Sequence record: LC788708.1 | From: Escherichia coli phage AZ21 | Length of the DNA: 64,000 bases | Reading direction: 5' to 3' (one strand) | Shown: positions 1 through 64,000 of the stretch, one piece after another | Layout of the letters: every line of letters begins with the position of its first letter | Position numbering within the stretch: position 1 is the stretch's first letter | Notes under the pieces: generated by a model | Databases searched by the model: none | Seen by the model: the letters and a program-made list of their open reading frames with translations, nothing else | Told to the model about the DNA's origin: nothing | Position numbers and translations under genes: made by a program

Positions 1-15
1 ATTGGAGGTACACAT

Positions 16-273
16 ATGGGACTCTTTAGAAAGAAAGTTTATTTAACAGAAGAGCAAGAACACAAACTTCTTACTCTATCAGAATACTATCATTTACCAT
101 ATGATTATTTTGTAGATAGAGCAATAGAGGAATTCTTAGATAGAGAATTAGAGGCTATAAAACCTAAGCCTCCTGAGCCGTCTTTAGCATCAAAGGGTCA
201 CCAAAGAGAATCCCCAAGAGTTCCGCCAATGCCCCCAATTCCACCAAAAACTAGAGTTGTAACAGAGTTGTAA
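16..273 (+). CDS. hypothetical protein, Pro-rich C-terminus
   Basis: Complete ORF 85 aa directly upstream of RNase H gene; no recognisable motif. Confidence 0.4.
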   Translation: MGLFRKKVYLTEEQEHKLLTLSEYYHLPYDYFVDRAIEEFLDRELEAIKPKPPEPSLASKGHQRESPRVPPMPPIPPKTRVVTEL

Positions 274-289
274 TAGAAGGTAAAAAATA

Positions 290-769
290 ATGTCGGTTTT
301 CCACATTTACACAGATGGTGCTTGTAAGTCTAACCCAGGTCCAGGTGCTTGGGGTTTTATTGTCTATAATGATAACGACGATCGTTTAGGTTCTAAATCT
401 GGTTATAATCCTAAAACTACAAATAATGAGATGGAACTCACAGCTATTGTAGAAGCTCTACGTTGGTCTGTTAAAAAAGATAATAGACCAATTGCTATCT
501 ATACTGACTCTGCTTATTGCAAAAATGGCATGGAAAGCTGGATGTTTTCTTGGCAAAGGAAAGGCTGGAAGAAAGCAGATGGTGAAGTTCCTCTTAATCT
601 AGAACTTTGGCAGGAAGCATTTAAATTAACACAGCAGTATATCAACTTTCATAATACTAATCCTACCTTTATTAAGGTTAAAGGACATTCTGGTATTAGT
701 GGTAATGAAGCTGTAGACGCCTTATGTAATACAGTTATTACTGAAGCTGAAATGGCTGAGATGTTATAA
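290..769 (+). CDS. rnh: ribonuclease H (RNase HI-like)
   Basis: 159 aa; YTDGACKSNPGPGAWG, MELTAIVEAL, YTDSAY, KGHSGISGNEAVDAL match RNase HI catalytic DEDD/His layout; RBS AAGGT before ATG. Confidence 0.8.
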   Translation: MSVFHIYTDGACKSNPGPGAWGFIVYNDNDDRLGSKSGYNPKTTNNEMELTAIVEALRWSVKKDNRPIAIYTDSAYCKNGMESWMFSWQRKGWKKADGEVPLNLELWQEAFKLTQQYINFHNTNPTFIKVKGHSGISGNEAVDALCNTVITEAEMAEML

Positions 770-786
770 ATAAATTAAAAATTTTC

Positions 787-815
787 TTGCTTAAAGCCCT
801 CTAATTTAGTATAAT
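787..815 (+). promoter_or_regulatory. T5-type early sigma70 promoter
   Basis: TTGCTT-17 bp-TATAAT with AT-rich upstream tract. Confidence 0.6.
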
Positions 816-842
816 ATTCGTATTGAAAGTGAGGAGGGATTT

Positions 843-1121
843 ATGCGAATTTATAACTCAAATTCATTAGGATTTAAACCATTGAGAAAACGTGCACAAT
901 CACCTCGTCAAATAAGAAAGGCTAATATTGGTGAGCCAGAGACACGCCTTCCACCTCCTCCAGAACAACGTTTAGTTTATCTGGACGAAGAATTAGCTGA
1001 ACGCGAAAGAAAAGCTCAAGAAGAGATTGAGCGTAAGAAAATGTGTACTGCTCCAGCGTATAATAAAGGGGCGTATCAATACGTCTCAGATGCCGAACAA
1101 GCTAAGATGGTTGGTAGATAA
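843..1121 (+). CDS. hypothetical protein
   Basis: 92 aa ORF 8 nt after GAGGAGGG RBS and T5-type promoter. Confidence 0.45.
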   Translation: MRIYNSNSLGFKPLRKRAQSPRQIRKANIGEPETRLPPPPEQRLVYLDEELAERERKAQEEIERKKMCTAPAYNKGAYQYVSDAEQAKMVGR

Positions 1122-1137
1122 TTTTTAAAAAATTCAT

Positions 1138-1166
1138 TTGCTAAACGCTTCAAATTCTCGTATAAT
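1138..1166 (+). promoter_or_regulatory. T5-type early sigma70 promoter
   Basis: TTGCTA-17-TATAAT then conserved TTCATAAATTGA leader. Confidence 0.65.
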
Positions 1167-1204
1167 ATACTTCATAAATTGATAAACAAAAAGGAAAACA
1201 AATA

Positions 1205-1720
1205 ATGGCTAAGCAGAAAAACGCAAAAACTCAAGCAGCTCCGGCAGTTAAAACTTTCCCGAAGACTGAGGCTAATCGCAAAGCTCGGCTGGAACGTCAC
1301 CTGCGTAAGCATCCTACAGATGCTCAGGCTGCGCAAGCACTGAATAATCCGGCTCCGATTCGTCAGAAGCCTAAAGCTAAAAATGCCACCCGTAAATCCT
1401 ACAAAATGGTTATGTATGTAGAAAATTACGGCCACAAATCTGTCCCAGTTTCCCTGAGCTTTAACGCTGGGGCTGAATTGTTCTCTCGTAATGGTATGTC
1501 TATGAAAGACTATGAGAAGGCAGTTAACCAGAAGCGTAAACCAACAGCAGATGTATTGCGCGATACTCGTGGACAGTTTGGTTCTGTTAAGCCAAGTATC
1601 TTTGGCGTAGAGTATAGTAAAGATAATGTTCGTGCTCTGTGTTACGGTGTAGGTATTAAGTTCACGGGTGATTCTGCTCGTAAATCTGCTAAACCAGCTC
1701 GCAAGCGTAAAGCGAAGTAA
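1205..1720 (+). CDS. hypothetical basic protein
   Basis: 171 aa, Lys/Arg-rich termini; promoter and RBS AAAGGAAAACAAATAATG; followed by GGGGCGAAAGCCCC hairpin. Confidence 0.5.
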   Translation: MAKQKNAKTQAAPAVKTFPKTEANRKARLERHLRKHPTDAQAAQALNNPAPIRQKPKAKNATRKSYKMVMYVENYGHKSVPVSLSFNAGAELFSRNGMSMKDYEKAVNQKRKPTADVLRDTRGQFGSVKPSIFGVEYSKDNVRALCYGVGIKFTGDSARKSAKPARKRKAK

Positions 1721-1784
1721 TAGATAAATAGGGGCGAAAGCCCCTACAATCGACTAATTCTCTAACTAATCAAGGATATTTTTT

Positions 1785-2000
1785 ATGTTCTCTAAGAAAC
1801 CACGTTCTGTTACTGAAATCGTTGCTTCCTTTACCACTATCACTGATGAGCTTCAAGCTCGTATTGAGGCTGATCAAAAAATCGCTGCTGATATTCAGAA
1901 ACAGCAGGAAGAACTCGCTTTAAAGTTGGCTGAAACCAACAAGAGTGAAAAATCTGCCCAAACTATTATGGAAAATATCCTTAAACTGCTGGGCAAGTGA
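1785..2000 (+). CDS. hypothetical protein (coiled-coil)
   Basis: 71 aa ORF between two GGGGCGAAAGCCCC hairpins. Confidence 0.45.
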   Translation: MFSKKPRSVTEIVASFTTITDELQARIEADQKIAADIQKQQEELALKLAETNKSEKSAQTIMENILKLLGK

Positions 2001-2009
2001 TTTAAATCA

Positions 2010-2034
2010 GGGGGGGGCGAAAGCCCCTCTTATT
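2010..2034 (+). terminator. hairpin terminator
   Basis: GGGGGGGCGAAAGCCCCTC stem-loop then TTATTT; same GGGGCGAAAGCCCC hairpin at 1731-1744. Confidence 0.5.
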
Positions 2035-2044
2035 TGGAGAAACT

Positions 2045-2281
2045 ATGCGTAATTTTGTAGCAAAGAATGATTTTAACCGTGCTAGCACTCATAAGTCCGC
2101 TAGAGATTATACACGACTTTCTAGTCATGAGGTAATGGATACCTGTTATGAAGAGCTGGAAGGTAGCTGGAATGAGTGTCCCGACTTCTCTATGGAAGAG
2201 AACTGGGATGTCAGTGAGGATATGCTTCCTGGTTTTAAAGACCCCAAGAAGTGGGAGTCTATTAAAGAGACAGCTCTTTAA
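2045..2281 (+). CDS. hypothetical acidic protein
   Basis: 78 aa ORF, RBS GGAGAAACTATG. Confidence 0.4.
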   Translation: MRNFVAKNDFNRASTHKSARDYTRLSSHEVMDTCYEELEGSWNECPDFSMEENWDVSEDMLPGFKDPKKWESIKETAL

Positions 2282-2309
2282 TAGTTTTCTACACAATAAA
2301 GGATAAGTT

Positions 2310-3011
2310 ATGAAAGTAAAACCATTTGGTATGCTAGATATTGAATCTCTAGGAACTCCAGGAGATTGTGGTACTACCCATATCGCAATGCCTTCATTCG
2401 CTTTTGTGGCTATGCATGGAATTGATAAAGACCCTGATCTAGTATTTGTTACTTTAGATGTACAAGATCAACTTAATTCTGGTGCCAAAGTTACAGCATC
2501 TACTCTAGCATTCTGGATGGATCAGGCTAAACATAGCCCGTCTGCTATCCACATTATGGAAGCTATGAATGAGCGTAATCCAAAACTGGTTGCCTTCCAA
2601 AATGGTAAACATCATTGCACTAATAAACTTGGCTCTAACCATGCTGCCTTCTCTATGGCTCAAAATATTATGGAGTTGGCTCTAGGCGAAAATGCTTTGT
2701 ATTATGGCAATGGCCCAGAGTTTGATATGACTATCTACTCTGCAAACACTTTCCATGCTGGAACCAATGAAGAAATAGTTCCGTGGAAATTCTGGAACTT
2801 GGGTAATGTTAGATCTCTTCGTAATCTCTGGATGCAAACTGGCTATAGTTATAAAGCTCTAGAAACCGAAGGTATTAGCTGGGCAATAGCTAAAATGGAG
2901 AAGATGGACACCATTCGTTATGGGATCTATCCGGTTAAGCACGACCCAGCATTCGATGCCCTAGTTGAGAGCTATTGTGTTGCAGCTATGATCGAAAAAA
3001 TGAAAATTTGA
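2310..3011 (+). CDS. DEDDh-type 3'-5' exonuclease-like protein
   Basis: 233 aa; MLDIESLG (Exo I D-x-E), YGNGPEFDMTIY (Exo II), KHDPAFDALVESY (Exo III H-x4-D) by eye. Confidence 0.55.
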   Translation: MKVKPFGMLDIESLGTPGDCGTTHIAMPSFAFVAMHGIDKDPDLVFVTLDVQDQLNSGAKVTASTLAFWMDQAKHSPSAIHIMEAMNERNPKLVAFQNGKHHCTNKLGSNHAAFSMAQNIMELALGENALYYGNGPEFDMTIYSANTFHAGTNEEIVPWKFWNLGNVRSLRNLWMQTGYSYKALETEGISWAIAKMEKMDTIRYGIYPVKHDPAFDALVESYCVAAMIEKMKI

Positions 3012-3012
3012 T

Positions 3013-3041
3013 TTGCTTCCGGCTCCAAAATTCTGTATAAT
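3013..3041 (+). promoter_or_regulatory. T5-type early sigma70 promoter
   Basis: TTGCTT-17-TATAAT, leader ATATTCATAAATTTGAGA as in T5 PN25-class promoters. Confidence 0.65.
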
Positions 3042-3081
3042 ATATTCATAAATTTGAGAAAACAATAAAAGGAAAACAAAT

Positions 3082-3264
3082 ATGCCAGTATCTAAAAATG
3101 TTCGTAAAAATGGTAAGAAAGCTACTCGTAATCTGGGTATCCGTCGTATGGCTGAACGTCAATCAGGTATCCAGAAAATCTTTGATCTGCTAAATCGTGC
3201 TAATCCTAAAATTGATAACAGTAACGATACTGTTCTGCGCACCCTGCTGGCAATTGGTCTGTAA
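3082..3264 (+). CDS. hypothetical basic protein
   Basis: 60 aa ORF behind T5-type promoter and RBS AAAGGAAAACAAATATG. Confidence 0.4.
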   Translation: MPVSKNVRKNGKKATRNLGIRRMAERQSGIQKIFDLLNRANPKIDNSNDTVLRTLLAIGL

Positions 3265-3317
3265 TAGACCAAATTTAAACAAATTCAAATCTCAAACTTC
3301 ATATAAGGAAGCAAATA

Positions 3318-3956
3318 ATGACTACTCGTATCTCTAAAACTCGCGCTCTGGCAACTATCAAATCTCTGGAAGCTAAAATCCGTAAAGCTACTGAACAACA
3401 GCTTCTGATCGCTGTTGGTGAAGGTAAGGATAAAAACCAGGTTGTAGTTGGCGCTGCAATCGAAGTAGATGCCCTGTCTACTCGTATTAAAACTGATTTC
3501 CAATCTCTGCTGGATATGATGTCTCAGCGTGATCGTATTAAATCTGCTCTGATTAAGAGCAATGCAGAAACAATCGTTGAGATTGGTTCTCGTAAGATGA
3601 CTGTTGCGGAAGCAATTGAAGCTAAGCGTTCTATGGAGCTTAAAGCTCAGCTGCTGGCTAACATGCGTAAGCAGTTCCATGCCGCTACGATTAAGTTTAA
3701 TACGCAGAAAGCACAGTTTGATGCTAAATATGAGCGTTTGCAGGATAGCATGGCTACCCGCGATAAGAAAACTTCCGAAGATGAAGTTAAAATGCAGCTC
3801 AATCTGCTGGAACTCAAGAATACTCCATTCTTGATTGATCCGCTGGAACTGGAGAAGCTGATTAAGCAGCATGACGAGGAATACCAGGACTTTGCAACAA
3901 ATGTTGACTTTGTTCTATCCGAGTCTAACGCCTCTACCTTCATTGAAGTAGAGTAA
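3318..3956 (+). CDS. hypothetical protein (coiled-coil)
   Basis: 212 aa ORF, RBS AAGGAAGCAAATAATG. Confidence 0.5.
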   Translation: MTTRISKTRALATIKSLEAKIRKATEQQLLIAVGEGKDKNQVVVGAAIEVDALSTRIKTDFQSLLDMMSQRDRIKSALIKSNAETIVEIGSRKMTVAEAIEAKRSMELKAQLLANMRKQFHAATIKFNTQKAQFDAKYERLQDSMATRDKKTSEDEVKMQLNLLELKNTPFLIDPLELEKLIKQHDEEYQDFATNVDFVLSESNASTFIEVE

Positions 3957-4339
3957 TAATTTAAAAGCTAGTAAATCGGTAGACGAAAGCCCAAGCATCT
4001 TACCTCGCAGCAGCGGTTGAAATACGAGGTTAAATAAGACCGCTGACCATACTATAAAGTATAATCTATTGGAGATTATGTTTATTACACCAGCCTCTTA
4101 AGCTGACACGTAAGAACAAAGCGTCGTTGATATTACCGACACAACTTCAAAGATCAACATTTAAGTATGAAAGCTGAAAAGTTTAAAGAACTCAAACTTC
4201 TAAACTTCTAAAGCTAAAAGATGCAAAGTATTCGTTGATGATTCAAACCCTAGATCAAAGGTACATGGCTCATAAGATATGGCCTGTGGCGCCTCTAGGC
4301 TGTTTATCGGTTTACTAGTTTCACAATTTAAAAATGTAT

Positions 4340-4368
4340 TTGCTAATTTACTAAGTTATCTGTATAAT
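4340..4368 (+). promoter_or_regulatory. T5-type early sigma70 promoter
   Basis: TTGCTA-17-TATAAT. Confidence 0.65.
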
Positions 4369-4398
4369 ATATTTTTAAATTGATGAAACGAGGCTATT

Positions 4399-4716
4399 AT
4401 GACTTTTCATATTTTGATTGATGATGTGCGTAATCTTCACGGAATGGACATTATCATTCGAACCCCAGAAGCCGCTGTAGAGTTTCTGAATAAAACTGAT
4501 ACCACAGGCCACTTCGTTTATATGGATAATGACTTGGCTGTAGATGGTATGGAAGGTTATCAAATTCTTCGTTTACTCTTAGAATTTGGGCAGAGACCAA
4601 AGAAAGTGGTACTAGTAACCTCAAACCCAGTAGCTAAGCAAAATATGCGTAATGATTTGCTTGACTTAGGGTATAAAGAAAATCCCAATCGTGTTGAATA
4701 TGATTGGCAGGAGTAA
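4399..4716 (+). CDS. hypothetical protein, CheY-like receiver-domain pattern
   Basis: 105 aa; HILIDDV (acidic pair), FVYMDNDL (Asp), KVVLVTSN (Thr/Ser) spaced like receiver-domain strands; tentative. Confidence 0.4.
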   Translation: MTFHILIDDVRNLHGMDIIIRTPEAAVEFLNKTDTTGHFVYMDNDLAVDGMEGYQILRLLLEFGQRPKKVVLVTSNPVAKQNMRNDLLDLGYKENPNRVEYDWQE

Positions 4717-4721
4717 AAAGA

Positions 4722-5171
4722 ATGAAGGCAGCTTTGCTTTTAGTAGCTGCCCTTACCTTCAGCTTTAGTAGTCAGGCATCGCACGATGCAAAAGAAATAG
4801 ATTGCATTGCTAAAAATATCTATTTCGAGAGTCGCGGTGAGGGCATAAAGGGAATGACGGCGGTTGCACATGTTACTAAAAACCGTGTAAACTCCGGTAA
4901 ATTCCCAGATTCCTACTGTAAAGTAGTATATCAGTCTAACCAGTTCTCTTGGGTATCTAAGAGACCAAAAGTTGATAAAACTGATGAGGCTTGGCAAACC
5001 GCTAAGAATTTAGCTAGAGTGATATACTACGTTGATTTACCACAAGATCCTACGTATGGAGCACTATACTTCCATAGTGGTAAAGATAAACCTTACTGGA
5101 CAAAGAAGTTTAAGAAAACAACTAAGATTAAGGGACATACGTTTTATAAACCTGTTGTCACTAAAACTTAA
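4722..5171 (+). CDS. secreted SleB-like cell-wall hydrolase (Hydrolase_2-like)
   Basis: N-terminal signal peptide MKAALLLVAALTFSFSSQA; IAKNIYFESRGEG...AHVTKNRV...YCKVVYQSNQFSW motif; AGGAG RBS; start moved from TTG 4704 to ATG 4722. Confidence 0.6.
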   Translation: MKAALLLVAALTFSFSSQASHDAKEIDCIAKNIYFESRGEGIKGMTAVAHVTKNRVNSGKFPDSYCKVVYQSNQFSWVSKRPKVDKTDEAWQTAKNLARVIYYVDLPQDPTYGALYFHSGKDKPYWTKKFKKTTKIKGHTFYKPVVTKT

Positions 5172-5179
5172 AAATTTAC

Positions 5180-5208
5180 TTGCTTAGCTACTTAAATTTC
5201 TGTATAAT
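5180..5208 (+). promoter_or_regulatory. T5-type early sigma70 promoter
   Basis: TTGCTT-17-TATAAT, leader TTTCATAAATTAATGAGAGG. Confidence 0.65.
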
Positions 5209-5239
5209 ACTTTCATAAATTAATGAGAGGAAGCGAAAT

Positions 5240-5410
5240 ATGAAATCAGTTGTAATTATTGGTGTTAACACTCGCGGTATTCGTACTACGAAAACTGTTA
5301 AAACTTCTAACGTTGCTGAAATCACTACGAACCCTAAAAAGTTTGATTTCGCCAAAGTCTCAGCAGTTATGACAGAACAATCTTTTAACCAAGCATTGGG
5401 GATGAAATAA
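5240..5410 (+). CDS. small hypothetical protein (56 aa)
   Basis: Short ORF directly behind promoter and GAGAGGAAGCGAAATATG RBS; stop overlaps next start (TAATG). Confidence 0.3.
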   Translation: MKSVVIIGVNTRGIRTTKTVKTSNVAEITTNPKKFDFAKVSAVMTEQSFNQALGMK

Positions 5411-5844
5411 TGGGTGAAAATATTCTAATGACCCTTCGTGGACTGCTTAGTCTAGCACGTACCCACGGTGATAAGGAGAGGGCACTTAATCTTCAGACCA
5501 TGATTGGTGATCTGCAACGTATTGATAAAGACATTGTTACTCGAACCGAGTTCGTAGCCTATCTGAAAGCTCAGATTAAGGCTCTAGAAAATGCAAAACA
5601 ACGCGCTATTAAAGTTGGTACGGAAGTTCCTACTGATGTAGACTATGAGCAACTGCTTTATTCCATGCTGCAAGAGTATCAGCCAAGTCAACTGACTGAA
5701 GTTCAGATTCGTGAGTATTTTGCAGAACTGGTTAAATTAAACCCAGGTATTACCAAAGCTCTATTAATGAAAACTATTAAGGCAGAATTTCCTGGACGTT
5801 ATGACGGTAAAACAACTGCTTTGATTGCTAGTGAATTTTTCTAA
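5410..5844 (+). CDS. hypothetical protein
   Basis: 144 aa ORF translationally coupled to upstream small ORF. Confidence 0.5.
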   Translation: MGENILMTLRGLLSLARTHGDKERALNLQTMIGDLQRIDKDIVTRTEFVAYLKAQIKALENAKQRAIKVGTEVPTDVDYEQLLYSMLQEYQPSQLTEVQIREYFAELVKLNPGITKALLMKTIKAEFPGRYDGKTTALIASEFF

Positions 5845-5852
5845 AAATTCAC

Positions 5853-5881
5853 TTGCTAAATGCTTATAAATTCTATATAAT
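5853..5881 (+). promoter_or_regulatory. T5-type promoter driving tRNA island
   Basis: TTGCTA-17-TATAAT about 80 nt upstream of first tRNA-like element. Confidence 0.6.
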
Positions 5882-5958
5882 ATATTCATAAATTAGATGA
5901 TAATTAGGCATCTAATTTATAAATAGTGGGGTGTGGAAATCACTTATGTAGTAACACT

Positions 5959-6030
5959 GCCGTCCTAGTATAATTGGTATTATCAAGCCGTAACTGGTGG
6001 AAGATGTAGGTTCGAATCCTACGGTCGGTA
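5959..6030 (+). tRNA. tRNA-like element (anticodon arm not resolved)
   Basis: GTAGG-TTCGAAT-CCTAC T-arm and 7-bp acceptor pairing (one mismatch) 70 nt downstream of promoter; no clean anticodon stem found by eye. Confidence 0.35.
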
Positions 6031-6532
6031 AGAACTGGATAACTGATGCTTTTAACGTAAAAGCTTCCGAGGTTAGTTGCGCACTGCCTAAACCACGCGG
6101 TAGTTGGTTCCAGACTAACCAACCAGTCTGCTGAATAGTTTTATTACGATTTAACTATGTCCAGGCTAAAGAAGAACTTTAGAAGGTATTCTAGGATAGT
6201 GAAGTTCTTTCTCCACATCGGAGTAGTTTTTCAAGCTATCCACAAAGTGGGAAATGCTGACATGAGAGATGTCACTAATGGTGCACAATAGCACAGGTAA
6301 TTCGCGATAATTCCTGTTGAGTAGCAGCAAAAGGCGGGAAGTCATGACCCCAAGCCTAACCGAGTCCTCAATATACCGCAGGGCATAACCACTAAGTCAC
6401 CCTGACTTAAACTGGAAAATAATAGACGTTACTGTATTTTGTCTTGAAATACTTAATGAGTGAGACTTATGACTCTCCCGGTATCGTCTGTATTTTTAAG
6501 AGTTTTTACGAGAGTTCTTAAAAATACTTAAA

Positions 6533-6607
6533 CGGGGTGTAGTCTAAGGGAGAGGCAGGAGTCTTCTAAATTCCTTTATGCAGGTTCGAATCCTGTCACC
6601 TCGGCCA
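6533..6607 (+). tRNA. tRNA-Arg (anticodon UCU)
   Basis: Acceptor CGGGGTG/CACCTCG, D-stem GTCT/AGGC, anticodon stem GGAGT/ATTCC with loop CTTCTAA, T-arm GCAGG-TTCGAAT-CCTGT, encoded CCA. Confidence 0.75.
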
Positions 6608-6641
6608 ATTTTATTAACTGTAACTAAAACAAAGGAAACAT

Positions 6642-7589
6642 ATGTTTAATACTAAAAATATGAAAGAATTGACTTCTGAGCAGAAAGTAATTCGTACTAT
6701 TAAACGTTGGGGTATTGGTGCTGTAGTTGGTTTAGCAGGTTTAATCCTAGCTTTTAATTCGTATACCATTGTTTCTGATGGTACGGTTAAAACCCAAACA
6801 TTCCTGGGTAAAGTAGACCCTAATCCAGTATTACCTGGTTTCCATCTTGTAAACCCGTTTGCATCTTTCGATACTTTTAGTACGAAAGATATTTCTATGA
6901 AACTGGATAAACTTCAGGTTCCTAGCCAGGATAAGTTTAAGTCTACAGTTGACATTACCGTTATGTTGCAGTTTGATGGTGCTAAAGCTCCTATTAACCG
7001 TGTTAACGCAGGTACTCAGGATCAAGCTCTGAACAAGTACGTTGAAGAGAAGATGCTGTCTACGATTCGTGAGTTTGGTAAGTCTGTACCAAAAGCACAA
7101 GATCTGTTCGACGCTAAGATTCAGGCTCAACTGCAAACCGCTATTCAGCAAGAAGTAGAAGAGTATGCGCGTCCTTATGGCTACACCGTTAAGCAAGTAT
7201 TCCTTCAGGATATTACTCTGCCACCGGTAATCATGGAACAGGTACAAAACACCAAAGTTCGTGAAGAACAAGTTAACGCTGCAAAAGCTGAACTAGCTCG
7301 TGTTGAACAAGAAGCACAGCAGAAAGTTAAGCAAGCTGAGGCTGATCGTTCTGCTCGTGAAAATATGGCAGTAGCTAACGAACGTGACGCAGATGCTAAA
7401 CTGTATGCGGCTAAGAAAGAAGCTGAAGCTAACACCGCTCTGCAGCGTACCATCACTCCAGAGATGATTCGCTGGAAACAGCTGGAAGTTGATATGAAAC
7501 GCGCTGAAAAATATCAGGGTGGCGTTCCTCAGACTGTTGTAGGTACTGGTTATGATGGCCAGATGATTATGGATATGCGTAATAAGTAA
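6642..7589 (+). CDS. SPFH/band-7 (prohibitin/HflC-like) membrane protein
   Basis: 315 aa; N-terminal TM helix then TQTFLGKV...PGFHLVNPF...TVDITVM SPFH-like core and long Ala/Glu/Lys coiled coil; followed by strong terminator. Confidence 0.65.
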   Translation: MFNTKNMKELTSEQKVIRTIKRWGIGAVVGLAGLILAFNSYTIVSDGTVKTQTFLGKVDPNPVLPGFHLVNPFASFDTFSTKDISMKLDKLQVPSQDKFKSTVDITVMLQFDGAKAPINRVNAGTQDQALNKYVEEKMLSTIREFGKSVPKAQDLFDAKIQAQLQTAIQQEVEEYARPYGYTVKQVFLQDITLPPVIMEQVQNTKVREEQVNAAKAELARVEQEAQQKVKQAEADRSARENMAVANERDADAKLYAAKKEAEANTALQRTITPEMIRWKQLEVDMKRAEKYQGGVPQTVVGTGYDGQMIMDMRNK

Positions 7590-7612
7590 TAGTTACACGT
7601 AATCTTCGAAAC

Positions 7613-7647
7613 AAGCCCGCGTTTCCTCCGAGAGCGCGGGCTTTTCT
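7613..7647 (+). terminator. rho-independent terminator
   Basis: AAGCCCGCG-loop-CGCGGGCTT followed by TTTTCT. Confidence 0.75.
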
Positions 7648-7792
7648 GTATTTAAGGCAAAAGAAAAGCCCATAAGTTATTCAACTAAGGTCTTTAGTAC
7701 TTAATTCTTTAGAATCATATACTATTATTGCAGCAACAACGTGCTACCACTAAATGCCCTACGATTTTCCTCTAAAAAGTTAAAAAATTCGA

Positions 7793-7821
7793 TTGCTTGA
7801 ATGCTAAATTCTCTGTATAAT
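7793..7821 (+). promoter_or_regulatory. T5-type early sigma70 promoter
   Basis: TTGCTT-17-TATAAT, leader TTTATAAATTTGAGAGAGG. Confidence 0.65.
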
Positions 7822-7851
7822 ATATTTATAAATTTGAGAGAGGAATCAAAT

Positions 7852-8148
7852 ATGAAACGCATTGTACTTGCATTGACTCTAGTATCTACTTCTGTATTTG
7901 CTGCTCCACAACAGGAACTTTGTCAAGTTCAAGTTTGTAATAAGCTAGAACGATTTACTTTGGATATTTGGTCACACATTAAAGATAATATGGGTGAGCA
8001 ATGTTTTGATATTGTTCTGCCAAAAGAACAAGCTGTTCCTGGTGCTGTTCTCAGCTCAGAATCACGTTGGTGGCAAGGTTCTTCTATCAATCCAACTAAG
8101 AAGTCAGTGACACGTATCAAACAAGTGTATCAGTGCAGTGTTCAGTAA
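7852..8148 (+). CDS. small secreted protein
   Basis: Signal peptide MKRIVLALTLVSTSVFAAP; RBS GAGAGAGGAATCAAATATG; upstream in-frame extension overlaps promoter so start set at 7852. Confidence 0.5.
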   Translation: MKRIVLALTLVSTSVFAAPQQELCQVQVCNKLERFTLDIWSHIKDNMGEQCFDIVLPKEQAVPGAVLSSESRWWQGSSINPTKKSVTRIKQVYQCSVQ

Positions 8149-8156
8149 AATTTCAC

Positions 8157-8185
8157 TTGCTTAATGCCGAAATTTTCTATATAAT
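8157..8185 (+). promoter_or_regulatory. T5-type early sigma70 promoter
   Basis: TTGCTT-17-TATAAT. Confidence 0.65.
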
Positions 8186-8216
8186 ATATTCTATAAATTA
8201 TAGATAGGAGTCATAT

Positions 8217-8735
8217 ATGACTGTTGACGAGTTAAAACAACATCTTTTATCTAGGGGCTTTGATAGTGATAAGTATCACTGTTGGCTCTCTCCACATGGA
8301 TGGTTAACAGTTCCACTGTATGATTTCTCTGGCATGTTACGTGGATATCAAACATATAACCCTAGTGCAGCTAAAGGTCATGGAAAATGTCCTTCTGAAG
8401 CTAAATATTTTACGCATTCTTCTACTCAATGTCTATGGGGTTTAGAAACTCTTACAGGTAATGAAGACCTAGTATTAGTTGCAGAATCTGTATTTAAAGC
8501 TGTGGCACTACACAACGCGGGATATCCCGCACTAGCAATGCTAGGATCTTCCCCTAGCAAAGCACTGCTAAAGCAGCTAAAATTACAACCTTTTAAAGTA
8601 GTAGCCGTAGGCGATAATGATTCTGCTGGTGAGAAGTTTGCTAAAAAACTAAATGGGTTTACTTCCCTCATGGATTTAGATGAAATGAATACAGAAAACT
8701 TGAAAAATTTTCTTGCCATGAAGCTAAATTTCTAA
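8217..8735 (+). CDS. Toprim-domain (DnaG-like) protein
   Basis: 172 aa; VLVAESVFKAVALHNAGYPALAMLGS...VVAVGDNDSAGEKFAKKL resembles primase Toprim E...DxD motif; no zinc-ribbon or polymerase domain. Confidence 0.45.
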   Translation: MTVDELKQHLLSRGFDSDKYHCWLSPHGWLTVPLYDFSGMLRGYQTYNPSAAKGHGKCPSEAKYFTHSSTQCLWGLETLTGNEDLVLVAESVFKAVALHNAGYPALAMLGSSPSKALLKQLKLQPFKVVAVGDNDSAGEKFAKKLNGFTSLMDLDEMNTENLKNFLAMKLNF

Positions 8736-8741
8736 TATAAT
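8713..8741 (+). promoter_or_regulatory. promoter embedded in 3' end of Toprim gene, driving tRNA-Ser/Met
   Basis: TTGCCA-17-TATAAT then TTCATAAATTTGG immediately before tRNA-Ser. Confidence 0.55.
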
Positions 8742-8755
8742 ATATTCATAAATTT

Positions 8756-8849
8756 GGAAGATTAACCCTAAAGGTAAGGGAGCTGTTTGCTAAACAGCCA
8801 GTAGCTGTGGAGACACGGTGTGCCAGTTCGAATCTGGCATCTTCCTCCA
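8756..8849 (+). tRNA. tRNA-Ser (anticodon GCU), type II
   Basis: Acceptor GGAAGAT/ATCTTCC, anticodon stem GCTGT/ACAGC with loop TTGCTAA, long variable arm CTGTG-GAGA-CACGG, T-arm GCCAG-TTCGAAT-CTGGC, CCA. Confidence 0.75.
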
Positions 8850-8854
8850 AATTT

Positions 8855-8932
8855 GGTTCTCAAGCTCATTTGGTATGAGCCGTCGCCTCATAAGCGAAAG
8901 GTAGGCAGGTTCGAATCCTCCGGGAGCCACCA
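8855..8932 (+). tRNA. tRNA-Met/Ile-type (anticodon CAU)
   Basis: Acceptor GGTTCTC/GGGAGCC (G-U pairs), D-stem GCTC/GAGC, anticodon loop CTCATAA, T-loop TTCGAAT, CCA. Confidence 0.65.
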
Positions 8933-8951
8933 AATTAAATAAGGACAACTA

Positions 8952-9140
8952 ATGGAATTATTCATAGTTTCTATTAAATTTGCACAAGATAGAGAACATT
9001 CGGACGAGTTTAAACAAGGGTACAGACTAGTAAAGGCTACATCTGAACTACATGCTATGGACAAAGTAGTAGACTATATGTATAAAGTAGAAGACGTTTA
9101 CTACGTCAATGCTTTAGAAGCCTCAAAAGTAATTAACTAG
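8952..9140 (+). CDS. hypothetical protein
   Basis: 62 aa ORF immediately after tRNA pair, RBS AAGGACAACTAATG. Confidence 0.4.
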   Translation: MELFIVSIKFAQDREHSDEFKQGYRLVKATSELHAMDKVVDYMYKVEDVYYVNALEASKVIN

Positions 9141-9148
9141 GAGACTAT

Positions 9149-9334
9149 ATGTCCAAATTTCAAGAACTCAAGCAAGAGCTAGAAGAGTGTGCCTGCCCAA
9201 AATGCTTCGGAGTAGGTGAGTGGAACGATGCTGAACCCGGTGATACACGGTATAATACATACGTTTGTACATATTGTAATGGTTCTGGTATTAATCCTGA
9301 ATGTGGTATTTCTCTAGACATTGAGCGAGGTTAA
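9149..9334 (+). CDS. small zinc-finger protein (DnaJ-type CxxCxGxG repeats)
   Basis: 61 aa; CPKCFGVGE and CTYCNGSGI motifs; RBS AGGAGACTATATG. Confidence 0.45.
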   Translation: MSKFQELKQELEECACPKCFGVGEWNDAEPGDTRYNTYVCTYCNGSGINPECGISLDIERG

Positions 9335-9674
9335 GATGGATATTTTTACTACTCCGGCAATAAACCTTTTAGGTGTTGGCTTGTTCCAAGCTACGGTGTA
9401 TCGTACTGATGATTCTACTGATGTGGTAACGTTCATCGTACCTGAGTTCTTCCTAGAAAAGTTCTTTGAAGAGTTTGAGCAGTTCCGTGAAGAACACAAT
9501 GCTCATTCCGATATGGAAGATCTAGCAGCTATGTTCCCTGCGGTTTACGGCTATATCTTTGAAGGTAATGGCCTAGATCTTAATAAATCTGAACTCGTTG
9601 AACTTAACTGGGGCATCAATTTTGAAGTTGGCTCTCCATTCCCTCGATATTTCCAGGGTTTAGAGATTCGCTAA
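9321..9674 (+). CDS. hypothetical acidic protein
   Basis: 117 aa ORF overlapping stop of upstream gene. Confidence 0.45.
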   Translation: MSEVKMDIFTTPAINLLGVGLFQATVYRTDDSTDVVTFIVPEFFLEKFFEEFEQFREEHNAHSDMEDLAAMFPAVYGYIFEGNGLDLNKSELVELNWGINFEVGSPFPRYFQGLEIR

Positions 9675-9682
9675 GATTACAT

Positions 9683-9759
9683 GGGGGTGTAATCGAATTG
9701 GCATAGGTACTGGACTTAAAATTCAGGTTTTGTGGGTTCGAATCCCACCACCCCTACCA
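9683..9759 (+). tRNA. tRNA, anticodon read as UAA (Leu-type) on short-variable-arm scaffold
   Basis: Acceptor GGGGGTG/CACCCCT, anticodon stem CTGGA/TTCAG with loop CTTAAAA, T-arm GTGGG-TTCGAAT-CCCAC, CCA; isotype uncertain. Confidence 0.6.
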
Positions 9760-9774
9760 AATTAAGGAAATAAA

Positions 9775-9897
9775 ATGAAAGCTATTAAGAAAGCACTGCG
9801 TAAATTTATGTATTGTCGTTTTCATAGCATCAAGGCTTCAACTAATGGTACTACTTACGATCGCTATGATCCTAAGTTTGGCTTACATTCTAAATAA
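9775..9897 (+). CDS. small hypothetical protein (40 aa)
   Basis: Short ORF with RBS AAGGAAATAAAATG right after tRNA. Confidence 0.3.
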   Translation: MKAIKKALRKFMYCRFHSIKASTNGTTYDRYDPKFGLHSK

Positions 9898-9910
9898 CTG
9901 GAGAAAACAA

Positions 9911-10117
9911 ATGGCTAATCCTGAAATTACGGCACAACGCTTTATGCTGAAAGGAATTATTGCTGAAGCAGGCATGACAGAAGAAGTTGCAGATTTTCAA
10001 AAGCAATTCCTCAATATTCTCACTCAAGCCAAAGAGCTAGGAGAGAAAGAACATGGCGCGGCTATTATGGCAATCACATTGGTTGGGCTTGATCTGGCTG
10101 AAGAATCAGGAGTTTAA
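9911..10117 (+). CDS. hypothetical protein
   Basis: 68 aa from ATG with RBS GGAGAAAACAAATG; in-frame upstream extension lacks RBS. Confidence 0.4.
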   Translation: MANPEITAQRFMLKGIIAEAGMTEEVADFQKQFLNILTQAKELGEKEHGAAIMAITLVGLDLAEESGV

Positions 10118-10206
10118 CTCCTCCAAGCAGAAATTTTAAAAATGTACTTGCTTTTTGCTTAAGATTTCTGCTATAATAGTTATATAAGTTGATGAGAGGA
10201 ATCAGA

Positions 10207-10482
10207 ATGTTAAAACGTTTTGCAGCAACTGGTATTGAAAGCTCAGTATGTAAATCCTGGGGTGGTTGGGAAGGTGAGATCGAGTGGCTTCAGTTCTACA
10301 ATGTAGAACTTCTTCCAGAGATCAAAGCTCAATGTATTGAGGCTGGTATGGCTCCTGATGCTACGGCTGATGTTGAAATCAGCATGAATAAGCTAGAGGG
10401 TCGAGTAGTCACTGTTACTGATGAAGGTGAAGAGGTATTCGAACTTCCATTCACTTTGAAAGTCACTCCTTCATTTGATTAA
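10207..10482 (+). CDS. hypothetical protein
   Basis: 92 aa; promoter and RBS GAGAGGAATCAGAATG. Confidence 0.45.
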   Translation: MLKRFAATGIESSVCKSWGGWEGEIEWLQFYNVELLPEIKAQCIEAGMAPDATADVEISMNKLEGRVVTVTDEGEEVFELPFTLKVTPSFD

Positions 10483-10518
10483 CTGATACAGCACTGAGCA
10501 AGTTCTTTAAAATTTGAC

Positions 10519-10547
10519 TTGCTCAGTGCCTTAAAACTTGATATAAT
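10519..10547 (+). promoter_or_regulatory. promoter upstream of tRNA-Tyr
   Basis: TTGCTC-17-TATAAT. Confidence 0.55.
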
Positions 10548-10612
10548 ATTTATCTAATTTGGAAACATATTTAAAAGTGTTTAAATGAGAATTTTTGAAT
10601 ACTTCTAAATAT

Positions 10613-10700
10613 GGGCGTTTATTCCGTAAGTGGTAGCGGAGGGGATTGTAAATCCCTGGTCATTGCGACTCGAGTGGTTCGACTCCATTAACGCCCACCA
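10613..10700 (+). tRNA. tRNA-Tyr (anticodon GUA), type II
   Basis: Acceptor GGGCGTT/AACGCCC, anticodon stem GGGGA/TCCCT with loop TTGTAAA, long variable arm, T-loop TTCGACT, CCA. Confidence 0.7.
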
Positions 10701-10717
10701 AATTAAAGGTAAAGGAT

Positions 10718-10909
10718 ATGTATATTGATCGGATAATTCAAGAAGCTGCAAATAGGGGTATTATACAGTTGGGTTCACCCGCTGATATAAATAAAGATCT
10801 AATATTAGAAAGCCTCACATTTGGTACAGCTAACTTTGGTCGCGATAGTAATCGTCGATATAGCTTGAAGTTATCTGCACTATCTTTTATCAAGTATAAC
10901 AAATTATAG
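10718..10909 (+). CDS. hypothetical protein
   Basis: 63 aa ORF between two tRNAs, RBS AAAGGTAAAGGATATG. Confidence 0.3.
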   Translation: MYIDRIIQEAANRGIIQLGSPADINKDLILESLTFGTANFGRDSNRRYSLKLSALSFIKYNKL

Positions 10910-10983
10910 TTAGTTGGCAGAGTGGTTATGCACCTCCTTCATACGGAGCGACTACAGTGGTTCAACTCCACTACTAACTACCA
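10908..10983 (+). tRNA. tRNA-Met/Ile-type (anticodon CAU)
   Basis: Acceptor AGTTAGT/ACTAACT, anticodon stem CTCC/GGAG with loop TTCATAC, T-arm AGTGG-TTCAACT-CCACT, CCA. Confidence 0.65.
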
Positions 10984-11166
10984 AAGATAAGATCAGGCCT
11001 TTGTGCCAGATCTCTGTGTTTATTAAACTGAATGGGACTATCAATCCACAAGCCGGACTACGAGCGATTATCGGGTATTCACTTAATAAACAGCCTGCCT
11101 CCCAGTTTTTATCTTGCTTCTGGGTTAACAAAAAGCTGAGCCAAATTCTAACATCAGGGAGATCTA

Positions 11167-11535
11167 ATGAAAGCATATCAAAGTCTTAAGTCTGGCGTAA
11201 TTAACCTTGTTCATGATAACCAGATCATTCAGCTATATTCTAAAGATGGTGAACTTAAACAAAAGGTTCTAGTTGAAGATCTAGAGGGTATCACACCTCA
11301 TTTTGACCCTGAGGCCTTCCGCATTGTAGATGTAGAAGTGGTTCCTCAAGTCGAGGGTGGTCAGCACCTAAATGTCAATGTGTTAAGCCGTGATCAGCTT
11401 TTGGATGCACAGAAACATCCTGAAAAATATCCTCAGTTGACCATCCGTGTCTCTGGCTATGCTGTTCGATTTAACGCATTGACGCGTGAACAACAGAACG
11501 ACGTTATTAGTCGTACATTTACTCAGGCGATATAA
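11167..11535 (+). CDS. grcA: GrcA-like autonomous glycyl-radical cofactor protein
   Basis: 122 aa; C-terminus [12 protein letters not shown]...[36 protein letters not shown] closely matches the E. coli GrcA/PFL glycyl-radical domain incl. RVSGY glycine site. Confidence 0.8.
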
Positions 11536-11616
11536 TGGGGTTTGGATACGATTTCTCCCAACTACGCAAGGTAGTCGAGCAAACTCCATTTATCTCCCAA
11601 GTTTTAGGAGAAATGT

Positions 11617-11916
11617 GTGGATCGAGCATTAAGACGCCATCACCGGCAACGTGTGAAAAACAATCGCAAGAAGTATTGGACAGTCTTCCCACATGAAGAA
11701 AGCCCTAAGAGGTTAGGCATTATCACTACCACTCCTTGCATCTGTTCTTGTTGGATGTGTGGGAATCCTCGCAAATACTATAAGAATAGTAAAGCAGGCA
11801 TGAAAATTTCGGAGATTAAAAAGATGGATGCAATGATTATGGGCATCACCTTTACAGGTGGTATCTCTGATGAATTCGACGGTTTTGTAACTCAGGATAT
11901 TGTCGAAATTATCTAA
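11617..11916 (+). CDS. hypothetical Cys-rich basic protein
   Basis: 99 aa; TPCICSCWMCGNPRKYY cluster; followed by terminator. Confidence 0.45.
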   Translation: MDRALRRHHRQRVKNNRKKYWTVFPHEESPKRLGIITTTPCICSCWMCGNPRKYYKNSKAGMKISEIKKMDAMIMGITFTGGISDEFDGFVTQDIVEII

Positions 11917-11925
11917 TTAATAATA

Positions 11926-11962
11926 AACCCCAGCTATTGAATACGTAGTCTGGGGTTTTCTT
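11926..11962 (+). terminator. rho-independent terminator
   Basis: AACCCCAG-loop-CTGGGGTT followed by TTCTT. Confidence 0.65.
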
Positions 11963-11980
11963 GTATATAGGATTTTCGAA

Positions 11981-12166
11981 ATGAAAATTTTTAAAGTGAA
12001 CTATAGCGGCCTGTGGTTAGGTGGTACAGCTATTGTTGTTGCGGAAACTGCGGAAGAAGCAATCGAACTGGCTAGAAATCATAGAAGTTCTATAGAATTC
12101 GAGAATGTGACAGCAGAAGAACTCCCTAGCAGTGGGGTAGTATACAACGATAACGGAGACTACTAA
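11981..12166 (+). CDS. hypothetical protein
   Basis: 61 aa ORF after terminator. Confidence 0.4.
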   Translation: MKIFKVNYSGLWLGGTAIVVAETAEEAIELARNHRSSIEFENVTAEELPSSGVVYNDNGDY

Positions 12167-12225
12167 ATGTTATATTTTGAAGTTAGACCACATTAAGTTA
12201 CTTTAACAGACTTAATGGAGGTATT

Positions 12226-12579
12226 ATGAGCCGTACATATCGTAAACAATCGGGGAATCGTCACTGGCGTGATGCACATCGTTCTAAATTCAACTTTACT
12301 CTTGGGTACAATCGTCGTTTCTTTGCTTTGAAGGAGCCAGCAGTCCCGTATACTAGAGAAGAAGTTGAAAAGGAATTACAAGACGATATCATTAAATATG
12401 AGAAGAAGGATGGTTATAACTGGAATTCCATTAGTAAGAATGTTAAGTGGCACTCTAATAAAATGGTTCGTCAAGGGAATCGTCAAGAACTTCACCGCGT
12501 GATGAAAGATCCAGAAAATTACGACTATAATCGCGATCATGACATGCGTAAGCGTGGGTTATGGTGGTGCTATGACTAA
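12226..12579 (+). CDS. hypothetical protein
   Basis: 117 aa ORF, RBS GGAGGTATTATG. Confidence 0.5.
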   Translation: MSRTYRKQSGNRHWRDAHRSKFNFTLGYNRRFFALKEPAVPYTREEVEKELQDDIIKYEKKDGYNWNSISKNVKWHSNKMVRQGNRQELHRVMKDPENYDYNRDHDMRKRGLWWCYD

Positions 12580-12596
12580 ATTCTGAAATAATTCAT

Positions 12597-12625
12597 TTGC
12601 TAAACCTCTCTTTTCTTGCTATAAT
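12597..12625 (+). promoter_or_regulatory. T5-type early sigma70 promoter
   Basis: TTGCTA-17-TATAAT, leader TTTATAAATTGATGAGAGAGG. Confidence 0.65.
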
Positions 12626-12655
12626 ATGTTTATAAATTGATGAGAGAGGTTTGAA

Positions 12656-12937
12656 ATGAAAACTCGTCTAGACTGTGCTGTTCATGTTCTTGAGCATGAT
12701 GTTGCGGGAACCTGTATGTCCTACCATGAAGCAGGTCGTTTAATTAAAGAACGTGTGGCAGATGTGTGCGGATTGAAGATTACTGCTGAGGAAGCTGATG
12801 ATCTTTTAGGTCAAGCACTGGAGAAAACCGAAATGTTCCTCTGCGATTCTTGTTCTTGGTGGTGTGAAGCTCACGAACGTTCTTTCAACGATTATGATGT
12901 ATGTCGTGATTGTAGTGGGGAGGATGAAGATGAATAA
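12656..12937 (+). CDS. hypothetical Cys-rich protein
   Basis: 93 aa; CDSCSWWC and CRDCSGEDEDE C-terminus; promoter and RBS upstream. Confidence 0.5.
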   Translation: MKTRLDCAVHVLEHDVAGTCMSYHEAGRLIKERVADVCGLKITAEEADDLLGQALEKTEMFLCDSCSWWCEAHERSFNDYDVCRDCSGEDEDE

Positions 12938-13229
12938 GTTTATTATTGCACTGATGATCTCCGCAGTTAGTTTCGGTTCTCTGGCGTCTACCAAAGTTTC
13001 TATGAAAAATGGTAATGTTAAAGTCCAACAGAACGGTATTATTACCGAGTATGGTAAAGTTCGCGATGTTAAAGAACGTAATGGTAAAGTAGAAATCTAT
13101 ACTAATAAAAACTTCTCTACTCCAGCCGTTACTATTGGCAAACGTGGTGAAATAACCACTCAACGTACTAATAGTTCCAGCTCTTTTACTTGTCGTTATG
13201 ATTGCGACTTTGAAGGTGAAGATGAATAA
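12930..13229 (+). CDS. small secreted protein
   Basis: Signal peptide MNKFIIALMISAVSFGSLAS; start overlaps upstream stop; ends CDFEGEDE. Confidence 0.5.
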   Translation: MNKFIIALMISAVSFGSLASTKVSMKNGNVKVQQNGIITEYGKVRDVKERNGKVEIYTNKNFSTPAVTIGKRGEITTQRTNSSSSFTCRYDCDFEGEDE

Positions 13230-13617
13230 TTTAGACCCTAGAATTAAATTTGCAATTACAGAAATCCAAGATCAAATTGATGAGGACTTCACTGTTTGGT
13301 CAAGGTCTGGTAATGGGGAATATTGCCAGCTTTATAGCATGAAAATGGGTATCTCAATTGAGCTTAATATCAACTCTGAAGGCAGAGTAGAAGCCCAACC
13401 CATGTTCAGTGTTCCAGGCTTCTCTGGATTTGTTGCAGGTATAAAATTGTGTCTACCAAATAACCATCTTCATCGAATTATTTGTCAGCTAGAGACTATT
13501 AAGCATTTCTTGCCAGAAGATAACATTAATGACTACTACCACGAAGTTGTAGCAGCTCATATGATGAAAGAATCTAAACGTCGGAGAGAAGAACGTGAAA
13601 AGACTAAACATCAATAG
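13222..13617 (+). CDS. hypothetical protein
   Basis: 131 aa, start overlaps upstream stop in same GAAGATGAATAA junction. Confidence 0.45.
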   Translation: MNNLDPRIKFAITEIQDQIDEDFTVWSRSGNGEYCQLYSMKMGISIELNINSEGRVEAQPMFSVPGFSGFVAGIKLCLPNNHLHRIICQLETIKHFLPEDNINDYYHEVVAAHMMKESKRRREEREKTKHQ

Positions 13618-13891
13618 CACAGTGCAGATTCCAGCAACTAAGGATGTTTTAACATTCCTACGGAGTGAAAACGCTCAGTTTTGGCATGATCATGTTGTAA
13701 AGAACGGTAGTATTCCAGATGTAGTTGCCTTTGCCAAAAAACGTATTGAAGAATATAAAGATCCAGAGATTAAAGATGGGATGATCACTATACAATTGTG
13801 GGTAGCCATGAATACGTTTGGGCCTACTATGAGTCTAGGAGTTACTCCACTGTTTACTAATATTCTAATTAAGGAAAAGGATCTGAAATGA
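13595..13891 (+). CDS. hypothetical protein
   Basis: 98 aa ORF in overlapping operon arrangement. Confidence 0.45.
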   Translation: MKRLNINSTVQIPATKDVLTFLRSENAQFWHDHVVKNGSIPDVVAFAKKRIEEYKDPEIKDGMITIQLWVAMNTFGPTMSLGVTPLFTNILIKEKDLK

Positions 13892-14172
13892 TTATCTCTC
13901 CATTTGCTCTTTGGTTCGTCATTGGATCTATAGTAGCTATTTACAGCTTGGTTGATGATCTGTATATTTCTAAGAATAAAGATGTAATATTATACGTTAT
14001 ACATAAAACTCGACCGTTAGATCTGCCTCCTCTTGATGATAAAACATTACTCAGATGTGCTAGATCTATGATATTTGTTGTGGATATTCTTCTAGGCCCA
14101 ACATCTGTGTTTTTCTTTTATAGAAAGACTCGTAATATGAAAAAATTTAAAGCTGAAATGCAGAATACCTAA
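13888..14172 (+). CDS. hypothetical membrane protein
   Basis: 94 aa, two hydrophobic segments; ATGA overlap with upstream gene. Confidence 0.45.
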   Translation: MIISPFALWFVIGSIVAIYSLVDDLYISKNKDVILYVIHKTRPLDLPPLDDKTLLRCARSMIFVVDILLGPTSVFFFYRKTRNMKKFKAEMQNT

Positions 14173-14282
14173 AGAACTCGCGTAGGACCGAGTTGCGTCA
14201 CCTGCAACTGTTACGGATAAGGGAGTCGTGCCCCTTAGTGCGGTAAGTGGTGAGGTGGCTGCTAGCCATAACTGGAGATAAT

Positions 14283-14627
14283 ATGACTATATTACTAATT
14301 CTTGTTACAACTTGGTTTTTAATAGGTGCTGGATACGCAATAGCTATTATTAGACATTTGGACGAATACTCTGCTGAATGGTTTGTTAAATATCTACGTA
14401 TTGATGATCAAGAACAGAAGTTTAAAGATGAAAAGCAGAAAAAAGCAGTAAATAATATGACAGCCAAAGAATGCTTGTTCTACATGCGTATTGTAGGGTT
14501 CTTTGGACTATTAGTTGCTGGCCCAATTGGTTCTACCATTGCTCCCTATAAAGAAACAGTTGCTGACATCAAATTGTGGAGAAATGCAGGGGTACTACGC
14601 AAAGCTAGAGAAACTAATATTACATAA
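14283..14627 (+). CDS. hypothetical membrane protein
   Basis: MTILLILVTTWFLIGAGYAIAII TM helix; RBS GGAGATAATATG; start moved inward from track ORF. Confidence 0.45.
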   Translation: MTILLILVTTWFLIGAGYAIAIIRHLDEYSAEWFVKYLRIDDQEQKFKDEKQKKAVNNMTAKECLFYMRIVGFFGLLVAGPIGSTIAPYKETVADIKLWRNAGVLRKARETNIT

Positions 14628-14781
14628 GATTGATACTAAATCAACTTACTAGCAAAAGCAAATAATGACAAAGTCCAGCCTGCACTTTTGCGACTGGGCT
14701 ATTTTTATAATAAAATTTTAGTTGCTTAGATGCCCAAACTTTTGTATAATATGTTTATAGATTGAGGCAAGAGGATTAAAT

Positions 14782-15480
14782 ATGAGGATTATTTCTAAGT
14801 TCGCCGATGTGTATGATTTGCAGAACAGTTTGTTCGACCCAGATCGTGTTTGGGAACGTAAAACTGAAGAGTTGCTGGTTAAAGTAACCGATGATGCAGA
14901 AAAGAACATTGTGCATACTCGCCAGGTATTTCGTGATGGTTCGCTATCTTTCCGTGGTGATTTCGAATATTTTGTAAACCCACTATTTGTTGCAGGTGAA
15001 GTTTACTGGTTACACGAGCTGTACTGCTGGCATCCAGCATTTAGCTTCAAAACGTTTAATCTCGACACTATGTTCGATAAAATGGAAGAGATGGGATTAC
15101 ATGCTCGCTCTTACTTAATGGATAAGAGTCGTGGAGATGTTCGTGAAACAGTACGTGATTTGCTCTCTGAAGCAAAACCTAAAGCAGAACGTATCTTATC
15201 CGAACTGCGTGTACCGATTGCATATGTGAAAGGTATTAAGAAGAACGATAACGATGATGTTCGTAACTTCGTGATTCAGACTAACATTCGTTTCCATCAG
15301 TCAGGTATTCCGTGGCAGGAAATTGAAAGTAACTTATACCGTTTACACCAAGTTCTCGAACAGTATATCTTCGGTGTACTAGGAACTGGTGAGCCTGATA
15401 TGATTAAAGTATCAGATAAAGACAGGTTAGCAGCGCATGGATTTGATACAAAAACTTCTTTCAGGAATATGGCACGGTAA
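14782..15480 (+). CDS. hypothetical protein
   Basis: 232 aa ORF behind T5-type promoter, RBS AAGAGGATTAAATATG. Confidence 0.5.
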   Translation: MRIISKFADVYDLQNSLFDPDRVWERKTEELLVKVTDDAEKNIVHTRQVFRDGSLSFRGDFEYFVNPLFVAGEVYWLHELYCWHPAFSFKTFNLDTMFDKMEEMGLHARSYLMDKSRGDVRETVRDLLSEAKPKAERILSELRVPIAYVKGIKKNDNDDVRNFVIQTNIRFHQSGIPWQEIESNLYRLHQVLEQYIFGVLGTGEPDMIKVSDKDRLAAHGFDTKTSFRNMAR

Positions 15481-15886
15481 GTGGTATATCCTGGGAGCAG
15501 GTCTAGCGATAGGCATCGGGTTCGGTGCTTATCACTTAGTAGATAAAGTGGAGACTTTAGCAGGAGATCTTGCGGTAGCTACTAAAAAGATTTCTTCTCT
15601 AGAAACTTCCCTTAATAAGGTGAAAGCTGAAAGTGAACTTCGGGAGACTCGGATGAATCAGTATTTCACGATGAATAATACTTCTCAAGCAGATCTAGAC
15701 AAAAAGATTAAGCAGTTAGATAAAGCTCTTAGTCGACAAGATATTATAGCTGCAAAGCCTGGATTGGTAACATTAATTGCTAAAAAGCAGAGTAAAGAGT
15801 TCGAGGAAAGATTAGCGTGTTTAACTGGAAACTTGGAATACTGCTCGCAGCCGCAATCACAATCACAGGCTGTGCAGAAGAAATAA
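15437..15886 (+). CDS. membrane-anchored coiled-coil protein (i-spanin-like)
   Basis: 149 aa; N-terminal TM (YILGAGLAIGIGFGAY) then coiled coil; 3' end overlaps lipoprotein gene. Confidence 0.4.
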   Translation: MDLIQKLLSGIWHGKWYILGAGLAIGIGFGAYHLVDKVETLAGDLAVATKKISSLETSLNKVKAESELRETRMNQYFTMNNTSQADLDKKIKQLDKALSRQDIIAAKPGLVTLIAKKQSKEFEERLACLTGNLEYCSQPQSQSQAVQKK

Positions 15887-16170
15887 AACCAGAGCCATCT
15901 CATGAGTTAAAGCAAGCTCATGTAGACTGGCCTAAAGGACTTCAACCTTGTAGCTTTGACTTTAAGTTTGAAAAGAAATTAGCTACAAATGGAGAAGATG
16001 GCGTAGTAGTTGTTGTACCATACAAAGATTGGAATGCAAAAGCAAAATGTGAGGAAGCAGTTTACTCTTACATTTCACGACTGACTGGTATGGTTTGCTT
16101 CTATCGCCAAGATTTACAAGAAAAACGTTGCTTAGTTTACTATCCACCAATTAACAATAGGAAAGATTAA
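15817..16170 (+). CDS. lipoprotein (o-spanin-like)
   Basis: 117 aa; signal peptide with lipobox AITITGC; start embedded in upstream gene, Rz/Rz1-like layout. Confidence 0.4.
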   Translation: MFNWKLGILLAAAITITGCAEEIKPEPSHELKQAHVDWPKGLQPCSFDFKFEKKLATNGEDGVVVVVPYKDWNAKAKCEEAVYSYISRLTGMVCFYRQDLQEKRCLVYYPPINNRKD

Positions 16171-16922
16171 TGTCAGTATTAGTCGGTTTACATGGTGAAG
16201 CTGGTTCGGGAAAAGATACCGTTGCAAAATTAATTATCGATTGGTGTAATGACACGTATCCAACGTGTTTATCCCGTCGTTATAGTTTTGCTAAGCCCGT
16301 TTATGAACTTGCATCCGTAATCCTCGGTGTAACTCCGGAGTTTCTAGGAGAGCGCAGGGGAAAAGAGATTGACCAATGGTTTACTGTCACACAATCTCAA
16401 TTGGAGCGAGCCAGAGATGTGTGGTTTAAGTACGGTATCGATAAGTTTGAAGACTTCTCGTACATTTGGCCTATTTTTGAGGAAAAGTATCTTAATCCTC
16501 AACAACTTATCTCAGAGAATAAAGAAGACGGATTTTATAGTTTATTTATTTCTCCGAGAAAAATGTTACAGCTCGTAGGGACAGAGCTAGGAAGGCAGCT
16601 GGTGCATGAACGCATTTGGCTCATAATTCTGGAGCAATCCATCGCTAAAGACGACCCAGATGTCGCCGTAATAACAGATGTTAGATTCCCCAATGAAGGA
16701 GAGTTACTCAGAGAAACAAACCATTTAGATATGGATTCTTTGATAGTAAATGTAGTACCCGCTGAGCAGAAGTTCACTATTAAATCAGATCATCCATCTG
16801 AAAGTGGTATTCCTGCAAAATATATTACTCACGAATTAGTTAATAAATTCGATGGTATCAATAACCTTAAACTAGAAGTTTATAACTTCTGTGACTTAGA
16901 GCTAGAACCACTAGTTGGATAA
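16170..16922 (+). CDS. dnk: deoxynucleoside monophosphate kinase
   Basis: 250 aa; P-loop GLHGEAGSGKDT and VITDVRFPNEGE motif typical of phage dNMP kinases. Confidence 0.7.
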   Translation: MSVLVGLHGEAGSGKDTVAKLIIDWCNDTYPTCLSRRYSFAKPVYELASVILGVTPEFLGERRGKEIDQWFTVTQSQLERARDVWFKYGIDKFEDFSYIWPIFEEKYLNPQQLISENKEDGFYSLFISPRKMLQLVGTELGRQLVHERIWLIILEQSIAKDDPDVAVITDVRFPNEGELLRETNHLDMDSLIVNVVPAEQKFTIKSDHPSESGIPAKYITHELVNKFDGINNLKLEVYNFCDLELEPLVG

Positions 16923-16934
16923 TCAAGGATCGCT

Positions 16935-17534
16935 ATGACTAATAAAAAAGAAGAAAAGACTAACCTGTTTCACTCCATTCGCCAATCTAACGAGTATACC
17001 TTTTTCTTTGATGAAGAATTAGGCCCGCCTGATGAATACCGTGATTTATCAATGGTACTTATGCAGGCAAATGAGGACGACGAAATTAATCTGATGATTA
17101 ATGGCCCAGGTGGTTATGTTGATACTGCTGCACAGTTAGCTAACTTAATTGCTAATTGCCGTGGAACAGTTATAGGGCATCTGATTGGTCCTAGTGCTTC
17201 TGCTTACTGCACAATTTTCCTATCCTGTCATGGATGGGTAGTACATCCACATGCTACGTTAATGGGACACACGTTCTCTGGCGGATTCTGTGAGAAAGGT
17301 CAGGAAATCAAGAAAGCCTATGAATCTTACAACAAGTTTGTAGAAGATATGATGCTAGATGTCTACTATCCCTTTTTCTCAATAGATGAAATCGACGAGA
17401 TGGTAAAAGACAACAAAAATATCTATCTAGATAGCAAGGAAATCCATAAGCGTATTGAAATCTTGGCGAAATATCGATCTGAGCAATATAATAAAGCCCA
17501 GTTACCTCAATCCGAGGAGTACAACGAAGAGTAA
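16935..17534 (+). CDS. ClpP-like serine protease family protein
   Basis: 199 aa; INGPGGYVDTAAQLANLI...GPSASAYCTIF resembles ClpP nucleophile region; followed by strong terminator. Confidence 0.5.
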   Translation: MTNKKEEKTNLFHSIRQSNEYTFFFDEELGPPDEYRDLSMVLMQANEDDEINLMINGPGGYVDTAAQLANLIANCRGTVIGHLIGPSASAYCTIFLSCHGWVVHPHATLMGHTFSGGFCEKGQEIKKAYESYNKFVEDMMLDVYYPFFSIDEIDEMVKDNKNIYLDSKEIHKRIEILAKYRSEQYNKAQLPQSEEYNEE

Positions 17535-17544
17535 GTAATTTTAA

Positions 17545-17575
17545 GCCAGGGTTTAACGACCCTGGCTTTTCTTTT
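17545..17575 (+). terminator. rho-independent terminator
   Basis: AGCCAGGGT-loop-ACCCTGGCT followed by TTTTCTTTT. Confidence 0.75.
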
Positions 17576-17637
17576 ATCTAAAATTCTTCTTGACAACGAC
17601 AAAATTTTGTGCTCCAAAGAAAATCTTTAAAAACACA

Positions 17638-17666
17638 TTGTAATTTTCCTCCAAAATTAGTATAAT
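17638..17666 (+). promoter_or_regulatory. promoter for holin-endolysin operon
   Basis: TTGTAA-17-TATAAT followed by GAGGAGG RBS. Confidence 0.5.
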
Positions 17667-17690
17667 GGTACTGGTTAGAGGAGGTTACAA

Positions 17691-18347
17691 TTGGAAAAGT
17701 TCTTACAATTATTAACGGTACTGCTCCAAGAAGCGAAAGATCCAGCATCGCTTCTTAAACGTCTGCTAACTATCTTAGTTGCTGTCATTATTTTCTTATT
17801 TGTTAGTAATACTAGCGAGGTGATGTCATTCTTAAAGACTTTCTCCACGTCTGCGGTTCTACAGGATGTTCAAACTCAAAGGATAGATAACTTTCCTAAT
17901 GTAGCTAGAGAAAAGAGCATGGTACTCTTTTCTCAAACGGGTGCGGATGCTGTTTTTGTAGTCAAGTATAAACCCGATGCCATTAATGATTATTCTAACA
18001 TTATTGCATGGGAAAGCAATGCGCAATTAGATAGGGCTGACTTGGCCGATAAAGCAGTAAATAAAACGTCTGAGCTATACAGACGTCACTTAGAGGGCTT
18101 TAACTACGCATCGGATTTAAGTGTAAGAGTAAATAAATATACGGGGTTAAATATACCTGCGTTTAAGAACGTTACTTTTAATTACATATACACTTGTCCA
18201 TATTTCAATCTAAACAATATCTATGCTGGATATATTGGTATTGCTTGGAAAGATAATCCTGTAGATGCAGCCGATTCTGAGAGATTTAAGGAATATTTAA
18301 CAAAGCTCTGTTCTCCACAACAGAGATCTTTAGGTAGATCAATATGA
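17691..18347 (+). CDS. putative holin
   Basis: 218 aa, single N-terminal TM helix, immediately upstream of and overlapping endolysin; TTG start behind GAGGAGG RBS. Confidence 0.55.
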   Translation: MEKFLQLLTVLLQEAKDPASLLKRLLTILVAVIIFLFVSNTSEVMSFLKTFSTSAVLQDVQTQRIDNFPNVAREKSMVLFSQTGADAVFVVKYKPDAINDYSNIIAWESNAQLDRADLADKAVNKTSELYRRHLEGFNYASDLSVRVNKYTGLNIPAFKNVTFNYIYTCPYFNLNNIYAGYIGIAWKDNPVDAADSERFKEYLTKLCSPQQRSLGRSI

Positions 18348-18757
18348 GTTTTAAATTTGGTAAAAATAGCGAAAAACAATTAGCTACCGTTAAGCCAGAG
18401 CTACAAAAAGTAGCTCGTAGAGCGTTAGAATTATCCCCATATGATTTCACAATCGTACAGGGTATTCGTACAGTAGCACAAAGTGCCCAGAATATTGCTA
18501 ATGGTACTTCATTTTTAAAAGATCCTAGTAAAAGCAAGCATATTACTGGGGATGCGCTTGATTTTGCTCCATATATTAATGGCAAAATTGATTGGAATGA
18601 CTTAGAAGCATTTTGGGCGGTTAAAAAGGCTTTTGAACAAGCGGGTAAAGAACTAGGTATTAAACTTCGTTTTGGTGCTGATTGGAATAATTCTGGAGAC
18701 TATCACGATGAAATAAAACGTGGTACCTATGATGGCGGTCATGTCGAACTAGTTTAA
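18344..18757 (+). CDS. lys: endolysin, L-alanoyl-D-glutamate peptidase (T5 type)
   Basis: 137 aa; peptidase M15-like HITGDALDF...DGGHVE zinc-site pattern; length equals T5 endolysin; followed by terminator. Confidence 0.85.
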   Translation: MSFKFGKNSEKQLATVKPELQKVARRALELSPYDFTIVQGIRTVAQSAQNIANGTSFLKDPSKSKHITGDALDFAPYINGKIDWNDLEAFWAVKKAFEQAGKELGIKLRFGADWNNSGDYHDEIKRGTYDGGHVELV

Positions 18758-18768
18758 TTAATAATTGA

Positions 18769-18791
18769 GGCGGGAATATTCCCGCCTTTTT
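18769..18791 (+). terminator. rho-independent terminator
   Basis: GGCGGGA-ATATT-CCCGCC followed by TTTTT, after endolysin. Confidence 0.75.
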
Positions 18792-18834
18792 AGGCAAAGG
18801 GGGCTTTAATAATTTTTGAAGATAGGAGAAAGCC

Positions 18835-19251
18835 ATGTTTGCAGAACTATTCACTATGATGCTGCTAAGTATCTGGAAAATAAGTCTAGTAGTATTCGTT
18901 TTAATGATAGTCTTTACTATCCTTGCATTAACTACCCGAAATAGCTTATTAATAAAGGTTATTCACGGACTAGAGTATATAATTATGGGTTCATTCGGCG
19001 TTTGTAAATGCAATTGCCATAGAGATACGAAATATTGTTGGTTATGGATGGAACTAGAGAATCCTATATCCATAGCTTTGGCTGTTTCATTCGGCATGAT
19101 TCTTATGGCCCTTACTCTAGCATTAATACCTTTGATGTTAGCTGGGGGAGTTACAGCGTATTTCACCCTTTTCTCCCCGATACTTATGTACTCAATTTAC
19201 CCGATAACTATGTATCTAGTTAGGAAAAGATTTATCCATGCAGTAGATTAA
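18835..19251 (+). CDS. polytopic membrane protein
   Basis: 138 aa with about 4 hydrophobic helices; RBS AGGAGAAAGCCATG. Confidence 0.45.
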   Translation: MFAELFTMMLLSIWKISLVVFVLMIVFTILALTTRNSLLIKVIHGLEYIIMGSFGVCKCNCHRDTKYCWLWMELENPISIALAVSFGMILMALTLALIPLMLAGGVTAYFTLFSPILMYSIYPITMYLVRKRFIHAVD

Positions 19252-19264
19252 GATAAAAAAGTAG

Positions 19265-19293
19265 TTGACTTTTAGCCCTACTTATTATATAAT
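19265..19293 (+). promoter_or_regulatory. T5-type early sigma70 promoter
   Basis: TTGACT-17-TATAAT. Confidence 0.6.
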
Positions 19294-19328
19294 ATATACA
19301 TAAATTAGTTAAGAGAGGTATATATATT

Positions 19329-19757
19329 ATGTCTGATCGTTTCTATACTCAAATGGCGGAACATTTTCGTATACCACATTACGAGCTAAACATTGCACTC
19401 CGTGATCATGACTCTCCTGAGTACAAAAAGCTCGAAAAGAAAGCGGAAAAATCTATTGATACAAAGGTAGGTGCATCTATGTCTAAGGGCAAAAAGTTAA
19501 CTCGTCTTGATCTTAATAAAATTTTAACTGAACTTTTGGGTACTGATATTGAAGGTGCTAAATTACCGCTTCTTGTACTAGAGACTATGATTAAAAAGGT
19601 CAAAAATAAAGAATATAAGAAGGTAGAAGTCCCGGAAGGCAGATTAAAAGCTCCTTATCAGGAAGCATTAACCGAGTGTTTGGGTGTAAATCTTGATCTG
19701 AGCACCGCAACCGTAAAAACTATGAAAAACTTCTTAGAGGCCATTAATAAATTGTGA
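19329..19757 (+). CDS. hypothetical protein
   Basis: 142 aa ORF behind promoter, RBS AGAGAGG. Confidence 0.45.
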   Translation: MSDRFYTQMAEHFRIPHYELNIALRDHDSPEYKKLEKKAEKSIDTKVGASMSKGKKLTRLDLNKILTELLGTDIEGAKLPLLVLETMIKKVKNKEYKKVEVPEGRLKAPYQEALTECLGVNLDLSTATVKTMKNFLEAINKL

Positions 19758-20260
19758 TTACTAGGGAAAGATTATTAGAGGTACTAGAGTATCACGAAGA
19801 TGGTACTCTAACCTGGAAACCTAGACCAGAAGGTACAAGAGGTTGGAATACCAGCCTTAACAATATGCCTGCTGGGTCTATTAATGCTGATGGCTATCTA
19901 ATGCTCTCTATTGATAGAGAACGAATACTTGCGCATAGGGCAATCTTCTTTATGCACAAAGGCTATTTACCTGATATAGTAGATCATGATGATACCAATA
20001 CTCTAGATAATCGTATTGGTAACTTAAGAGAAGCTACAAAAGCTCAAAATGCTTTTAATAGGAAATCGGCTAATAAAAATAACCTATTGGGATTAAAAAA
20101 TATATCTCAAAGAGGGAAGTCTTTTAGAGTAAAAATCTCTAGGGCAGGAATCAATTATATGAAAACGTGCAGTTCTTTGGAAGAAGCAATTGCATGGAGA
20201 GATGAAAAACTAGAAGAACTCCACGGTGAGTTTGCCAGCAAAGGAAATAAAAATGTCTAA
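19754..20260 (+). CDS. HNH homing endonuclease with AP2-like DNA-binding domain
   Basis: 168 aa; LAHRAIFFMHKGYLPDIVDHDDTNTLDNRIGNLREAT HNH core plus LKNISQRGKSFRVKISRAGINYMKTCSSLEEAIAWRDEK AP2-type tail. Confidence 0.7.
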   Translation: MITRERLLEVLEYHEDGTLTWKPRPEGTRGWNTSLNNMPAGSINADGYLMLSIDRERILAHRAIFFMHKGYLPDIVDHDDTNTLDNRIGNLREATKAQNAFNRKSANKNNLLGLKNISQRGKSFRVKISRAGINYMKTCSSLEEAIAWRDEKLEELHGEFASKGNKNV

Positions 20261-20543
20261 ATTAGTCTATCTATTAAAAGGTTCCACCTGTAACCCGTGT
20301 AAACTTTTCGAGCCAGTATTTGATAAAGTAGTCAGTGACTATAATTTGGAAATCCATAAAGAGACTGATAATACAGAATTAATGCAGAAATTTGGTGTGC
20401 GCCAAGTTCCTGTAGTAGTTCTGGCGGATCGCTTACCTAATGGTCGAGTAGAAGCTAATCATATTCTGATTGGACGTCAGCTTCGTAAAGAAACTATGCA
20501 CGAAGCTATTAAAAATTTCCTGGATGATAATCCAGAGGACTAA
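20253..20543 (+). CDS. thioredoxin/glutaredoxin-like protein
   Basis: CNPC redox motif near N-terminus (GSTCNPCK); RBS AAAGGAAATAAAAATG; terminator downstream. Confidence 0.55.
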   Translation: MSKLVYLLKGSTCNPCKLFEPVFDKVVSDYNLEIHKETDNTELMQKFGVRQVPVVVLADRLPNGRVEANHILIGRQLRKETMHEAIKNFLDDNPED

Positions 20544-20549
20544 TAAACA

Positions 20550-20582
20550 AAGCCTGATTTTAGCTGATCAGGCTTTTATTTT
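20550..20582 (+). terminator. rho-independent terminator
   Basis: AAGCCTGAT-loop-ATCAGGCTT followed by TTATTTT. Confidence 0.7.
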
Positions 20583-20584
20583 AC

Positions 20585-20613
20585 TTGCTTTTTGCTAAAA
20601 ATTTTGGTATAAT
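20585..20613 (+). promoter_or_regulatory. T5-type early sigma70 promoter
   Basis: TTGCTT-17-TATAAT. Confidence 0.6.
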
Positions 20614-20640
20614 ACTTATATAAATTGATTGGAGGATTAA

Positions 20641-20886
20641 ATGTTAGCGGAACAAGCAAAACGTTTAGCTAGAATAAATAGAGCTGCACTCCTTAAGAGC
20701 AAGAAGAAAACGTATAAGTATGTTAAAAAGAGAATAGTTTCTTCTGTAGGGATTGGAAGTTCTTTTGTACAGTTTAATCGTGATGAAATTAGTTATGAAG
20801 TTATAAAAGCCCTCTATAAAGAGGGTTATACTCTCCAACTATCTAATGATTATGGCACAACTATTTTAACTGTTATTTGGGAATAA
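20641..20886 (+). CDS. hypothetical basic protein
   Basis: 81 aa ORF behind promoter, RBS GGAGGATTAAATG. Confidence 0.4.
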   Translation: MLAEQAKRLARINRAALLKSKKKTYKYVKKRIVSSVGIGSSFVQFNRDEISYEVIKALYKEGYTLQLSNDYGTTILTVIWE

Positions 20887-20888
20887 TT

Positions 20889-21752
20889 ATGAAAAAAGAA
20901 TTTAATGTACATAAAACTCTAGTAGTGCCTGATGATGCCAACTTGTTTTTCGTTGGTGATATTCATGGATGCAATGATTTGCTAGAAGATGCGTTGAAGT
21001 TAGCTGGGTATAATAGCAAAAAAGATTGCGTAGTATGTGTCGGAGACTTAATAGACCGAGGCACACAAAACCTACAAGTTTTAGCCAAATTCCTGTATAA
21101 TCCACGTTTTATCAGTGTACGTGGTAATCATGACCAATTTATGATTGTAGGAGATTGGGCTAATTGGATGTATAATGGTGGTATGTGGGCTATGAATGAA
21201 CTAGATGCAGACACCATTAAAAATATTGCCGAAGATATGGCTGAAAAAATGCCAGTATTCCTAACTGTTAGACATCGTGGTAAGAAGTTTGGTGTTGTTC
21301 ATGGTGGTGTACCTTTTACGTACAAAGAATGTGGTAATGAAGTAGAAACCCCAGTATGGGATAATCTTATTGCACAAATAGAAGCAGCTAAGGAAAACCC
21401 ACATGACCATCCTGAATACCATATTGAACCATATTTATGGGATCGAGATGTAATCCAAGAAATAGGCTTCTACTTGTCCAAAAATGGTGAGGAACACCCG
21501 TATTTCCAGCGTTATGCAGGATTTAAAGAAAAATACATGGTAGAAGTGCCAGAAGTTAAAGGTGTAGATTTCGTGTTTCACGGACATACTGGAGTTCCTT
21601 ACCCACTTCTTTATAAGAACCGTGTTTATCTTGATACTGGCGGTGTTTTCAACGGGCAGTTGACGGTTGCGCAAGTTAACGATGAAACTGGCAAAATCAC
21701 CACATTTACCACAGATAAAAATAATAGCTGCGGTGTACAGAGGATTCTTTAA
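20889..21752 (+). CDS. Ser/Thr protein phosphatase (calcineurin-like, lambda PPase type)
   Basis: FFVGDIHGC, VCVGDLIDRG, VRGNHD metallophosphatase motifs in canonical order. Confidence 0.8.
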   Translation: MKKEFNVHKTLVVPDDANLFFVGDIHGCNDLLEDALKLAGYNSKKDCVVCVGDLIDRGTQNLQVLAKFLYNPRFISVRGNHDQFMIVGDWANWMYNGGMWAMNELDADTIKNIAEDMAEKMPVFLTVRHRGKKFGVVHGGVPFTYKECGNEVETPVWDNLIAQIEAAKENPHDHPEYHIEPYLWDRDVIQEIGFYLSKNGEEHPYFQRYAGFKEKYMVEVPEVKGVDFVFHGHTGVPYPLLYKNRVYLDTGGVFNGQLTVAQVNDETGKITTFTTDKNNSCGVQRIL

Positions 21753-22273
21753 TGAAAGTTCGCTTTTGGAGTGATCTCCACTTGGGGCATGCAAATATTA
21801 CTAAATTCAGACCAATCTTCTCTACTATGGAAGAGCATGATGAATTTATTATGGATACTATTACATCTATGAAAGATAAGCGTACAGTATTCTATATTTT
21901 AGGAGACGCATTTGTATCTAGAAATGGTTTGGAGAAGTTCGAAAAACTCTTTGGCAATGTTAGAACTACGTTAGTTTTGGGAAACCACGACTTAGAACGA
22001 GAAGGATTATCTTTCAAAGACTTAATAGGGGTTGTAGATAATGTACAATCACTAGTTAAATATAAAAACTTCTGGCTTTCCCATGCTCCAGTGCACCCTG
22101 GGGAGCTGAGGGGTAAAAAGAACCTACATGGACATACTCACTTTGAGTTAATGGGAGACCCTCGTTATATTAACGTTTGTATCGAGTATGCAAAATCTCC
22201 AGTACGCCTGGAAGACATCATGAGTGGTAAGTACACTTCACATGATAAAACTAGCTGGATGTTAAATGTCTGA
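21752..22273 (+). CDS. calcineurin-like metallophosphoesterase
   Basis: 173 aa; WSDLHLGH, ILGDAF, LGNHD motifs; ATGA overlap with upstream phosphatase. Confidence 0.65.
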   Translation: MKVRFWSDLHLGHANITKFRPIFSTMEEHDEFIMDTITSMKDKRTVFYILGDAFVSRNGLEKFEKLFGNVRTTLVLGNHDLEREGLSFKDLIGVVDNVQSLVKYKNFWLSHAPVHPGELRGKKNLHGHTHFELMGDPRYINVCIEYAKSPVRLEDIMSGKYTSHDKTSWMLNV

Positions 22274-22381
22274 GTATATAGCTGAGGGTATTATTAAACG
22301 AATCATACAAGCGATAGCAATACTTATAATCATTTGTATTGCTATTGGTGCGGGATTAGGCATTTTAATTAAAAGTTTTAT

Positions 22382-22410
22382 TTGCTAAAATGCTTAAGTT
22401 TCTGTATAAT
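22382..22410 (+). promoter_or_regulatory. T5-type early sigma70 promoter
   Basis: TTGCTA-17-TATAAT. Confidence 0.65.
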
Positions 22411-22440
22411 TACTTTATAAATTGATGAGAAGGAATCAAA

Positions 22441-22869
22441 ATGAACAAAGTTGATAAAGCTCTAGTTTTCGCAGCAGCAGATAAGTTTGAACAAGTTAAG
22501 GCAACTTTCCGAACCTTGTTCCAGTCTTACGTTCAAGATAAGTCTAATCCTATCTCTGAACGTTTGATGGTCTGGGAATGCTACGCAACTGATGCCCTAT
22601 TAATGGCATATTACAGGGGTGAGGCAGACGAAGAGATCGAAGAACTTTTTACTGAAGATACTCCACGTTATCAGGCAGTTTATTTCCAAGACCTAGCTGA
22701 GCGCATCATTCCTGATGATCTTTGGAATAAATACTACGGTGATCCTGAAGATGAAGGAATGACTCCAGAAGCCTGTATTGAGCTGATCTGCAAAGATCAT
22801 CCTGAAATTGCAGAGAAATTTGAAAAAGTTTTTGCTTCTGAGTTCTCCGGCGTTGTTAACGATTGGTAA
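22441..22869 (+). CDS. hypothetical acidic protein
   Basis: 142 aa behind promoter, RBS GAGAAGGAATCAAAATG. Confidence 0.5.
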   Translation: MNKVDKALVFAAADKFEQVKATFRTLFQSYVQDKSNPISERLMVWECYATDALLMAYYRGEADEEIEELFTEDTPRYQAVYFQDLAERIIPDDLWNKYYGDPEDEGMTPEACIELICKDHPEIAEKFEKVFASEFSGVVNDW

Positions 22870-22886
22870 GTAATTAAAAAATTCAG

Positions 22887-22915
22887 TTGCTTTAAGCCTT
22901 AAAATTCTGTATAAT
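22887..22915 (+). promoter_or_regulatory. T5-type early sigma70 promoter
   Basis: TTGCTT-17-TATAAT, leader TTCATAAATTAATGAGAGAGG. Confidence 0.65.
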
Positions 22916-22947
22916 AAGTTCATAAATTAATGAGAGAGGAAATTCTA

Positions 22948-23226
22948 ATGAAAAACATGACTAAAGACTTCGACGCCTCTAACCTTACCAAGACTGAAAT
23001 GGCCAATGTATTAGCAATTCTCCTCGACATGCAAGGATTTGAGGGGCAACTGATGAAAATGTCTATTCCAGCGATGAAGAAGATGTACGATTCCCTTAAC
23101 AAGAACGCTATGGCCTTTAACTTAGCAAAACAAGAGGCGCGCTTTGCTAAGGAGCATCAAGCAGTGGCAGAACGCCGAGCAGCTAGCTTTGAGCGTGAAG
23201 TTAAGCAACTGAAAGGTAAGAAATAA
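22948..23226 (+). CDS. hypothetical protein
   Basis: 92 aa; promoter and RBS GAGAGAGGAAATTCTAATG. Confidence 0.45.
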   Translation: MKNMTKDFDASNLTKTEMANVLAILLDMQGFEGQLMKMSIPAMKKMYDSLNKNAMAFNLAKQEARFAKEHQAVAERRAASFEREVKQLKGKK

Positions 23227-23248
23227 GGACTAAGGGAGTATATAATTA

Positions 23249-23530
23249 ATGTTAATTGAAATTCTCATTGGATTGCTAGTGCTTATGACACTAGCAGCGA
23301 TTGGTGGGGTTATTGGTATTGTAAGCATACGAAAAAACATGGAGAGTATGCTTATTACTAATAGTGGACTTCACTGCCGCTTAATAGAACAAGAACAAGA
23401 TATTGAACTAGCACAAAGACGCTCGGATATTCTAAAAGAAAAATTAAACAATATTGAAGCAATAGCTGGGAATACAAAACTACCTAATAAAGTAATGCGT
23501 GCTCAGATAATTACGGAGATTAAAAAATGA
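23249..23530 (+). CDS. membrane protein
   Basis: 93 aa, N-terminal TM helix; RBS AAGGGAGTATATAATTAATG. Confidence 0.4.
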   Translation: MLIEILIGLLVLMTLAAIGGVIGIVSIRKNMESMLITNSGLHCRLIEQEQDIELAQRRSDILKEKLNNIEAIAGNTKLPNKVMRAQIITEIKK

Positions 23531-23772
23531 TGATGTTTATTCTAGCGTTTTATCTAATTGTGGTTGGTGTACTGGTTACTAAATATCACACATGGACGCC
23601 AAAGAATGTTGTTAAGGTAGCCTTATTTGTTATTCCAGTTCCACTTATTATCTTTTCTATGTTACTAGTGATGTTAGTTGGTAAAGTAACAAAAACCGAT
23701 ATTAAACGAATTGCGGATGAATTGCAACAGTCTTGTGATATGGTAGAGGATATTCTTAAAGATGAAGCTTAA
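23527..23772 (+). CDS. membrane protein
   Basis: 81 aa with two TM helices; ATGA overlap. Confidence 0.4.
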   Translation: MMMFILAFYLIVVGVLVTKYHTWTPKNVVKVALFVIPVPLIIFSMLLVMLVGKVTKTDIKRIADELQQSCDMVEDILKDEA

Positions 23773-24088
23773 TTTTAATGAATTAAATACCTTACATGAG
23801 ATATTACAGTTTGTGAATAACAATATTAGTATTCCGGACGATACACTAGAAGTTCTCAGGATAATTGAGAAAAAGGTAGGAATTGAAATTGAGGACTCTT
23901 GGAAACCACTTTCTGTATTAACACCACTTAATATGAAAGTGATAGTTAAAAATATCAATACTGGTGAAGAGTGTGAAATGATTCGTAAAGAACTAGCTGA
24001 TAGCTATTCACCAAAGTCTGTAGTAATGTACCATGATGATACTGCTAAGACTCTACAGACAGCTAATTACGTATGGCGTCTCCCATGA
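23762..24088 (+). CDS. hypothetical protein
   Basis: 108 aa ORF in overlapping array. Confidence 0.4.
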   Translation: MKLNFNELNTLHEILQFVNNNISIPDDTLEVLRIIEKKVGIEIEDSWKPLSVLTPLNMKVIVKNINTGEECEMIRKELADSYSPKSVVMYHDDTAKTLQTANYVWRLP

Positions 24089-24187
24089 TTGATTTAGTAC
24101 CAATTACTGCTGGGCTAATAGCACTATTAGTGCTTGCAGTTTTTATTATTGTGGAGCAGGCCAAAGTAATAAGGAGACTTAAAAACA

Positions 24188-24388
24188 ATGATAAAACGTC
24201 TTGTTTATCAGGCACCAAAGATTGTAACTGAGTATTTTGTATTACTGCCTCAGATTGTATTTCTAACAGCATTATTTAATATACTTTTTCGGCATCTAGG
24301 AATAACGGAAAATATCTTCTACACTTCTGAACTACTTCCTTTTATGTACGAAGGCATCATCGTGGCAATTAACGGAGTTCGTAAATGA
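24188..24388 (+). CDS. hypothetical small protein
   Basis: 66 aa ORF, RBS AAGGAGACTTAAAAACAATG. Confidence 0.3.
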   Translation: MIKRLVYQAPKIVTEYFVLLPQIVFLTALFNILFRHLGITENIFYTSELLPFMYEGIIVAINGVRK

Positions 24389-24846
24389 CAGCACTACAAC
24401 AACTACAGAATTACTGGTTTGATAACCAATTTAACGATCTCTTCATCCAGTTGTTTGTCGAAACGAACGGACGCTTCAACTACCGATTCTTTAATAAGTT
24501 TCACGAAACAAAATTCTCGCATACAGAAATTAATGCAGCGATCCAAGACCTAACTGGTTCTAAAGTAATTCAGTATCGTGAAGTAGACTTTACACCAGAT
24601 TGTTTTGGGTTTGAATTGTTTAAGAAAGCATATAAATTTGGTAAGTTTGAGGATGCTCGTCAATGGGTTCATGATTTCTGGTACAACACTGATATTGTTC
24701 CTAGTCGTGTGCTGATTCTTAACTGGATTGCTAAACAACATCCACCTAAAGCTCAATCGTCCTTCTTACCAACTGACACAGGAAACCTTTACCATGACAG
24801 AAAAGAAAAATCCATTGCTGGAGCAGATGAAGGAATGGGAGAGTAA
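24385..24846 (+). CDS. hypothetical protein
   Basis: 153 aa ORF, ATGA overlap with upstream ORF. Confidence 0.45.
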   Translation: MTALQQLQNYWFDNQFNDLFIQLFVETNGRFNYRFFNKFHETKFSHTEINAAIQDLTGSKVIQYREVDFTPDCFGFELFKKAYKFGKFEDARQWVHDFWYNTDIVPSRVLILNWIAKQHPPKAQSSFLPTDTGNLYHDRKEKSIAGADEGMGE

Positions 24847-25165
24847 TATTGAATCTGGTCTGGTAGACGGAGAAGATATTGTTAACTCTATGCTAGAAGT
24901 AACAATAGATAATATAAATCCTATTTTGGCCAGTGAAACCTCAGATCTTATAGGACTTTCTAGTACTTTCGATTCTTTGGCTAAATTAGCCTTAGATGAC
25001 AAAGAGATAACCAAAGAAGATCTCGCCTCAGCTATGAATATGGCTATTAACGCTTACATTGGCAAACGTACCGATGAACTCGACAAACAAATCAAAAAGC
25101 GTGATACAACACTAAATCTTATGGAAACGGCCACTATTTTAAGAAGTGGTAAACAACTTCATTAA
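24794..25165 (+). CDS. hypothetical acidic protein
   Basis: ORF overlapping upstream gene end; start uncertain (24794 or 24827); hairpin terminator downstream. Confidence 0.4.
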   Translation: MTEKKNPLLEQMKEWESNIESGLVDGEDIVNSMLEVTIDNINPILASETSDLIGLSSTFDSLAKLALDDKEITKEDLASAMNMAINAYIGKRTDELDKQIKKRDTTLNLMETATILRSGKQLH

Positions 25166-25171
25166 TTCTAG

Positions 25172-25201
25172 AGGCCGGGACTTGATTGTTCTGGCCTTTT
25201 G
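25172..25201 (+). terminator. hairpin terminator
   Basis: AGGCCGG-loop-CTGGCCT followed by TTTT. Confidence 0.5.
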
Positions 25202-25219
25202 TGTTTCAAGGAATATAAT

Positions 25220-25417
25220 ATGAAAGCACTAGATAATTACTTAAAGGCTAAATATAGTCCTATAGAAGATCAATCTGCTGTAACTTGTGAAATAAGTCGA
25301 AATAATACAGTACGATTAGCTCAAAAAGGCGGAGGAACATCTGCTAATATTATTTGGCTATCCGAAGAACAAGCAAAAGACTTGTACCATAAACTAGACA
25401 AGTTATTTAATAAGTAG
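25220..25417 (+). CDS. hypothetical protein
   Basis: 65 aa, RBS AAGGAATATAATATG. Confidence 0.4.
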   Translation: MKALDNYLKAKYSPIEDQSAVTCEISRNNTVRLAQKGGGTSANIIWLSEEQAKDLYHKLDKLFNK

Positions 25418-25418
25418 T

Positions 25419-25859
25419 ATGAGAGAAAAAGTAAATGAATTACTAATCGAGGAAGCTAACAACTTTCCAATAAATAGGTTTGTCAAATCTGATGGATCTA
25501 TTAATAGAACTAAGATTAAGCAGCTACATCCCGACTTTCAACAAGAAGCACTAAACCTTATATTTATCAAGAAAGCTGTTGCAGTTCATGGGGCTTTCTT
25601 TGGGTATGAGCGTGTAAATTACAAAACAATGCAACAGCAAGTCGAGATCTACTGTCCAGATCATGAAGGGTATTATTGGCAAACTGCTAGATCTCATTTA
25701 GAAGGGCATGGTTGTCGACTGTGTGCACACAAGGTTGTGCAGCGTGTCACGGATTATGGAACTTATACCGTACCAGCATGTTATCATAAATTTGTAGTTG
25801 ACGATAATCATATAGTTTGGTATAATAAGTTTTCAAAGTTAAGAATGGAGATAAAATAA
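25419..25859 (+). CDS. hypothetical protein, possible zinc-binding
   Basis: 146 aa; CPDHEGYYW...HGCRLCAHK Cys/His cluster. Confidence 0.45.
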   Translation: MREKVNELLIEEANNFPINRFVKSDGSINRTKIKQLHPDFQQEALNLIFIKKAVAVHGAFFGYERVNYKTMQQQVEIYCPDHEGYYWQTARSHLEGHGCRLCAHKVVQRVTDYGTYTVPACYHKFVVDDNHIVWYNKFSKLRMEIK

Positions 25860-26044
25860 TGGAAACTCTTTTTCTTTTAATGCTCGTAGGTTCTCTGTTA
25901 CTAATACTAGCACTTCTACTAATCTGCAATATTCTTAACAACAAGAATCTAGAGCTAAAGTGTGAGAACCAAATCCTTAATCGTGAACTTAAACAATATA
26001 ACATCGCAGCCCATAAACTGTTAGACAAACTGGAGAATAAATAA
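25859..26044 (+). CDS. small membrane protein
   Basis: 61 aa; TM helix LMLVGSLLLILALLLI; ATGG overlap. Confidence 0.4.
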   Translation: METLFLLMLVGSLLLILALLLICNILNNKNLELKCENQILNRELKQYNIAAHKLLDKLENK

Positions 26045-26649
26045 TGACTTTTAATACACAACAATCTATTCAAGTAGTGCCAGATCATGAACTGAACACA
26101 TGGGATTATAGCTTTAAAGATTTAACTGCTACTATACAATTTAAATCTATGAAGCTAACATTTGCACACACTGATCTTAGAGCCTGTAAAGATCTTGAGG
26201 ATAAGCTCGAAGATGCTCGTAAGATTTTTGGCAAGGCTCGCATCCCGGCTGATAATCTAATTAACGCATTAATCGATGTAGGATACAAACTCGTGAAGAC
26301 TGAGGTGAACCGCCCTAGTACTCCAGTGACTGTTAGAGATCCGTGGCAGCCAGGGACAATCTCAATGCTAAATAAATCATCGGATATACACAATGTTCCA
26401 TGCGGTGGTGTGGTAAGTAGTACGCAGTCATACAAGTTTGGTGAAGATTACGGCCCTTCTGTGCAGTTGAAACATACTCAAGAAGCTTTTGAATCTGATA
26501 TGCGAAGCGTAGCACCTGTGGATGCTGGAGTTTCTAGGAGTTCTGTTTGTACTATTCATTTTAATAATCCTAGTAAACATGGAAGTTTAGAGGATGCTAT
26601 CCTTGAAGCGTTGGGAGCTGCTATTAATGAAGATAAAAGAGGTAGTTAA
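26044..26649 (+). CDS. hypothetical protein
   Basis: 201 aa ORF in overlapping array. Confidence 0.5.
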   Translation: MTFNTQQSIQVVPDHELNTWDYSFKDLTATIQFKSMKLTFAHTDLRACKDLEDKLEDARKIFGKARIPADNLINALIDVGYKLVKTEVNRPSTPVTVRDPWQPGTISMLNKSSDIHNVPCGGVVSSTQSYKFGEDYGPSVQLKHTQEAFESDMRSVAPVDAGVSRSSVCTIHFNNPSKHGSLEDAILEALGAAINEDKRGS

Positions 26650-27539
26650 TGGGATTTTATAGTAATAGAAAACCAAAAGGTGTAACTGGTAAATTCGCAG
26701 TTGAAGAAAGACCTTTTCCACCGGTCGATGTAGAGAAACTACGTGAACTTCTAGAAATGCTAGAAGGTTGCCATGAACGTTGTTATTCTGAACTCTCTTT
26801 AAATGAGAAACGTGTTGTTGAGATGTTCTGTATTCGTTCAGCTAGAACAGCTAAAGGTACTTCTCCAAAAGATGAAGTAAAAGAGTACAGAGTTCTAGTG
26901 ATGCATGCTTGGGCACAACGTTTTGCAGTTCATTCGCTTCAGGAATGGTTTAATCTTCCAGCCTATAAAGATTTTCATGTTTACGAAGATGAGGTTATGA
27001 ATTATAATGAGTTGTATGGTTTGTCCTTCAAAAAGACAGGCTCACCGATGCATGATGCACTCAATTCATTCCCTGATCATTACCTTCCAGTTCGTGAATA
27101 TAGAGATCGTGAAGGAAATAAACCCTGCTTCACTATTTGGAATAAGTCTAAGACGATATCTGATCTAGATAATTATTGGTTTCGCACAAAAGAAGGATTC
27201 CTAGGAACAGAACCTTTACCTAAGGATCTCAAACCTATCCTTCCGCCTGCGAAACCTAAACATGAAGTAACGATTGCTATTAATAGAATAATTCTAGGAG
27301 CAGATGATCTTACTAAACAAATCGCCGCAGTTATCGCAGTTCTGTTTGACGGTACAAATTCTTCTGCACGTTATGAGAAGCTAACGGATAACAAATTGCA
27401 GATACCTAACGAGTTGTATGAGAGTTCGTGCAAGATCTATGATAACTTTAGTAAAGTAGATTACCCCGTGAGATCCATTAAAGAACTCATGGAGTATGCG
27501 GAGATGGGGATGAAAGGAAATCTCATGTTCGATGAATAA
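26649..27539 (+). CDS. hypothetical protein
   Basis: 296 aa ORF, last gene before the repeat-rich gap. Confidence 0.5.
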   Translation: MGFYSNRKPKGVTGKFAVEERPFPPVDVEKLRELLEMLEGCHERCYSELSLNEKRVVEMFCIRSARTAKGTSPKDEVKEYRVLVMHAWAQRFAVHSLQEWFNLPAYKDFHVYEDEVMNYNELYGLSFKKTGSPMHDALNSFPDHYLPVREYRDREGNKPCFTIWNKSKTISDLDNYWFRTKEGFLGTEPLPKDLKPILPPAKPKHEVTIAINRIILGADDLTKQIAAVIAVLFDGTNSSARYEKLTDNKLQIPNELYESSCKIYDNFSKVDYPVRSIKELMEYAEMGMKGNLMFDE

Positions 27540-27546
27540 ACTCTAC

Positions 27547-27575
27547 TTGACGTTATGATTTCTGCATGTTATAAT
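27547..27575 (+). promoter_or_regulatory. sigma70 promoter firing into the non-coding repeat region
   Basis: TTGACG-17-TATAAT with no ORF downstream for about 1.8 kb. Confidence 0.55.
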
Positions 27576-27903
27576 AACTCTATGAAATAACATAGAATAA
27601 AGAGATCCACCCGGATACGGATGGTGGATGGGAAACTTCTATTTCCCCCGTAGCTTGTCGGAGGGCTAGGGAAATCTTAAGAAGTTTTGTACCATCTCAC
27701 GCAATTCGTATCCCAGGGGTGGAGCATCTCTTCCAATCTTTGGGGATCTTATACTTAAATTAAAGGTAAAACTTTTGGTCACATAATTTACATTCAAGAT
27801 GATACACTGGTTGCCGCCATTCTTCCTAGGATGGCACAACACTTTCTTCTAGACTCCTAAGTTTCTAGGAATACTAACTCTAGAGTTTACACTAAACTTT
27901 GAA

Positions 27904-28641
27904 TCGGATTCGCACATGCTCTAGGGCAGTTTTTCATCTACTATAAATATCCTAGGCCGGTTTTCCTATACAGGGCGGTTATGGGGAGGGCGGTTATTTC
28001 TAGACAATAAAATTTACTCTTGTCAGTCCAGAAATTACTGTCGGATTTGCACATTGTGTTTCTAGAAATTTATGGTCGGATTTGCACAATTGCCTAAGTT
28101 TTTAGGAACATATAATCTCCTGAAAATGGCAGCATTATTTCGGGCCGAAGGCCCATGATTGCCTGAGTTTTTTTAGAGACACAGAAATTTTCACTTGTCA
28201 AGCTATTTTGCCCCATTTTGCTAATAAAATTTTACTTTATCTCCCCTAATCTCAAATTAACCCAAATCTTCTCAACTCTTCTCCAAAATCCCCGCAAATC
28301 AGGTGCTCCGCACCAAACATGCGCCCCTCCCGTAGTTCCCCCAAGTTTCTCTCGATCTCTCAACTTCTCCCCAAACTCATACAATCACACACCCTCCAAT
28401 CGAAGTCACAAAAATCTTGTCGGATTCGCACAAATAAACCCATGTCGGATTTGCACATATTCTAGTTAATTCCACAGGATTGATGCGCAGCATCGGATTG
28501 CTGGAGTTTTTGGGAGAATTCATTGTCGGATTCGCACACTATAAAAATTTTTCGGGTCGGATTTGCACACTACCAAAAATTGTCGGATTCGCACATACAC
28601 GCCCACGCGTAATCCATGGGGGCAAATGTCGGATTTGCACA
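27904..28641 (+). repeat. array of 9 direct copies of GTCGGAT(T/C)(T/C)GCACA
   Basis: Copies at about 27904, 28040, 28075, 28419, 28444, 28525, 28557, 28582, 28628, same orientation, irregular spacing, non-coding. Confidence 0.8.
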
Positions 28642-28647
28642 AAAGCG

Positions 28648-28663
28648 CAGGGCAATTGCCCTG
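28648..28663. repeat. perfect 16-bp palindrome CAGGGCAATTGCCCTG
   Basis: Exact reverse-complement symmetry. Confidence 0.8.
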
Positions 28664-28705
28664 CTTGCCTGAATGCGAATGATAATGAGAATCATTTGCA
28701 TTTAA

Positions 28706-28858
28706 AAAGCGGAATGAGAATGATAATAATTCGCATTTAAGAATGGAAGTGAGAATTATTCAGGAAGTGAAACGATTCTCATTTAAAAAGTGAAACGATT
28801 CTCATTTAGAAAGTGAAACGCGAATGATAATGATTCGTATTTAAGAATGGAAGTGAGA
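28706..28858 (+). repeat. two about 42-bp direct repeats flanking a 23-bp tandem repeat
   Basis: ATGATAAT.ATTCG.ATTTAAGAATGGAAGTGAGAA at about 28706 and 28817; GTGAAACGATTCTCATTTA(A/G)AAA x2.5 at 28767-28822. Confidence 0.75.
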
Positions 28859-28874
28859 AACACTATTATTTAAG

Positions 28875-28964
28875 TTATCCACAGACTTATCAACAGCACG
28901 ATTTGACTTGACAGAATCCTAGCCATTTTGAGGCGTTATCAACAGACTTATCAACAGCTTATCC
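28875..28964. promoter_or_regulatory. DnaA-box cluster
   Basis: TTATCCACA at 28875-28883 plus three TTATCAACA variants within 90 bp. Confidence 0.55.
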
Positions 28965-28984
28965 TACTGTATAAATATACAGTA
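28965..28984. promoter_or_regulatory. LexA (SOS) box, near-consensus
   Basis: TACTGTATAAATATACAGTA, i.e. CTGT-N8(AT-rich)-ACAG, one spacer difference from the E. coli consensus. Confidence 0.6.
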
Positions 28985-29177
28985 TTCCTATGCAGTGAAT
29001 AATTCTAATATACAGCTAAAACGCTCTCAAACGCATTCTAACGCGTTTAATTTTGGTGGGGATACTAAAACAAGGGCAAAATTGGAGGAGGCTTGAAAAT
29101 TAGTTAGCTCGCTAATGATCACACACGGCGACACGTAACACCCTAACCATTAGCAGGCTAACCATCGCGGGCGTGGT

Positions 29178-29200
29178 CAAATGAGAATGATTCTCATTTG
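29178..29200. repeat. perfect inverted repeat CAAATGAGAAT-G-ATTCTCATTTG
   Basis: 11-bp arms around a single central base. Confidence 0.8.
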
Positions 29201-29350
29201 TGGATTGGGGGCGCTTCCTGATAGTTGCGCCCCGTGATTATTATAGTAGGGGGCAACCGTTACGCTTTGCCCACTCCCGCCACTCATCTTGGTGCCTAGA
29301 CTTGCGACGGCGTACTAAAAACCGCTTGTACCAGTGATTAAACCATCGTT

Positions 29351-29554
29351 TCATAAATCCTCCTCCGGTAGTCGATGCGTGATCTTTTCCTCCTCCCCAT
29401 AGGAATCCACCAAATACTGATAATAACCATCGTGATCATAAATCACTTTATCATATTCCCCACGCTCGACCGCTTGCCGATTTTCCAACGTATCAGGCAC
29501 AAAGAAAGTATCAACGGTAACAGTAGTTTTAGTTACAACAATTTTATCACTCAT
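29351..29554 (-). CDS. hypothetical small acidic protein
   Basis: 67 aa; last gene of tightly packed minus-strand operon; start overlaps upstream tiny ORF. Confidence 0.45.
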   Translation of the reverse strand: MSDKIVVTKTTVTVDTFFVPDTLENRQAVERGEYDKVIYDHDGYYQYLVDSYGEEEKITHRLPEEDL

Positions 29555-29680
29555 AATGCCATCGCCCCTAGAATGAGAATGATTATCAATATCATTGTGA
29601 AGCCATTACCAAATCGTAAACGCTGGGAATGTTTCCCAGCGGTATTATTAGACTTATGGCTTTGTGTTTTTCGCCACCAG

Positions 29681-29881
29681 CTATTCACGGTAGACGCTCC
29701 ATCCGTCTAGCTTCCATTCTTCCCCCTTGCGAATATTGAAAAACCAATCATTAAAATTGTAACCATCTTCTGACATGATCACGCCGTTTTCTTTCATGTA
29801 CAAAAATTCATCACTAGTAAAATATTGATTACTAACTTTAAAACCTTGTTTCATTTTTTCTAGTGCTTCATCTTTAGTCAT
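29681..29881 (-). CDS. hypothetical small acidic protein
   Basis: 66 aa; ATGA-type overlap with upstream gene. Confidence 0.45.
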   Translation of the reverse strand: MTKDEALEKMKQGFKVSNQYFTSDEFLYMKENGVIMSEDGYNFNDWFFNIRKGEEWKLDGWSVYRE

Positions 29882-30222
29882 TGCGCCACCTTTCGAAACG
29901 CTGTTTCAATACTATCCGCAGTGGATTGAATATATGCGCCTTTGAGTATCAGCCGCTCGGTGCATATCTTGCGAAAAATATTAATAAAATCGTCCTCATT
30001 TTCTGCGATTAATGCCTCACCCATAACCTGAACGTCGCAAGATGCAAAGGTCAAAAATTGAAACGCTAGTTCACGGGCAACGACCGCATTGATTTTATAA
30101 TGCGCCTTGCCTTCATAGATATTAATAACGCCCTTATAAGCTGGCGAAAGCTGATTTAAGTAGTTTGCTAATAATGCCGGACGGCAATTAGCAACAAAAC
30201 GATTGCCCTCATAAATAACCAT
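29878..30222 (-). CDS. hypothetical protein
   Basis: 114 aa, minus-strand operon member. Confidence 0.5.
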   Translation of the reverse strand: MVIYEGNRFVANCRPALLANYLNQLSPAYKGVINIYEGKAHYKINAVVARELAFQFLTFASCDVQVMGEALIAENEDDFINIFRKICTERLILKGAYIQSTADSIETAFRKVAQ

Positions 30223-30349
30223 TTGATAGTCTCCCGATTAGATAGCCAGATAATAACATAAAGATCCCCAATAAAAGAGGATCATTCTTAAATAAGGTGG
30301 CGGTAAAACCGCCAACCATTGCAAGGAGAATAACAATAATGCTTTTCAT
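30209..30349 (-). CDS. small membrane protein (46 aa)
   Basis: MKSIIVILLAMVGGFTATLF hydrophobic ORF; ATG overlaps stop of upstream gene (ATGA) and its stop overlaps next start. Confidence 0.3.
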   Translation of the reverse strand: MKSIIVILLAMVGGFTATLFKNDPLLLGIFMLLSGYLIGRLSNGYL

Positions 30350-30558
30350 AGTACCCCACGAAACGCAGCGTAAAAGGTGGCAAAGTGTTTAACTGTTTCA
30401 GCAATCACGTTGCCGCGCTTATCAAATTTCTTTTCTGTAACACGAAAGGCATTTTTATTACGTGCTACATATTCGATTTTACAATCTTCCCGCTCGAACG
30501 TGTTAACATCCACCAGCTTAAAGCCTTTCGAACGTGCAAGAGAAACGTTGCGGATCAT
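30346..30558 (-). CDS. hypothetical basic protein
   Basis: 70 aa ORF in minus operon. Confidence 0.45.
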   Translation of the reverse strand: MIRNVSLARSKGFKLVDVNTFEREDCKIEYVARNKNAFRVTEKKFDKRGNVIAETVKHFATFYAAFRGVL

Positions 30559-30560
30559 TT

Positions 30561-30743
30561 TTATTCCCCTTTACTAGTCATGCAGCCCAGCAGATAAGAA
30601 AATACAGCGATGCCAGCACCAATAGTAACCATTGGTTTTATATTTACTAAACCGCAATAGGAATCCTGAATACCATAAGCGGTGGCGAAAAGAGTCAAAA
30701 TAGCGCCCAAGATACCCGCTAAAATAGCTCGAAAAATAACCAT
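30561..30743 (-). CDS. small membrane protein
   Basis: 60 aa with two hydrophobic helices; preceded by GGGGCG-loop-CGCCCC hairpin. Confidence 0.45.
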   Translation of the reverse strand: MVIFRAILAGILGAILTLFATAYGIQDSYCGLVNIKPMVTIGAGIAVFSYLLGCMTSKGE

Positions 30744-30792
30744 TTGTAATACTCCTCTAGTTAGTGGGGCGAAAGTAACGCCCCGTTATTAA

Positions 30793-31023
30793 TTACATTA
30801 AAATAATTTTTGCCGCTTGTTTTTTGGTACAGTGTTCCGCTTTCAGGGTGTCCAGCAAAAAGCCCGCCGTTTGCTGATCGATTTTATCGGCATTATATAG
30901 TTCTTGGATGGTGTTATAAGTTTTAGCAATGCCGTATTCTTGTACCATTTCTTGAATAATCCAGCGATTTGATACCCAGCCTTTACCAGTGAAAAGAGCG
31001 TCAGAAGAAGAGTAAGCAACCAT
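30793..31023 (-). CDS. hypothetical protein
   Basis: 76 aa from ATG with RBS GGAGGCTTAAAATG (minus strand); longer track ORF lacks RBS. Confidence 0.45.
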   Translation of the reverse strand: MVAYSSSDALFTGKGWVSNRWIIQEMVQEYGIAKTYNTIQELYNADKIDQQTAGFLLDTLKAEHCTKKQAAKIILM

Positions 31024-31086
31024 TTTAAGCCTCCAAATTTTTGGGAAAATTTTCAACCGTCCTCAAACGGTGTAAAGGCATTATAA

Positions 31087-31115
31087 CAAAAAAGGCCGCC
31101 ATAAAAGGCGACCTT
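31087..31115 (-). terminator. rho-independent terminator (minus strand)
   Basis: AGGTCGCC-loop-GGCGGCCT hairpin followed by TTTTTT on minus strand, right after the stop of 31130-31624. Confidence 0.5.
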
Positions 31116-31129
31116 TACAAAACTTTACA

Positions 31130-31624
31130 TTAAACTACTTGTAAGGATTCAATATTGAAACATCGTTTCAGTTCGTCATGCAAAACGGCATATTCATCCC
31201 ATCGGGTACTATCAGGAATATAAACAAGCTGTTTTAATCGGTTTGCATATATTACCGCTTTGTTATCAATTATCTCGACGCCACCATATTTAATAATTAA
31301 TTTCATGACGGAATTAATAGGATCGCCGCCGTTTACATATGCGCCGGATTTACTTAATTGATAATGATAAAGGCTTGCATATACGTTTTCATTTTCATAC
31401 CATTCGCCAGTCTCTTCGTCTTCATAGCCATCGCTACCAAAACGAGAAGCATTATCAACAGCCATTTCATGAGCAAAAGCGTCCAGATCCGTACCAGCAG
31501 GAACAAAATATTCCTCGGTATTCCCTTCCCCGCAATAGCCAGTATGACAATCGACTAAAATGATCATATCATGTTTAGCCTTGCTCACTTCCCCTAGCGA
31601 GAAGCCGTATTTTTCTTCTAACAT
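31130..31624 (-). CDS. hypothetical acidic protein
   Basis: 164 aa from ATG with RBS GGAGAC; acidic run DGYEDEETGEWYENENVY. Confidence 0.5.
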   Translation of the reverse strand: MLEEKYGFSLGEVSKAKHDMIILVDCHTGYCGEGNTEEYFVPAGTDLDAFAHEMAVDNASRFGSDGYEDEETGEWYENENVYASLYHYQLSKSGAYVNGGDPINSVMKLIIKYGGVEIIDNKAVIYANRLKQLVYIPDSTRWDEYAVLHDELKRCFNIESLQVV

Positions 31625-31688
31625 AATTAGTCTCCTATTAATTAACAAGGAAATAGTAAAGCGGGGAAATAATCCCCGCTAGATATTA

Positions 31689-31922
31689 TTACTCGTTTTC
31701 GGTGTTAGTGGTAAAAGTAGAGATATCGATACCTTTTACCATTTCATCGATCATCTCAGCGATGTTAAAACTTTGCACCATTTCTAACATTGCCGCTTCC
31801 ATAGCCGCCCCTGCTACCGCTTTCGCTTTCTGATTAGTCGGGGCGTACTGGTCAACCGCTACACTCAGCAGGTTAGCGATCACTACACGACCAATCGGCG
31901 TATCAATATAGCCTTTGATCAT
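31689..31922 (-). CDS. hypothetical protein, possibly C-terminal part of a frameshifted gene
   Basis: 77 aa ORF overlapping end of 31903-32694 by 20 nt; reachable by +1 shift at an A7 run. Confidence 0.4.
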   Translation of the reverse strand: MIKGYIDTPIGRVVIANLLSVAVDQYAPTNQKAKAVAGAAMEAAMLEMVQSFNIAEMIDEMVKGIDISTFTTNTENE

Positions 31923-32694
31923 AAACGGTGCTTTTTTTAGCCGCTACTTTCGTGATTTGAGTTAGTGCAATTTTACCAGCTTCCAGTTTTGCAGCGTTTA
32001 CAACAGCGGATTTATTAGCGGCAACGATATTAGCGATCTTGGTCATGGTATTTTTTCCTTTGTTTTCAGTAGTTTGAGTATTAACGCTTTGAGTGTTAGA
32101 GCTTACAACCTGTTTTTCAATATTGTCAACTGGTTTTAGTGTAAATCCAGCATTTGCAACGTTTGATTCATTCCCATACTCTAAATAATCACTAGGGATC
32201 AACATGTTGCCACTAGCGCGTTCAAAACATAACACGCCAGTTGTAGAAATTACATTACTATCAGCACTTTTGTAATTAGCTGATAGTTCACGCCAAATGC
32301 TAGTTAATAACGATCCGACACTATCAGTCCTGATATTACTTACTTTTGTTGCTGTTACTTGCTCTTTTTCTTGCACGTTATATAATCGCGCAATGTAACC
32401 ACTATTAGATTCACTATAACCAACAATGATAAAATCAATATCTCTTCCACGTTGATTGCGGAAAATGTGATAATCACGGTTGAAAATTACTAGCGCCCTT
32501 TTCTGGTCTAGTAATTGTGTGAAATCTTCAACTGAATAATGAGTACCCTCATCGTCTAAAATTCTATCATGAATCTTTTCGATAATAGTAGCGGTATGCT
32601 GTACGCTTGCCGCGCTACTACCCTCTAACAGATTGCGCAAACTGCCTTTAATAATAGTGGCGTTTGCTGGTACTGCAATTCTTACAGTAGACAT
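31903..32694 (-). CDS. hypothetical protein (first gene of minus-strand operon)
   Basis: 263 aa ORF, Ser/Thr/Asn-rich middle, Ala/Lys-rich C-terminus; ends just after A7 homopolymer. Confidence 0.5.
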   Translation of the reverse strand: MSTVRIAVPANATIIKGSLRNLLEGSSAASVQHTATIIEKIHDRILDDEGTHYSVEDFTQLLDQKRALVIFNRDYHIFRNQRGRDIDFIIVGYSESNSGYIARLYNVQEKEQVTATKVSNIRTDSVGSLLTSIWRELSANYKSADSNVISTTGVLCFERASGNMLIPSDYLEYGNESNVANAGFTLKPVDNIEKQVVSSNTQSVNTQTTENKGKNTMTKIANIVAANKSAVVNAAKLEAGKIALTQITKVAAKKSTVYDQRLY

Positions 32695-32960
32695 TTTATT
32701 TTGTCTCCCTCGTTAATCGGTGAGTGAATGATAAGGGTAATTTTCTAGCATAGGCAAATATTATTTTACTTTTTTATTTTCCTTGCCTAGCGTCTAATTT
32801 TATGCTAACCGCGCAGCGGTGCAATAAAGAGCAAACCACGGCGAAGCCACCAGCCCGACGCATTGAGGCTTTACTTTAATATTACCTTACAGCGTTTAGC
32901 TCGTTAGAATGCGTTTTGGGCCACTTAAAATTGATTGCAGTTGTTAACACTACCTTTCTA

Positions 32961-32980
32961 CCCTGTATATTTATACAGTG
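32961..32980. promoter_or_regulatory. LexA (SOS) box
   Basis: CCCTGTATATTTATACAGTG with perfect CTGT-N8-ACAG core, about 270 bp upstream of the first minus-strand gene. Confidence 0.55.
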
Positions 32981-32988
32981 GAATAACC

Positions 32989-33397
32989 TGTGGATAAGTC
33001 TGTGCAAAAGTCCTTATATCACCGCCTATCGTGTCAAGTTATTTTGTGCTGTGGAAAACATTGTGGATAACTTAAATGATAGTGCTTCTCACTTAGGCTA
33101 ATGATTTCTTATAGTTATTATTTCTCATTAATTTATAAGTATATTATATATTATCAAATAGTTAGTTGGCTAATGAGATTTTCCGTGATTAATAGTCTGC
33201 TAATAATTCAGGTCGTTACAATCCACCAGCATGATTATCATTCTAGCAATTATTAGTCTGCTATCTTTCCGATACATACTAACAAATAAAAGTCAATTAA
33301 TTTATTTCATAAAATAAGTAGTTATCCACTGGAAAATAAAAGTCAAGTGGATAACTAGGAAAATTTCATTTTTGCTTTTGGGGATAAGTTATCAACA
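32989..33397. promoter_or_regulatory. DnaA-box cluster
   Basis: TGTGGATAA at 32989 and 33062, TTATCCAC at 33322, GTGGATAA at 33347, TTATCAACA at 33389. Confidence 0.55.
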
Positions 33398-33799
33398 AGG
33401 CTAGAATGCGCCTAAAACGCTCCAGAACGCGATGAAGTTTTTAGCCACCCCATCATAAGGGGATAGGCCGTTTATCGCTGCCACGAGCTTTTTAGATTTT
33501 GTCAAGTAGGGGAAAGCAAATATAAATGAAAAAATTACTTGCCTATTTGCTTTATTTTGTGGTATTCGCGCCCGTTTCTTTTAATTTTAGGCCGTCGCCG
33601 GACGTGGTGCGGTGAATTTTGTCTTTACGTTTCTTTACAAAAATAAGGTTGCGCCATTTTCGGGAATCCCCTATTATTTATCACGTAGGGCGGCAATGAC
33701 GAACTACACGGCGGGAAGTTTACCGCCACGCTCTTTAAAAATTGGGTACATCTTAAAGCCTATCGGCGGTAAACTTATTTATTATAAGGAATCGACGAT

Positions 33800-34012
33800 A
33801 TGAAACAAACTTTATTGATCACTGGCAAGCCTATTAAGGCACTAGATAGCAAAACAAAAAATTTGTTGACAGTAGCGCAAAGATCGGTAAAATACCGATT
33901 CACGCAGTACAAGAAAGACCGCCAGCAAGGTTTAGAAATGATCTGGCGAAACATTATGATTGACTTGAAAGAAAATCATAAAAAACTGCAAAAAAATTAT
34001 TTGACAACCTAG
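33800..34012 (+). CDS. hypothetical ORF (doubtful)
   Basis: 70 aa ORF but contains internal TTGACA-17-TAAAAT promoter-like sites; may be non-coding. Confidence 0.2.
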   Translation: MKQTLLITGKPIKALDSKTKNLLTVAQRSVKYRFTQYKKDRQQGLEMIWRNIMIDLKENHKKLQKNYLTT

Positions 34013-34233
34013 CCGATAGGTTTTAAGATGTACCCAGTTCGATAAGAGCGATAACTTGATAAAATTTGACGGTCGGTGCTTACCATAATGCGCCCCGCCC
34101 CCTAACGGGATATAGCGGCCTACGTGGAGTTCTTTAAATTGATTATAGCGGCGAGAGGATTGTTACTTATTACCTGCTAGTATTTTCTAGTAGGTAATAA
34201 GTAACAATCCATCAAATAACTGGAGTTTATATT

Positions 34234-34485
34234 ATGCAAAACGTTATTACCGCGCCTAAAATTGGTCAATCCGTCTTTATTCCTTTCGTTACTAAAACGG
34301 ATGAATTAACCGGAAAGGCCGAACGTATTAAAGGTGCGGCGCTTATGCCGTTCGATACAATCGACGCGGTATATGCTGAAAATGAACGCAGTAACAACGG
34401 CAAGCCCGTTTTTAGCGTTCGCGTTAAATCCGGCGATGTTGTAAAGGTTGTTCAACGCAACGAAAAATGGGAAGCTGTGTTGTAA
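34234..34485 (+). CDS. pre-early hypothetical protein
   Basis: 83 aa, RBS AACTGGAGTTTATATTATG; followed by perfect 9-bp hairpin. Confidence 0.5.
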   Translation: MQNVITAPKIGQSVFIPFVTKTDELTGKAERIKGAALMPFDTIDAVYAENERSNNGKPVFSVRVKSGDVVKVVQRNEKWEAVL

Positions 34486-34583
34486 TTTAGTGTTAACTTT
34501 ATATCCCCCTTATTTCAGGGGGATATAACGATTAACATTAAGTTAATCTAATCCCTTAAATTAAACTAATAGGAGTTTTTACC

Positions 34584-34991
34584 ATGACTAACGCAAAAAC
34601 CGCAAAATTCGCATGGAATGAAGAAAACACTCAGAAAGCTGTTACCATGTACCAGCAGTTAATCAACGAAAACGGTTTAGATTTTGCAAATAGCGACGGC
34701 CTGAAAGAGATTGCAAAAGCAGTAGGCGCGGCCTCCCCCGTATCCGTTCGGTCAAAATTGACCAGTGCAAAAGCCTATCAAAAAAGCGATAAGCCGCGTA
34801 AAGTTGGCGGCGGTAGCTCTGTGCGTAAAGCTCACTATGTGCGAGTAATTGCAAAACACGCTATCGATTCCGGTATTATCAAAGACGCCGATGATCTGGC
34901 AAGCCTTGAAAGTGCTAAACTGGAAACGCTGGACGCGGTGGCGCAACTGTTAGGCGTTGCCGATGAAGTAAAACAAGCCGTAGGTGAATAA
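34584..34991 (+). CDS. pre-early hypothetical protein
   Basis: 135 aa, RBS AGGAG; followed by GCCCCCT-loop-AGGGGGC hairpin. Confidence 0.5.
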   Translation: MTNAKTAKFAWNEENTQKAVTMYQQLINENGLDFANSDGLKEIAKAVGAASPVSVRSKLTSAKAYQKSDKPRKVGGGSSVRKAHYVRVIAKHAIDSGIIKDADDLASLESAKLETLDAVAQLLGVADEVKQAVGE

Positions 34992-35081
34992 TAGTTATAC
35001 CTTGCCCCCTTCTAGTGAGGGGGCACTAATATAACTGTTTAGCGATAGTTATTTTCTTCCCTTAAATCAGGAGTTTTAAAA

Positions 35082-35279
35082 ATGGTTTTCTTCCCTACTG
35101 AATCTTTGATTCTAGGCTTGTTTATTATGGCGGCCTCATTATTGTTCGCTTATTTTCAGAATGATTTAGATTCGTATTATTTTAAACGTAAATCTAAATT
35201 AGCAAAACGTTTGGGCTTGCTTTGTTTTATCGCTGCCGTTGCCTGTGGTGTTAGTTCGAGTCTAGTACCATTAAATTAA
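35082..35279 (+). CDS. small membrane protein
   Basis: 65 aa with two hydrophobic helices; RBS AGGAG. Confidence 0.4.
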   Translation: MVFFPTESLILGLFIMAASLLFAYFQNDLDSYYFKRKSKLAKRLGLLCFIAAVACGVSSSLVPLN

Positions 35280-35366
35280 TGTTGCAAATTATAACGCCTA
35301 TTATTCGAGGCGTTATATTTGGCAATATTGCCATTATTAACCTAATCCCTTTAATGGAGTTTTATT

Positions 35367-37037
35367 ATGATTATTTCCGCAGAAAAACAAACCGTTATCC
35401 TGAAAATGGCCGCTGATTTCAATTTCTACGGTAAACGCCTGCGCGCCACTAAACTGGAGGTCTGCGACGATATTTCAAAAGCGGTCTACGATACAACGAA
35501 ACACTCCACCGCTATCTGCGACTGGCTGGAAGCAAATAAACCAGCGAAACCAAAAGCGGCAAAAGTAGCAAAAGCCATTAAAAACGGTGAGCGCCCCGAA
35601 GCGGCTGGGATTGTTTCTAGTACCGTGGAGCAGTGGGAAGTAAAACAAGGTAAACGCTTTATTATTACATCGATTCAGAATAATACTTTCCCGCATAAAA
35701 ACTTTTTAGCCTCACTGGAGCAATTTGCTAAATATATCGGGGCTGATTTGCTCGTTTCTAAGTATATTTATAATAAAAACGGTTTTCAAAATGGGGAAGG
35801 TGCTGACGGAATCAAATATGATTCCGCGTTTGATAAATATATTTGCAGCAAAAACGTGTTTTTGAATAACCGCCGCTTTGCTTTCATGGCTGAAATTAAT
35901 GTTTTGCCTACCGCAGATTATCCGCTTTCTGGATTCGCAGAAACTGCAACGGCTTTAAATATTGAAGGTCTGGCAATTGGTCACGCTAAAATTACCGCTG
36001 AAAGCGTACCAGCTTTAAAAGGTGAAGTAGTGCGCCGTATGTACTCAACCGGAACGGCAACGCTCAAAAACTACATTCAGCAGAAAGCAGGACAAAAGGC
36101 CGAGGCGCTGCATAACTTCGGTGCGCTTATTGTTGAGTTCGACGAGGACGGGGAATTTTTTGTACGCCAGCTTGAAACGATGGACGAAAGCGGGGTATTT
36201 TATGATCTGAATGTGTGTGCTACTCCTGCCGGATGCTATGAAACATCGGGGCATGTTTTAGGCTTGCAGTATGGCGATATTCACGCCGAAAAATTAGATG
36301 AGGAGTGCGCCGCCGCGTCATGGGGGCATGGTGATACTTATGGGCTAGTAGATATTCTTAAACCAAAATATCAGTTTGTGCATGACGTGCATGATTTTAC
36401 ATCGCGCAATCATCATAACCGCGCATCGGGTGTATTCCTAGCAAAACAGTACGCCGCCGGACGTGATAAGGTTATTGATGATCTTATCGATACGGGGCGC
36501 GTGCTGGAATCAATGGAGCGTGATTTTTCTCAAACAATCATTGTTGAATCGAATCACGATTTGGCGTTATCCCGTTGGCTTGATGATCGTAATGCTAACA
36601 TCAAAGACGATCCAGCAAACGCAGAACTGTATCACCGCCTGAATGCTGCAATTTACGAGGCAATCGGTGAACATGACGAAACGTTCAACGTGCTAGATTA
36701 TGCGCTGCGCAAGGTTGCAGGTTGTGAGTTTAACGCCATTTTCCTGACCACTGACCAATCTTTCAAGATTGCAGGCATTGAATGCGGCGTACACGGTCAC
36801 AACGGCATTAATGGCAGTCGTGGCAATCCCAAACAATTTAAGAAATTGGGCAAGTTAAACACTGGTCATACTCATACGGCAAGCATTTACGGCGGGGTAT
36901 ATACCGCTGGCGTAGCTGGTAGTCTGGATATGGGTTACAACGTTGGCGCGTCAAGCTGGACGCAAACTCATTTAATTACCTATGCAAACGGTCAGCGCAC
37001 TTTGATTGACTTTAAGAACGGTAAATTTTTTGCGTAA
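35367..37037 (+). CDS. A1: A1-like pre-early protein, calcineurin-like metallophosphatase (Mre11/SbcD-type nuclease fold)
   Basis: 556 aa (size of the T5 A1 product as I recall it); GDIH, ESNHD, HGHNG, GHTHT metallophosphatase motifs in order; sits with dmp-like gene. Confidence 0.7.
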   Translation: MIISAEKQTVILKMAADFNFYGKRLRATKLEVCDDISKAVYDTTKHSTAICDWLEANKPAKPKAAKVAKAIKNGERPEAAGIVSSTVEQWEVKQGKRFIITSIQNNTFPHKNFLASLEQFAKYIGADLLVSKYIYNKNGFQNGEGADGIKYDSAFDKYICSKNVFLNNRRFAFMAEINVLPTADYPLSGFAETATALNIEGLAIGHAKITAESVPALKGEVVRRMYSTGTATLKNYIQQKAGQKAEALHNFGALIVEFDEDGEFFVRQLETMDESGVFYDLNVCATPAGCYETSGHVLGLQYGDIHAEKLDEECAAASWGHGDTYGLVDILKPKYQFVHDVHDFTSRNHHNRASGVFLAKQYAAGRDKVIDDLIDTGRVLESMERDFSQTIIVESNHDLALSRWLDDRNANIKDDPANAELYHRLNAAIYEAIGEHDETFNVLDYALRKVAGCEFNAIFLTTDQSFKIAGIECGVHGHNGINGSRGNPKQFKKLGKLNTGHTHTASIYGGVYTAGVAGSLDMGYNVGASSWTQTHLITYANGQRTLIDFKNGKFFA

Positions 37038-37093
37038 TTAAATTATTTCCCTAGCGGCTTGAAATACAGCCGCTATTACAGGAGCTAAATTAA

Positions 37094-37372
37094 ATGGCTA
37101 TTAAAATTAATCTTCCCAATATTAAAAACACCGCTGATATATGGTCGATTGATACTATATTGCGTGGCACTGTATACCGTAATTTAAAAGATAATAATTG
37201 TTATATTTATCAAAATGAATTAAACGGCCATATTTACATAATCGAGTCCGATGGTTTTTGTTCTTTTGAGACTGATTATGAAGCGCAAGATCATATACAG
37301 GCAAATGATATTCCTGACGTATGGAAAGAAACAAACCTTGCTTTTGTTGTAAGTCTTGAAGCTAACAAATAA
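37094..37372 (+). CDS. pre-early hypothetical protein
   Basis: 92 aa ORF downstream of A1-like gene, RBS AGGAGCTAAATTAAATG. Confidence 0.45.
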   Translation: MAIKINLPNIKNTADIWSIDTILRGTVYRNLKDNNCYIYQNELNGHIYIIESDGFCSFETDYEAQDHIQANDIPDVWKETNLAFVVSLEANK

Positions 37373-37410
37373 ATTAAATATCTTATTAAATTAATTGGAG
37401 TTTTACAAAT

Positions 37411-37803
37411 ATGAAAAAGCAAAATATTCCATTCGATCGCGCTCAGTCTTCTATTGTTCTGGTTTATTCTAATGGTGAGCGTTACCACGTCGAGGCGGGG
37501 CACGTTATTGATGAATTATTAGATTTCAATGACGCTTTACAGGTTACTACCTTTGCCTACACGCAAGGCCGCGCAAGTAGTTACATTAAGGCCGCAGGCG
37601 TTTATGTTGACACGGTGAAACAAGAAACGATTATCATCGACGCAGTAAAATCCGGTCTAGCCTTTGCAGTTGTCGCGCCTTGCCCCTCTTGTCTTGATGA
37701 TCAGCTAACGAGTGCGAAAGTATACACCTGCGCGGGCATTCGTTCCCATGTATCAGGAGAGGATATTAGTTTTATCGCTGATGCGTTGGCTTATGGTCTT
37801 TAA
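37411..37803 (+). CDS. pre-early hypothetical protein (possible A2 equivalent)
   Basis: 130 aa ORF downstream of A1-like gene; assignment by position only. Confidence 0.4.
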   Translation: MKKQNIPFDRAQSSIVLVYSNGERYHVEAGHVIDELLDFNDALQVTTFAYTQGRASSYIKAAGVYVDTVKQETIIIDAVKSGLAFAVVAPCPSCLDDQLTSAKVYTCAGIRSHVSGEDISFIADALAYGL

Positions 37804-37883
37804 TAGTTGATTTATTATTGCCCGCTGATAGATAGCGGGCAATGCTGGATAAACTACATCCCTTTAATGGAGAACGTAACAAA

Positions 37884-38618
37884 ATGAATCAAGTTAAAAC
37901 GAATATTTCCCGTAACTTCCCGCATATTTCCCGCGTCATGATCTGGGATCTTGATGGCACTATCGTTAATTCATTCCATCGTGTAGCGCCTTGCTTTGAT
38001 AGTGAGGGTAATCTAGATTTAAATAAGTATAAGAATGAGGCTTGCAAACATGATTTAATAATGCAGGATACTTTATTGCCTTTGGTGGAATATATGCGCC
38101 AATGCATGAATGACGCAAATACTTTAAACATTATTTGTACCGCTCGATTAATGAGCAAATCGGATTATTATTATTTGCGCAAACAAGGCTTGCGAGGGCG
38201 TGGGGATAGCAATATCCGCGTGTTTTCCCGCGACACGCTGCATAAATATTTTGAAGCTGATAAGGTTAGCGAGATATACCACAGTAAAGACGCAGTTTAT
38301 AAATCGTATTACTTTGAATTATTTAAACAGCTATATCCGAACGCTGATTTCACAATGATTGATGATCATAAAGGTGTATTATCAGCGGCGGCGTCATACG
38401 GATTTAAAACGCTAGACGCGCAAGCCGTTAACGATATTCTATCAATCGGCGTGGCATTGATAGGCGGAACCTTTATTGATGAATCTCTCGATGATGATAA
38501 TGATTATCAGTTCCTAGCCGATCGATTGAAATTATGTTGGGAAAGTATGACCGAAGAAGAACGCGCAGAATATAGTTGCAGCCCGCAACAATATATTGAG
38601 AAATTAAAAGTTGCGTAA
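37884..38618 (+). CDS. dmp: HAD-family 5'-deoxyribonucleotidase (dmp-like)
   Basis: VMIWDLDGTIVNS (HAD motif I DxDGT); RBS GGAGAACGTAACAAAATG; pre-early context. Confidence 0.65.
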   Translation: MNQVKTNISRNFPHISRVMIWDLDGTIVNSFHRVAPCFDSEGNLDLNKYKNEACKHDLIMQDTLLPLVEYMRQCMNDANTLNIICTARLMSKSDYYYLRKQGLRGRGDSNIRVFSRDTLHKYFEADKVSEIYHSKDAVYKSYYFELFKQLYPNADFTMIDDHKGVLSAAASYGFKTLDAQAVNDILSIGVALIGGTFIDESLDDDNDYQFLADRLKLCWESMTEEERAEYSCSPQQYIEKLKVA

Positions 38619-38782
38619 TAATTAAAGTTGAAATAGTTTCATCCTGCAATTAAAATGGTTGCGGGATGAAACAATTACCCTGCTAATAGTAACGGGGGTG
38701 GCGGTTAGCAGACTAAGTATTCTCCCCCAACCCACTGGACACACCTCCATGTGTAATCCTATGAAATTTGGCAAAAGTCAAA

Positions 38783-39028
38783 TTAGCGCATAGAAGGGTC
38801 ATCAAACCTGTGCTCTGGTCTGAACTCACGGAATCTCTTCCACGACGCCCGAGATCCATCAGACCACTCCCGCTCAAACTCCGCACGTTTCTCGTCAAAC
38901 TTCCGCTCCCTTTCCGCAATCTCTCGCGTCACCCCCGCGATATATTCCCGATGCTTGTTAATTGCCGCAGTTGTCCCGAAAACTCCCGCGAGTATCCCGA
39001 TAATAAAAGCAATTACAATACTAAACAT
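38783..39028 (-). CDS. small membrane protein
   Basis: 81 aa, N-terminal TM helix then charged tail. Confidence 0.4.
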   Translation of the reverse strand: MFSIVIAFIIGILAGVFGTTAAINKHREYIAGVTREIAERERKFDEKRAEFEREWSDGSRASWKRFREFRPEHRFDDPSMR

Positions 39029-39215
39029 CTAATTCCCTCTCAATTTGCAGAATACGGGTACTATCACAACGTTGCAGTAGTGCTAGCTTTTCTAGAGTAA
39101 CTTGTTGTTGTTTTACCTGAGCTTCTAGAGTTTTTAGGCGGAGATACACGATACGAGAGACAATGAGGATTACCCAGACTAATATTACCATTAGTGTAAT
39201 TGCCGCTTCCATCAT
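39021..39215 (-). CDS. small membrane protein
   Basis: 64 aa, TM helix then coiled coil. Confidence 0.4.
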   Translation of the reverse strand: MMEAAITLMVILVWVILIVSRIVYLRLKTLEAQVKQQQVTLEKLALLQRCDSTRILQIERELDV

Positions 39216-39318
39216 TTACGTTTCTCCAATAATAAGGTTTCAATTCTAGCTAAATGATTATCTAAAATACATTGTCCAATAATCACAATCCCTAGTAGTG
39301 CAATAATTACCCATTCCA

Positions 39319-39510
39319 TTAAATCCACCCCGCCATAGCTGCTAACCAAAAACCTACGAAGATTAGGAATAATACAAAACCAAATCCGTAAATATTAATC
39401 CACGCTTCATATACTTCTCCGCGTCTGTTCTTTCTTTTATTTGACATATCTTTCATGCTCCAATAAATGTGGTATCTGGAATATTTTACAGTTTGTGCAC
39501 AACCAACCAT
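39319..39510 (-). CDS. small membrane protein
   Basis: 63 aa, C-terminal TM helix. Confidence 0.4.
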   Translation of the reverse strand: MVGCAQTVKYSRYHIYWSMKDMSNKRKNRRGEVYEAWINIYGFGFVLFLIFVGFWLAAMAGWI

Positions 39511-39623
39511 GCTTGTGACTTCCTAGAAGGACTTCTCATTTTCTTGCATAGTGGTTTCTGCCAATATACCATCCAAAAAATAAAAAATTTAGTTTACTTG
39601 GATGTCGTTTTGCTTTATACTAA

Positions 39624-39890
39624 TTACAGGTAGTTAGATTGCTCTAGTTTAAATTTACAATCACCGTATTTAAGATCAAACTGACTGAGATCCCACCACC
39701 CAAACTTAGTACGGAGCTGTACTACTGGGAAGCGATCTCCCTTAATACGAACTTTTTGAACTTTGAGGCCATAATGTTCTTCTCCTGCACCTCCAAAAGA
39801 TTTTACAAATCCCGTACAAAATGGTTTGGGAGCAGGTGCACAACCAGATAACATAACTGCGGCAACTAGTGCAATCACAAACTTTTTCAT
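39624..39890 (-). CDS. llp: lipoprotein, Llp-like superinfection-exclusion (receptor-blocking) candidate
   Basis: 88 aa; signal peptide with lipobox LSGC; divergently placed immediately upstream of receptor-binding protein gene as in T5. Confidence 0.6.
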   Translation of the reverse strand: MKKFVIALVAAVMLSGCAPAPKPFCTGFVKSFGGAGEEHYGLKVQKVRIKGDRFPVVQLRTKFGWWDLSQFDLKYGDCKFKLEQSNYL

Positions 39891-39975
39891 ATTTATCTCT
39901 CCATTTCTAATTTATGAATCTATTATAGCAAAATAGAGGGATGAAAGCAAATACATTTTTATAATAGGAGATTAT

Positions 39976-41733
39976 ATGGGTTTTTTCGCTGGTAAGTATA
40001 GCGATGGTAAGACCGTACTATCTTTAAATACTGAATCTGGTGGTGACATTAATCGTCACTATAGTCCAAATGCCAATAGTATTTTTCATAGTGATATGCC
40101 ATTTGTCCTAGTTGATGGTACTTATGAGTCTGGGTTAGGTGATGCCGGTAATGGGTTTTTTGTATGTCAGATGCCCTCTGACATAATAAATATTAAATCT
40201 AACGATCCTGGTAGAGTTATACTAACTGCTATTGAAATTAATGGTACTCACAGAGCTTTTCTTAACGGTACTCAGAGTAAAGTAGGTCAAACTATAGCTG
40301 CCACTCAAGCAGATCCTTTTAGATCTTTTGCTAGTGTTTCCCAGACTAGTGGATTTGCATTTGGTAATAGCCTGGCATCTGGTACATATAACTATAATCC
40401 ATCTATAGGGCATGAAGAATCTATTTCTAGAAATGGTACTGGTGGAACCACCCTACATAGTACGTATCATGGTATAGTTAGGCCAGGTGCAGGAGCTCCA
40501 GTAGGGGTTACTGTTGCAGAAGCTTTTGCACAGTTGGGTTTTCCTACTAATAGTAGTACAGTACCTATAGATGGTAATAATCAATATTACTGGGACCCAG
40601 GATGGATGTCTCCTTTAGGATCAGCACACAGAGGGCACGATTGGTTTTATGTTTGTAACTCTAACATACGTGGGTATGGTGGGGTAAGACAAGGTCTTCC
40701 TGGTAGTGTAAATACTATGTATCATGATGGTGGCAACAGATTTGTTTGTAGGGGTTCTACAACTAATTTAGCTAATCAATCTAGTGATTCTACAATACTA
40801 CAAGATTGGTATAACATAACTCCTACTAAGGTTATTTGGTACGTCTTGAATTTAAGATATTCTGGCGGCAATATGAGTATCTCTGGTAATCCTTTTACTG
40901 GTTCAGATATTCTTATATCTCCTTCTAATTTCATAATTAAAGGGGTTAGTCTTCCCAATACTGGATACAAGTTTATTAACCAGAACGCTTTCGGTAACTT
41001 AGGTTATAGACCAGATATGGAATATATTGGAAATAATGCAGCGTACACTGGGGCCTTCGGAGATACTACTGCAAGGTGTGAACTTGTAGGTTCTAGTAAT
41101 GGGGGTTTATGGTCTCCTGTGGACTATGGAGGGGCTAAGTCTCAAATTAGTATTTACAAATTCGGAGCTGGTAAGCAATGGTACGTAAACTCTAATGATA
41201 ATACTATCGGTAATGAACACGGGGTTGTTTGGGGGCCTTCAGCAGTTCCACTACGACTTTTTAGCGGAAATGTTGGTAGTTCTTACATGGGGGATGATAT
41301 TACTCCCAGCTATCCAGGAACTGGAGATAGATACGTTGGTTTATCAACTATTGGGCTAGGTATACCGGGTGGCAATGCTACCGTAATTCTTACCACTGAA
41401 GTTATATCAGGTAATCTTAACTGCGCGGGTGTTCCCGCTAATACATGGAATAACGGTGTATTTCAGGTTCAAGGAAGAAGAGCATATAGTTATAGTAATG
41501 GGGATGCAATATTTCATCAGATTTTAACATTACCAGTAGGGTATTTAGTACCTTTTCATACTACATCTGCTTTTAGATACACACCTAACAATGCCCTAAG
41601 TAGAAATAGTTTTATATACACTGCTAAAAATCTGGGGAATGGAAATGTAGAGCTAGGGGTAGTTATGCACGTAAGTTTAGGTAGTGCAGTTTTCCTACCT
41701 AGATTAAGAGTAACAGTTCAACGCCTAACCTAA
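39976..41733 (+). CDS. oad: receptor-binding tail protein (pb5-like)
   Basis: 585 aa; position next to llp-like gene; N-terminus (MGFFAGK...IFHSDM) and C-terminus (VQRLT) resemble what I recall of T5 pb5, with a diverged central region. Confidence 0.6.
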
Positions 41734-41743
41734 AGGAGGATAT

Positions 41744-42226
41744 ATGGCAAATGATGTATTAGTTCCCGATCTCATGTCTCCCGAAGGCATGGATGTTATT
41801 GAAGCCTATTTACAGTGCGGTAGTGATGTTCCTGCCGCCGCTCGTAGTCTTGGAATGTCCGAGATTGCATTTCGTGATATAATGAATCGTGGGGAAGTTA
41901 AAAACTATCTCAACGATATCTTTATGGAAAGCGGCTTCCGTAATCGTGACCGCTTATTCGGAGTTCTTGATGAAGTTATCAAACGCAAGTTGGAAGAACT
42001 CGAAGAAACTGGCATGGGTTCTGACCAGGATATCATGGATATTCTCTGGAAGGCGCACAAGATGAAGATGGAAGAAATGAAAATGATGGTAGAACTGGAG
42101 AAAGTGAAGGCAGCAGCCCGTACTCCGGCTAACCAGACTAATATTCAGAATAATATTATTGCTGGAAGTGGTGACGAAAACTATATGAATCTTATTACCG
42201 CTCTAGCAGGAGGAGGTAAGAGATAA
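41744..42226 (+). CDS. terminase small subunit (putative)
   Basis: 160 aa, HTH-like [15 protein letters not shown], immediately upstream of and overlapping terminase large subunit. Confidence 0.5.
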
Positions 42227-43542
42227 TGAAAGTCTCTAGAGATTATATTAACACCACAGATGTTATTGACTTTGGTATTGACAAACGATTTTTTCGTCTG
42301 CCAGTCTCTAGCATTCTAGCTCAAGAGGGGATTACACCTAACGCCCCTCAGGTTGCAATTATTAATGCGTTAGAAGATCCTAGACACCGTTTCGTAACTG
42401 CGTGTGTATCACGTCGTGTAGGTAAGTCATTCATCGCATATACACTTGGGTTCCTAAAACTTCTGGAACCCAATGTGAAGGTGCTGGTAGTTGCACCTAA
42501 CTACTCACTGGCTAACATAGGTTGGTCACAGATTCGTGGTCTTATTAAGAAGTATGGATTACAGACTGAACGTGAGAACGCAAAAGATAAAGAGATTGAA
42601 CTAGCGAATGGTTCTCTCTTTAAGCTGGCTTCTGCGGCGCAGGCTGACTCCGCGGTTGGTCGTTCATATGACTTCATCATTTTTGACGAAGCAGCGATTT
42701 CCGACGTTGGTGGTGCAGCTTTCGATATTCAGTTACGTCCTACTCTAGATAAGCCAAACTCTAAAGCTCTGTTTATTTCCACACCTCGTGGTGGTAACTG
42801 GTTTAAAGAGTTCTATGAGAAAGGATTTAACGAAACTCTACCTAACTGGGTATCTATTCATGGTACATATCGTGATAACCCACGTGCTGATCTGAACGAT
42901 ATCGAAGAAGCGCGTCGTACTGTTAGTAAAAACTACTTCCGTCAAGAATATGAGGCTGACTTCTCTGTATTCGAAGGTCAGATCTTTGACACCTTCAATG
43001 CTATCGAACATGTTAAAGACCTCAAAGGTATGCGCCACTTCTTTAAAGATGATGAGGCTTTCGAAACATTACTTGGTATCGACGTTGGTTATCGTGACCC
43101 TACAGCAGTTCTTACTATCAAGTATCACTATGATACTGATGTTTATTACGTACTGGAAGAATATCAGCAAGCTGAAAAGACTACAGCTCAACACGCTGCT
43201 TATATCCAACACTGCATAGATCGTTATAATGTTGATCGTATATTTGTAGACTCCGCCGCTGCTCAGTTCCGTCAGGACTTAGCATATGAACATGAAATCG
43301 CTTCTGCTCCTGCTAAGAAATCTGTCCTAGATGGTCTGGCATGCCTACAAGCACTGTTCCAGCAAGGTAAGATCATCGTAGATGCTTCATGTACCTCATT
43401 GATCCACGCCCTAGCGAACTACAGGTGGGACTTCCAGGAGGGCGAAGAGAAATTATCACGTGAAAAACCACGTCATGATGCGAACTCTCACCTTTGTGAC
43501 GCACTGCGTTATGGAATTTACTCAATTTCCCGTGGGAAATAA
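42226..43542 (+). CDS. terL: terminase large subunit
   Basis: 438 aa; Walker A CVSRRVGKSF, Walker B YDFIIFDEAA, C-terminal nuclease-like acidic motifs. Confidence 0.85.
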   Translation: MKVSRDYINTTDVIDFGIDKRFFRLPVSSILAQEGITPNAPQVAIINALEDPRHRFVTACVSRRVGKSFIAYTLGFLKLLEPNVKVLVVAPNYSLANIGWSQIRGLIKKYGLQTERENAKDKEIELANGSLFKLASAAQADSAVGRSYDFIIFDEAAISDVGGAAFDIQLRPTLDKPNSKALFISTPRGGNWFKEFYEKGFNETLPNWVSIHGTYRDNPRADLNDIEEARRTVSKNYFRQEYEADFSVFEGQIFDTFNAIEHVKDLKGMRHFFKDDEAFETLLGIDVGYRDPTAVLTIKYHYDTDVYYVLEEYQQAEKTTAQHAAYIQHCIDRYNVDRIFVDSAAAQFRQDLAYEHEIASAPAKKSVLDGLACLQALFQQGKIIVDASCTSLIHALANYRWDFQEGEEKLSREKPRHDANSHLCDALRYGIYSISRGK

Positions 43543-43713
43543 ATAAGTATAGGATGGGATACTACTCAGTTGGTATCCCATTCCTGCATTTTAAAATCCC
43601 CTTTACAAATTCGACATGATTATGTATACTATATTCATTGATCGGGAGAACTTCTCCCCTAATAGAACGTAAACAAGAAAAATTAGTGCTCTATACGGAG
43701 TGTAGGAGATTCT

Positions 43714-44388
43714 ATGGGTCGACAAAAGCTAACAATAAAAGATATAAATACTAGATTAGCTGATCGTGGAATCCAAATTGTCGGTGAATATGTAAACCAA
43801 CGTACAAAAACAGTATTTAAGTGCCAAAGAGCACACGTTTGGGAAGCAACGCCACATTCTATACTCCATATTAAGAGGGGTTGCCCACACTGCGCACCTA
43901 ATACTATATTGCTAGATGAAGTTAATAACAGGATATCCAGTATAGGGTATACACTGTTAAATAACTATACTAATGCAAAAACAAAACTACATCTACGCTG
44001 TAATAATGGTCATGAATGCGATATTACCTTAGATGGGTTGACGCAAGGTAGAAGATGTCCTTATTGCTCCCTTAAATGGGATAATGGTGGATTTCTCTAT
44101 ATCATGTCCTCTTCTAGGGGTACTAAAGTAGGTATAGGTTTATACCCCGAGAAGCGATTGAACGAGGTTAAAAGAGAGTCTGGATTTTCAGATCTATACT
44201 TATTTACCACGTATCACTTACCTGATAGAGAAACTGCTCTAGATTTAGAAAAAGAAGTCCATAGAGAATATTATAATAAAAACTGTGGGTTTTCAAAATT
44301 TACAGGAAGCACAGAATTTTTTAATGTTGCTCCAGAGGATATAGTAGTCTTTCTAAGTAACTTTGGATTGGAGGAATATGGCCACTAA
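43714..44388 (+). CDS. GIY-YIG-like (T5orf172-type) nuclease with N-terminal zinc ribbons
   Basis: 224 aa; CPHC/CPYC zinc-ribbon pairs then GFLYIMSSSRGTKVGIG...R...E pattern resembling GIY-YIG. Confidence 0.5.
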   Translation: MGRQKLTIKDINTRLADRGIQIVGEYVNQRTKTVFKCQRAHVWEATPHSILHIKRGCPHCAPNTILLDEVNNRISSIGYTLLNNYTNAKTKLHLRCNNGHECDITLDGLTQGRRCPYCSLKWDNGGFLYIMSSSRGTKVGIGLYPEKRLNEVKRESGFSDLYLFTTYHLPDRETALDLEKEVHREYYNKNCGFSKFTGSTEFFNVAPEDIVVFLSNFGLEEYGH

Positions 44389-44815
44389 TACTAAGTACAA
44401 ACGTGATGCCATTTCCATAATGAGGGATGGTATAAAATCTAGGTATAGTAAGGATGGTTGCTGTGCTATATGCGGTAGTGATGAAGCCCTAGAACTTCAT
44501 CACTATCATACTATATCTCAACTAATTAAAAATTTTGCTAAAGAACTCCAGCTGGATTTCACTGATGAGAATATCGTCCTTTCAAATAGGGAAGCATTCT
44601 ATAAGAAATATGAGCATGAATTAGTTAGAGACGTAGTAACATTATGCCAGCATCATCACCAATTATTACATAAGGTTTACACAAAAGAACCTCCTTTATT
44701 TTCTGCTAATAAGCAAAAAGTGTGGGTTCAAAAGCAGAAAGACAAATTACAGAATCCTCAAGAAAAGACACAAGTCAAGACTGAAACAAAATCAGGATTC
44801 GCAAGGTTCTTATAA
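44378..44815 (+). CDS. HNH endonuclease
   Basis: CAICGSDEALELHHYH...N...LCQHHHQLLH HNH motif; RBS GGAGGAATATG. Confidence 0.7.
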   Translation: MATNTKYKRDAISIMRDGIKSRYSKDGCCAICGSDEALELHHYHTISQLIKNFAKELQLDFTDENIVLSNREAFYKKYEHELVRDVVTLCQHHHQLLHKVYTKEPPLFSANKQKVWVQKQKDKLQNPQEKTQVKTETKSGFARFL

Positions 44816-46032
44816 TGGGTTTTAAAAGCTGGATTACTGAAAAGCTAAATCCGGGTCAACGTATTATAAGAGACATGGAACCAGTTAGTCATCGCACTAA
44901 CCGTAAGCCTTTTACCACTGGACAAGCCTACAGTAAAATTGAGATTCTCAATAGAACTGCTAATATGGTTATAGATAGTGCGGCGGAGTGTTCTTATACT
45001 GTCGGAGATAAATATAATATTGTCACGTATGCCAATGGCATCAAGGCAAAGACTCTAGACACTCTCTTAAATGTACGACCTAATCCATTCATGGATATAA
45101 GCACATTCCGTAGACTTGTAGTCACTGACCTACTTTTTGAAGGTTGTGCATACATCTATTGGGATGGCACAGCACTTTACCATGTCCCTGCTGCACTAAT
45201 GCAAGTAGAGGCAGATGCCAATAAGTTTATCAAAAAATTTATATTTAATAACCAGATAGACTATCGCGTAGATGAGATTATCTTTATAAAGGATAACAGT
45301 TACGTGTGTGGCACAAATTCTCAAATTTCTGGACAATCTCGTGTTGCTACTGTTATTGATTCTCTTGAGAAGCGTTCTAAGATGCTTAACTTTAAAGAGA
45401 AGTTCCTAGATAACGGAACCGTGATTGGTCTTATTCTTGAGACGGATGAAATCCTGAACAAGAAATTGCGTGAGCGTAAACAAGAAGAATTACAACTAGA
45501 TTATAATCCTAGTACTGGTCAGTCCTCTGTCCTGATTCTAGATGGTGGTATGAAAGCTAAACCGTACTCCCAAATATCCTCTTTTAAAGATCTAGACTTT
45601 AAGGAAGACATTGAAGGATTTAATAAATCTATCTGTCTAGCCTTTGGTGTTCCGCAAGTGCTACTTGATGGTGGTAATAATGCGAACATTAGACCAAATA
45701 TCGAACTGTTCTATTATATGACTATCATCCCTATGCTGAACAAGCTGACTAGTTCTCTTACTTTCTTTTTTGGTTATAAGATTACTCCTAATACTAAGGA
45801 AGTAGCTGCATTAACACCAGATAAAGAATCTGAGGCTAAACATTTAACCTCATTGGTTAATAATGGTATTATAACTGGTAATGAAGCTCGCTTAGAGCTG
45901 AACCTTGAACCTTTAGATGATGAGCAGATGAATAAGATTCGTATTCCTGCTAACGTTGCTGGTTCTGCAACAGGTGTATCCGGTCAAGAAGGTGGTAGAC
46001 CTCAAGGTTCCACCGAGGGAGATAAAGAATGA
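44815..46032 (+). CDS. portal protein
   Basis: 405 aa, located between terminase/HNH and prohead protease; ATGG overlap with upstream gene. Confidence 0.65.
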   Translation: MGFKSWITEKLNPGQRIIRDMEPVSHRTNRKPFTTGQAYSKIEILNRTANMVIDSAAECSYTVGDKYNIVTYANGIKAKTLDTLLNVRPNPFMDISTFRRLVVTDLLFEGCAYIYWDGTALYHVPAALMQVEADANKFIKKFIFNNQIDYRVDEIIFIKDNSYVCGTNSQISGQSRVATVIDSLEKRSKMLNFKEKFLDNGTVIGLILETDEILNKKLRERKQEELQLDYNPSTGQSSVLILDGGMKAKPYSQISSFKDLDFKEDIEGFNKSICLAFGVPQVLLDGGNNANIRPNIELFYYMTIIPMLNKLTSSLTFFFGYKITPNTKEVAALTPDKESEAKHLTSLVNNGIITGNEARLELNLEPLDDEQMNKIRIPANVAGSATGVSGQEGGRPQGSTEGDKE

Positions 46033-46517
46033 TTGATTATAGTGGTCTAAAGACCATTTTTGGAGAAAAACTGCCAGAATCTCATATCTTCTTTGCTACG
46101 GTTGCTGCGCATAAATATGTTCCTAGCTATGCTTTTCTGCGTAGAGAACTAGGACTTTCATCTGCGCATACTAACCGTAAAGTATGGAAGAAATTTGTAG
46201 AGGCTTATGGTAAGGCTGGTCCAGTAGACGTTGTCCCTGGAGCCCCTACGTTGCAGGTAACTCCGGGTGAAAATTCAGTAACTTATATAATTACTGAGGG
46301 TACTAATACCGACTCACCAATCACCCAGTATAAAGTATACTATACTGATGGGGTTACTGCGAAAACCTATAACTCTGGATCTTCTAAAACAGGTACTATT
46401 CCTACCTTAGAAGCAAAAGAGTATACTTTCCAGGCAGTAGCTGTTAATGGGGCGGGAGAATCTCCTAAGTCTACAGCAGTAAAAGCTACCCCAACTGCAC
46501 CTGGTGTTGGAGGCTAA
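46029..46517 (+). CDS. capsid decoration protein with C-terminal Ig/FN3-like domain (pb10-like)
   Basis: 162 aa; C-terminal TPGENSVTYII...YKVYYTDG...YTFQAVAVNGAGES beta-sandwich pattern. Confidence 0.5.
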   Translation: MIDYSGLKTIFGEKLPESHIFFATVAAHKYVPSYAFLRRELGLSSAHTNRKVWKKFVEAYGKAGPVDVVPGAPTLQVTPGENSVTYIITEGTNTDSPITQYKVYYTDGVTAKTYNSGSSKTGTIPTLEAKEYTFQAVAVNGAGESPKSTAVKATPTAPGVGG

Positions 46518-46520
46518 TAA

Positions 46521-47153
46521 ATGACACAAGCTGCTATTGACTATAACAAGTTAAAATCAGCACCGGTTCATTTAGATGCTTATATTAAATCTATTGATAG
46601 CGAATCCAAAGAGGGTGTTGTAAAAATCCGTGGATTCGCTAATACAATTAGTAAAGATCGCGCTGGTGATGTAATTCCTGCTTCGGCATGGAAAACATCT
46701 AATGCACTTGCTAACTACATGAAAAACCCGATTATTCTTTTCGGACATGACCATCGTCGTCCAATCGGCAAGTGTATTGATCTTAACCCTACTGAAATGG
46801 GTCTCGAAATCGAATGCGAGATCTATGAAAGTTCTGATCCGGCTATCTTTTCACTAATTAAAAACGGTGTACTGAAAACTTTTAGTATCGGATTCCGCTG
46901 CCTAGATGCAGAGTGGGATGAAGCTACTGATATATTTATTATTAAAGATTTAGAACTATACGAAGTTTCGGTAGTTTCTGTACCTTGTAATCAGGACTCA
47001 ACATTCAACCTCGCTAAGAGTATGAATGGTCATGATTATACTGAATGGCGTAAATCTTTTACTGCAATAAGTTCTAAAGCTGTCCCAGCTCAAGAACGTA
47101 ATCTTTCTGAACTAGAAAAACTTGCGATAGCTTTAGGCTACGTTAAAGAATAA
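46521..47153 (+). CDS. prohead protease (HK97 family)
   Basis: 210 aa; ILFGHD His motif; directly upstream of major capsid gene. Confidence 0.7.
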   Translation: MTQAAIDYNKLKSAPVHLDAYIKSIDSESKEGVVKIRGFANTISKDRAGDVIPASAWKTSNALANYMKNPIILFGHDHRRPIGKCIDLNPTEMGLEIECEIYESSDPAIFSLIKNGVLKTFSIGFRCLDAEWDEATDIFIIKDLELYEVSVVSVPCNQDSTFNLAKSMNGHDYTEWRKSFTAISSKAVPAQERNLSELEKLAIALGYVKE

Positions 47154-47170
47154 CGGAGAATTATTTAAAA

Positions 47171-48547
47171 ATGACTATTGATATTAATAAGCTGAAAGAA
47201 GAACTTGGTCTGGGTGATCTGGCTAAATCTCTGGAAGGTCTGACCGCTGCTCAGAAAGCTGCTGAAGCTGAACGTATGCGTAAAGAGCAGGAAGAAAAAG
47301 AACTGGCTCGTATGAATGATCTGGTTTCTAAAGCAGTTGGCGAAGATCGTCAGAAGCTAGAAGAAGCTCTGGAACTGGTTAAATCCCTGGATGAAAAATC
47401 TAAGAAGAGCGCAGAACTGTTTGCACAGACTGTAGAAAAACAGCAGGAAACTATTGTTGGTCTTCAGGACGAAATCAAATCTCTGCTAGCAGCTCGTGAA
47501 GGTCGTTCCTTCGTCGGTGATAGCGTAGCTAAAGCACTGTATGGTACTCAAGAAAACTTTGAAGACGAAGTGGAGAAACTGGTTCTTCTGTCCTACGTGA
47601 TGGAAAAAGGTGTATTTGATACCGAACATGGCCAGAGACACCTGAAAGCTGTAAACCAGTCCTCTTTAGTAGAAGTTTCTAGTGAAAGCTATGAAACTAT
47701 TTTCTCCCAGCGTATTATTCGTGATCTGCAGAAAGAACTGGTAGTTGGTGCACTGTTCGAAGAATTGCCGATGTCCAGCAAATTGCTGACTATGCTGGTT
47801 GAACCAGAAGCTGGTAAAGCTACTTGGGTAGATGCTAGTGCATATGGTACTGATGCTACTACTGGTGACGAAGTTAAAGGTGCTCTGACTGAAATTCAGT
47901 TCAAAACCTATAAACTGGCTGCTAAGTCCTTCATTACTGATGAAACTGAAGAAGATGCAATCTTCTCCCTGCTACCGTTGCTGCGTAAGCGTCTGATTGA
48001 AGCACACGCTGTTTCTATCGAAGAAGCATTTATGACTGGTGACGGTACTGGTAAGCCTAAGGGTCTGCTGAAACTGGCTGAAGGCGATAAGGCTAAAGTT
48101 ATTACTGAAGCTAAAGCTGATGGTTCTGTTCTGGTAACTGCTAAAACTATCTCTAAACTGCGTCGTAAACTGGGCCGTCATGGTCTGAAACTGAGCAAAC
48201 TGGTACTGATCGTATCTATGGATGCTTATTACGATCTGCTGGAAGATGAAGAATGGCAGGATGTTGCCCAGGTTGGTAACGATGCTGTTAAACTGCAAGG
48301 TCAGGTTGGTCGTATTTACGGTCTGCCGGTTGTAGTTTCTGAGTTCTTCCCGGCTAAAGCTAACTCTGCAGAGTTCGCAGTTATTGTTTATAAAGATAAC
48401 TTCGTAATGCCGCGTCAGCGTGCTGTTACTGTTGAACGTGAGCGCCAAGCTGGTAAACAACGTGATGCGTACTACGTTACTCAGCGTGTTAACCTGCAAC
48501 GTTACTTCGAAAACGGCGTTGTATCCGGTACTTACGCTGCATCTTAA
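47171..48547 (+). CDS. major capsid protein precursor with N-terminal scaffolding domain
   Basis: 458 aa; about 150-aa N-terminal coiled-coil domain; synteny after protease; strong terminator downstream. Confidence 0.8.
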   Translation: MTIDINKLKEELGLGDLAKSLEGLTAAQKAAEAERMRKEQEEKELARMNDLVSKAVGEDRQKLEEALELVKSLDEKSKKSAELFAQTVEKQQETIVGLQDEIKSLLAAREGRSFVGDSVAKALYGTQENFEDEVEKLVLLSYVMEKGVFDTEHGQRHLKAVNQSSLVEVSSESYETIFSQRIIRDLQKELVVGALFEELPMSSKLLTMLVEPEAGKATWVDASAYGTDATTGDEVKGALTEIQFKTYKLAAKSFITDETEEDAIFSLLPLLRKRLIEAHAVSIEEAFMTGDGTGKPKGLLKLAEGDKAKVITEAKADGSVLVTAKTISKLRRKLGRHGLKLSKLVLIVSMDAYYDLLEDEEWQDVAQVGNDAVKLQGQVGRIYGLPVVVSEFFPAKANSAEFAVIVYKDNFVMPRQRAVTVERERQAGKQRDAYYVTQRVNLQRYFENGVVSGTYAAS

Positions 48548-48567
48548 TACAGGCTTTTCAGCCGATA

Positions 48568-48594
48568 AGGAGAGCTTCGGCTCTCCTTTTTTAT
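48568..48594 (+). terminator. rho-independent terminator after major capsid gene
   Basis: AAGGAGAGC-TTCG-GCTCTCCTT followed by TTTTTT. Confidence 0.75.
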
Positions 48595-48606
48595 TGGGAA
48601 AAATAA

Positions 48607-49119
48607 ATGCAAATCATCACAGCCGAAGATTATAGATTATATGGTGGTTTAAAACGACCTGAATTAGAATCTGGTGTAGAAATGATGATTACTGCTGCCA
48701 ATGCGCTGATTACGAGCCTTCTAGGCATGGATGATGCTGATGCGGTAGACCAGTTAATCAATACAAAACCTACACGTAGGAAATATTTTCTGAGCTCACC
48801 ATCTGCTACCTCCGTAACTAAAGTGACGATTAACGATAATGAGATTGACCCAGAGCAGTATAAGCTATACTCTGATGGTATTATCCTTCTCAAATTTAAT
48901 CCTCCAGAAGGTTATATGGATGTAGCATATACACAAGGTGGATTCAATCCAATACCTGAAGATCTCAAACTTGCAGCATGTATGTTAGTAGATCATTGGC
49001 ACAAACAAGATTACCGCCAAGCTAAAACAATTGGTGGTGAAACAGTAACCTTCAATAGCACTAAGTCTGGTATCCCAGAGCATATTCGTACTATTATTGA
49101 AGTGTATAGGAGAGTATAA
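48607..49119 (+). CDS. head-tail connector/head completion protein (putative)
   Basis: 170 aa ORF right after capsid gene terminator. Confidence 0.45.
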   Translation: MQIITAEDYRLYGGLKRPELESGVEMMITAANALITSLLGMDDADAVDQLINTKPTRRKYFLSSPSATSVTKVTINDNEIDPEQYKLYSDGIILLKFNPPEGYMDVAYTQGGFNPIPEDLKLAACMLVDHWHKQDYRQAKTIGGETVTFNSTKSGIPEHIRTIIEVYRRV

Positions 49120-49886
49120 TGTCTCTTTCCGATCTAGCTAAACAAATTATTAAAGAGCAGCTAGATACTGCAGGACGATCTGAAAATAATAAGAATACTG
49201 TTGTGTATTCTGTTGAGACAGGGTTAAAAGATCCTACCAGAGATGGTACTGTTGCTCAAGTATCTTTTAAGTTTTCAAAACCCGTATCACAAGATCTTCT
49301 TGATGTTAGAACAGCCTCTATACTAAAAGCAGTATCCTCTAGTTTAGATCTTTCGGGGGATTTAGGTGCTCTAGAGAACTTAATACAAGCAACCGCGGGT
49401 AAAAAATCCTCTGTAGGTAAAAAACGTTCTACAGGCAGAGTACAGGTAAACTTTGGGGATCCTAGAGACGTAGAGGATGGATACTCAGGTGCAATAACAG
49501 GTGCTTCCGGACGTTTTGTATCAAATAGCAATATGAAGGTTATATTAGAGATAGTTGCTAAAGAGTACTTAATAAAGGATATGAAAAAGACAGGAGCGCC
49601 ATTAAAATTTAGAACTGGCAGGTTTGCAAATTCTCTGAAAATTAAGGATGTTATGCTTAGAGATGCAGAGACTAGTAAAGGTGCTCCTGAATTAAACGTG
49701 ACGTATAATTATATGGTACGTCCATATTCTGTATTTAATCCAGCAGTATCTACATATCGAAGATTATCTCTACGACCTTACCCAGGCGCTAGAAACCCCC
49801 AAAAACTTATTGGTGAGGCTATAGCAAAAGCTGCAAGAGACCTGATTCACTCTAGATATAAAATCAAGGTTAATCAAGGAACCTAA
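49119..49886 (+). CDS. head-tail joining protein (putative)
   Basis: 255 aa, ATGA overlap, structural module synteny. Confidence 0.45.
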   Translation: MSLSDLAKQIIKEQLDTAGRSENNKNTVVYSVETGLKDPTRDGTVAQVSFKFSKPVSQDLLDVRTASILKAVSSSLDLSGDLGALENLIQATAGKKSSVGKKRSTGRVQVNFGDPRDVEDGYSGAITGASGRFVSNSNMKVILEIVAKEYLIKDMKKTGAPLKFRTGRFANSLKIKDVMLRDAETSKGAPELNVTYNYMVRPYSVFNPAVSTYRRLSLRPYPGARNPQKLIGEAIAKAARDLIHSRYKIKVNQGT

Positions 49887-49889
49887 TAA

Positions 49890-50375
49890 ATGGATTATAG
49901 AACAAGTATTGCACAAGCTCTGGTTGACCGTATATCTAAACAGTTGGATGGTTCTCAACCTGACGAATATTTTAATAACCTATATGGAAACGTTTCTCGT
50001 CAAACTTATAAATTTGAGGAAATACGAGAGTTTCCTTATGTGGCAGTTCATATCGGAACTGAAACTGGGCAGTATCTTCCTTCGGGCCAACAGTGGATGT
50101 TTTTAGAACTTCCAATCCTGGTGTACGATAAAGAGAAAACAGACATTCAAGAGCAACTTGAAAAACTCGTAGCGGATATAAAAACCGTTATTGACACAGG
50201 TGGAAATTTAGAATATACTGTTAGTAAACCTAATGGATCGACCTTCCCATGTGAGGCAACTGATATGATCATTACATCAGTTAATACAGATGAGGGTCTA
50301 CTGGCCCCATATGGTTTAGCAGAAATAAATGTAACAGTGAGGTATCAGCCTCCACGTAGGTCACTTCGCAGATAA
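49890..50375 (+). CDS. tail terminator/completion protein (putative)
   Basis: 161 aa, immediately upstream of tail tube gene. Confidence 0.45.
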   Translation: MDYRTSIAQALVDRISKQLDGSQPDEYFNNLYGNVSRQTYKFEEIREFPYVAVHIGTETGQYLPSGQQWMFLELPILVYDKEKTDIQEQLEKLVADIKTVIDTGGNLEYTVSKPNGSTFPCEATDMIITSVNTDEGLLAPYGLAEINVTVRYQPPRRSLRR

Positions 50376-50401
50376 GTTACAGATTAGGAGAAAATAATTA
50401 A

Positions 50402-51796
50402 ATGTCTTTACAACTATTACGTAATACTCGAATCTTCGTGTCTACGGTTAAGACTGGTCATAATAAGACCAACACGCAAGAGATTCTAGTTCAGGATGAT
50501 ATTTCTTGGGGTCAGGACAGTAACTCAACAGATATTACTGTTAATGAAGCTGGTCCGCGTCCAACTCGTGGTTCTAAACGTTTTAACGACTCTTTAAACG
50601 CGGCTGAGTGGAGTTTCTCTACTTACATCCTGCCCTATATCAATAAAGATGATCAGAAGCAAATCGTTCCTGACTATATGTTATGGCATGCACTTTCTAG
50701 TGGTAAAGCTATTAACTTAGAAGGTAATACAGGGGCACACAATAACGAGGCTAACTTCATGGTTAACTTCAAAGATAACTCCTATCATGAGTTAGCAATG
50801 TTACATATTTATATTCTGACTGATAAAGCATGGAGTTATATCGATTCCTGTCAGATTAATCAGGCAGAAGTTAACGTTGATATCGAAGATATTGGCCGTG
50901 TAACTTGGTCCGGTAATGGTAATCAGCTTATTCCTCTGGATGAGCAACCATTTGACCCAGATGAGTTAGGTATTGATGATGAAACTTATATGACTATCCA
51001 GGGTTCTTATATTAAGAACAAACTAACGATCTTGAAGATCAAGGATATGGATACCAATAAGTCTTATGACATACCTATTACTGGTGGTACTTTCACCATT
51101 AATAATAACATCACGTATCTAACCCCGAATATTATGTCCCGTGTAAATATTCCGATCGGTTCATTTACTGGCGCATTTGAACTAACTGGTTCATTAACTG
51201 CTTATCTGAATGATAAATCTCTTGGTTCTATGGAGCTGTATAAAGATCTTATCAAAACTCTGAAGGTAGTTAACCGCTTCGAAATTGCTCTAGTACTTGG
51301 TGGTGAATACGATGAAGAACGTCCTGCGGCTATTTTGGTAGCTAAACAAGCACACGTTAATATTCCTACTATTGAAACTGATGATGTACTTGGTACTTCA
51401 GTAGAGTTTAAAGCTATTCCATCTGATCTGGATGCTGGTGATGAAGGTTACTTAGGCTTCTCTAGTAAATATACCAAAACAACTATTAATAACTTGATTG
51501 TTAATGGTGATGGTGCTACTAATGCTGTAACCGCAATTACTGTTAAATCTGCTGGTGATGTTACTACAGTAAATAACTCGGCTACTCTTCAAATGAGTGT
51601 TGAAATTACTCCTTCTTCCGCAAAGAATAAAGAAGTTACTTGGGCTATCACTGCTGGTGATGCAGCTACTATCAATGCAGCAGGACTATTAACAGCCCAT
51701 GCTAGTAAAACAGGTGCGGTAACTGTTGAAGCTACAGCTAAGGATGGTTCTGGAGTTAAAGGTACTAAACAGATTACTGTAACAGCAGGTGGTTAA
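50402..51796 (+). CDS. major tail tube protein with C-terminal Ig-like (Big_2) domain (pb6-like)
   Basis: 464 aa; C-terminal ITVKSAGDVTTV...VTVEATAKDGSGVKGTKQITVTAGG Ig-like pattern. Confidence 0.75.
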   Translation: MSLQLLRNTRIFVSTVKTGHNKTNTQEILVQDDISWGQDSNSTDITVNEAGPRPTRGSKRFNDSLNAAEWSFSTYILPYINKDDQKQIVPDYMLWHALSSGKAINLEGNTGAHNNEANFMVNFKDNSYHELAMLHIYILTDKAWSYIDSCQINQAEVNVDIEDIGRVTWSGNGNQLIPLDEQPFDPDELGIDDETYMTIQGSYIKNKLTILKIKDMDTNKSYDIPITGGTFTINNNITYLTPNIMSRVNIPIGSFTGAFELTGSLTAYLNDKSLGSMELYKDLIKTLKVVNRFEIALVLGGEYDEERPAAILVAKQAHVNIPTIETDDVLGTSVEFKAIPSDLDAGDEGYLGFSSKYTKTTINNLIVNGDGATNAVTAITVKSAGDVTTVNNSATLQMSVEITPSSAKNKEVTWAITAGDAATINAAGLLTAHASKTGAVTVEATAKDGSGVKGTKQITVTAGG

Positions 51797-51800
51797 TTAA

Positions 51801-52700
51801 ATGTACTACTCTCTAATGAGAGAGTCAAAAGTTATAGTTGAGTATGATGGTAGGGCATTTCATTTTGATGCCCTATCAAACTATGATATACAGACTTCCT
51901 ACGAGGAATTCAAGACTCTTCGTAGGACTGTTCATCGTAGAACTAACTATGCAGACTCTATTATAAATGCTCAAACTCCCTCTTCTATCTCTCTAGCCGT
52001 AAATTTCAGTAATACTCTTACGGAGGCTAACTTCTTTGAATGGTTAGGTTTTGATAGAAAAGGTAATACTTTCTTACTCCCACTATATAGTAGTAATATT
52101 GAACCTATTATGTTCAATATCTATATAGTAAACAAAGATAGTAACTGTGTATATTTTGAAAACTGTTATGTATCTACGGTAGATTTTTCTTTAGATAAGA
52201 ACATACCAATTCTTAATGTTGGTATTGAGTCTGGGAAATTCTCAGAAGTATCTACCTATAGAGAAGCAGCTTCTATTATACAGGGTGAAGTAATGTCTTA
52301 CAGCCCAGTAATAGCTTCTACTAATGGCAGCATCTTACCAGGTCTTATTTCTGCCTCTTTATCTTTCCAACAGCAGTGTTCCTGGAGAGAGGATAAGAGT
52401 GTTTTTGATATAAATAAAATTTATAATAATAAAAGAGCCTATGTAACTGAAATGAATGCTTCGGCAACCATTTCTCTATACTACTTAAAACGTTTTGCAG
52501 GAGATATGGTTTATAATATAGAACCGGAGATAGATATACCTTTAACAATAAGAAATAATAATATTTCTATAGATTTTCCTTCAGCACGTATTACAAAACG
52601 CCTAGATTTCTCAGATGTGTATAGAGTTGAGTGGGATATTATACCTACTGCTTCTTCAGACCCAGTGAGAATAGATTTCTTTGGAGAAATTAAAAAATGA
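51801..52700 (+). CDS. tail protein (p140-like)
   Basis: 299 aa, between tube gene and chaperone genes. Confidence 0.45.
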   Translation: MYYSLMRESKVIVEYDGRAFHFDALSNYDIQTSYEEFKTLRRTVHRRTNYADSIINAQTPSSISLAVNFSNTLTEANFFEWLGFDRKGNTFLLPLYSSNIEPIMFNIYIVNKDSNCVYFENCYVSTVDFSLDKNIPILNVGIESGKFSEVSTYREAASIIQGEVMSYSPVIASTNGSILPGLISASLSFQQQCSWREDKSVFDINKIYNNKRAYVTEMNASATISLYYLKRFAGDMVYNIEPEIDIPLTIRNNNISIDFPSARITKRLDFSDVYRVEWDIIPTASSDPVRIDFFGEIKK

Positions 52701-53101
52701 TTAATTTAAAAGATATTACTCTTGATACTCGTACTATTACTCTTTCCTACCCAGGTATGCCGAACTTTAAACTAGAACTTAACTATATGTCTCGTGCTAC
52801 CTCTAAACGTGTTATTTCTTCTGCTAAACGCGATGAATGGGTTAACGGTACTTTGGTTCAGGTACAGGATGATGATAAGTTCATTGAAGCCTTTGTTGAC
52901 GCAGCTATTAAAGGTTGGACTGGTTTGACTGTAGGTGACGTTGAAAAACTAATGCTGATTGAAACAGATGCTGATCCTGCTACTGAAGTTCCTTTTAGCC
53001 GCGATAATGCTGTAATGCTTATGCAGAACTCTGCTGCGTTTGATTCTTGGATCAACCAGACAGTGTTCCACTTAGACACTTTTCGTAGCCCAAAAGCGTA
53101 A
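52697..53101 (+). CDS. tail assembly chaperone (putative)
   Basis: 134 aa upstream of tape measure, ATGA overlap. Confidence 0.4.
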   Translation: MINLKDITLDTRTITLSYPGMPNFKLELNYMSRATSKRVISSAKRDEWVNGTLVQVQDDDKFIEAFVDAAIKGWTGLTVGDVEKLMLIETDADPATEVPFSRDNAVMLMQNSAAFDSWINQTVFHLDTFRSPKA

Positions 53102-53162
53102 AGAACTTCTGGATGCTGTTGCTGATTTTGCAGATAAATGTATTAAGAGCTCAGCATCTAAA

Positions 53163-53531
53163 ATGACCAAACAACAATATTTAATACTTTGCGAGTCAAT
53201 GGGTATAGAGCCTGATCCTAAGGCTATGCCCGTTGAACTTGAGGATTTTCCACCTATTGTATCTATTAGTATGAATATTTATAACAGTCTGATTGACTGT
53301 TTCATACCGGGTGACTTTCCTATTTTTATAGGTAAGGATAAAGCTGCATTAGGTGTTTTATTTGATATTTATGGGATTACTGATCCTATAGAAAAAGAAT
53401 TTGTTCTACACATTATCAATATATTTGATGCTAAAGCTGTAGACGCTGCACGTAAACATGCTGAGAAGCATAAACCGCAAAACGGGAGGATCCCTAACGT
53501 TAAGCCACATGCTAGATCTCGTGCACGGTAA
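53163..53531 (+). CDS. tail assembly chaperone (putative)
   Basis: 122 aa directly upstream of tape measure gene. Confidence 0.4.
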   Translation: MTKQQYLILCESMGIEPDPKAMPVELEDFPPIVSISMNIYNSLIDCFIPGDFPIFIGKDKAALGVLFDIYGITDPIEKEFVLHIINIFDAKAVDAARKHAEKHKPQNGRIPNVKPHARSRAR

Positions 53532-53565
53532 AAGTTTCCTCCAATGGGCGTTCCACGATGAGGCT

Positions 53566-53597
53566 TGGCTCTGGGTGATTTGCCCAGAGCCTTTTTT
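53566..53597 (+). terminator. rho-independent terminator before tape measure gene
   Basis: GGCTCTGGG-loop-CCCAGAGCC followed by TTTTTT. Confidence 0.75.
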
Positions 53598-53614
53598 ATT
53601 GGGAAAAATAAAAC

Positions 53615-56600
53615 ATGACTGATAAGCTAATACGAGAATTACTAATAGACGTTAAACAGAAGGGGGCAACTCGTACTGCAAAGTCTATTGAAAACGTATC
53701 TGATGCGTTGGAAAATGCTGCTGCTGCTTCCGAACTGACAAATGAGCAGTTAGGTAAAATGCCCAGAACTCTTTATTCCATTGAGAGGGCAGCAGACAGA
53801 GCAGCGAAAAGTCTTACTAAAATGCAAGCTAGTAGGGGTATGGCTGGTATCACTAAATCCATTGATGGTATTGGTGATAAGCTAGATTACCTGGCTATCC
53901 AACTTATTGAAGTAACAGATAAACTAGAAATTGGATTTGATGGAGTTTCTAGATCTGTTAAAACAATGGGTAATGATGTTGCAGCTGCAACAGAAAAAGT
54001 CCAGGATAGATTATATGATACTAATAGAGCATTAGGTGGTACAGCTAGAGGTTTTAACGACACTGCTGGTGCCGCTGGTAGAGCTTCTAGAGCTATTGGT
54101 AATACTTCTGGTTCAGCACGTGGTGCAACTCGTGATTTTGCGGCAATGGCTAAGATCGGTGGTAGTCTACCTATTATGTACGCAGCTCTTGCTTCCAACA
54201 TCTTCGTTTTGCAATCAGCATTTGAACAACTTAAACTAGGTGATCAGCTAAATCGTCTAGAAAAATTTGGTGTTATAGTAGGTACTCAGACAGGTACTCC
54301 TGTTCAGACCCTTGCTAGATCACTACAAGAAGCTGCTGGATATGCTATTTCTTTTGAGGAAGCAATGAGACAGGCATCTTCAGCATCTGCTTATGGATTT
54401 GATGCTGAACAGCTTAATAAATTTGGTTTAGTAGCTCGTCGTGCGGCTGCTGTTCTTGGCGTTGATATGACTGATGCACTTAACCGTGTAATTAAGGGCG
54501 TATCTAAACAAGAAATCGAACTTCTGGATGAACTTGGTGTCACCATCCGTCTTAATGACGCATACGCTGATTATGTTAAACAGTTAAATGCTGCAAACAC
54601 AGGTATAACATATAATGTTAATAGTCTTACCACTTTCCAGAAGCAACAAGCATACGCTAATGCGGTAATTGCTGAATCTACTAAGCGTTTCGGCTACCTA
54701 GATGAAGTACTACGTGCAACTCCATGGGAGCAGTTTGCTGCTAATGCAGATGCTGCACTAAGAAAAATACAACAAGCTGCTGCTAAGTATTTAGGGCCAG
54801 TAATTGATGCTATCAACACAGTATTTTATACGTCTCAGGCTTCTATATCTGCTGAGGCAGCTAGGGCTCAAGAAAAAACTAATAGACAGATAGACCCTAC
54901 CAACGTTGGTGCTGTTGCTTTAAGTTTAGCTGCTTCTGAAGAAGGCTATAATAAAGCTCTAGATATGTATAAGGAATCTCTTGATAAGCGTAATAAGCTA
55001 AAATCTGAGTTTGATAAACGAATGGAACAAGCAGATTTCTATACAAAATTAGCTATACGTCAAGTTGGTGAAGGTATTCCTATTGGTATTGCAGCAGCAG
55101 GTGCTTCGGAGGCCAATAAGCAATTTGTAGCAGAAACTGCAGCTATGGGTCTACAAGTAACTAGACTTGGTAAGGAAGTAGAGGATTCTACAGAGAATCT
55201 CAATGCTTGGAAATCAGCGTATCAAGCTGCTGGGGCTGCTGCTGCAAATGCTAGTCCAGAGTTTCAGAAGCAAATTAATCTCCAGAGAGATACTACTGAT
55301 CCTGATGCTGTATACGATTTTAACTCTACTGTATTAAAAGGACTAACTGAGCAGCAGAAAGCGTACAATCAGACTAAGAAAACTGCTAGTGACTTAGCTA
55401 ATGACTTTCAAAATATAGCTAGTAGCACAGATACTGCTGCTAAAACCAGTGCAACTTTTGAAGAGGTAATTAAAAACATATCGTCTCTATCCGCAGGAAC
55501 TGGTAAGAGTGCTGATGATTATGTTAAAAGCCTCAACTTAGGGTTTAACACTCTGTCTGAAATGAAAACTGCGTCTCAGGCCTTATCTGAGTACGTTAAA
55601 CTAACGGGTAATGAGACTAAGAACCAGTTAGCAGTTCAACAGAAGATAGCGGATGTATATAACCAAACTAAGGATAAAGAAAAAGCACAGGAAGCTGGTA
55701 GACGTTTAGAGTTGCAACAGTTAGAAGAGCAAGAAACTGCTTTACACCGTGTTCTTCAAACAAACCAGGGAAATAAAGCTGTTGAAAAAGAAATTGAAAA
55801 AATTCAGCTGGAGAAACTTAAACTTACTAATCAGGGTATGGAGGCTCAGAAGAAGGTTAAGGATTACACAGATAAAATTCTGGGTGTAGATCGTGAGATA
55901 GCCCTCTTAAATAACCGTACTATGACAGATACTCAGTATCGTCTAGCACAGTTAAATCTTGAATTGACCGTTGAAAAAGAGAAGTACGAATGGTACACAA
56001 AACAAGCTGATAAACAGAAAGAGGCAGAACAGTCTAGACGTGCTCAAGCTCAAATTGAACGTGAAATCTGGAAATTCCGCCAAGATCAGATTGCTTCAAT
56101 GGCTGCTGGTAGAGAGGAAGAACAGCAAAGACAATTTACTGCTAAACCATTAATGGGAAATGCGGAGCGCCTACAGGAACAGCTAAAATTATATGAAGAC
56201 TTAAAGCAGAAAACATTAGGTAATGCTGCGGCACAAGCGGAATATAATAAAAAGATAGCTGAAACTAGGGCACAACTAGCAGGTTTAAGGGCACAGAGAA
56301 ATGCGGAGATGCAAGCTTCTGTTGGATCTTCTTTAGGTGCTGTGTACACCCCTACAACTGGACTATCTGGAGAAGATAAAGATTTTGCTGATATGGGAAA
56401 TAGGATGGCTTCTTATGACCAGGCAATATCTAAACTATCCGAGCTAAACTCTGAAGCAACCGCTGTAGCTCAAAGCATGGGTAACCTAACCAATGCTATG
56501 ATTCAGTTCTCTATGGGGTCTTTAGACACGACTTCCACGATCGCAGTAGGTATGCAAGCTGTATCCTCTATGATTCAATATAGTACTAGTCAACAGGTTA

Positions 56601-57295
56601 GTGCAATTGATCAGGCTATCGCAGCAGAGCAGAAACGTGATGGTAAATCAGAAGCATCTAAAGCTAAGTTGAAGAAGTTGGAAGCTGAAAAGCTGAAGAT
56701 TCAACAAGACGCAGCTAAGAAGCAGATTATCATCCAAACTGCGGTAGCAGTAATGCAAGCGGCAACAGCTGTACCGTACCCGTTCTCTATTCCTTTGATG
56801 GTGGCGGCAGGTTTGGCAGGTGCCTTAGCTCTTGCTCAAGCATCTTCTGCATCTGGCATGTCTTCTATTGCAGATTCTGGGGCGGATACAACTAGTTATT
56901 TAACCTTAGGAGAACGTCAGAAGAATATAGATGTGTCCATGTCTGCTAATGCTGGTGAATTATCTTATATTCGTGGCGATAAAGGCATAGGTGGTGCTAA
57001 CTCTTTCGTTCCCCGTGCTGAGGGTGGTAATATGTACCCTGGGGTTAGCTATCAAATGGGTGAGCATGGTACAGAAGTAGTTACCCCTATGGTTCCTATG
57101 AAAGCTACACCTAATGATGAGCTAAAAATCTCATCTAACTCAACTTCAGGAAGACCTATCATCTTGAATATTAGTGCTATGGATGCTGCAAGTTTTAGAG
57201 AGTTTGCTTCTAGTAATAGTAGTGCTCTAAGAGACGCAGTAGAATTAGCTCTGAATGAGAACGGTGCTAGTCTGAAAACATTAGGAAATTCTTAA
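53615..57295 (+). CDS. tail tape measure protein (pb2-like)
   Basis: 1226 aa; Ala/Gln/Lys-rich coiled coils, hydrophobic segment IIIQTAVAVMQAATAVPYPFSIPLMVAAGLAGALALA near C-terminus. Confidence 0.85.
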   Translation: MTDKLIRELLIDVKQKGATRTAKSIENVSDALENAAAASELTNEQLGKMPRTLYSIERAADRAAKSLTKMQASRGMAGITKSIDGIGDKLDYLAIQLIEVTDKLEIGFDGVSRSVKTMGNDVAAATEKVQDRLYDTNRALGGTARGFNDTAGAAGRASRAIGNTSGSARGATRDFAAMAKIGGSLPIMYAALASNIFVLQSAFEQLKLGDQLNRLEKFGVIVGTQTGTPVQTLARSLQEAAGYAISFEEAMRQASSASAYGFDAEQLNKFGLVARRAAAVLGVDMTDALNRVIKGVSKQEIELLDELGVTIRLNDAYADYVKQLNAANTGITYNVNSLTTFQKQQAYANAVIAESTKRFGYLDEVLRATPWEQFAANADAALRKIQQAAAKYLGPVIDAINTVFYTSQASISAEAARAQEKTNRQIDPTNVGAVALSLAASEEGYNKALDMYKESLDKRNKLKSEFDKRMEQADFYTKLAIRQVGEGIPIGIAAAGASEANKQFVAETAAMGLQVTRLGKEVEDSTENLNAWKSAYQAAGAAAANASPEFQKQINLQRDTTDPDAVYDFNSTVLKGLTEQQKAYNQTKKTASDLANDFQNIASSTDTAAKTSATFEEVIKNISSLSAGTGKSADDYVKSLNLGFNTLSEMKTASQALSEYVKLTGNETKNQLAVQQKIADVYNQTKDKEKAQEAGRRLELQQLEEQETALHRVLQTNQGNKAVEKEIEKIQLEKLKLTNQGMEAQKKVKDYTDKILGVDREIALLNNRTMTDTQYRLAQLNLELTVEKEKYEWYTKQADKQKEAEQSRRAQAQIEREIWKFRQDQIASMAAGREEEQQRQFTAKPLMGNAERLQEQLKLYEDLKQKTLGNAAAQAEYNKKIAETRAQLAGLRAQRNAEMQASVGSSLGAVYTPTTGLSGEDKDFADMGNRMASYDQAISKLSELNSEATAVAQSMGNLTNAMIQFSMGSLDTTSTIAVGMQAVSSMIQYSTSQQVSAIDQAIAAEQKRDGKSEASKAKLKKLEAEKLKIQQDAAKKQIIIQTAVAVMQAATAVPYPFSIPLMVAAGLAGALALAQASSASGMSSIADSGADTTSYLTLGERQKNIDVSMSANAGELSYIRGDKGIGGANSFVPRAEGGNMYPGVSYQMGEHGTEVVTPMVPMKATPNDELKISSNSTSGRPIILNISAMDAASFREFASSNSSALRDAVELALNENGASLKTLGNS

Positions 57296-57302
57296 AACTG
57301 GA

Positions 57303-57326
57303 GGAGGACTTTGAGTCCTCCTTTTC
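57303..57326 (+). terminator. rho-independent terminator after tape measure gene
   Basis: GGAGGACT-TTG-AGTCCTCC followed by TTTTC. Confidence 0.7.
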
Positions 57327-57348
57327 TTTATGGAAAAATAAAAATTTC

Positions 57349-57377
57349 TTGATAAAATTTTCTAATACTATTATAAT
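57349..57377 (+). promoter_or_regulatory. sigma70-like promoter between tape measure and distal tail protein genes
   Basis: TTGATA-17-TATAAT right after a hairpin terminator. Confidence 0.45.
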
Positions 57378-57404
57378 ATTGTTATTAAAGAGGAGAAATT
57401 AACT

Positions 57405-58019
57405 ATGAGATTACCAGACCCATACACGAATCCAGAACTTTCAGGCTTAGGATTCGAAAGTGTTAACCTGATTGATAATGACCCAGTAATTCGTGATGAG
57501 TTACCAAATGGTAAAGTTAACGAAGTTAAGGTATCTGCTCAATACTGGGGTATAAATATTTCTTATCCAGAATTATTTCCAGATGAATATAGTGTTCTAG
57601 ATGCTTTTATTCTAGAATACAAAAGGACTGGTGGTTATATAGATGTTATATTACCCCAATACGAAGCTTTCAGAGTTAGAGGTAATACTAGTCTAGTAAA
57701 TATACCTGCTGGACAGAAGGGTTCTAATATAACTATGGATACAAAAGGACTTCTTACAGGTACTCCAAAACCTGGGGATCTATTTAAGCTGTCTAGCCAC
57801 CCAAAAGTATATAAAATAACATCATTTAACAAATCAGGTAATACATGGTCTATAAACTTATACCCTGATTTATTTATAACTACTACTGGAGCGGATAAGC
57901 CAGTATTCAATGGAATACTATTTAGAACAAAACTCATGAATGGTGATGCTTTCGGATCTACATTAAATAATAACGGAACATATTCCGGCATCTCATTAAA
58001 TTTACGGGAAAGTTTATGA
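57405..58019 (+). CDS. distal tail protein (pb9-like)
   Basis: 204 aa, first gene after tape measure. Confidence 0.65.
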   Translation: MRLPDPYTNPELSGLGFESVNLIDNDPVIRDELPNGKVNEVKVSAQYWGINISYPELFPDEYSVLDAFILEYKRTGGYIDVILPQYEAFRVRGNTSLVNIPAGQKGSNITMDTKGLLTGTPKPGDLFKLSSHPKVYKITSFNKSGNTWSINLYPDLFITTTGADKPVFNGILFRTKLMNGDAFGSTLNNNGTYSGISLNLRESL

Positions 58020-60865
58020 AGAAAATACTAGATAGTGCTAGAAACTACTTAAAAAATAATAGCAGAATAAAAACTGCTAGTCTAATTTCCCTAGAATTAC
58101 CCGGCTCTACTGGTACTAGTACTGCTTTTATTTACTTAACTGACTATTTTAGAGATGTACTATATAATGGTATTTTGTACCAGGCCGGTAAAGTTAAGTC
58201 TATTAGCACACATAAACAAAATAGAGATTTATCTATTGGCAGCCTATCTTTTACTATTACAGGTACAGCACAGGATGAAGTACTGAAATTAGTGCAGAAT
58301 GGTGTATCCTTTTTAGATAGACTAGTATCAATCCACCAAGCAATTATTACAGAGGATGGTTCTATTTTACCTGTAGACCCAGACACAAATGGGCCTTTAT
58401 TATACTTTAGAGGGAGAATTACTGGTGGAGGTATTAAGGACAATATTAGTACTTCTGGGGTTGGAACCTCTACAATTACTTGGAATTGTTCTAACCAATT
58501 CTATGATTTTGATAGGGTTAACGGTAGATTTACTGATGATGCTTCTCATAGAGGGCTTGAGGTTGTAGCAGGACAATTAGTTCCATCTAACGGGGCTAAA
58601 AGACTTGAGTACCAGGAAGATTATGGGTTCTTTCATGCCAATAAAAGTATCTCTATTCTAGCAAAATATCAGGTACAGGAAGAAAGATACAAGCTAAAGT
58701 CTAAGAAAAAACTATTTGGCCTATCTAGAAGCTATAGTCTTAAAAAGTACTATGAGACTGTTACTAAAGAAGTAGATATAGATTTTAACCTTGCTGCTAA
58801 GTATATACCAGTAGTTTATGGTGTACAGAAAATACCGGGAATACCTATTTTTGCGGATACGGAATTACACAATCCTAATATAGTTTATGTAGTATATGCT
58901 TTTGCTGAAGGAGAGATAGACGGTTTTCTTGACTTTTCCTTTGGTGATAATCCCATGATTTGTATGGATTCTAATGATAGCTCTGCTAGAACCTGCTTCG
59001 GTGTTAAAAAAGTAGCAGGAGACACCATGCAAAGAATAGCATCAGGAATATCTTCTAGTAGTCCTTCTGTGCACGGTCAGGAATACAAGTATAATGATGG
59101 TAATGGTGATATAAGGATTTGGACCTATCATGGAAAAGCTGATCAAACGGCTTCTGAAGTATTAGTAAATATAGCGAAGGAACGTGGGTTCTATCTCCAA
59201 AATATGAACGGTAATGGGCCTGAATACTGGGATGCTAGATATAAACTATTAGATACTGCATACGCGATAGTACGCTTTACTATTAATGAAAATAGAACTG
59301 AGATTCCAGAAGTTAGTGCTGAGATTCAGGGTAAGAAGATAAAAATCTATCATTCTGATGGTAGAGTAACTGCTAATAGCACTAGTTTAAATGGTATCTG
59401 GCAAACACTTGACTACTTAACTTCAGATAGGTATGGTGCAAACATTGGTATTGATCAGTTCCCTCTCCAACAATTGGTACAAGAAGCTGCTATCTTAGAT
59501 ATTATAGATGAATCTTACCAAGTATCCTGGCAGCCATACTGGAGATATGTTGGGTGGACTGATCCATTAGCAGAAAATAGACAAATAGTACAAATGAATA
59601 CTATTCTAGATACATCTGAATCAGTATTTAAAAATGTGCAAGGTTTACTAGAATCCTACGGCGGGGCTATTAACAACTTATCTGGTCAATATAGGATTAC
59701 TGTAGAAAAATATTCTAATACTCCATTAGAAATTAATTTTCTGGATACTTATGGTGATTTAGAGCTATCAGATACTACTGGTAGAAATAAATTCAACTCA
59801 GTTCAAGCATCCATCGTAGACCCAGCTCTTAGCTGGAAAACTAACTCTATTACCTTTTACAACTCTAAATATAAAGAGCAAGATAAAAATTTAGACAAAA
59901 AATTACAATTATCTTTTGCAAATATAACTAACTACTATACTGCCAGAAGTTTTGCAGACAGAGAACTTAAGAAATCTAGGTATTCTAGAACCCTCTCATT
60001 TTCTTTACCATATCAATTCATTGGTATTGAGCCTAACGATGCTATTACATTTACATACGACCGTTACGGATGGGATAAGAAGTACTTTTTAGTAGATGAA
60101 GTCGAAAACTCTAGGGAAGGAAAGATAAATGTTACTCTGCAGGAATATGGGGAAGATGTATTTATCAACTCTGATCAGGTAGATAATAGTGGTAATGATA
60201 TACCAGATATTAGTAACAACGTTCTCTCTCCTAGAGATTTTAAATATACTCCTACACCCGGTGGTTTAGTTGGTTCTATAGGAAAAAATGGTGAGTTATC
60301 TTGGCTTCCAAGCTTAACTAATAACGTAGTTTATTACTCTATCGTGCATTCCGGTCATGCTGAGCCTTATATTGTGCAGCAACTAGAAACAAATCCTAAT
60401 GAACGCATGATCCAAGAGATAATTGGAGAGCCAGCAGGTTTAGCAATATTTGAAATAAGGGCTGTGGATATAAACGGTAGAAGAAGTTCTCCAGTAACAT
60501 TATCTATAGAACTTAACTCTGCTAAAAACCTAAGCGTAGTATCTAATTTTAGGGTAACTAATACGGCTTCTGGGGATATAACTGAGTTTGTAGGCCCAGA
60601 TGTAAAACTAGCTTGGGATAGGATACCAGAAGAAGATATAATAGAAAGTATATTCTATACTCTAGAGATCTATGATTCTCAGAATAGAATGCTAAGAAGT
60701 GTACATATTGAAAATCAGTATACTTATGACTATTTATTAATATATAATAAGGCAGATTTTGCTCTCCATAACAGTGGTGCTCTAGGGATCAATAGAAAAC
60801 TATATTTTCGTATTAGAGCAGAAGGAGATGATGGAGAACAGTCTGTGGAGTGGGCATCCATTTAA
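58016..60865 (+). CDS. baseplate hub protein (pb3-like)
   Basis: 949 aa, second gene after tape measure, ATGA overlap. Confidence 0.7.
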   Translation: MKKILDSARNYLKNNSRIKTASLISLELPGSTGTSTAFIYLTDYFRDVLYNGILYQAGKVKSISTHKQNRDLSIGSLSFTITGTAQDEVLKLVQNGVSFLDRLVSIHQAIITEDGSILPVDPDTNGPLLYFRGRITGGGIKDNISTSGVGTSTITWNCSNQFYDFDRVNGRFTDDASHRGLEVVAGQLVPSNGAKRLEYQEDYGFFHANKSISILAKYQVQEERYKLKSKKKLFGLSRSYSLKKYYETVTKEVDIDFNLAAKYIPVVYGVQKIPGIPIFADTELHNPNIVYVVYAFAEGEIDGFLDFSFGDNPMICMDSNDSSARTCFGVKKVAGDTMQRIASGISSSSPSVHGQEYKYNDGNGDIRIWTYHGKADQTASEVLVNIAKERGFYLQNMNGNGPEYWDARYKLLDTAYAIVRFTINENRTEIPEVSAEIQGKKIKIYHSDGRVTANSTSLNGIWQTLDYLTSDRYGANIGIDQFPLQQLVQEAAILDIIDESYQVSWQPYWRYVGWTDPLAENRQIVQMNTILDTSESVFKNVQGLLESYGGAINNLSGQYRITVEKYSNTPLEINFLDTYGDLELSDTTGRNKFNSVQASIVDPALSWKTNSITFYNSKYKEQDKNLDKKLQLSFANITNYYTARSFADRELKKSRYSRTLSFSLPYQFIGIEPNDAITFTYDRYGWDKKYFLVDEVENSREGKINVTLQEYGEDVFINSDQVDNSGNDIPDISNNVLSPRDFKYTPTPGGLVGSIGKNGELSWLPSLTNNVVYYSIVHSGHAEPYIVQQLETNPNERMIQEIIGEPAGLAIFEIRAVDINGRRSSPVTLSIELNSAKNLSVVSNFRVTNTASGDITEFVGPDVKLAWDRIPEEDIIESIFYTLEIYDSQNRMLRSVHIENQYTYDYLLIYNKADFALHNSGALGINRKLYFRIRAEGDDGEQSVEWASI

Positions 60866-62922
60866 TGATTTCGAATAATGCACCAGCCAAAATGGTCTTA
60901 AATAGTATAATGACTGGATATACAATGGCGTATGTCCAGCACTCTATATATACTGACTATGATGTTATTGGTAGATCTTTTTGGTTAAAGATAGGAGAAA
61001 GTATAGATAGACGTGATTATACTGGTATAGATACTTTCTTTGTAATGATTAATAACCTGACCCCTTCAACCTCTTACGAGATTCAAGGGGCTTTCTACGA
61101 CTCTATTATTGATTCAGAGCTACTAGAGGCTAAAATTGGTATAAACTTATCCAATAAAACTACCTTTAATACTAAGAGAAAACCTACTATTACTGCCGCT
61201 AGATCAGAAGCTGATCCAGTAGATGTGGGTATAGGTGCCCCTATAGTAGTTATAGAGACTACAGGAGAAGCTAGTTATTGTACTATTGAGTTAAAAAGTA
61301 CTCAACCTTCAAATAGCCCGTGGGTAAAGTATTATATAGGCCCACTATCTCCGACTATTAGATTTGGTGGTGTTCCTATTGGGGATTATAAAGTACGTAT
61401 ATCAGGGCAAGTTACTATGCCTGATGGTGTAACTGTAGACTCCTCTGGATACTTTGAGTTTTCTAAAGTTCTTACTGTAGAGTATAACTTTGTACCTCCC
61501 ACTGCTCCTAGCAATATTACCTTCAAGGCTGCAAGAATTGCAGATGGTAAAGAACGTTATGATTTACGTGTGCAATGGGATTGGAATAGGGGGTCTGGAG
61601 CCAATGTTCGTGAATTTGTTGTTTCTTATATAGACTCCGCAGAATTTGCAAGAACTGGATGGACTAAGGCCCAAAAAATTAACGTAGGTGCTGCACAAGC
61701 GGCAACTATTATATCGTTTCCGTGGAAAATTGAGCATAAATTTAAAGTCTCCTCTATAGCGTGGGGGCCAGATGCTAAAGATGTAACAGATTCTGCAGTA
61801 CAGACTTTTATACTAAATGAGGATACTCCTCTTGATAATAGTTTTGTTAATGAAACTGGTATCGAAGTAAACTATGCGTATATTAAAGGTAAGATTAAAG
61901 ATGGCTCTACGTGGAAGCAAACATTTTTAATTGATGCCTCTACTGGTGCTATTAATATAGGTCTTCTGGATGCAGAAGGAAAAGCACCAATATCTTTCGA
62001 TCCTATTAAAAAGATAGTTAACGTTGATGGTAGTGTTATAACCAAAACTATCAATGCTGCTAATTTTGTAATGACTAATCTAACTGGCCAAGATAATCCG
62101 GCAATCTATACTCAAGGTAAAACTTGGGGAGATACAAAATCTGGTATCTGGATGGGAATGGATAACACTTCTGCTAAACCAAAGTTAGATATAGGTAATG
62201 CTACTCAATGGATACGTTATGATGGTGATACTCTTCGTATTTCTAGCGGGGTTGTTATTGGGACTCCTAATGGTGACGTAGATATTGGTACTGGGATGCA
62301 GGGTAAACAAACAGTATTTGTTTATAAACTTGGTAAAAGCTTGCCAGCAAAACCATTGGAGCAAGATTACCCACCTCCTGGTTGGTCTAAAACCCCACCT
62401 AATCGCACAGATATGACTCAAAATATCTATGCGACTACAGGTACACTTGATCCAGTAACTAATAAGCTACTTGCAGGTACTAGCTGGTCTGATGTAGTTC
62501 AATGGAGTGGTACTGAAGGTACTATCGGTGCAGATGGGCAAAGAGGTCCTGGCATGTATTCCTTGGGTATTCCAGGTCTTGGTGGTTGGGATGATGGGCA
62601 AGCTAACACCTTCTTCCAGAATAACTTTGGCTCTCCACCAGTTAGATATGATATATTGACTGAGTTTAATAGTAATGCTCCTCAATCTGCGTTTACTCGT
62701 CAATGGAATGGTTCCAGTTGGGTTAGCCCAGCAATGGTATTGCACGGCGATATGATAGTTAATGGCACAGTAACCGCTAGTAAGATTGTAGCAAATAATG
62801 CTTTCTTATCTCAGATCGGTGTTAACGTTATTTATGATAGTAACGCCGCATTATCTGATAATCCGGAAGCCTATTACAGAATGAAGATAGACCTGCAAAA
62901 CGGGTACATCCATATAAGGTAA
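60850..62922 (+). CDS. central tail fibre protein (pb4-like)
   Basis: About 690 aa; start may be ATG 60865 (TAATG overlap with pb3 stop). Confidence 0.65.
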   Translation: MGIHLMISNNAPAKMVLNSIMTGYTMAYVQHSIYTDYDVIGRSFWLKIGESIDRRDYTGIDTFFVMINNLTPSTSYEIQGAFYDSIIDSELLEAKIGINLSNKTTFNTKRKPTITAARSEADPVDVGIGAPIVVIETTGEASYCTIELKSTQPSNSPWVKYYIGPLSPTIRFGGVPIGDYKVRISGQVTMPDGVTVDSSGYFEFSKVLTVEYNFVPPTAPSNITFKAARIADGKERYDLRVQWDWNRGSGANVREFVVSYIDSAEFARTGWTKAQKINVGAAQAATIISFPWKIEHKFKVSSIAWGPDAKDVTDSAVQTFILNEDTPLDNSFVNETGIEVNYAYIKGKIKDGSTWKQTFLIDASTGAINIGLLDAEGKAPISFDPIKKIVNVDGSVITKTINAANFVMTNLTGQDNPAIYTQGKTWGDTKSGIWMGMDNTSAKPKLDIGNATQWIRYDGDTLRISSGVVIGTPNGDVDIGTGMQGKQTVFVYKLGKSLPAKPLEQDYPPPGWSKTPPNRTDMTQNIYATTGTLDPVTNKLLAGTSWSDVVQWSGTEGTIGADGQRGPGMYSLGIPGLGGWDDGQANTFFQNNFGSPPVRYDILTEFNSNAPQSAFTRQWNGSSWVSPAMVLHGDMIVNGTVTASKIVANNAFLSQIGVNVIYDSNAALSDNPEAYYRMKIDLQNGYIHIR

Positions 62923-62925
62923 ATA

Positions 62926-63348
62926 ATGAGTACTGAAAATAGAGTTATAGATTTAGTAATAGACGAAAATGTACCATATGGTTTAATGATGCAGTTCTTA
63001 GACGTTGATGATAGTACTTATCCACCTACAAATACCCCAGTTAACTTAACTGGATACTCTCTGAGAGGTACTGTAAAAAATAGTCTAGATGAGAATGCAG
63101 AGATATTAGCATCCTTTACTACTAAAATTATTGATGCTGCTCAAGGGGCTATAGCTATAAGTTTGCCAGTAGAATCTGTGGAAAATATAGGAGCTAAAGC
63201 ATCTAAAGATAGAGATAAATATAACCCCCGACAGCGATTCGCAGGATACTATGATATAATTATGACTAGAGATGTTATAGGATCTGCAATTAGCTCCTTT
63301 CGTATAATGGAGGGTAAAGTATTTATCAGTGATGGGGTAACTAAATAA
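62926..63348 (+). CDS. tail collar protein (p132-like)
   Basis: 140 aa, between pb4-like and L-shaped fibre genes. Confidence 0.5.
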
Positions 63349-64000
63349 TGGCAGTAACTACTAAAATTATTGTACAACAAATATTAAATATTGATGATAC
63401 TAAAGCTACTGCTAGTAAGTTTCCTAGATATACAGTAACTCTAGGTAATTCTATTAGCTCTATTACTGCAAGTGAATTAGTATCTTCTATTGAGGCAGCA
63501 GCTAAGTCTGCTGCAGCTGCAAAAGATTCTGAGATAGCTGCTAAGACTTCAGAACTTAATGCTAAGAACTCTGAACAGGAAGCTGCTATTTCTGCTGGAG
63601 CTTCTGAAGCCTCTGCCGCTCAGTCCGCTACATCTGCTACTCAATCTGCTGCATCAGCGGATAGATCTGCAAAATCAGCCGCAGCAGCTAAAGTATCTGA
63701 GACTAATGCAAAAGCTAGTGAAACTAAGGCTAAAACCTCAGAGACTAATGCAAAAGTATCAGAAACCAAGGCAAAGTCTAGTGAAACCAAAGCTAAAGCC
63801 TCCGAAACTAATGTTAAGACTAGCGAAACTAATGCATTAGCAAGTAAAAATGCTGCAGCAGCTTCACAAATAGCAGCAAAAACTTCTGAGACTAATGCTA
63901 AGACTTCTGAAACTAATGCTAAAGCTTCCAAATTAGCGGCAGCTACTTCGGCTACGAATGCTGCTACTAGCGAAACTAATGCATTAGCAAGTAAAAATGC
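63348..64000 (+). CDS. ltf: L-shaped tail fibre protein, N-terminal part (partial at window edge)
   Basis: Open frame from ATG (TAATG overlap) to window end; Ala/Ser-rich with SETNAK/SETKAK repeats. Confidence 0.65.
   Translation, partial: MAVTTKIIVQQILNIDDTKATASKFPRYTVTLGNSISSITASELVSSIEAAAKSAAAAKDSEIAAKTSELNAKNSEQEAAISAGASEASAAQSATSATQSAASADRSAKSAAAAKVSETNAKASETKAKTSETNAKVSETKAKSSETKAKASETNVKTSETNALASKNAAAASQIAAKTSETNAKTSETNAKASKLAAATSATNAATSETNALASKN

Follow-up and report, generated by a model that had tools for sequence, protein, structure and literature searches.

A probable GrcA-like autonomous glycyl radical cofactor encoded at the end of the tRNA cluster of the T5-like Escherichia coli phage AZ21

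Escherichia coli YfiD (GrcA) and the phage T4 protein Y06I are activated by pyruvate formate-lyase (PFL) activase and return activity to PFL that has been cleaved by oxygen (Wagner et al., 2001, cited in PMC8683613). These are described as the only two validated spare-part proteins, both of which need the activase (PFL-AE) and bind cleaved PFL (PMC8683613). In vivo, GrcA together with PflA restores formate production to a strain carrying PflB-G734A, and the radical is transferred from G102 of GrcA to C419 of PflB (PMC12338860).

The gene described here lies within a 64,000-nucleotide stretch of DNA from E. coli phage AZ21 (sequence record LC788708.1), which is referred to below as the window and from the first nucleotide of which all positions are counted. 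The window belongs to a T5-like phage (Tequintavirus) and shares approximately 99.99% identity with E. coli phage AZ23. In the 2 kb surrounding the gene, the identity is 100% to AZ23 (LC788707; Demerecviridae, Tequintavirus; sewage origin) and 90–99% to several hundred other phages of the T5-like type from Salmonella and Escherichia. In the list of open reading frames (ORFs), an ATG-to-stop frame on the plus strand occupies positions 11167–11535, exactly as the original prediction had placed it, and encodes a protein of 122 residues and approximately 14 kDa. The protein is small and standalone, in that its ORF has a separate ribosome binding site and start codon, is preceded by a tRNA gene, and is followed by a stop codon; the GGGAG sequence ahead of the start codon is found at the same place as the ribosome binding site annotated in BF23. 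The antisense ORF at 11383–11589 (68 aa) and the other overlapping ORFs were rejected as mechanical ORFs inside a strongly selected gene. The product is the direct ortholog of T5.056 and of ORF trn2.21 of BF23/Salmonella phage 5, with 87–93% identity. The original prediction of a GrcA-like spare-part protein is supported, in that all in silico tests agree with a cofactor of the GrcA/YfiD type, and, judging from its sequence, the protein is quite likely to be a spare part that replaces the oxygen-broken radical end of host PFL.

The AZ21 protein resembles the product of the T4-type gene vs.6, which in T4 we take to be Y06I, in being phage-encoded, approximately 120 residues long, arranged in two parts, and introduced by MKAYQ. 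Both belong to PHROG 1209, which the AZ21 protein matches over its full length (E = 7.5e-47, residues 1–122 on positions 1–121 of a profile of 121). With RB6 vs.6 as the T4-like sequence, BLASTP aligned the two proteins end to end (residues 1–122, 52% identity). The two nevertheless differ in both parts: the C-terminal domain of RB6 vs.6 is identical to that of E. coli GrcA at 60 of 61 positions, whereas the AZ21 domain agrees with GrcA, PflB, and vs.6 at 48–49 of 61, and the N-terminal half of the AZ21 protein has diverged first 33 residues and carries an insertion of approximately six residues, which the multiple alignment places in the T5-like clade. The setting differs as well, and is the e–regB region in T4-like phages and a tRNA cluster in AZ21. 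The C-terminal domains of phage GrcA-like proteins were observed to track different host genes, namely GrcA in RB6 vs.6 and TdcE in T5-like phages, and these differing affinities may have arisen by separate acquisitions or by gene conversion with host genes.

The C-terminal 60 residues had been called a near copy of the glycyl radical domain of GrcA and PFL, and this is a fair description at approximately 80% identity, which is far beyond chance and short of identical. The Pfam family Gly_radical (PF01228), for which the cut-off is 22.2 bits, matched residues 62–103 with a score of 66.1, and matches in the PDB included E. coli YfiD/GrcA (6owr, E = 2.4e-29) and PFL (1h16, E = 1.7e-26). By BLASTP, 55 of 74 positions were identical to E. 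coli K-12 GrcA (74%, residues 51–122, E = 1e-37) and 56 of 97 to PflB (E = 6e-33). Over the last 61 residues, the identities amount to 49/61 with GrcA (80%), 48/61 with PflB (79%), and 52/61 with TdcE (85%). Pairwise alignment to E. coli GrcA and to the C-terminus of PflB, which had been suggested as a check, showed that the context of the radical glycine is kept: the predicted RVSGY is intact within a RVSGYAV loop that is identical in the phage protein, GrcA, PflB, and TdcE, and Gly97 of this loop is equivalent, in alignment numbering, to G102 of GrcA and G734 of PflB. Furthermore, the family alignment of 55–59 sequences has 33 invariant columns, including RVSGYA-RFN-LT-EQQ, and residues 62–122 contain every one of them. 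When the modelled C-terminal domain was searched with Foldseek, the top solved match was the NMR structure of YfiD (6owr, 80% identity, TM(target) 0.76), and the next matches were the C-termini of other glycyl radical enzymes. PF01228, RVSGYAV, and the 6owr fold together identify a PFL-type C-terminal radical domain, and its likeness to the C-termini of PflB and TdcE extends over the radical glycine as well as the fragment that oxygen cleavage releases. The same residues, 62–122, match the short GrcA2 and GrcA3 proteins (NF008341 and NF038360; approximately 80 aa) nearly end to end with 90 and 116 bits, although these scores are under the respective cut-offs of 145 and 158, and GrcA2 and GrcA3 lack the N-terminal half of approximately 60 residues that is present in the AZ21 protein. 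The alignment also revealed an E. coli-type GrcA of 137 aa, from an NCBI source, in which the segment around the radical glycine is duplicated internally in tandem; it may represent a genuine variant or an artefact of assembly.

The AZ21 protein has in common with E. coli GrcA/YfiD (6owr, TIGR04365) a standalone form of approximately 14 kDa, the radical domain with its RVSGYAV loop, and the fold of the C-terminal domain. It differs from GrcA in being encoded by a virulent phage and not by the host, and in scoring below the cut-off of the NCBIfam GrcA equivalog model TIGR04365 (118.3 bits against 170, with residues 54–121 aligned), because the N-terminal half has diverged. When N-terminal halves alone were compared by hhalign, residues 34–62 of the T5-like proteins matched the N-terminal halves of T4-like and jumbo-phage proteins (94.8%), and the latter matched those of bacterial GrcA over their full length (99.2%). 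The direct match of the T5-like half to bacterial GrcA is weak (residues 32–62, 25% probability), and the first approximately 33 residues have no significant profile similarity to bacterial GrcA in hhalign. The multiple alignment is collinear in the N-terminal half, with the successive motifs MKAYQ..., G-x-I-x-L, ...V-E-D..., and F...R-x-V-x-V-E..P. In the AlphaFold2 model of the phage protein (mean pLDDT 78), a beta-rich N-terminal half (residues 1–54, block-mean pLDDT 77–91) is followed by a low-confidence segment at residues 62–72 and then by a helix/hairpin C-terminal domain. Pantoea GrcA, the C-terminal domain of which is that of E. coli, was modelled likewise and gave a similar strand pattern, with a beta-rich N-terminal half (pLDDT 81–88) and the same low-confidence segment, so that the phage and bacterial proteins resemble each other in these models also in the low-confidence strand. 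Residues 1–60 of free E. coli YfiD are disordered by NMR (PMC8683613), and the confident beta prediction in both N-terminal halves may reflect the PFL-bound state. In a fold search with the N-terminal domain, no solved or viral structure outside the family matched significantly. In YfiD, residues 1–60 help to bind cleaved PFL and support activation (PMC8683613); by analogy, the phage N-terminal half may act in the same manner, and its docking could differ from that of YfiD because the first approximately 33 residues are unlike GrcA and this half matters in YfiD.

Homologs were detected by tblastn in 1,583 of 50,697 phage records (approximately 3%), and a protein at least 80% identical was present in 438 phage records, all of them T5-like. 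The remaining homologs are 48–80% identical and occur in T4-like phages (vs.6), in jumbo phages of Klebsiella, Salmonella, Serratia, and Yersinia, and in Vibrio and Aeromonas phages. In a large protein search, the T5-like sequences formed a tight clade (87–98%) separated by a gap from those of other phages (approximately 58%), and bacterial GrcA aligned only over the C-terminal approximately 60%. The full-length ORF with its ribosome binding site is conserved across hundreds of phages of several families. Ratios of dN/dS were calculated by the Nei–Gojobori method from the AZ21 copy and those of T5, BF23, Kenya-K44, and HdH2. Between AZ21 and the other four, whole-gene dN/dS was 0.05–0.15 (dS 0.39–0.76), and over all ten pairs differing in protein sequence it was 0.05–0.16; by part, it was 0–0.11 in the C-terminal domain and 0.08–0.30 in the N-terminal half, and therefore both halves are under purifying selection. 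Across 5,426 E. coli genomes, matches to the gene had only 60–80% DNA identity and covered only its 3′ half (pflB, tdcE), the identity to pflB and tdcE being approximately 75% over nucleotides 184–369 of the gene. Because of this, the gene is not a recent host fragment, and recent capture from the host was rejected, with no near-identical copy in these genomes.

The gene is found at the end of the early tRNA cluster, in which ARAGORN detected six tRNAs from 6533 to 10983; the features of the locus are collected in Table 1. The tRNA-Met likewise neighbours the gene in T5, BF23, Kenya-K44, and HdH2, and the T5 and BF23 genes also share the small ORF after the gene and the same terminator. In BF23, the unit comprises promoter P11, tRNA-Ile, tRNA-Met, ORF 2.21, ORF 2.22, and terminator ter2, in this order, and the order is the same in Kenya-K44 and HdH2. 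T5 has a gap of only 13 nt between tRNA-Met and the gene and lacks the spacer of approximately 170 nt found in AZ21; this spacer is variable and occurs, in whole or in part, in 240 T5-like records. An Rfam search of this leader gave no match and its folding is not unusual (z = +1.08), on which grounds a regulatory RNA or a degraded tRNA was rejected. A promoter just upstream of the gene is unsupported: the leader contains only a weak promoter-like site, at 11125–11154, which matches 9 of 12 consensus positions, and the number of such matches did not exceed that in shuffled sequence. The ORF downstream of the gene has no Pfam family and is, by position alone, the counterpart of T5.055 and BF23 trn2.22. 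The hairpin that closes the pair is nearly identical to the annotated T5 terminator and to ter2 of BF23; it was missed by a simple terminator scanner and was found by RNA folding and by comparison with the annotated terminators.

Table 1. Features of the GrcA-like gene of phage AZ21 and its surroundings (positions within the window)
Feature	Position	Strand	Basis
tRNA-Met(CAT), directly upstream of the gene	10908–10983	+	ARAGORN; Rfam tRNA, 49.5 bits
Spacer/5′ leader of approximately 170 nt between tRNA-Met and the gene	10992–11160	+	Alignment to T5
Shine-Dalgarno-like GGGAG, 5 nt before the ATG	11157–11161	+	Read from the sequence
GrcA-like autonomous glycyl radical cofactor, coding sequence	11167–11535	+	ORF list, Pfam, PHROG, PDB, T5/BF23 annotation, dN/dS
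N-terminal half, residues 1–61, diverged from bacterial GrcA, predicted beta-rich	11167–11349	+	NCBIfam, hhalign, AlphaFold2
C-terminal glycyl radical domain, residues 62–122 (approximately PflB residues 699–759)	11350–11532	+	Identity counts, Foldseek, dN/dS
Codon ggc of Gly97, predicted radical glycine in RVSGYAV	11455–11457	+	Invariant alignment column
Downstream co-oriented ORF of 99 aa, Cys-rich, function unknown	11617–11916	+	ORF list; PHROG 4499, E = 2.7e-39
Intrinsic-terminator hairpin and U-run closing the gene pair	11925–11962	+	Fold of -17.5 kcal/mol, z = -3.54

Several other elements of this region were recorded. Within the tRNA cluster, an ORF of 315 aa at 6642–7589 belongs to the SPFH/Band-7 family (Pfam PF01145; PHROG 200, 'lipoprotein'), an ORF of 172 aa at 8217–8735 is Toprim/primase-fragment-like (PHROG 849), and a strong sigma-70-like promoter match (TTGCCA-17-TATAAT, 11/12) is located at 8713–8741, before a tRNA-Ser. 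Compared with AZ23, the window is without a 1,842-bp segment bearing nadR and pnuC (NAD salvage/nicotinamide riboside uptake) in the region 7589–8217. A stretch of 50 bp at 7806–7855 matches both edges of this segment in AZ23, which suggests that the nadR–pnuC cassette was gained or lost via recombination between direct repeats of approximately 50 bp. Past the terminator, at 12226–12579, an ORF of 117 aa has a full-length match to DUF7295 (E = 1.5e-61), a conserved phage family of unknown function.

The identity counts of the C-terminal domain bear on an alternative in which the spare part is tuned to host TdcE (2-ketobutyrate/pyruvate formate-lyase), instead of or besides PflB. The 25 residues after the radical glycine, which form the piece lost on cleavage, agree with TdcE at 23 positions, with PflB at 20, and with GrcA at 18; the whole domain leans the same way, and TdcE is the best match for 32 of 32 T5-like cluster representatives and for no other listed homolog. 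The signal is weak, however, since it amounts to a difference of three to five residues in a 61-residue block with 33 invariant columns, and the part before the glycine is closest to GrcA (31/36, against 29/36 for TdcE). The origin of the domain, from GrcA or from TdcE, was weighed by these counts and not by a tree, which would not be robust with 33 invariant columns among 61. Since PflB and TdcE share 52 of 61 positions with each other here, a spare part would probably serve both, and a TdcE preference is compatible with the main reading. TdcE is a minor, threonine-induced enzyme, which also counts against such tuning, and on balance it is unlikely. The N-terminal half invites a different thought, because it is diverged and leaves the protein below the GrcA equivalog threshold: the protein might be a decoy or modulator that sequesters PflA or blocks the active-site channel of PFL, and shuts down or redirects host fermentation. 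Early genes of phages often inhibit host enzymes, and this speaks for a decoy, as does the finding that in YfiD the N-terminal half governs the binding of cleaved PFL (PMC8683613). However, all residues invariant in functional GrcA/PFL radical domains are kept, including those after the glycine, whereas a decoy for PflA would need the short RVSGYAV loop only; dN/dS in the C-terminal domain is near 0; and the homolog from T4 does not inhibit PFL but restores its activity (PMC8683613). An inhibitory role is accordingly very improbable.

Some records name the protein 'ribonucleotide reductase subunit', and T5 (T5.099) and AZ23 do encode the anaerobic ribonucleotide reductase NrdD, also a glycyl radical enzyme, for which the protein could in principle be a subunit or spare part. 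Nevertheless, NrdD is absent from the 12 NCBIfam hits, all of which are of the PFL clade, and from the 34 PDB hits, the identity to the C-termini of PFL and TdcE is 79–85%, and nrdD is not adjacent to the gene but lies approximately 20 kb away in AZ23, outside the window. The assignment as a ribonucleotide reductase subunit was rejected, with neither NrdD nor NrdG among the Pfam, NCBIfam, and PDB hits, and any service to NrdD is extremely unlikely. The resemblance to host genes in the C-terminal half only, with approximately three quarters of the DNA positions identical there, would also suit an inert remnant of a captured 3′ end of host pflB or tdcE. Such a remnant is hardly credible, and the dN/dS values together with the conservation refute it: both halves are under purifying selection and the full-length ORF and its ribosome binding site are widely conserved, while the N-terminal half is collinear with the N-terminal halves of GrcA and every E. 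coli match, at 60–80%, is far from a near-identical host copy.

For a spare part of host PFL, the following course can be proposed by homology to YfiD and Y06I. Early in infection, the 14-kDa protein would be made from the transcription unit of the tRNA cluster, and the host radical-SAM activase PflA would remove a hydrogen from the glycine of the RVSGYAV loop, Gly97. Residues 62–122 would then dock into PflB and substitute for a C-terminal radical domain that is cut by oxygen at Gly734 or otherwise inactive, with the N-terminal half assisting docking and activation, and the radical on Gly97 would restart catalysis via Cys419 of PflB. The radical domain of TdcE would probably be replaced too. 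The flux from pyruvate into acetyl-CoA plus formate would thereby be kept, with ATP formed via acetate kinase, in an infected cell that lives by fermentation and is no longer able to renew its own PFL; this would be the benefit to the phage, and an advantage in the gut or under micro-aerobic conditions may follow from it. No phage-encoded activase was seen within the 64-kb window, and the protein would therefore depend on host PflA being present and active. The presence of nrdD in the lineage fits a phage adapted to low-oxygen hosts. The searchable literature yielded no experiment on the T5-like copy.

Public labels for this gene vary and include 'glycyl radical cofactor', 'autonomous glycyl radical cofactor GrcA', 'pyruvate formate-lyase', '2-ketobutyrate formate-lyase', 'acetyltransferase-related', and 'ribonucleotide reductase subunit', and in AZ23 itself the label is 'hypothetical protein'. 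The T5 reference labels T5.056 as 'putative acetyltransferase-related protein, match to IPR001150', and the tRNA-region record of BF23/Salmonella phage 5 reads 'ORF trn 2.21; putative formate acetyltransferase'; both were annotated by domain match alone. An entry from Citrobacter phage YZU-L1, named 'ribonucleotide reductase subunit', is a C-terminal fragment of 67 aa. The match to the PFL enzyme model TIGR01255 is limited to positions 683–743 of 744, with 84 bits against a cut-off of 994. The label 'pyruvate formate-lyase' is a misnomer, because the barrel of approximately 700 residues that holds the catalytic Cys418/Cys419 in PflB and TdcE is missing, and the phage protein alone cannot be an enzyme. 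All of these labels should read 'autonomous glycyl radical cofactor'.

The protein clearly belongs to the phage vs.6/Y06I family and has the structure that defines an autonomous glycyl radical cofactor. The spare-part interpretation is the established one for the GrcA/Y06I family, and the finding is already known, because knowledge of phage spare parts dates from 2001 and the gene is annotated in hundreds of genomes. Among enterobacterial phages the gene is a textbook case of an auxiliary metabolic gene, and it matters little beyond the tidying of annotation. A more far-reaching but unlikely reading is that T5-like phages carry a distinct GrcA subfamily with another target preference or docking mode, because the N-terminal half is remodelled, with its insertion and its score below the equivalog threshold, and the tail after the glycine is TdcE-like. 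If this were true, the targets rescued by the subfamily might, for instance, include both TdcE and PflB, or the subfamily might enter undamaged PFL to control host fermentation.

What the first reader, a model, noticed from the sequence alone, without database searches (positions are those of the whole stretch)
27540..39600. Window crosses an early -> pre-early -> late junction, consistent with a collapsed terminal repeat
Early-type genes with a tRNA island are followed by the repeat region, pre-early genes (A1-like, dmp-like), then llp/pb5 and the packaging and morphogenesis genes. In a linear T5-type genome the pre-early genes sit in long terminal direct repeats, so this order arises if the two repeat copies were merged in a circularised assembly. 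The 29-39 kb segment also looks GC-richer than its flanks by eye.
Basis: inference. Interest (0 to 1): 0.5.

Follow-up and report, generated by a model that had tools for sequence, protein, structure and literature searches.

The report
Collapsed T5-type terminal repeat in assembly
This stretch is the single merged copy of the roughly 10.6-kb repeat that a T5-like phage carries at both ends of its DNA; the merging is a routine and well-known result of genome assembly, not new biology.

Summary
The window is 100% identical to Escherichia coli phage AZ23 (LC788707.1, Tequintavirus, 104,075 bp). It runs: early genes (T5.023-T5.018 homologues), a repeat-rich non-coding region, pre-early genes (T5.017-T5.011 homologues on the - strand; T5.009-A2-A1-dmp on the + strand), small membrane-protein genes, a lipoprotein gene, pb5, terminase.

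The physical ends of phages T5 and MM-1 map to window 28176 and 38740/38741. L6jm and SIA3lw agree at 28176 and 8sent1748 at 38741. Homology runs straight through both points.

The record holds one copy only. It is about one repeat length shorter than relatives deposited with both copies. Its first and last 111 nt are identical, as in a contig that closes on itself.

The repeats at 28.0-29.2 kb are the published T5 injection-stop region, with eight DnaA-type boxes in two 132-bp inverted elements.

The GC excess is small (40.1% against 38.2%). It holds mainly against the AT-rich early flank, and T5 and MM-1 show the same pattern.

Read depth could not be checked. Verdict: observation confirmed, interpretation supported, already known, low interest.

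The parts
25419..27539 (+). Last early genes before the repeat: homologues of T5.023, T5.020, T5.019 and T5.018, the genes that adjoin the left terminal repeat in T5
   Evidence: tblastn with T5 proteins; blastn to T5 and MM-1 'left repeat + early' loci
27540..28175 (.). Unique non-coding spacer just outside the repeat. It holds two copies of the GTCGGATTTGCACA unit (28040, 28075), the part of T5 'Repeat Region 3' that runs beyond the repeat
   Evidence: Repeat positions. T5 and MM-1 sequence after their left repeat aligns here. Davison 2020 states that Repeat Region 3 overruns the left repeat by 270 bp
28176..38741 (-). Predicted terminal repeat / first-step-transfer region, 10,566 bp, one merged copy, in reverse orientation to the T5 map. 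In window orientation the virion DNA would begin at 28176 and end with a second copy at 38741
   Evidence: The T5 and MM-1 right ends map to 28176. The T5 left end maps to 38741 and the MM-1 left end to 38740. L6jm and SIA3lw agree at 28176 and 8sent1748 at 38741. The boundaries are inferred by homology, not measured in AZ23
28040..28641 (+). Eight copies of GTCGGATTYGCACA, matching the DRD direct repeats of the T5 injection-stop region
   Evidence: description of nine DRD repeats in T5
28643..28665 (+). Homologue of the T5 major single-strand interruption site: GCGC next to the palindrome GCAGGGCAATTGCCCTGC. The nick would fall between 28643 and 28644
   Evidence: T5 annotation places the nick at 9748/9749. 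The three-way alignment is invariant here and the window sequence was read directly. The nick itself is not testable
28677..28860 (.). Tandem and direct repeats of 23-35 nt (GAATGAGAATGATAAT..., AAGTGAAACGATTCTCATTTAAA) inside the injection-stop region
   Evidence: (families D9, D12)
28851..28982 (.). 132-bp element matching IRD'-spacer-IRC' of T5. It holds four DnaA-type boxes in two pairs 3 bp apart (TTATCCACA at 28875, TTATCAACA at 28887, 28936 and 28948)
   Evidence: Inverted repeats I1, I2 and I14; box scan; cross-match to T5 6098-6228; Davison 2020
29351..32694 (-). Pre-early transcription unit 2: homologues of T5.017, T5.015, T5.014, T5.013, T5.012 and T5.011, plus ORFs of 66, 172 and 77 aa that gave no T5 match
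32963..33094 (.). 132-bp partner element matching IRC-spacer-IRD, between the two divergent pre-early units. It holds four consensus DnaA boxes in two pairs (32989, 33001, 33050, 33062, - strand)
   Evidence: Davison 2020
33696..38618 (+). Pre-early transcription unit 1: homologues of T5.009, T5.008, T5.007, A2 (34584-34991), T5.005, A1 (35367-37037), T5.003, T5.002 and dmp (37842-38618)
   Evidence: tblastn 82-98% aa identity; PHROG hits 'DNA transfer protein' and 'DNA binding protein'; annotations of close relatives
38783..39510 (-). Unique late-side genes just outside the repeat: homologues of T5.162, T5.161, T5.160 and T5.159, small membrane proteins
39624..39890 (-). 88-aa lipoprotein in the llp position, divergent from pb5. 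It is not similar to T5 Llp
   Evidence: LPAM_1 lipobox; phrog_1119 'Cor superinfection exclusion protein'; no tblastn hit with T5 Llp; called receptor-blocking protein in relatives
39976..43542 (+). Start of the late region: pb5 receptor-binding protein (39976-41733), T5.156 homologue (41744-42226), large terminase (42226-43542)
63818..63928 (+). The 111 nt present at both ends of the GenBank record, inside the L-shaped tail fibre gene. The window reads across this join

Best explanation
The window comes from a T5-like phage (Tequintavirus AZ23) whose deposited sequence is an assembler contig that closes on itself. Virion DNA of this genus is linear and carries identical direct repeats of about 10 kb at both ends. 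A short-read assembler cannot tell two identical copies apart, so it merges them into one. The map then becomes a circle and is opened at an arbitrary point, here inside the repetitive tail-fibre gene. The single copy therefore sits between the last early genes (its neighbour at the left end of the virion DNA) and the late genes (its neighbour at the right end).

By homology the repeat is window 28176-38741. It holds the two divergent pre-early operons (dmp, A1, A2 and others) and the injection-stop region with its DnaA-type boxes and nick site. The virion genome should be about 114.5 kb (103,964 + 10,566).

The same early-repeat-late order is also expected at the joints of replicating concatemers, where packaging is thought to regenerate the second copy. 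The order is therefore a faithful picture of the circular or concatemeric map, though not of the packaged molecule.

Shown: gene identities, single copy, conserved end sequences, overlapping record ends. Inferred: that AZ23 virions carry two copies with these exact limits.
For: - The window is 100% identical to LC788707.1, a Tequintavirus.
- Orthologues of nearly all T5 repeat genes are present in T5 order, 82-100% aa identity apart from T5.011 at 48%. T5.016 gave no hit and hegG has no counterpart inside the repeat.
- The T5 and MM-1 ends map to 28176 and 38741/38740. Terminal and flanking sequences are conserved, and homology is continuous through both points.
- Independent records agree: L6jm and SIA3lw at 28176, 8sent1748 at 38741.
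- AZ23 holds one place for the repeat.
- 460 records match A1 at 542 places, so at most about 82 records hold a second copy. In the sampled list most two-copy records are 116.5-125 kb and the full-length one-copy records are 104-117 kb, apart from one of 138 kb (KPP2018).
- The left and right repeats of T5 and MM-1 are base-for-base identical, so they are bound to merge.
- The record's first and last 111 nt are identical, and 112 are not.
- PhageTerm paper: assemblers place the first base of such phages at random, and the repeat shows twofold depth (PMC5557969).
- BF23: 114,544 bp with 9,743-bp repeats found by PhageTerm after a SPAdes/Unicycler assembly (PMC10644984).
Against: - No reads were available, so twofold depth and end pile-ups were not seen.
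- The limits are transferred from relatives that are 87-92% identical in this region.
- Some deposited relatives start 20-50 nt away from these points (atrejo, STyj5-1, 1Sgal2PP). This may reflect real differences, alignment trimming or looser end calls.
- The 111-nt overlap lies in a tandem-repeat region, so on its own it is weaker proof of closure. A relative, IME178, has the same stretch contiguous but about 67 bp longer.
- The record is labelled linear and 'complete sequence', with nothing said about repeats.
Confidence: 0.9

Rival explanations
1. The repeat exists in AZ23 virions, but its limits differ from T5's by more than about 100 bp (a longer or shorter repeat). The predicted 28176-38741 would then be wrong in detail.
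For: Repeat lengths differ within the group: T5 10,219 bp, MM-1 10,407 bp, BF23 9,743 bp. Several deposited relatives begin 20-50 nt from the T5-equivalent point.
Against: The length differences seen here come from insertions and deletions inside the repeat, not from shifted ends. T5, MM-1 and L6jm share the right-hand end position. SIA3lw, deposited in the opposite orientation, begins at the same position. T5, MM-1 (one base away) and 8sent1748 share the other end position. In AZ23 about 80 nt on each side of both points are conserved.
Confidence: 0.08
2. The depositors knew of the repeat and deliberately deposited a non-redundant genome, so the single copy is a choice of representation rather than an unnoticed collapse.
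For: Many T5-like records are deposited with one copy only. Some of them start at the T5-equivalent left end, for example AKFV33, FFH1 and 8sent1748.
Against: The record starts and ends inside the tail-fibre gene and keeps a 111-nt end overlap. It annotates that gene as a 'partial CDS', carries no repeat feature and names every product 'hypothetical protein'. All this looks like raw assembler output. Either way the sequence layout and its cause are the same.
Confidence: 0.05
3. AZ23 has no long terminal repeats. Its virion DNA is about 104 kb, with permuted ends or ends elsewhere, and the order early - pre-early - late is the true order within packaged molecules.
For: Nothing positive. It is merely not excluded without reads.
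Against: The large terminase is 95% identical to T5's. The sequences at and around both T5 cut points are conserved. The injection-stop region, the nick site and A1/A2, which only make sense with two-step injection of a terminal segment, are all intact.
Confidence: 0.02

Closest known systems
Bacteriophage T5 terminal repeats / first-step-transfer (FST) region (AY543070; Wang et al. 2005; Davison 2020, bioRxiv 10.1101/866236)
   Same: Same genes in the same order and on the same strands: dmp, T5.002, T5.003, A1, T5.005, A2, T5.007-009, then T5.011-015 and T5.017 divergently. The sequences at both ends are the same. So are the injection-stop region with its direct repeats, the two 131-132-bp inverted elements carrying paired DnaA-type boxes, and the GCGC nick site.
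   Different: - One copy in the record instead of two.
- No hegG homing endonuclease and no T5.016.
- An extra 172-aa ORF (phrog_6741).
- The T5.011 homologue is shorter and only 48% identical.
- All eight DnaA-type boxes are present, whereas T5 has seven according to Davison.
- The neighbouring receptor module (pb5 and lipoprotein) is of a different type from T5's.
Escherichia phage vB_EcoS_MM-1 (PV577657.1), a close relative deposited with both repeats annotated (LTR 1-10407, RTR 107633-118039)
   Same: 87-93% nucleotide identity in the aligned blocks of the region. It has the same extra ORF, the same pb5/lipoprotein type and the same end positions.
   Different: MM-1 is given as the linear virion molecule with two identical copies. 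AZ23 is given as a closed contig with one.
Collapse of long direct terminal repeats in phage assemblies (PhageTerm class 'DTR long'; PMC5557969)
   Same: A single copy, an arbitrary start point, a contig that closes on itself and a total length short by one repeat.
   Different: The diagnostic twofold depth and end pile-ups could not be examined here.

Membership tests
Tequintavirus (T5-type) terminal repeat / FST region | Pre-early gene set dmp, A1, A2 and the T5.007 homologue, which Davison 2020 names as the consistently conserved repeat genes, in two divergent units | tested here: met
   tblastn: dmp 96%, A1 96%, A2 98%, T5.007 89% aa identity. Strands are as in T5.
Tequintavirus (T5-type) terminal repeat / FST region | Sequence homologous to the physical ends of genomes with defined termini, with the expected unique neighbours (early genes on one side, T5.162-pb5 on the other) | tested here: met
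   T5, MM-1 and L6jm end, and SIA3lw begins, at window 28176. T5, MM-1 (38740) and 8sent1748 begin at 38741. The flanks are conserved.
Tequintavirus (T5-type) terminal repeat / FST region | Untranslated injection-stop region: IRD'-spacer-IRC' and its distant partner IRC-spacer-IRD, together eight DnaA-type boxes in pairs 3 bp apart, plus a run of DRD direct repeats overrunning the repeat end | tested here: met
   132-bp elements at 28851-28982 and 32963-33094 with 4 + 4 boxes in pairs. Eight GTCGGATTYGCACA copies, two of them outside 28176. Five of the 11 consensus DnaA boxes in the 64-kb window lie in these 264 bp.
Tequintavirus (T5-type) terminal repeat / FST region | Major single-strand interruption site at about 8% of the genome | tested here: inconclusive
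   The site sequence (palindrome + GCGC) is invariant between T5, MM-1 and the window. Whether AZ23 DNA is nicked there cannot be read from the sequence.
Tequintavirus (T5-type) terminal repeat / FST region | Two identical copies, one at each end of the packaged DNA | not testable with these tools
   The record holds one copy. Virion DNA or reads are needed.
Collapsed-repeat assembly artefact | One copy where the molecule has two, and a total length short by one repeat | tested here: met
   The record is 104,075 bp, or 103,964 bp non-redundant. In the sampled list most relatives with two copies are 116.5-125 kb (three are 108-109 kb, one is 148.7 kb), and full-length relatives with one copy are 104-117 kb apart from one of 138 kb.
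Collapsed-repeat assembly artefact | The contig closes on itself (identical ends of k-mer-like length) and opens at an arbitrary place | tested here: met
   The first and last 111 nt are identical and 112 are not. The join lies inside the tail-fibre gene with the reading frame continuous. IME178 is contiguous across the same stretch.
Collapsed-repeat assembly artefact | About twofold read depth over the repeat, with read starts and ends piled up at its limits | not testable with these tools
   No reads are available. No paper describing AZ23 was found.

The most novel reading that the evidence does not exclude
AZ23 might differ from T5 in how its DNA ends are made. For example it might package about 104 kb without duplicating the pre-early region, or cut at other sites. 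The early - pre-early - late order would then be present in virions. A Tequintavirus without a terminal first-step-transfer segment would call into question how two-step injection works in it.
Probability: 0.02. Interest if true: 0.5.

Novelty: already known. Interest (0 to 1): 0.07.

Why it matters
The value is mainly practical.
- The deposited AZ23 sequence is not the virion molecule.
- Its true length should be about 114.5 kb.
- Its natural start (T5 convention) is at window 38741 read on the - strand, which is record position 78,888.
- About 17 pre-early genes would be present twice per genome.
- Anyone counting genes, restriction sites in the first-step-transfer DNA, genome sizes or synteny among T5-like phages needs to know which records are collapsed. 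The A1 search gave 460 matching records and 542 places, so most records appear to hold one copy.

No new biology follows from the finding.

Tried and rejected
- **Compositional island.** Rejected. The GC excess is 2 points, 7% of equal windows reach it, and T5 and MM-1 share it.
- **Promoter and terminator scan of 27-40.2 kb.** Counts are not clearly above shuffles (46 against 38.4 ± 5.6; 18 against 12.5 ± 3.3). It was not used to define transcription units.
- **Pfam.** No family for A1, A2, dmp or pb5. PHROGs and direct comparison with T5 proteins gave the identities instead.
- **Rfam over the whole window.** Only tRNAs, nothing in the repeat.
- **Literature.** Searches for AZ23 or its accession found no describing paper. 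A first broad search for collapsed repeats returned only unrelated genome papers, and one search call failed on a term that was too short.
- **Exact-match origin of the window.** The window runs 72 nt past the record end. This turned out to be the record's own positions 112-183, so the source was read as a circle with the 111-nt overlap removed.


Full report
**Identity of the window.** A megablast of window 27000-40000 against deposited phage genomes gave one 100% match over the full length. The match is Escherichia coli phage AZ23, LC788707.1, Tequintavirus (Demerecviridae), 104,075 bp, labelled linear and 'complete sequence', with every product called 'hypothetical protein'. About 500 other T5-like records match at 80-95%. 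Window position 1 is record position 40,148. The window runs 72 nt past the record's last base, and those 72 nt are record positions 112-183. The last 111 nt of the record are identical to its first 111 nt, and 112 are not. The record is thus a contig that closes on itself, and the window reads across the join.

**The observation.**
- tRNA genes lie at 6.5-11 kb on the + strand.
- tblastn with T5 proteins places T5.023, T5.020, T5.019 and T5.018 at 25419-27539. In T5 these are the first early genes next to the left repeat.
- On the - strand at 29354-32685 lie T5.017, T5.015, T5.014 (100% aa identity), T5.013, T5.012 and T5.011.
- On the + strand at 33696-38615 lie T5.009, T5.008, T5.007, A2 (98%), T5.005, A1 (96%), T5.003, T5.002 and dmp (96%).
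- T5.162-T5.159 lie at 38786-39447 on the - strand.
- Then come pb5 (39976-41733, only 30% identical to T5 pb5), the T5.156 homologue and the large terminase (95%).
- The 88-aa ORF at 39624-39890 (- strand) has a lipoprotein signal and hits the PHROG family named 'Cor superinfection exclusion protein'. Close relatives annotate it as receptor-blocking protein. It has no similarity to T5 Llp.

**Where the repeat lies.** I fetched both ends of T5 (AY543070; repeats annotated 1-10219 and 111532-121750) and of MM-1 (PV577657.1; LTR 1-10407, RTR 107633-118039) and aligned them to the window.
- Base 1 of T5 maps to window 38741 and base 1 of MM-1 to 38740, both in reverse orientation.
- The last base of both genomes maps to 28176.
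- The terminal sequences are conserved. The T5 left end TGTCCACTGCC... corresponds to TGTCCAGTGGG... in the window. The T5 right end ...TTTCTGTGGCTC corresponds to ...TTTCTGTGTCTC.
- The unique sequences just outside both points are conserved as well.
- The 'left repeat + early' locus aligns through 28176 down to about 27,750-27,790. The 'late + right repeat' locus aligns through 38741 up to 39,483.

The window therefore holds both junctions around one copy of the repeat. Other records give the same points. L6jm ends at 28176. SIA3lw begins at 28176 and 8sent1748 begins at 38741. A few others start 20-50 nt away. The predicted repeat is 28176-38741, 10,566 bp, in reverse orientation to the T5 map.

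**Why this order means a merged repeat.** The T5 virion map is left repeat - early - late - right repeat. Early genes touch the repeat only at the left end, and late genes touch it only at the right end. One piece reading early - repeat - late can arise only if the two copies are treated as one, as in a circle or a concatemer joint.
- The AZ23 record has one place matching the repeat.
- With the A1 gene as probe, 460 records match at 542 places, so at most about 82 records hold a second copy.
- In the evenly sampled list most two-copy records are 116.5-125 kb. The exceptions are 108.1-109.0 kb (DT57C, HMD-P3, HMD-7) and 148.7 kb (GE_vB_N5). The full-length one-copy records are 104-117 kb, apart from one of 138 kb (KPP2018).
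- AZ23 has 103,964 non-redundant bases and belongs to the second group. Adding 10,566 gives 114,530 bp, close to BF23's 114,544 bp (PMC10644984).
- The two copies in T5 and in MM-1 are identical base for base, so a short-read assembler must merge them.
- The PhageTerm paper states that assemblers place the first base of such phages at random and that the repeat shows twofold depth (PMC5557969).
- Two sister records from the same sample series, NG_A1 and NG_S8, are also short of the two-copy sizes at 101,950 and 108,459 bp. The match in NG_A1 begins at record position 1, inside the repeat-rich region.

**What is inside.**
- Davison (bioRxiv 10.1101/866236) describes 'Repeat Region 3' with nine DRD repeats. 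It overruns the left repeat by 270 bp and contains a 131-bp IRD'-spacer-IRC' element.
- That element has a distant inverted partner, IRC-spacer-IRD, between the two pre-early units. Together they carry eight DnaA-type boxes in pairs 3 bp apart.
- The window has eight GTCGGATTYGCACA copies at 28040-28641, two of them outside 28176.
- It has 132-bp inverted elements at 28851-28982 and 32963-33094, each with four boxes in two pairs.
- Five of the 11 consensus DnaA boxes in the whole 64-kb window fall in those 264 bp.
- The T5 major nick site (annotated 9748/9749) is a GCGC next to the palindrome GCAGGGCAATTGCCCTGC. It is invariant in T5, MM-1 and the window, at 28643/28644.

The BF23 paper notes that the function of these sites has not been tested experimentally.

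**GC.** The repeat is 40.1% GC, the rest of the window 38.2%, the early flank 36.5% and the late flank 39.8%. 7% of equally long windows are as rich or richer, and the richest overlap the late genes. A1 (44.8%) and A2 (46.8%) contribute most, and without A1 the repeat is 39.3%. T5 and MM-1 show the same three-step pattern. It reflects the AT-rich early region and not a special property of the repeat.

**Rivals.**
1. The limits could differ somewhat in AZ23. The conserved end sequences make this unlikely.
2. The depositors could have removed one copy on purpose. The arbitrary start, the retained 111-nt overlap and the 'partial CDS' annotation argue for raw assembler output.
3. AZ23 could truly lack terminal repeats. 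Nothing supports this. The terminase, the end sequences, A1/A2 and the injection-stop region are all T5-like.

**Verdict.** The GC remark is marginal. This is a known feature of a known phage group seen through a known assembly behaviour, so interest is low. The decisive test, read depth and end pile-ups, could not be run.

Noticed in passing
window 63400-64000 (record ends; 111-nt overlap at 63818-63928): The GenBank record starts and ends inside the L-shaped tail fibre gene and annotates the start as a 'partial CDS'. The two ends overlap by 111 nt and the reading frame is continuous, so the gene is probably whole. It contains a 21/63-nt tandem repeat (peptide repeat about SETNAKA). The relative IME178 is about 67 bp longer over the same stretch, so the repeat number in AZ23 may be under-assembled.
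   Followed up: partly
window 39624-41733: The receptor module differs from T5. pb5 is 585 aa and 30% identical to T5 pb5 (640 aa). The adjacent lipoprotein has no similarity to T5 Llp and falls in a PHROG family named 'Cor superinfection exclusion protein'. This suggests a receptor other than the one T5 uses. Which receptor was not determined.
   Followed up: partly
window 31130-31648 (- strand) and 31903-32694 (- strand): A 172-aa pre-early ORF (phrog_6741, unknown function) is absent from T5 and present in MM-1. The neighbouring T5.011 homologue (DUF7566) is shortened to 263 aa and only 48% identical. T5.016 and the hegG homing endonuclease are absent from the repeat.
   Followed up: partly
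window 772-22936, + strand: Fourteen copies of a promoter-like unit of about 65 nt lie in front of early genes and tRNA genes. Each has an AT-rich upstream stretch, TTGCT, a spacer and TATAAT. They look like the strong T5 early promoters.
   Followed up: no
window 27547-27575, + strand: The best promoter-like match in the region (TTGACG, 17 nt, TG-TATAAT, 11 of 12) lies just after the last early gene. It points into the non-coding repeat region, where no gene follows for about 1.7 kb on that strand.
   Followed up: no
window 34157-34210 and 33729-34050: A near-perfect 24-nt-arm palindrome lies at 34157-34210. A pair of 39-nt inverted repeats flanks the T5.008 homologue. Both lie in the zone corresponding to T5 'Repeat Region 1' and the pre-early promoter area.
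   Followed up: no
window 5959-10983: Only six or seven tRNA genes were found in the window (ARAGORN six; Rfam five, one of them extra at 5959). This is fewer than I recall for T5 (about two dozen, from memory, not checked here). The tRNA region may continue upstream of the window or be reduced in this small genome.
   Followed up: no

What the first reader, a model, noticed from the sequence alone, without database searches (positions are those of the whole stretch)
27581..29350. 1.8-kb non-coding region with an iterated GTCGGAT(T/C)(T/C)GCACA array (injection-stop-signal-like)
Nine same-orientation copies of a 14-16-bp motif occur at irregular spacing in a region with no credible ORF. A consensus sigma70 promoter (27547-27575) fires directly into it. 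The region lies at the boundary between early genes and pre-early genes, which is where T5-type phages pause DNA injection. The array looks like a multi-site protein-binding platform or the template of a non-coding RNA.
Basis: partly seen in the sequence, partly recalled or inferred. Interest (0 to 1): 0.75.

Follow-up and report, generated by a model that had tools for sequence, protein, structure and literature searches.

The report
Known phage T5 "DRD" repeat array
The nine repeats are real, but they are the already catalogued "direct repeat D" array beside the injection-stop region of T5-type phages; nobody knows its function, and it most likely works as a row of protein-binding sites on DNA at the edge of the phage's long terminal repeat.

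Summary
There are nine same-strand copies of GTCGGATYYGCACA at 27903-28641, where chance predicts 0.68 in the whole window. No conserved ORF lies in the region. A near-consensus promoter sits at 27547-27575.

The window is coliphage AZ23, a Tequintavirus, read in reverse orientation relative to T5. The array is the orthologue of T5 "direct repeat D" copies 1-9, annotated in GenBank AY587007 and described by Davison (2020). So it is already known, though no function has been assigned to it.

New points from comparison:
- The array always forms two clusters that bracket the right end of the ~10-kb terminal repeat (window 28175|28176).
- The innermost copy abuts the 7.9 % nick site.
- All copies share one orientation in about 60 loci.
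- The motif drifts between phage subfamilies, while neighbouring DnaA-type and LexA-type boxes do not. This points to a phage-encoded binding protein.
- The promoter is followed everywhere by a long hairpin, probably a separate small RNA.

Best guess (0.35): DNA-level iterons that mark the genome's right end for packaging. Main rival (0.25): a handle for the injection pause or restart.

Interest is low to moderate.

The parts
27903..27916 (+). DRD copy (T5 DRD9 orthologue), ATCGGATTCGCACA; outer cluster, outside the terminal repeat
28040..28053 (+). DRD copy (T5 DRD8 orthologue); outer cluster
   Evidence: 99% column conservation
28075..28088 (+). DRD copy (T5 DRD7 orthologue); outer cluster, 87 bp from the predicted terminal-repeat edge
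28133..28232 (.). Nearly invariant block containing the predicted right edge of the terminal repeat (between 28175 and 28176: ...GAGTTTTTTTA|GAGACACAGAAATTTTCACTTGTCAAGC). The repeat then runs from 28176 to 38741.
   Evidence: Terminal-repeat ends annotated in T5, BF23 (PhageTerm), MM-1 and My1 fall at the homologous point. The block is 88-100% conserved per 20-nt window (97-100% over 28193-28232), above most of the DRDs. The left end was matched to T5 position 1.
28419..28432 (+). DRD copy (T5 DRD6 orthologue); first copy of the inner cluster, 243 bp inside the terminal repeat
28444..28457 (+). DRD copy (T5 DRD5 orthologue); sits 25 or 35 bp from the previous copy in different relatives
28525..28538 (+). 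DRD copy (T5 DRD4 orthologue)
28556..28569 (+). DRD copy (T5 DRD3 orthologue)
28582..28595 (+). DRD copy (T5 DRD2 orthologue)
28628..28641 (+). DRD copy (T5 DRD1 orthologue); innermost copy, 3 nt from the nick site
28645..28652 (+). GCGCAGGG, orthologue of the T5 'major single-stranded nick 1, 7.9%' (nick predicted between 28644 and 28645, on this strand)
   Evidence: Annotation mapped through the DRD1 register. The same consensus occurs at T5 nick 2 and window 16352 with no DRD beside it.
28647..28664 (-). Terminator-like hairpin (T5 palindrome J) that closes pre-early transcription. Its T-run overlaps the innermost DRD.
27547..27575 (+). Near-consensus sigma-70 promoter with extended -10, conserved across the family
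27600..27732 (+). Long imperfect hairpin directly downstream of the promoter; candidate small RNA, separate from the repeat array
26379..26392 (+). Decayed orthologue of T5 DRD10 (ATCGGATATACACA, 3 mismatches) inside the T5.019-like CDS

Best explanation
**Identity.** The nine repeats are AZ23's copy of T5 'direct repeat D' (DRD1-9) in the non-coding 'Repeat Region 3' that holds the annotated injection stop signal.

**How I think they work.** They act as double-stranded DNA, not RNA.
- Each unit is an asymmetric 14-bp core, (T)GTCGGATTYGCACA, preceded by a short A-tract.
- All units point the same way.
- The units load several copies of one sequence-specific protein, most likely phage-encoded.
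- They form two clusters on either side of the right edge of the 10.6-kb terminal repeat: three copies outside it and six inside.

**Specific role I commit to.** The bound array marks the genome's right end for the packaging machinery. It would be a terminase recognition and initiation platform flanking the cut site. The right end should be packaged first, because the left end is injected first.

**What is shown and what is inferred.**
- Shown: identity with T5 DRD, the conservation, the orientation, the bracketing of the repeat edge, and the motif drift.
- Inferred: protein binding, which protein it is, and the packaging role.

**Confidence breakdown.**

| Claim | Confidence |
|---|---|
| Identity with T5 DRD | about 0.98 |
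| DNA-level protein-binding array | about 0.8 |
| Packaging / end-definition role | about 0.35 |
For: **Identity**
- 100% match to AZ23.
- Same nine copies with identical spacings in T5.
- Annotated as direct repeat D copies 1-10 in AY587007.
- Described by Davison.

**Constraint on the motif**
- In about 60 T5-like loci there are 457 instances and none on the opposite strand.
- The motif has sharp edges and an A-tract at -8 to -6.
- The exact core persists in Sugarlandvirus and in Pectobacterium phage My1, where the flanks are no longer alignable.

**Bracketing of the repeat edge**
- Terminal-repeat ends determined independently in T5, BF23 (by PhageTerm), MM-1 and My1 all fall in the large gap between the two clusters.
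- That gap holds the best-conserved block of the region.

**Binder is phage-lineage specific**
- The motif changes to RTCGAAWWWSTACTT in Aeromonas phage AhSzq-1.
- It changes to TCRGWTTYGCAC / ATCGAATTAGCAC in Vibrio phage JSF10.
- It changes to TWGRWTTYGCACAT in Vibrio phage 234P1.
- In the same regions the DnaA boxes (GTTATCCACA) and the CTGTAT-N4-ATACAG boxes stay unchanged.

**DNA rather than RNA**
- The array is closed on the pre-early side by a terminator-like hairpin.
- On the early side the only promoter is followed by a hairpin, and in BF23 by a terminator.

**Candidate protein**
- A small terminase subunit gene is present at 41744-42226.

**Precedents (from my own knowledge, not tested here)**
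- The P1 pac site has hexamer clusters on both sides of its cut.
- Lambda cosB has R sites.
- T7 has pacB and short repeat arrays next to its terminal repeat.
Against: - No binding, cleavage or packaging data exist for these repeats. None of the T5 papers held in the searchable library assigns them a function.
- The distances to the predicted cut (87 and 243 bp) are larger than in the classical pac and cos sites.
- There is no helical phasing. Spacings are 25-137 bp.
- No DRD lies near the left end of the repeat, where the second cut must occur.
- The bracketing could be incidental, because the whole non-coding region simply lies between pre-early and early genes.
- The best-conserved block at the cut site contains no DRD, so recognition might reside there alone.
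- The packaging direction is inferred from the 'last in, first out' rule, not shown for T5.
Confidence: 0.35

Rival explanations
1. The array is an injection pause or restart element. It is the first DNA beyond the ~8% stop point. Its same-orientation sites would be bound as they emerge by the pre-early DNA-binding protein A2 (with A1), which ratchets or pulls the rest of the genome in. Alternatively, a virion or host protein bound to the sites holds the DNA at the pause.
For: - DRD1-6 lie inside the segment annotated iss in T5.
- The array starts ~54 bp beyond the estimated 9618-bp shear point and 3 nt from the 7.9% nick.
- A2 is annotated as a DNA-binding protein, is encoded on the first-step DNA (34584-34991), and is required for second-step transfer.
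- A uniform orientation suits a directional process.
Against: [quoted passage not shown]
- Three copies lie outside the terminal repeat, and the clusters bracket its edge in four lineages. An injection role does not explain this.
- The stop itself needs no new protein synthesis, so A2 cannot cause it.
- A1 homologues in pf16 sit among replication genes with no such array nearby.
Confidence: 0.25
2. The repeats are low-affinity DnaA boxes. They would extend the cluster of strong DnaA boxes nearby, so that membrane-associated host DnaA oligomerises along the entering DNA. This extends Davison's DnaA model of the stop.
For: - The 3' half, ATTTGCACA, is one mismatch from TTWTNCACA.
- In Vibrio phages JSF10 and 234P1 some copies contain a perfect TTTTGCACA.
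- Consensus DnaA boxes lie 230-330 bp away, at 28874-28958, and in Repeat Region 2.
Against: - All nine AZ23 copies miss the consensus. Five miss by one position. The four with C at motif position 9 (27903, 28419, 28525, 28582) miss by two.
- The invariant GTCGG half is not needed by DnaA.
- The AhSzq-1 version has no CACA at all.
- True DnaA boxes in the same regions stay TTATCCACA in every lineage while the DRDs drift.
- Spacing is far wider than in the oriC low-affinity arrays (own knowledge).
Confidence: 0.12
3. The array is a set of replication-origin iterons. With the DnaA boxes, the CT/AT-rich stretch and the promoter-driven structured transcript, it would form an origin bound by a phage initiator.
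For: - Same-orientation repeats lie in clusters of 6, 2-3 and 1 distant copy next to DnaA boxes.
- This resembles plasmid oriV-type layouts (own knowledge).
- A conserved promoter plus structured RNA lies next to the array.
Against: - Electron-microscopy mapping puts the T5 origins near the genome centre.
- Spacing is irregular and not the ~22-bp iteron rhythm.
- No initiator gene was found adjacent.
Confidence: 0.1
4. The repeats work at the RNA level. They would be transcribed from the 27547 promoter as a multi-site RNA, for example a protein sponge.
For: - A strong conserved promoter points at the array.
- Each unit contains a GGA and a weak TGT...ACA dyad.
- In AZ23 no canonical terminator was detected between the promoter and the first repeat.
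Against: - The promoter is followed by its own long hairpin in every lineage, and by a canonical terminator in BF23-type phages.
- Rfam finds nothing.
- A + strand terminator-like site lies inside the array at 28488-28503.
- The array spans the genome end, so in virion DNA the two clusters are not contiguous at the right end.
Confidence: 0.04
5. The repeats have no function of their own. They would be relics of local duplication that persist because the whole region is conserved.
For: - Within Tequintavirus and Epseptimavirus the spacers are almost as conserved as the motifs (80% against 89%).
- The tenth copy is decaying in AZ23.
Against: - The exact core is kept in genera whose flanks no longer align.
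- Orientation is uniform in 457 instances.
- A recognisable, lineage-specific version exists in every subfamily examined.
Confidence: 0.04

Closest known systems
T5 'direct repeat D' (DRD1-10) of Repeat Region 3, in the iss region (GenBank AY587007 annotation; Davison, bioRxiv 10.1101/866236)
   Same: Same motif, same nine copies and same spacings. Same flanking genes, nick site, palindromes and DnaA boxes.
   Different: Nothing essential differs. AZ23 carries C instead of T at the variable position in two copies, and its tenth copy has decayed.
Phage P1 pac site and lambda cosB (terminase recognition repeats flanking or adjoining the cut; own knowledge)
   Same: Short, repeated motifs are grouped beside the site where the genome end is made.
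   Different: Distances here are larger (87 and 243 bp). There are 9 sites spread over 740 bp. Terminase binding is untested. T5-type ends carry a 10-kb direct repeat rather than cohesive or headful ends.
T7 concatemer-junction elements: pacB, the short repeat arrays beside the terminal repeat, and the rightward promoter reading into the junction (own knowledge)
   Same: A phage with direct terminal repeats. Repeat arrays lie next to the repeat edge. A conserved promoter is aimed at the junction.
   Different: No sequence relationship. T7 uses its own RNA polymerase. The roles of the T7 arrays are themselves unclear.
Plasmid and phage origin iterons, e.g. RK2 oriV and P1 oriR (own knowledge)
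   Same: Direct, same-orientation repeats of 14-22 bp in clusters next to DnaA boxes.
   Different: Irregular spacing, no adjacent initiator gene, and T5 origins were mapped elsewhere.

Membership tests
T5 direct repeat D (DRD) array | Core sequence GTCGGATT(T/C)GCACA in direct orientation | tested here: met
   8 exact copies plus 1 one-mismatch copy. Identical motif in T5, annotated as DRD.
T5 direct repeat D (DRD) array | Nine copies with the T5 order and spacing, between the T5.017 and T5.018 homologues | tested here: met
   Spacings 46, 26, 31, 81, 25, 344, 35 and 137 are identical in T5 and the window. Flanking genes.
T5 direct repeat D (DRD) array | Innermost copy next to the 7.9% nick and palindrome J | tested here: met
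   CACAAAA|GCGCAGGGCAATTGCCCTGC at 28638-28664, against the annotations. The nick itself was not measured in AZ23.
Functional injection stop signal (iss) | Cis-acting site at which DNA transfer halts after ~8% of the genome | not testable with these tools
   Only positional homology is available. Six copies fall inside the annotated iss (NC_005859 9140-10149) and three fall outside it. The literature favours neighbouring elements.
Terminase recognition site (pac/cosB type) | Repeated motifs adjoining the genome-end cleavage site | tested here: met
   The clusters bracket the annotated repeat ends in T5, BF23, MM-1 and My1. The AZ23 end is inferred by homology.
Terminase recognition site (pac/cosB type) | Specific binding by the small terminase subunit | not testable with these tools
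   A TerS gene is present at 41744-42226. There are no binding data.
DnaA box cluster | Match to TT(A/T)TNCACA | tested here: not met
   No DRD is among the exact matches in the window. ATTTGCACA has 1 mismatch and ATTCGCACA has 2.
Origin iterons | Regular ~2-helical-turn spacing and an adjacent initiator gene | tested here: not met
   Spacings range from 25 to 344 bp. Neighbouring ORFs have no replication-initiator match.
Described RNA families (Rfam) | Covariance-model match at or near the gathering score | tested here: not met
   No hit in the region at the gathering threshold. With the E-value threshold there are only chance-level hits far below the gathering scores.

The most novel reading that the evidence does not exclude
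One phage-protein-bound 'bookmark' is used twice in the life cycle. The DRD array, together with the invariant block at the repeat edge and the conserved promoter-hairpin unit aimed at it, would be the long-sought end-formation and packaging-start site of T5-type phages. The same nucleoprotein complex, carried in the virion or re-formed on entry, would be what halts DNA transfer at 8% and is then released by A1/A2.
Probability: 0.12. Interest if true: 0.7.

Novelty: already known. Interest (0 to 1): 0.3.

Why it matters
Why T5 DNA transfer stops at 8% and how it restarts has been open since the 1960s. A 2026 paper still calls second-step transfer poorly understood. How T5 makes its 10-kb terminal repeats is also unknown.

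The repeat array is not a new object. The comparative picture assembled here does turn it into a concrete reagent:
- It has a sharply defined 14-bp site.
- It forms two clusters that bracket the repeat edge.
- Its motif drifts by lineage, which implies a phage-encoded binder.

A pull-down or gel-shift assay with this 14-bp site would show whether it belongs to packaging, to injection or to both.

Tried and rejected
- **Rfam.** The whole window at gathering threshold, and the region at E up to 5, gave nothing relevant.
- **Related loci from the T5.018-like protein.** Only one locus was returned. I switched to a DNA-pattern scan and to annotated phage records.
- **Davison 2015 review.** It is not held in the library. 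The 2020 preprint has no supplement text held.
- **Nick determinant.** I tested whether the DRDs are needed for site-specific nicks. T5 nick 2 and its AZ23 orthologue have the GCGCAGGG consensus with no DRD beside it, so I rejected this.
- **Link to A1 outside the family.** In Pseudomonas phage pf16 the A1 homologue sits among replication genes with no repeat region nearby, so this was uninformative.
- **Pfam on A2, A1, dmp and neighbours.** No domains were found except DUF7566.
- **Antisense targets of the hairpin RNA in the window.** Only chance 11-mers turned up.
- **Host-factor resemblances of the DRD considered from memory** (CRP, LexA spacing, mar box, CsrA GGA sites). None fits the invariant 14-bp core. 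They were not pursued.
- **Helical phasing of the copies.** None was found (spacings).
Full report

Yes. GTCGGATYYGCACA occurs nine times on the + strand between 27903 and 28641. Eight copies are exact and one has A for the first G. Apart from a 2-mismatch site at 292, nothing else in the 64-kb window matches at up to two mismatches. Shuffles predict 0.68 hits. The repeat finder returns the same nine copies and shows that several share extra upstream bases.

The largest ORFs in 27581-29350 are 83-86 aa with TTG starts. Relatives differ by 1-2-bp indels across them (spacings). The T5 records (NC_005859, AY587007, AY692264) annotate no gene there.

The promoter at 27547-27575 is TTGACG-17-TATAAT with an upstream TG, 11 of 12 matches.

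**2. What is it?**

The segment is 100% identical to Escherichia coli phage AZ23 (LC788707, Tequintavirus). About 450 T5-like records carry it at 75-93% identity. The window is in reverse orientation relative to T5.

T5 has the same nine copies with identical spacings (46, 26, 31, 81, 25, 344, 35, 137), plus a tenth copy inside ORF019. GenBank AY587007 annotates them as 'direct repeat D copy 1-10'.

[quoted passage not shown] That is the non-coding stretch thought to hold the injection stop signal, iss. NC_005859 annotates iss at 9140-10149, which covers DRD1-6 only. The array is therefore a rediscovery.

Neither the preprint nor later papers assign the DRDs a function. Davison favours the neighbouring IRD'-spacer-IRC' and DRE elements, which lie to the left of the ~9618-bp shear point. 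A 2026 PNAS paper still calls second-step transfer poorly understood.

**3. Map of the region in window coordinates**

| Coordinates | Feature |
|---|---|
| 26649-27539 (+) | T5.018 homologue |
| 27547-27575 | Promoter |
| 27600-27732 | Long hairpin |
| 27793-27872 | Strongly conserved block |
| 27903, 28040, 28075 | Outer DRD cluster |
| 28133-28232 | Nearly invariant block with the predicted terminal-repeat edge at 28175\|28176 |
| about 28240-28400 | CT-rich stretch |
| 28419-28641 | Inner DRD cluster of six |
| 28645-28652 | Nick consensus GCGCAGGG |
| 28647-28664 (-) | Terminator-like hairpin |
| 28672-28860 | GAATGAGAATGAT-type palindromic repeats |
| 28874-28897, 28935-28958 | Two DnaA-box pairs |
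| 28965-28984 | LexA-type palindrome |
| 29351-29554 (-) | T5.017 homologue |

The repeat's left end matches T5 position 1 at window 38741. The collapsed terminal repeat is therefore 28176-38741, or 10,566 bp.

Beyond it come the receptor-binding protein, then the small and large terminase, portal, protease and major head genes.

**4. Comparative evidence**

*Orientation and edges.* In about 60 loci with at least three copies there are 457 instances, all on one strand. The motif has sharp edges and an A-rich tract at -8 to -6. This profile is biased, because the scan itself required at most one mismatch.

*Conservation within close genera.* Within Tequintavirus and Epseptimavirus the whole region is conserved: 89% for motif columns against 80% for the rest. 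Close relatives therefore discriminate poorly between motif and spacer.

*Conservation in more distant genera.* The informative cases lie further away. Klebsiella Sugarlandvirus-type contigs and Pectobacterium phage My1 keep the exact or near-exact core. In vB_Kpn_3 only 81 bp of the query aligned. The copy numbers and spacings also differ there.

*Bracketing of the repeat edge.* Repeat ends annotated in T5, BF23 (by PhageTerm), MM-1 and My1 all lie in the large gap between the two clusters. They sit at the homologous sequence ...GAGTTTTTA|GAKCCACA...TTTTCACTTGTCAAGC. Two annotations differ:
- Stitch is 5 bp off, probably through imprecise annotation.
- poul149 is placed roughly 250 bp further in, inside the array (between a degenerate copy at 1930 and the first inner copy at 1997), rather than in the large gap.

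Right-repeat loci necessarily carry only the inner cluster.

*Adjacency to the nick.* The innermost copy is followed after 3-4 nt by GCGCAGG in T5-types, in the Sugarlandvirus type and in Aeromonas phage AhSzq-1. T5 nick 2 has the same consensus with no DRD. The repeats are therefore not nick determinants.

*Motif drift in the most distant subfamilies.*

| Phage | Motif version |
|---|---|
| AhSzq-1 (Aeromonas) | RTCGAAWWWSTACTT |
| JSF10 (Vibrio) | TCRGWTTYGCAC x7, plus ATCGAATTAGCAC x3 |
| 234P1 (Vibrio) | TWGRWTTYGCACAT x6 |

In those same regions GTTATCCACA (the DnaA box) and CTGTAT-N4-ATACAG are unchanged. Sites for conserved host proteins stay fixed while the DRDs move. That is the pattern expected if the DRD binder is encoded by the phage and co-evolves with its sites. 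This is an inference from six lineages, not a proof.

**5. DNA or RNA?**

The promoter is conserved from T5 to the Vibrio phages. In every lineage a 90-140-nt imperfect hairpin follows it directly.
- At least seven sequence classes occur in T5-like phages, and five more in distant genera.
- All fold well below shuffles: z of -4 to -6.5 in T5-like phages and -3.5 to -6.2 in distant genera.
- In T5-like phages the transcribed strand is the more stable one in 8 of 8 classes. In distant genera it is more stable in 4 of 5, with My1 the exception.
- Within classes, paired positions vary several-fold less than unpaired ones, and there are four compensatory changes.
- BF23-type phages have a canonical terminator about 165 nt downstream, roughly 250 nt before the first DRD.
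- In AZ23 and T5 the equivalent hairpin has only a weak T-run, so read-through cannot be excluded.

On the other side, pre-early transcription meets a terminator-like hairpin whose T-run overlaps the innermost DRD.

The array thus looks insulated from transcription. That suits a DNA-level protein platform and argues against the repeats being the body of an RNA.

**6. Mechanism**

I hold with about 0.8 confidence that the repeats are iterated binding sites on duplex DNA for one sequence-specific protein, probably phage-encoded.

For the process served I commit, at 0.35, to definition of the genome's right end and packaging initiation.
- The two clusters bracket the cut in every lineage where the end is known.
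- The right end should be packaged first, because the left end is injected first (a general rule, not shown for T5).
- Clustered repeats beside the cut are how P1 pac and lambda cosB are built (own knowledge).
- A small terminase gene is present.

Against this reading:
- The distances to the cut are long.
- There is no phasing.
- There is no DRD at the left end.
- An even better conserved DRD-free block sits at the cut itself.

The main rival (0.25) is a role in the injection pause or restart. In that model the array is the first DNA beyond the stop point and could be gripped by A2/A1. A2 falls in a PHROG family annotated as DNA-binding protein and is required for second-step transfer.

Weak DnaA boxes (0.12), origin iterons (0.10), an RNA role (0.04) and no function (0.04) follow. 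The evidence for and against each is in the rivals section.

**7. Novelty and interest**

The element is already known and annotated, so novelty is 'already known'. A T5 specialist would not be surprised by it. Its function is open and bears on a sixty-year-old question, but the finding as written adds nothing to what the T5 literature records.

The comparative points above do sharpen the experiments:
- bracketing of the repeat edge across subfamilies;
- motif drift against fixed host-type boxes;
- a promoter that serves a separate hairpin RNA.

Interest: 0.3.

**8. Dead ends**

- Rfam found nothing.
- Pfam was empty for A2, A1 and the neighbours.
- The pf16 context was uninformative.
- No antisense target was found for the hairpin.
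- The 2015 review and the 2020 supplement are not held.

Noticed in passing
window 27547-27779; also L006 1130-1330, L140 3274-3450, L141 2782-2980, L137 1942-2080: A near-consensus promoter is followed at once by a 90-140-nt imperfect hairpin in every Demerecviridae lineage examined. The hairpin sequences are unrelated between lineages (12 or more classes), yet all fold far better than shuffles. The transcribed strand is the more stable one in 12 of 13 cases (My1 is the exception). BF23-type phages add a canonical terminator. This looks like a conserved ~150-200-nt structured RNA with no Rfam match. I found no mention of it in the T5 papers I could read.
   Followed up: partly
window 28965-28984 and 32961-32980: TACTGTATAAATATACAGTA matches the LexA SOS-box consensus (from my own knowledge) at 19 of 20 positions. 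A second copy lies in the other arm of the T5 inverted repeat D/D'. The CTGTAT-N4-ATACAG core is kept from T5 to Vibrio and Aeromonas phages, often abutting a DnaA box. Davison's preprint does not mention LexA or SOS, and a literature search for T5 with LexA and SOS box found nothing.
   Followed up: partly
window 28675-28734, 29183-29201, 29569-29593, 38490-38514: Sequences matching the Fur-box consensus GATAATGATAATCATTATC (from my own knowledge) at 14-17 of 19 positions are enriched: about 20 sites against 4.5 in shuffles. They cluster in the first-step-transfer DNA. T5-type receptors (FhuA, BtuB) are TonB-dependent outer-membrane transporters, FhuA for ferrichrome, so a link to the host iron regulator is a lead worth a binding test.
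   Followed up: partly
window 28133-28232: This is the best-conserved stretch of the whole non-coding region (88-100% per 20-nt window; 97-100% over 28193-28232). It contains the hairpin GGGCCGAAGGCCC, a T-run and TTTTCACTTGTCAAGCTATTTTGCCCC. The annotated terminal-repeat ends of T5, BF23 and MM-1 fall inside it. Recognisable versions exist in My1, Sugarlandvirus-type and Vibrio phages. It is a likely cut-site signal.
   Followed up: partly
L139 3507-3778; L140 4472-4640; L141 3817-4017: In Aeromonas and Vibrio relatives, the place occupied in T5-types by the GAATGAGAATGAT palindromes is taken by long arrays with an 8-bp period (CCGTCTAG/CCTTCTAT, or ATTATTGT).
   Followed up: no
window 27847-28110: Between the outer DRD copies lie several TTTCTAG(A/G)AA / CCTAAGTTTCTAGGAA palindromes (CTAG-rich) and a GGGCGGTTAT direct repeat. 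Both are conserved into My1 and DU_PP_V-type phages. Their function is unknown.
   Followed up: no
window 16350-16359 and 28643-28652: The T5 nick consensus (A/G)|GCGCAGGG is present at the orthologues of T5 major nicks 1 and 2. AZ23 probably carries the same site-specific single-strand interruptions.
   Followed up: partly
window 43714-44388: An HNH/homing-endonuclease-like ORF is inserted between the large terminase and portal genes.
   Followed up: no
window 1-64000 against LC788707: The coordinate offset to the AZ23 record (+40147) would put window position 64000 about 72 bp beyond the record's 104,075-bp end. The window therefore wraps the record, or comes from a differently permuted copy. 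The deposited genome has the terminal repeat collapsed to one copy.
   Followed up: no
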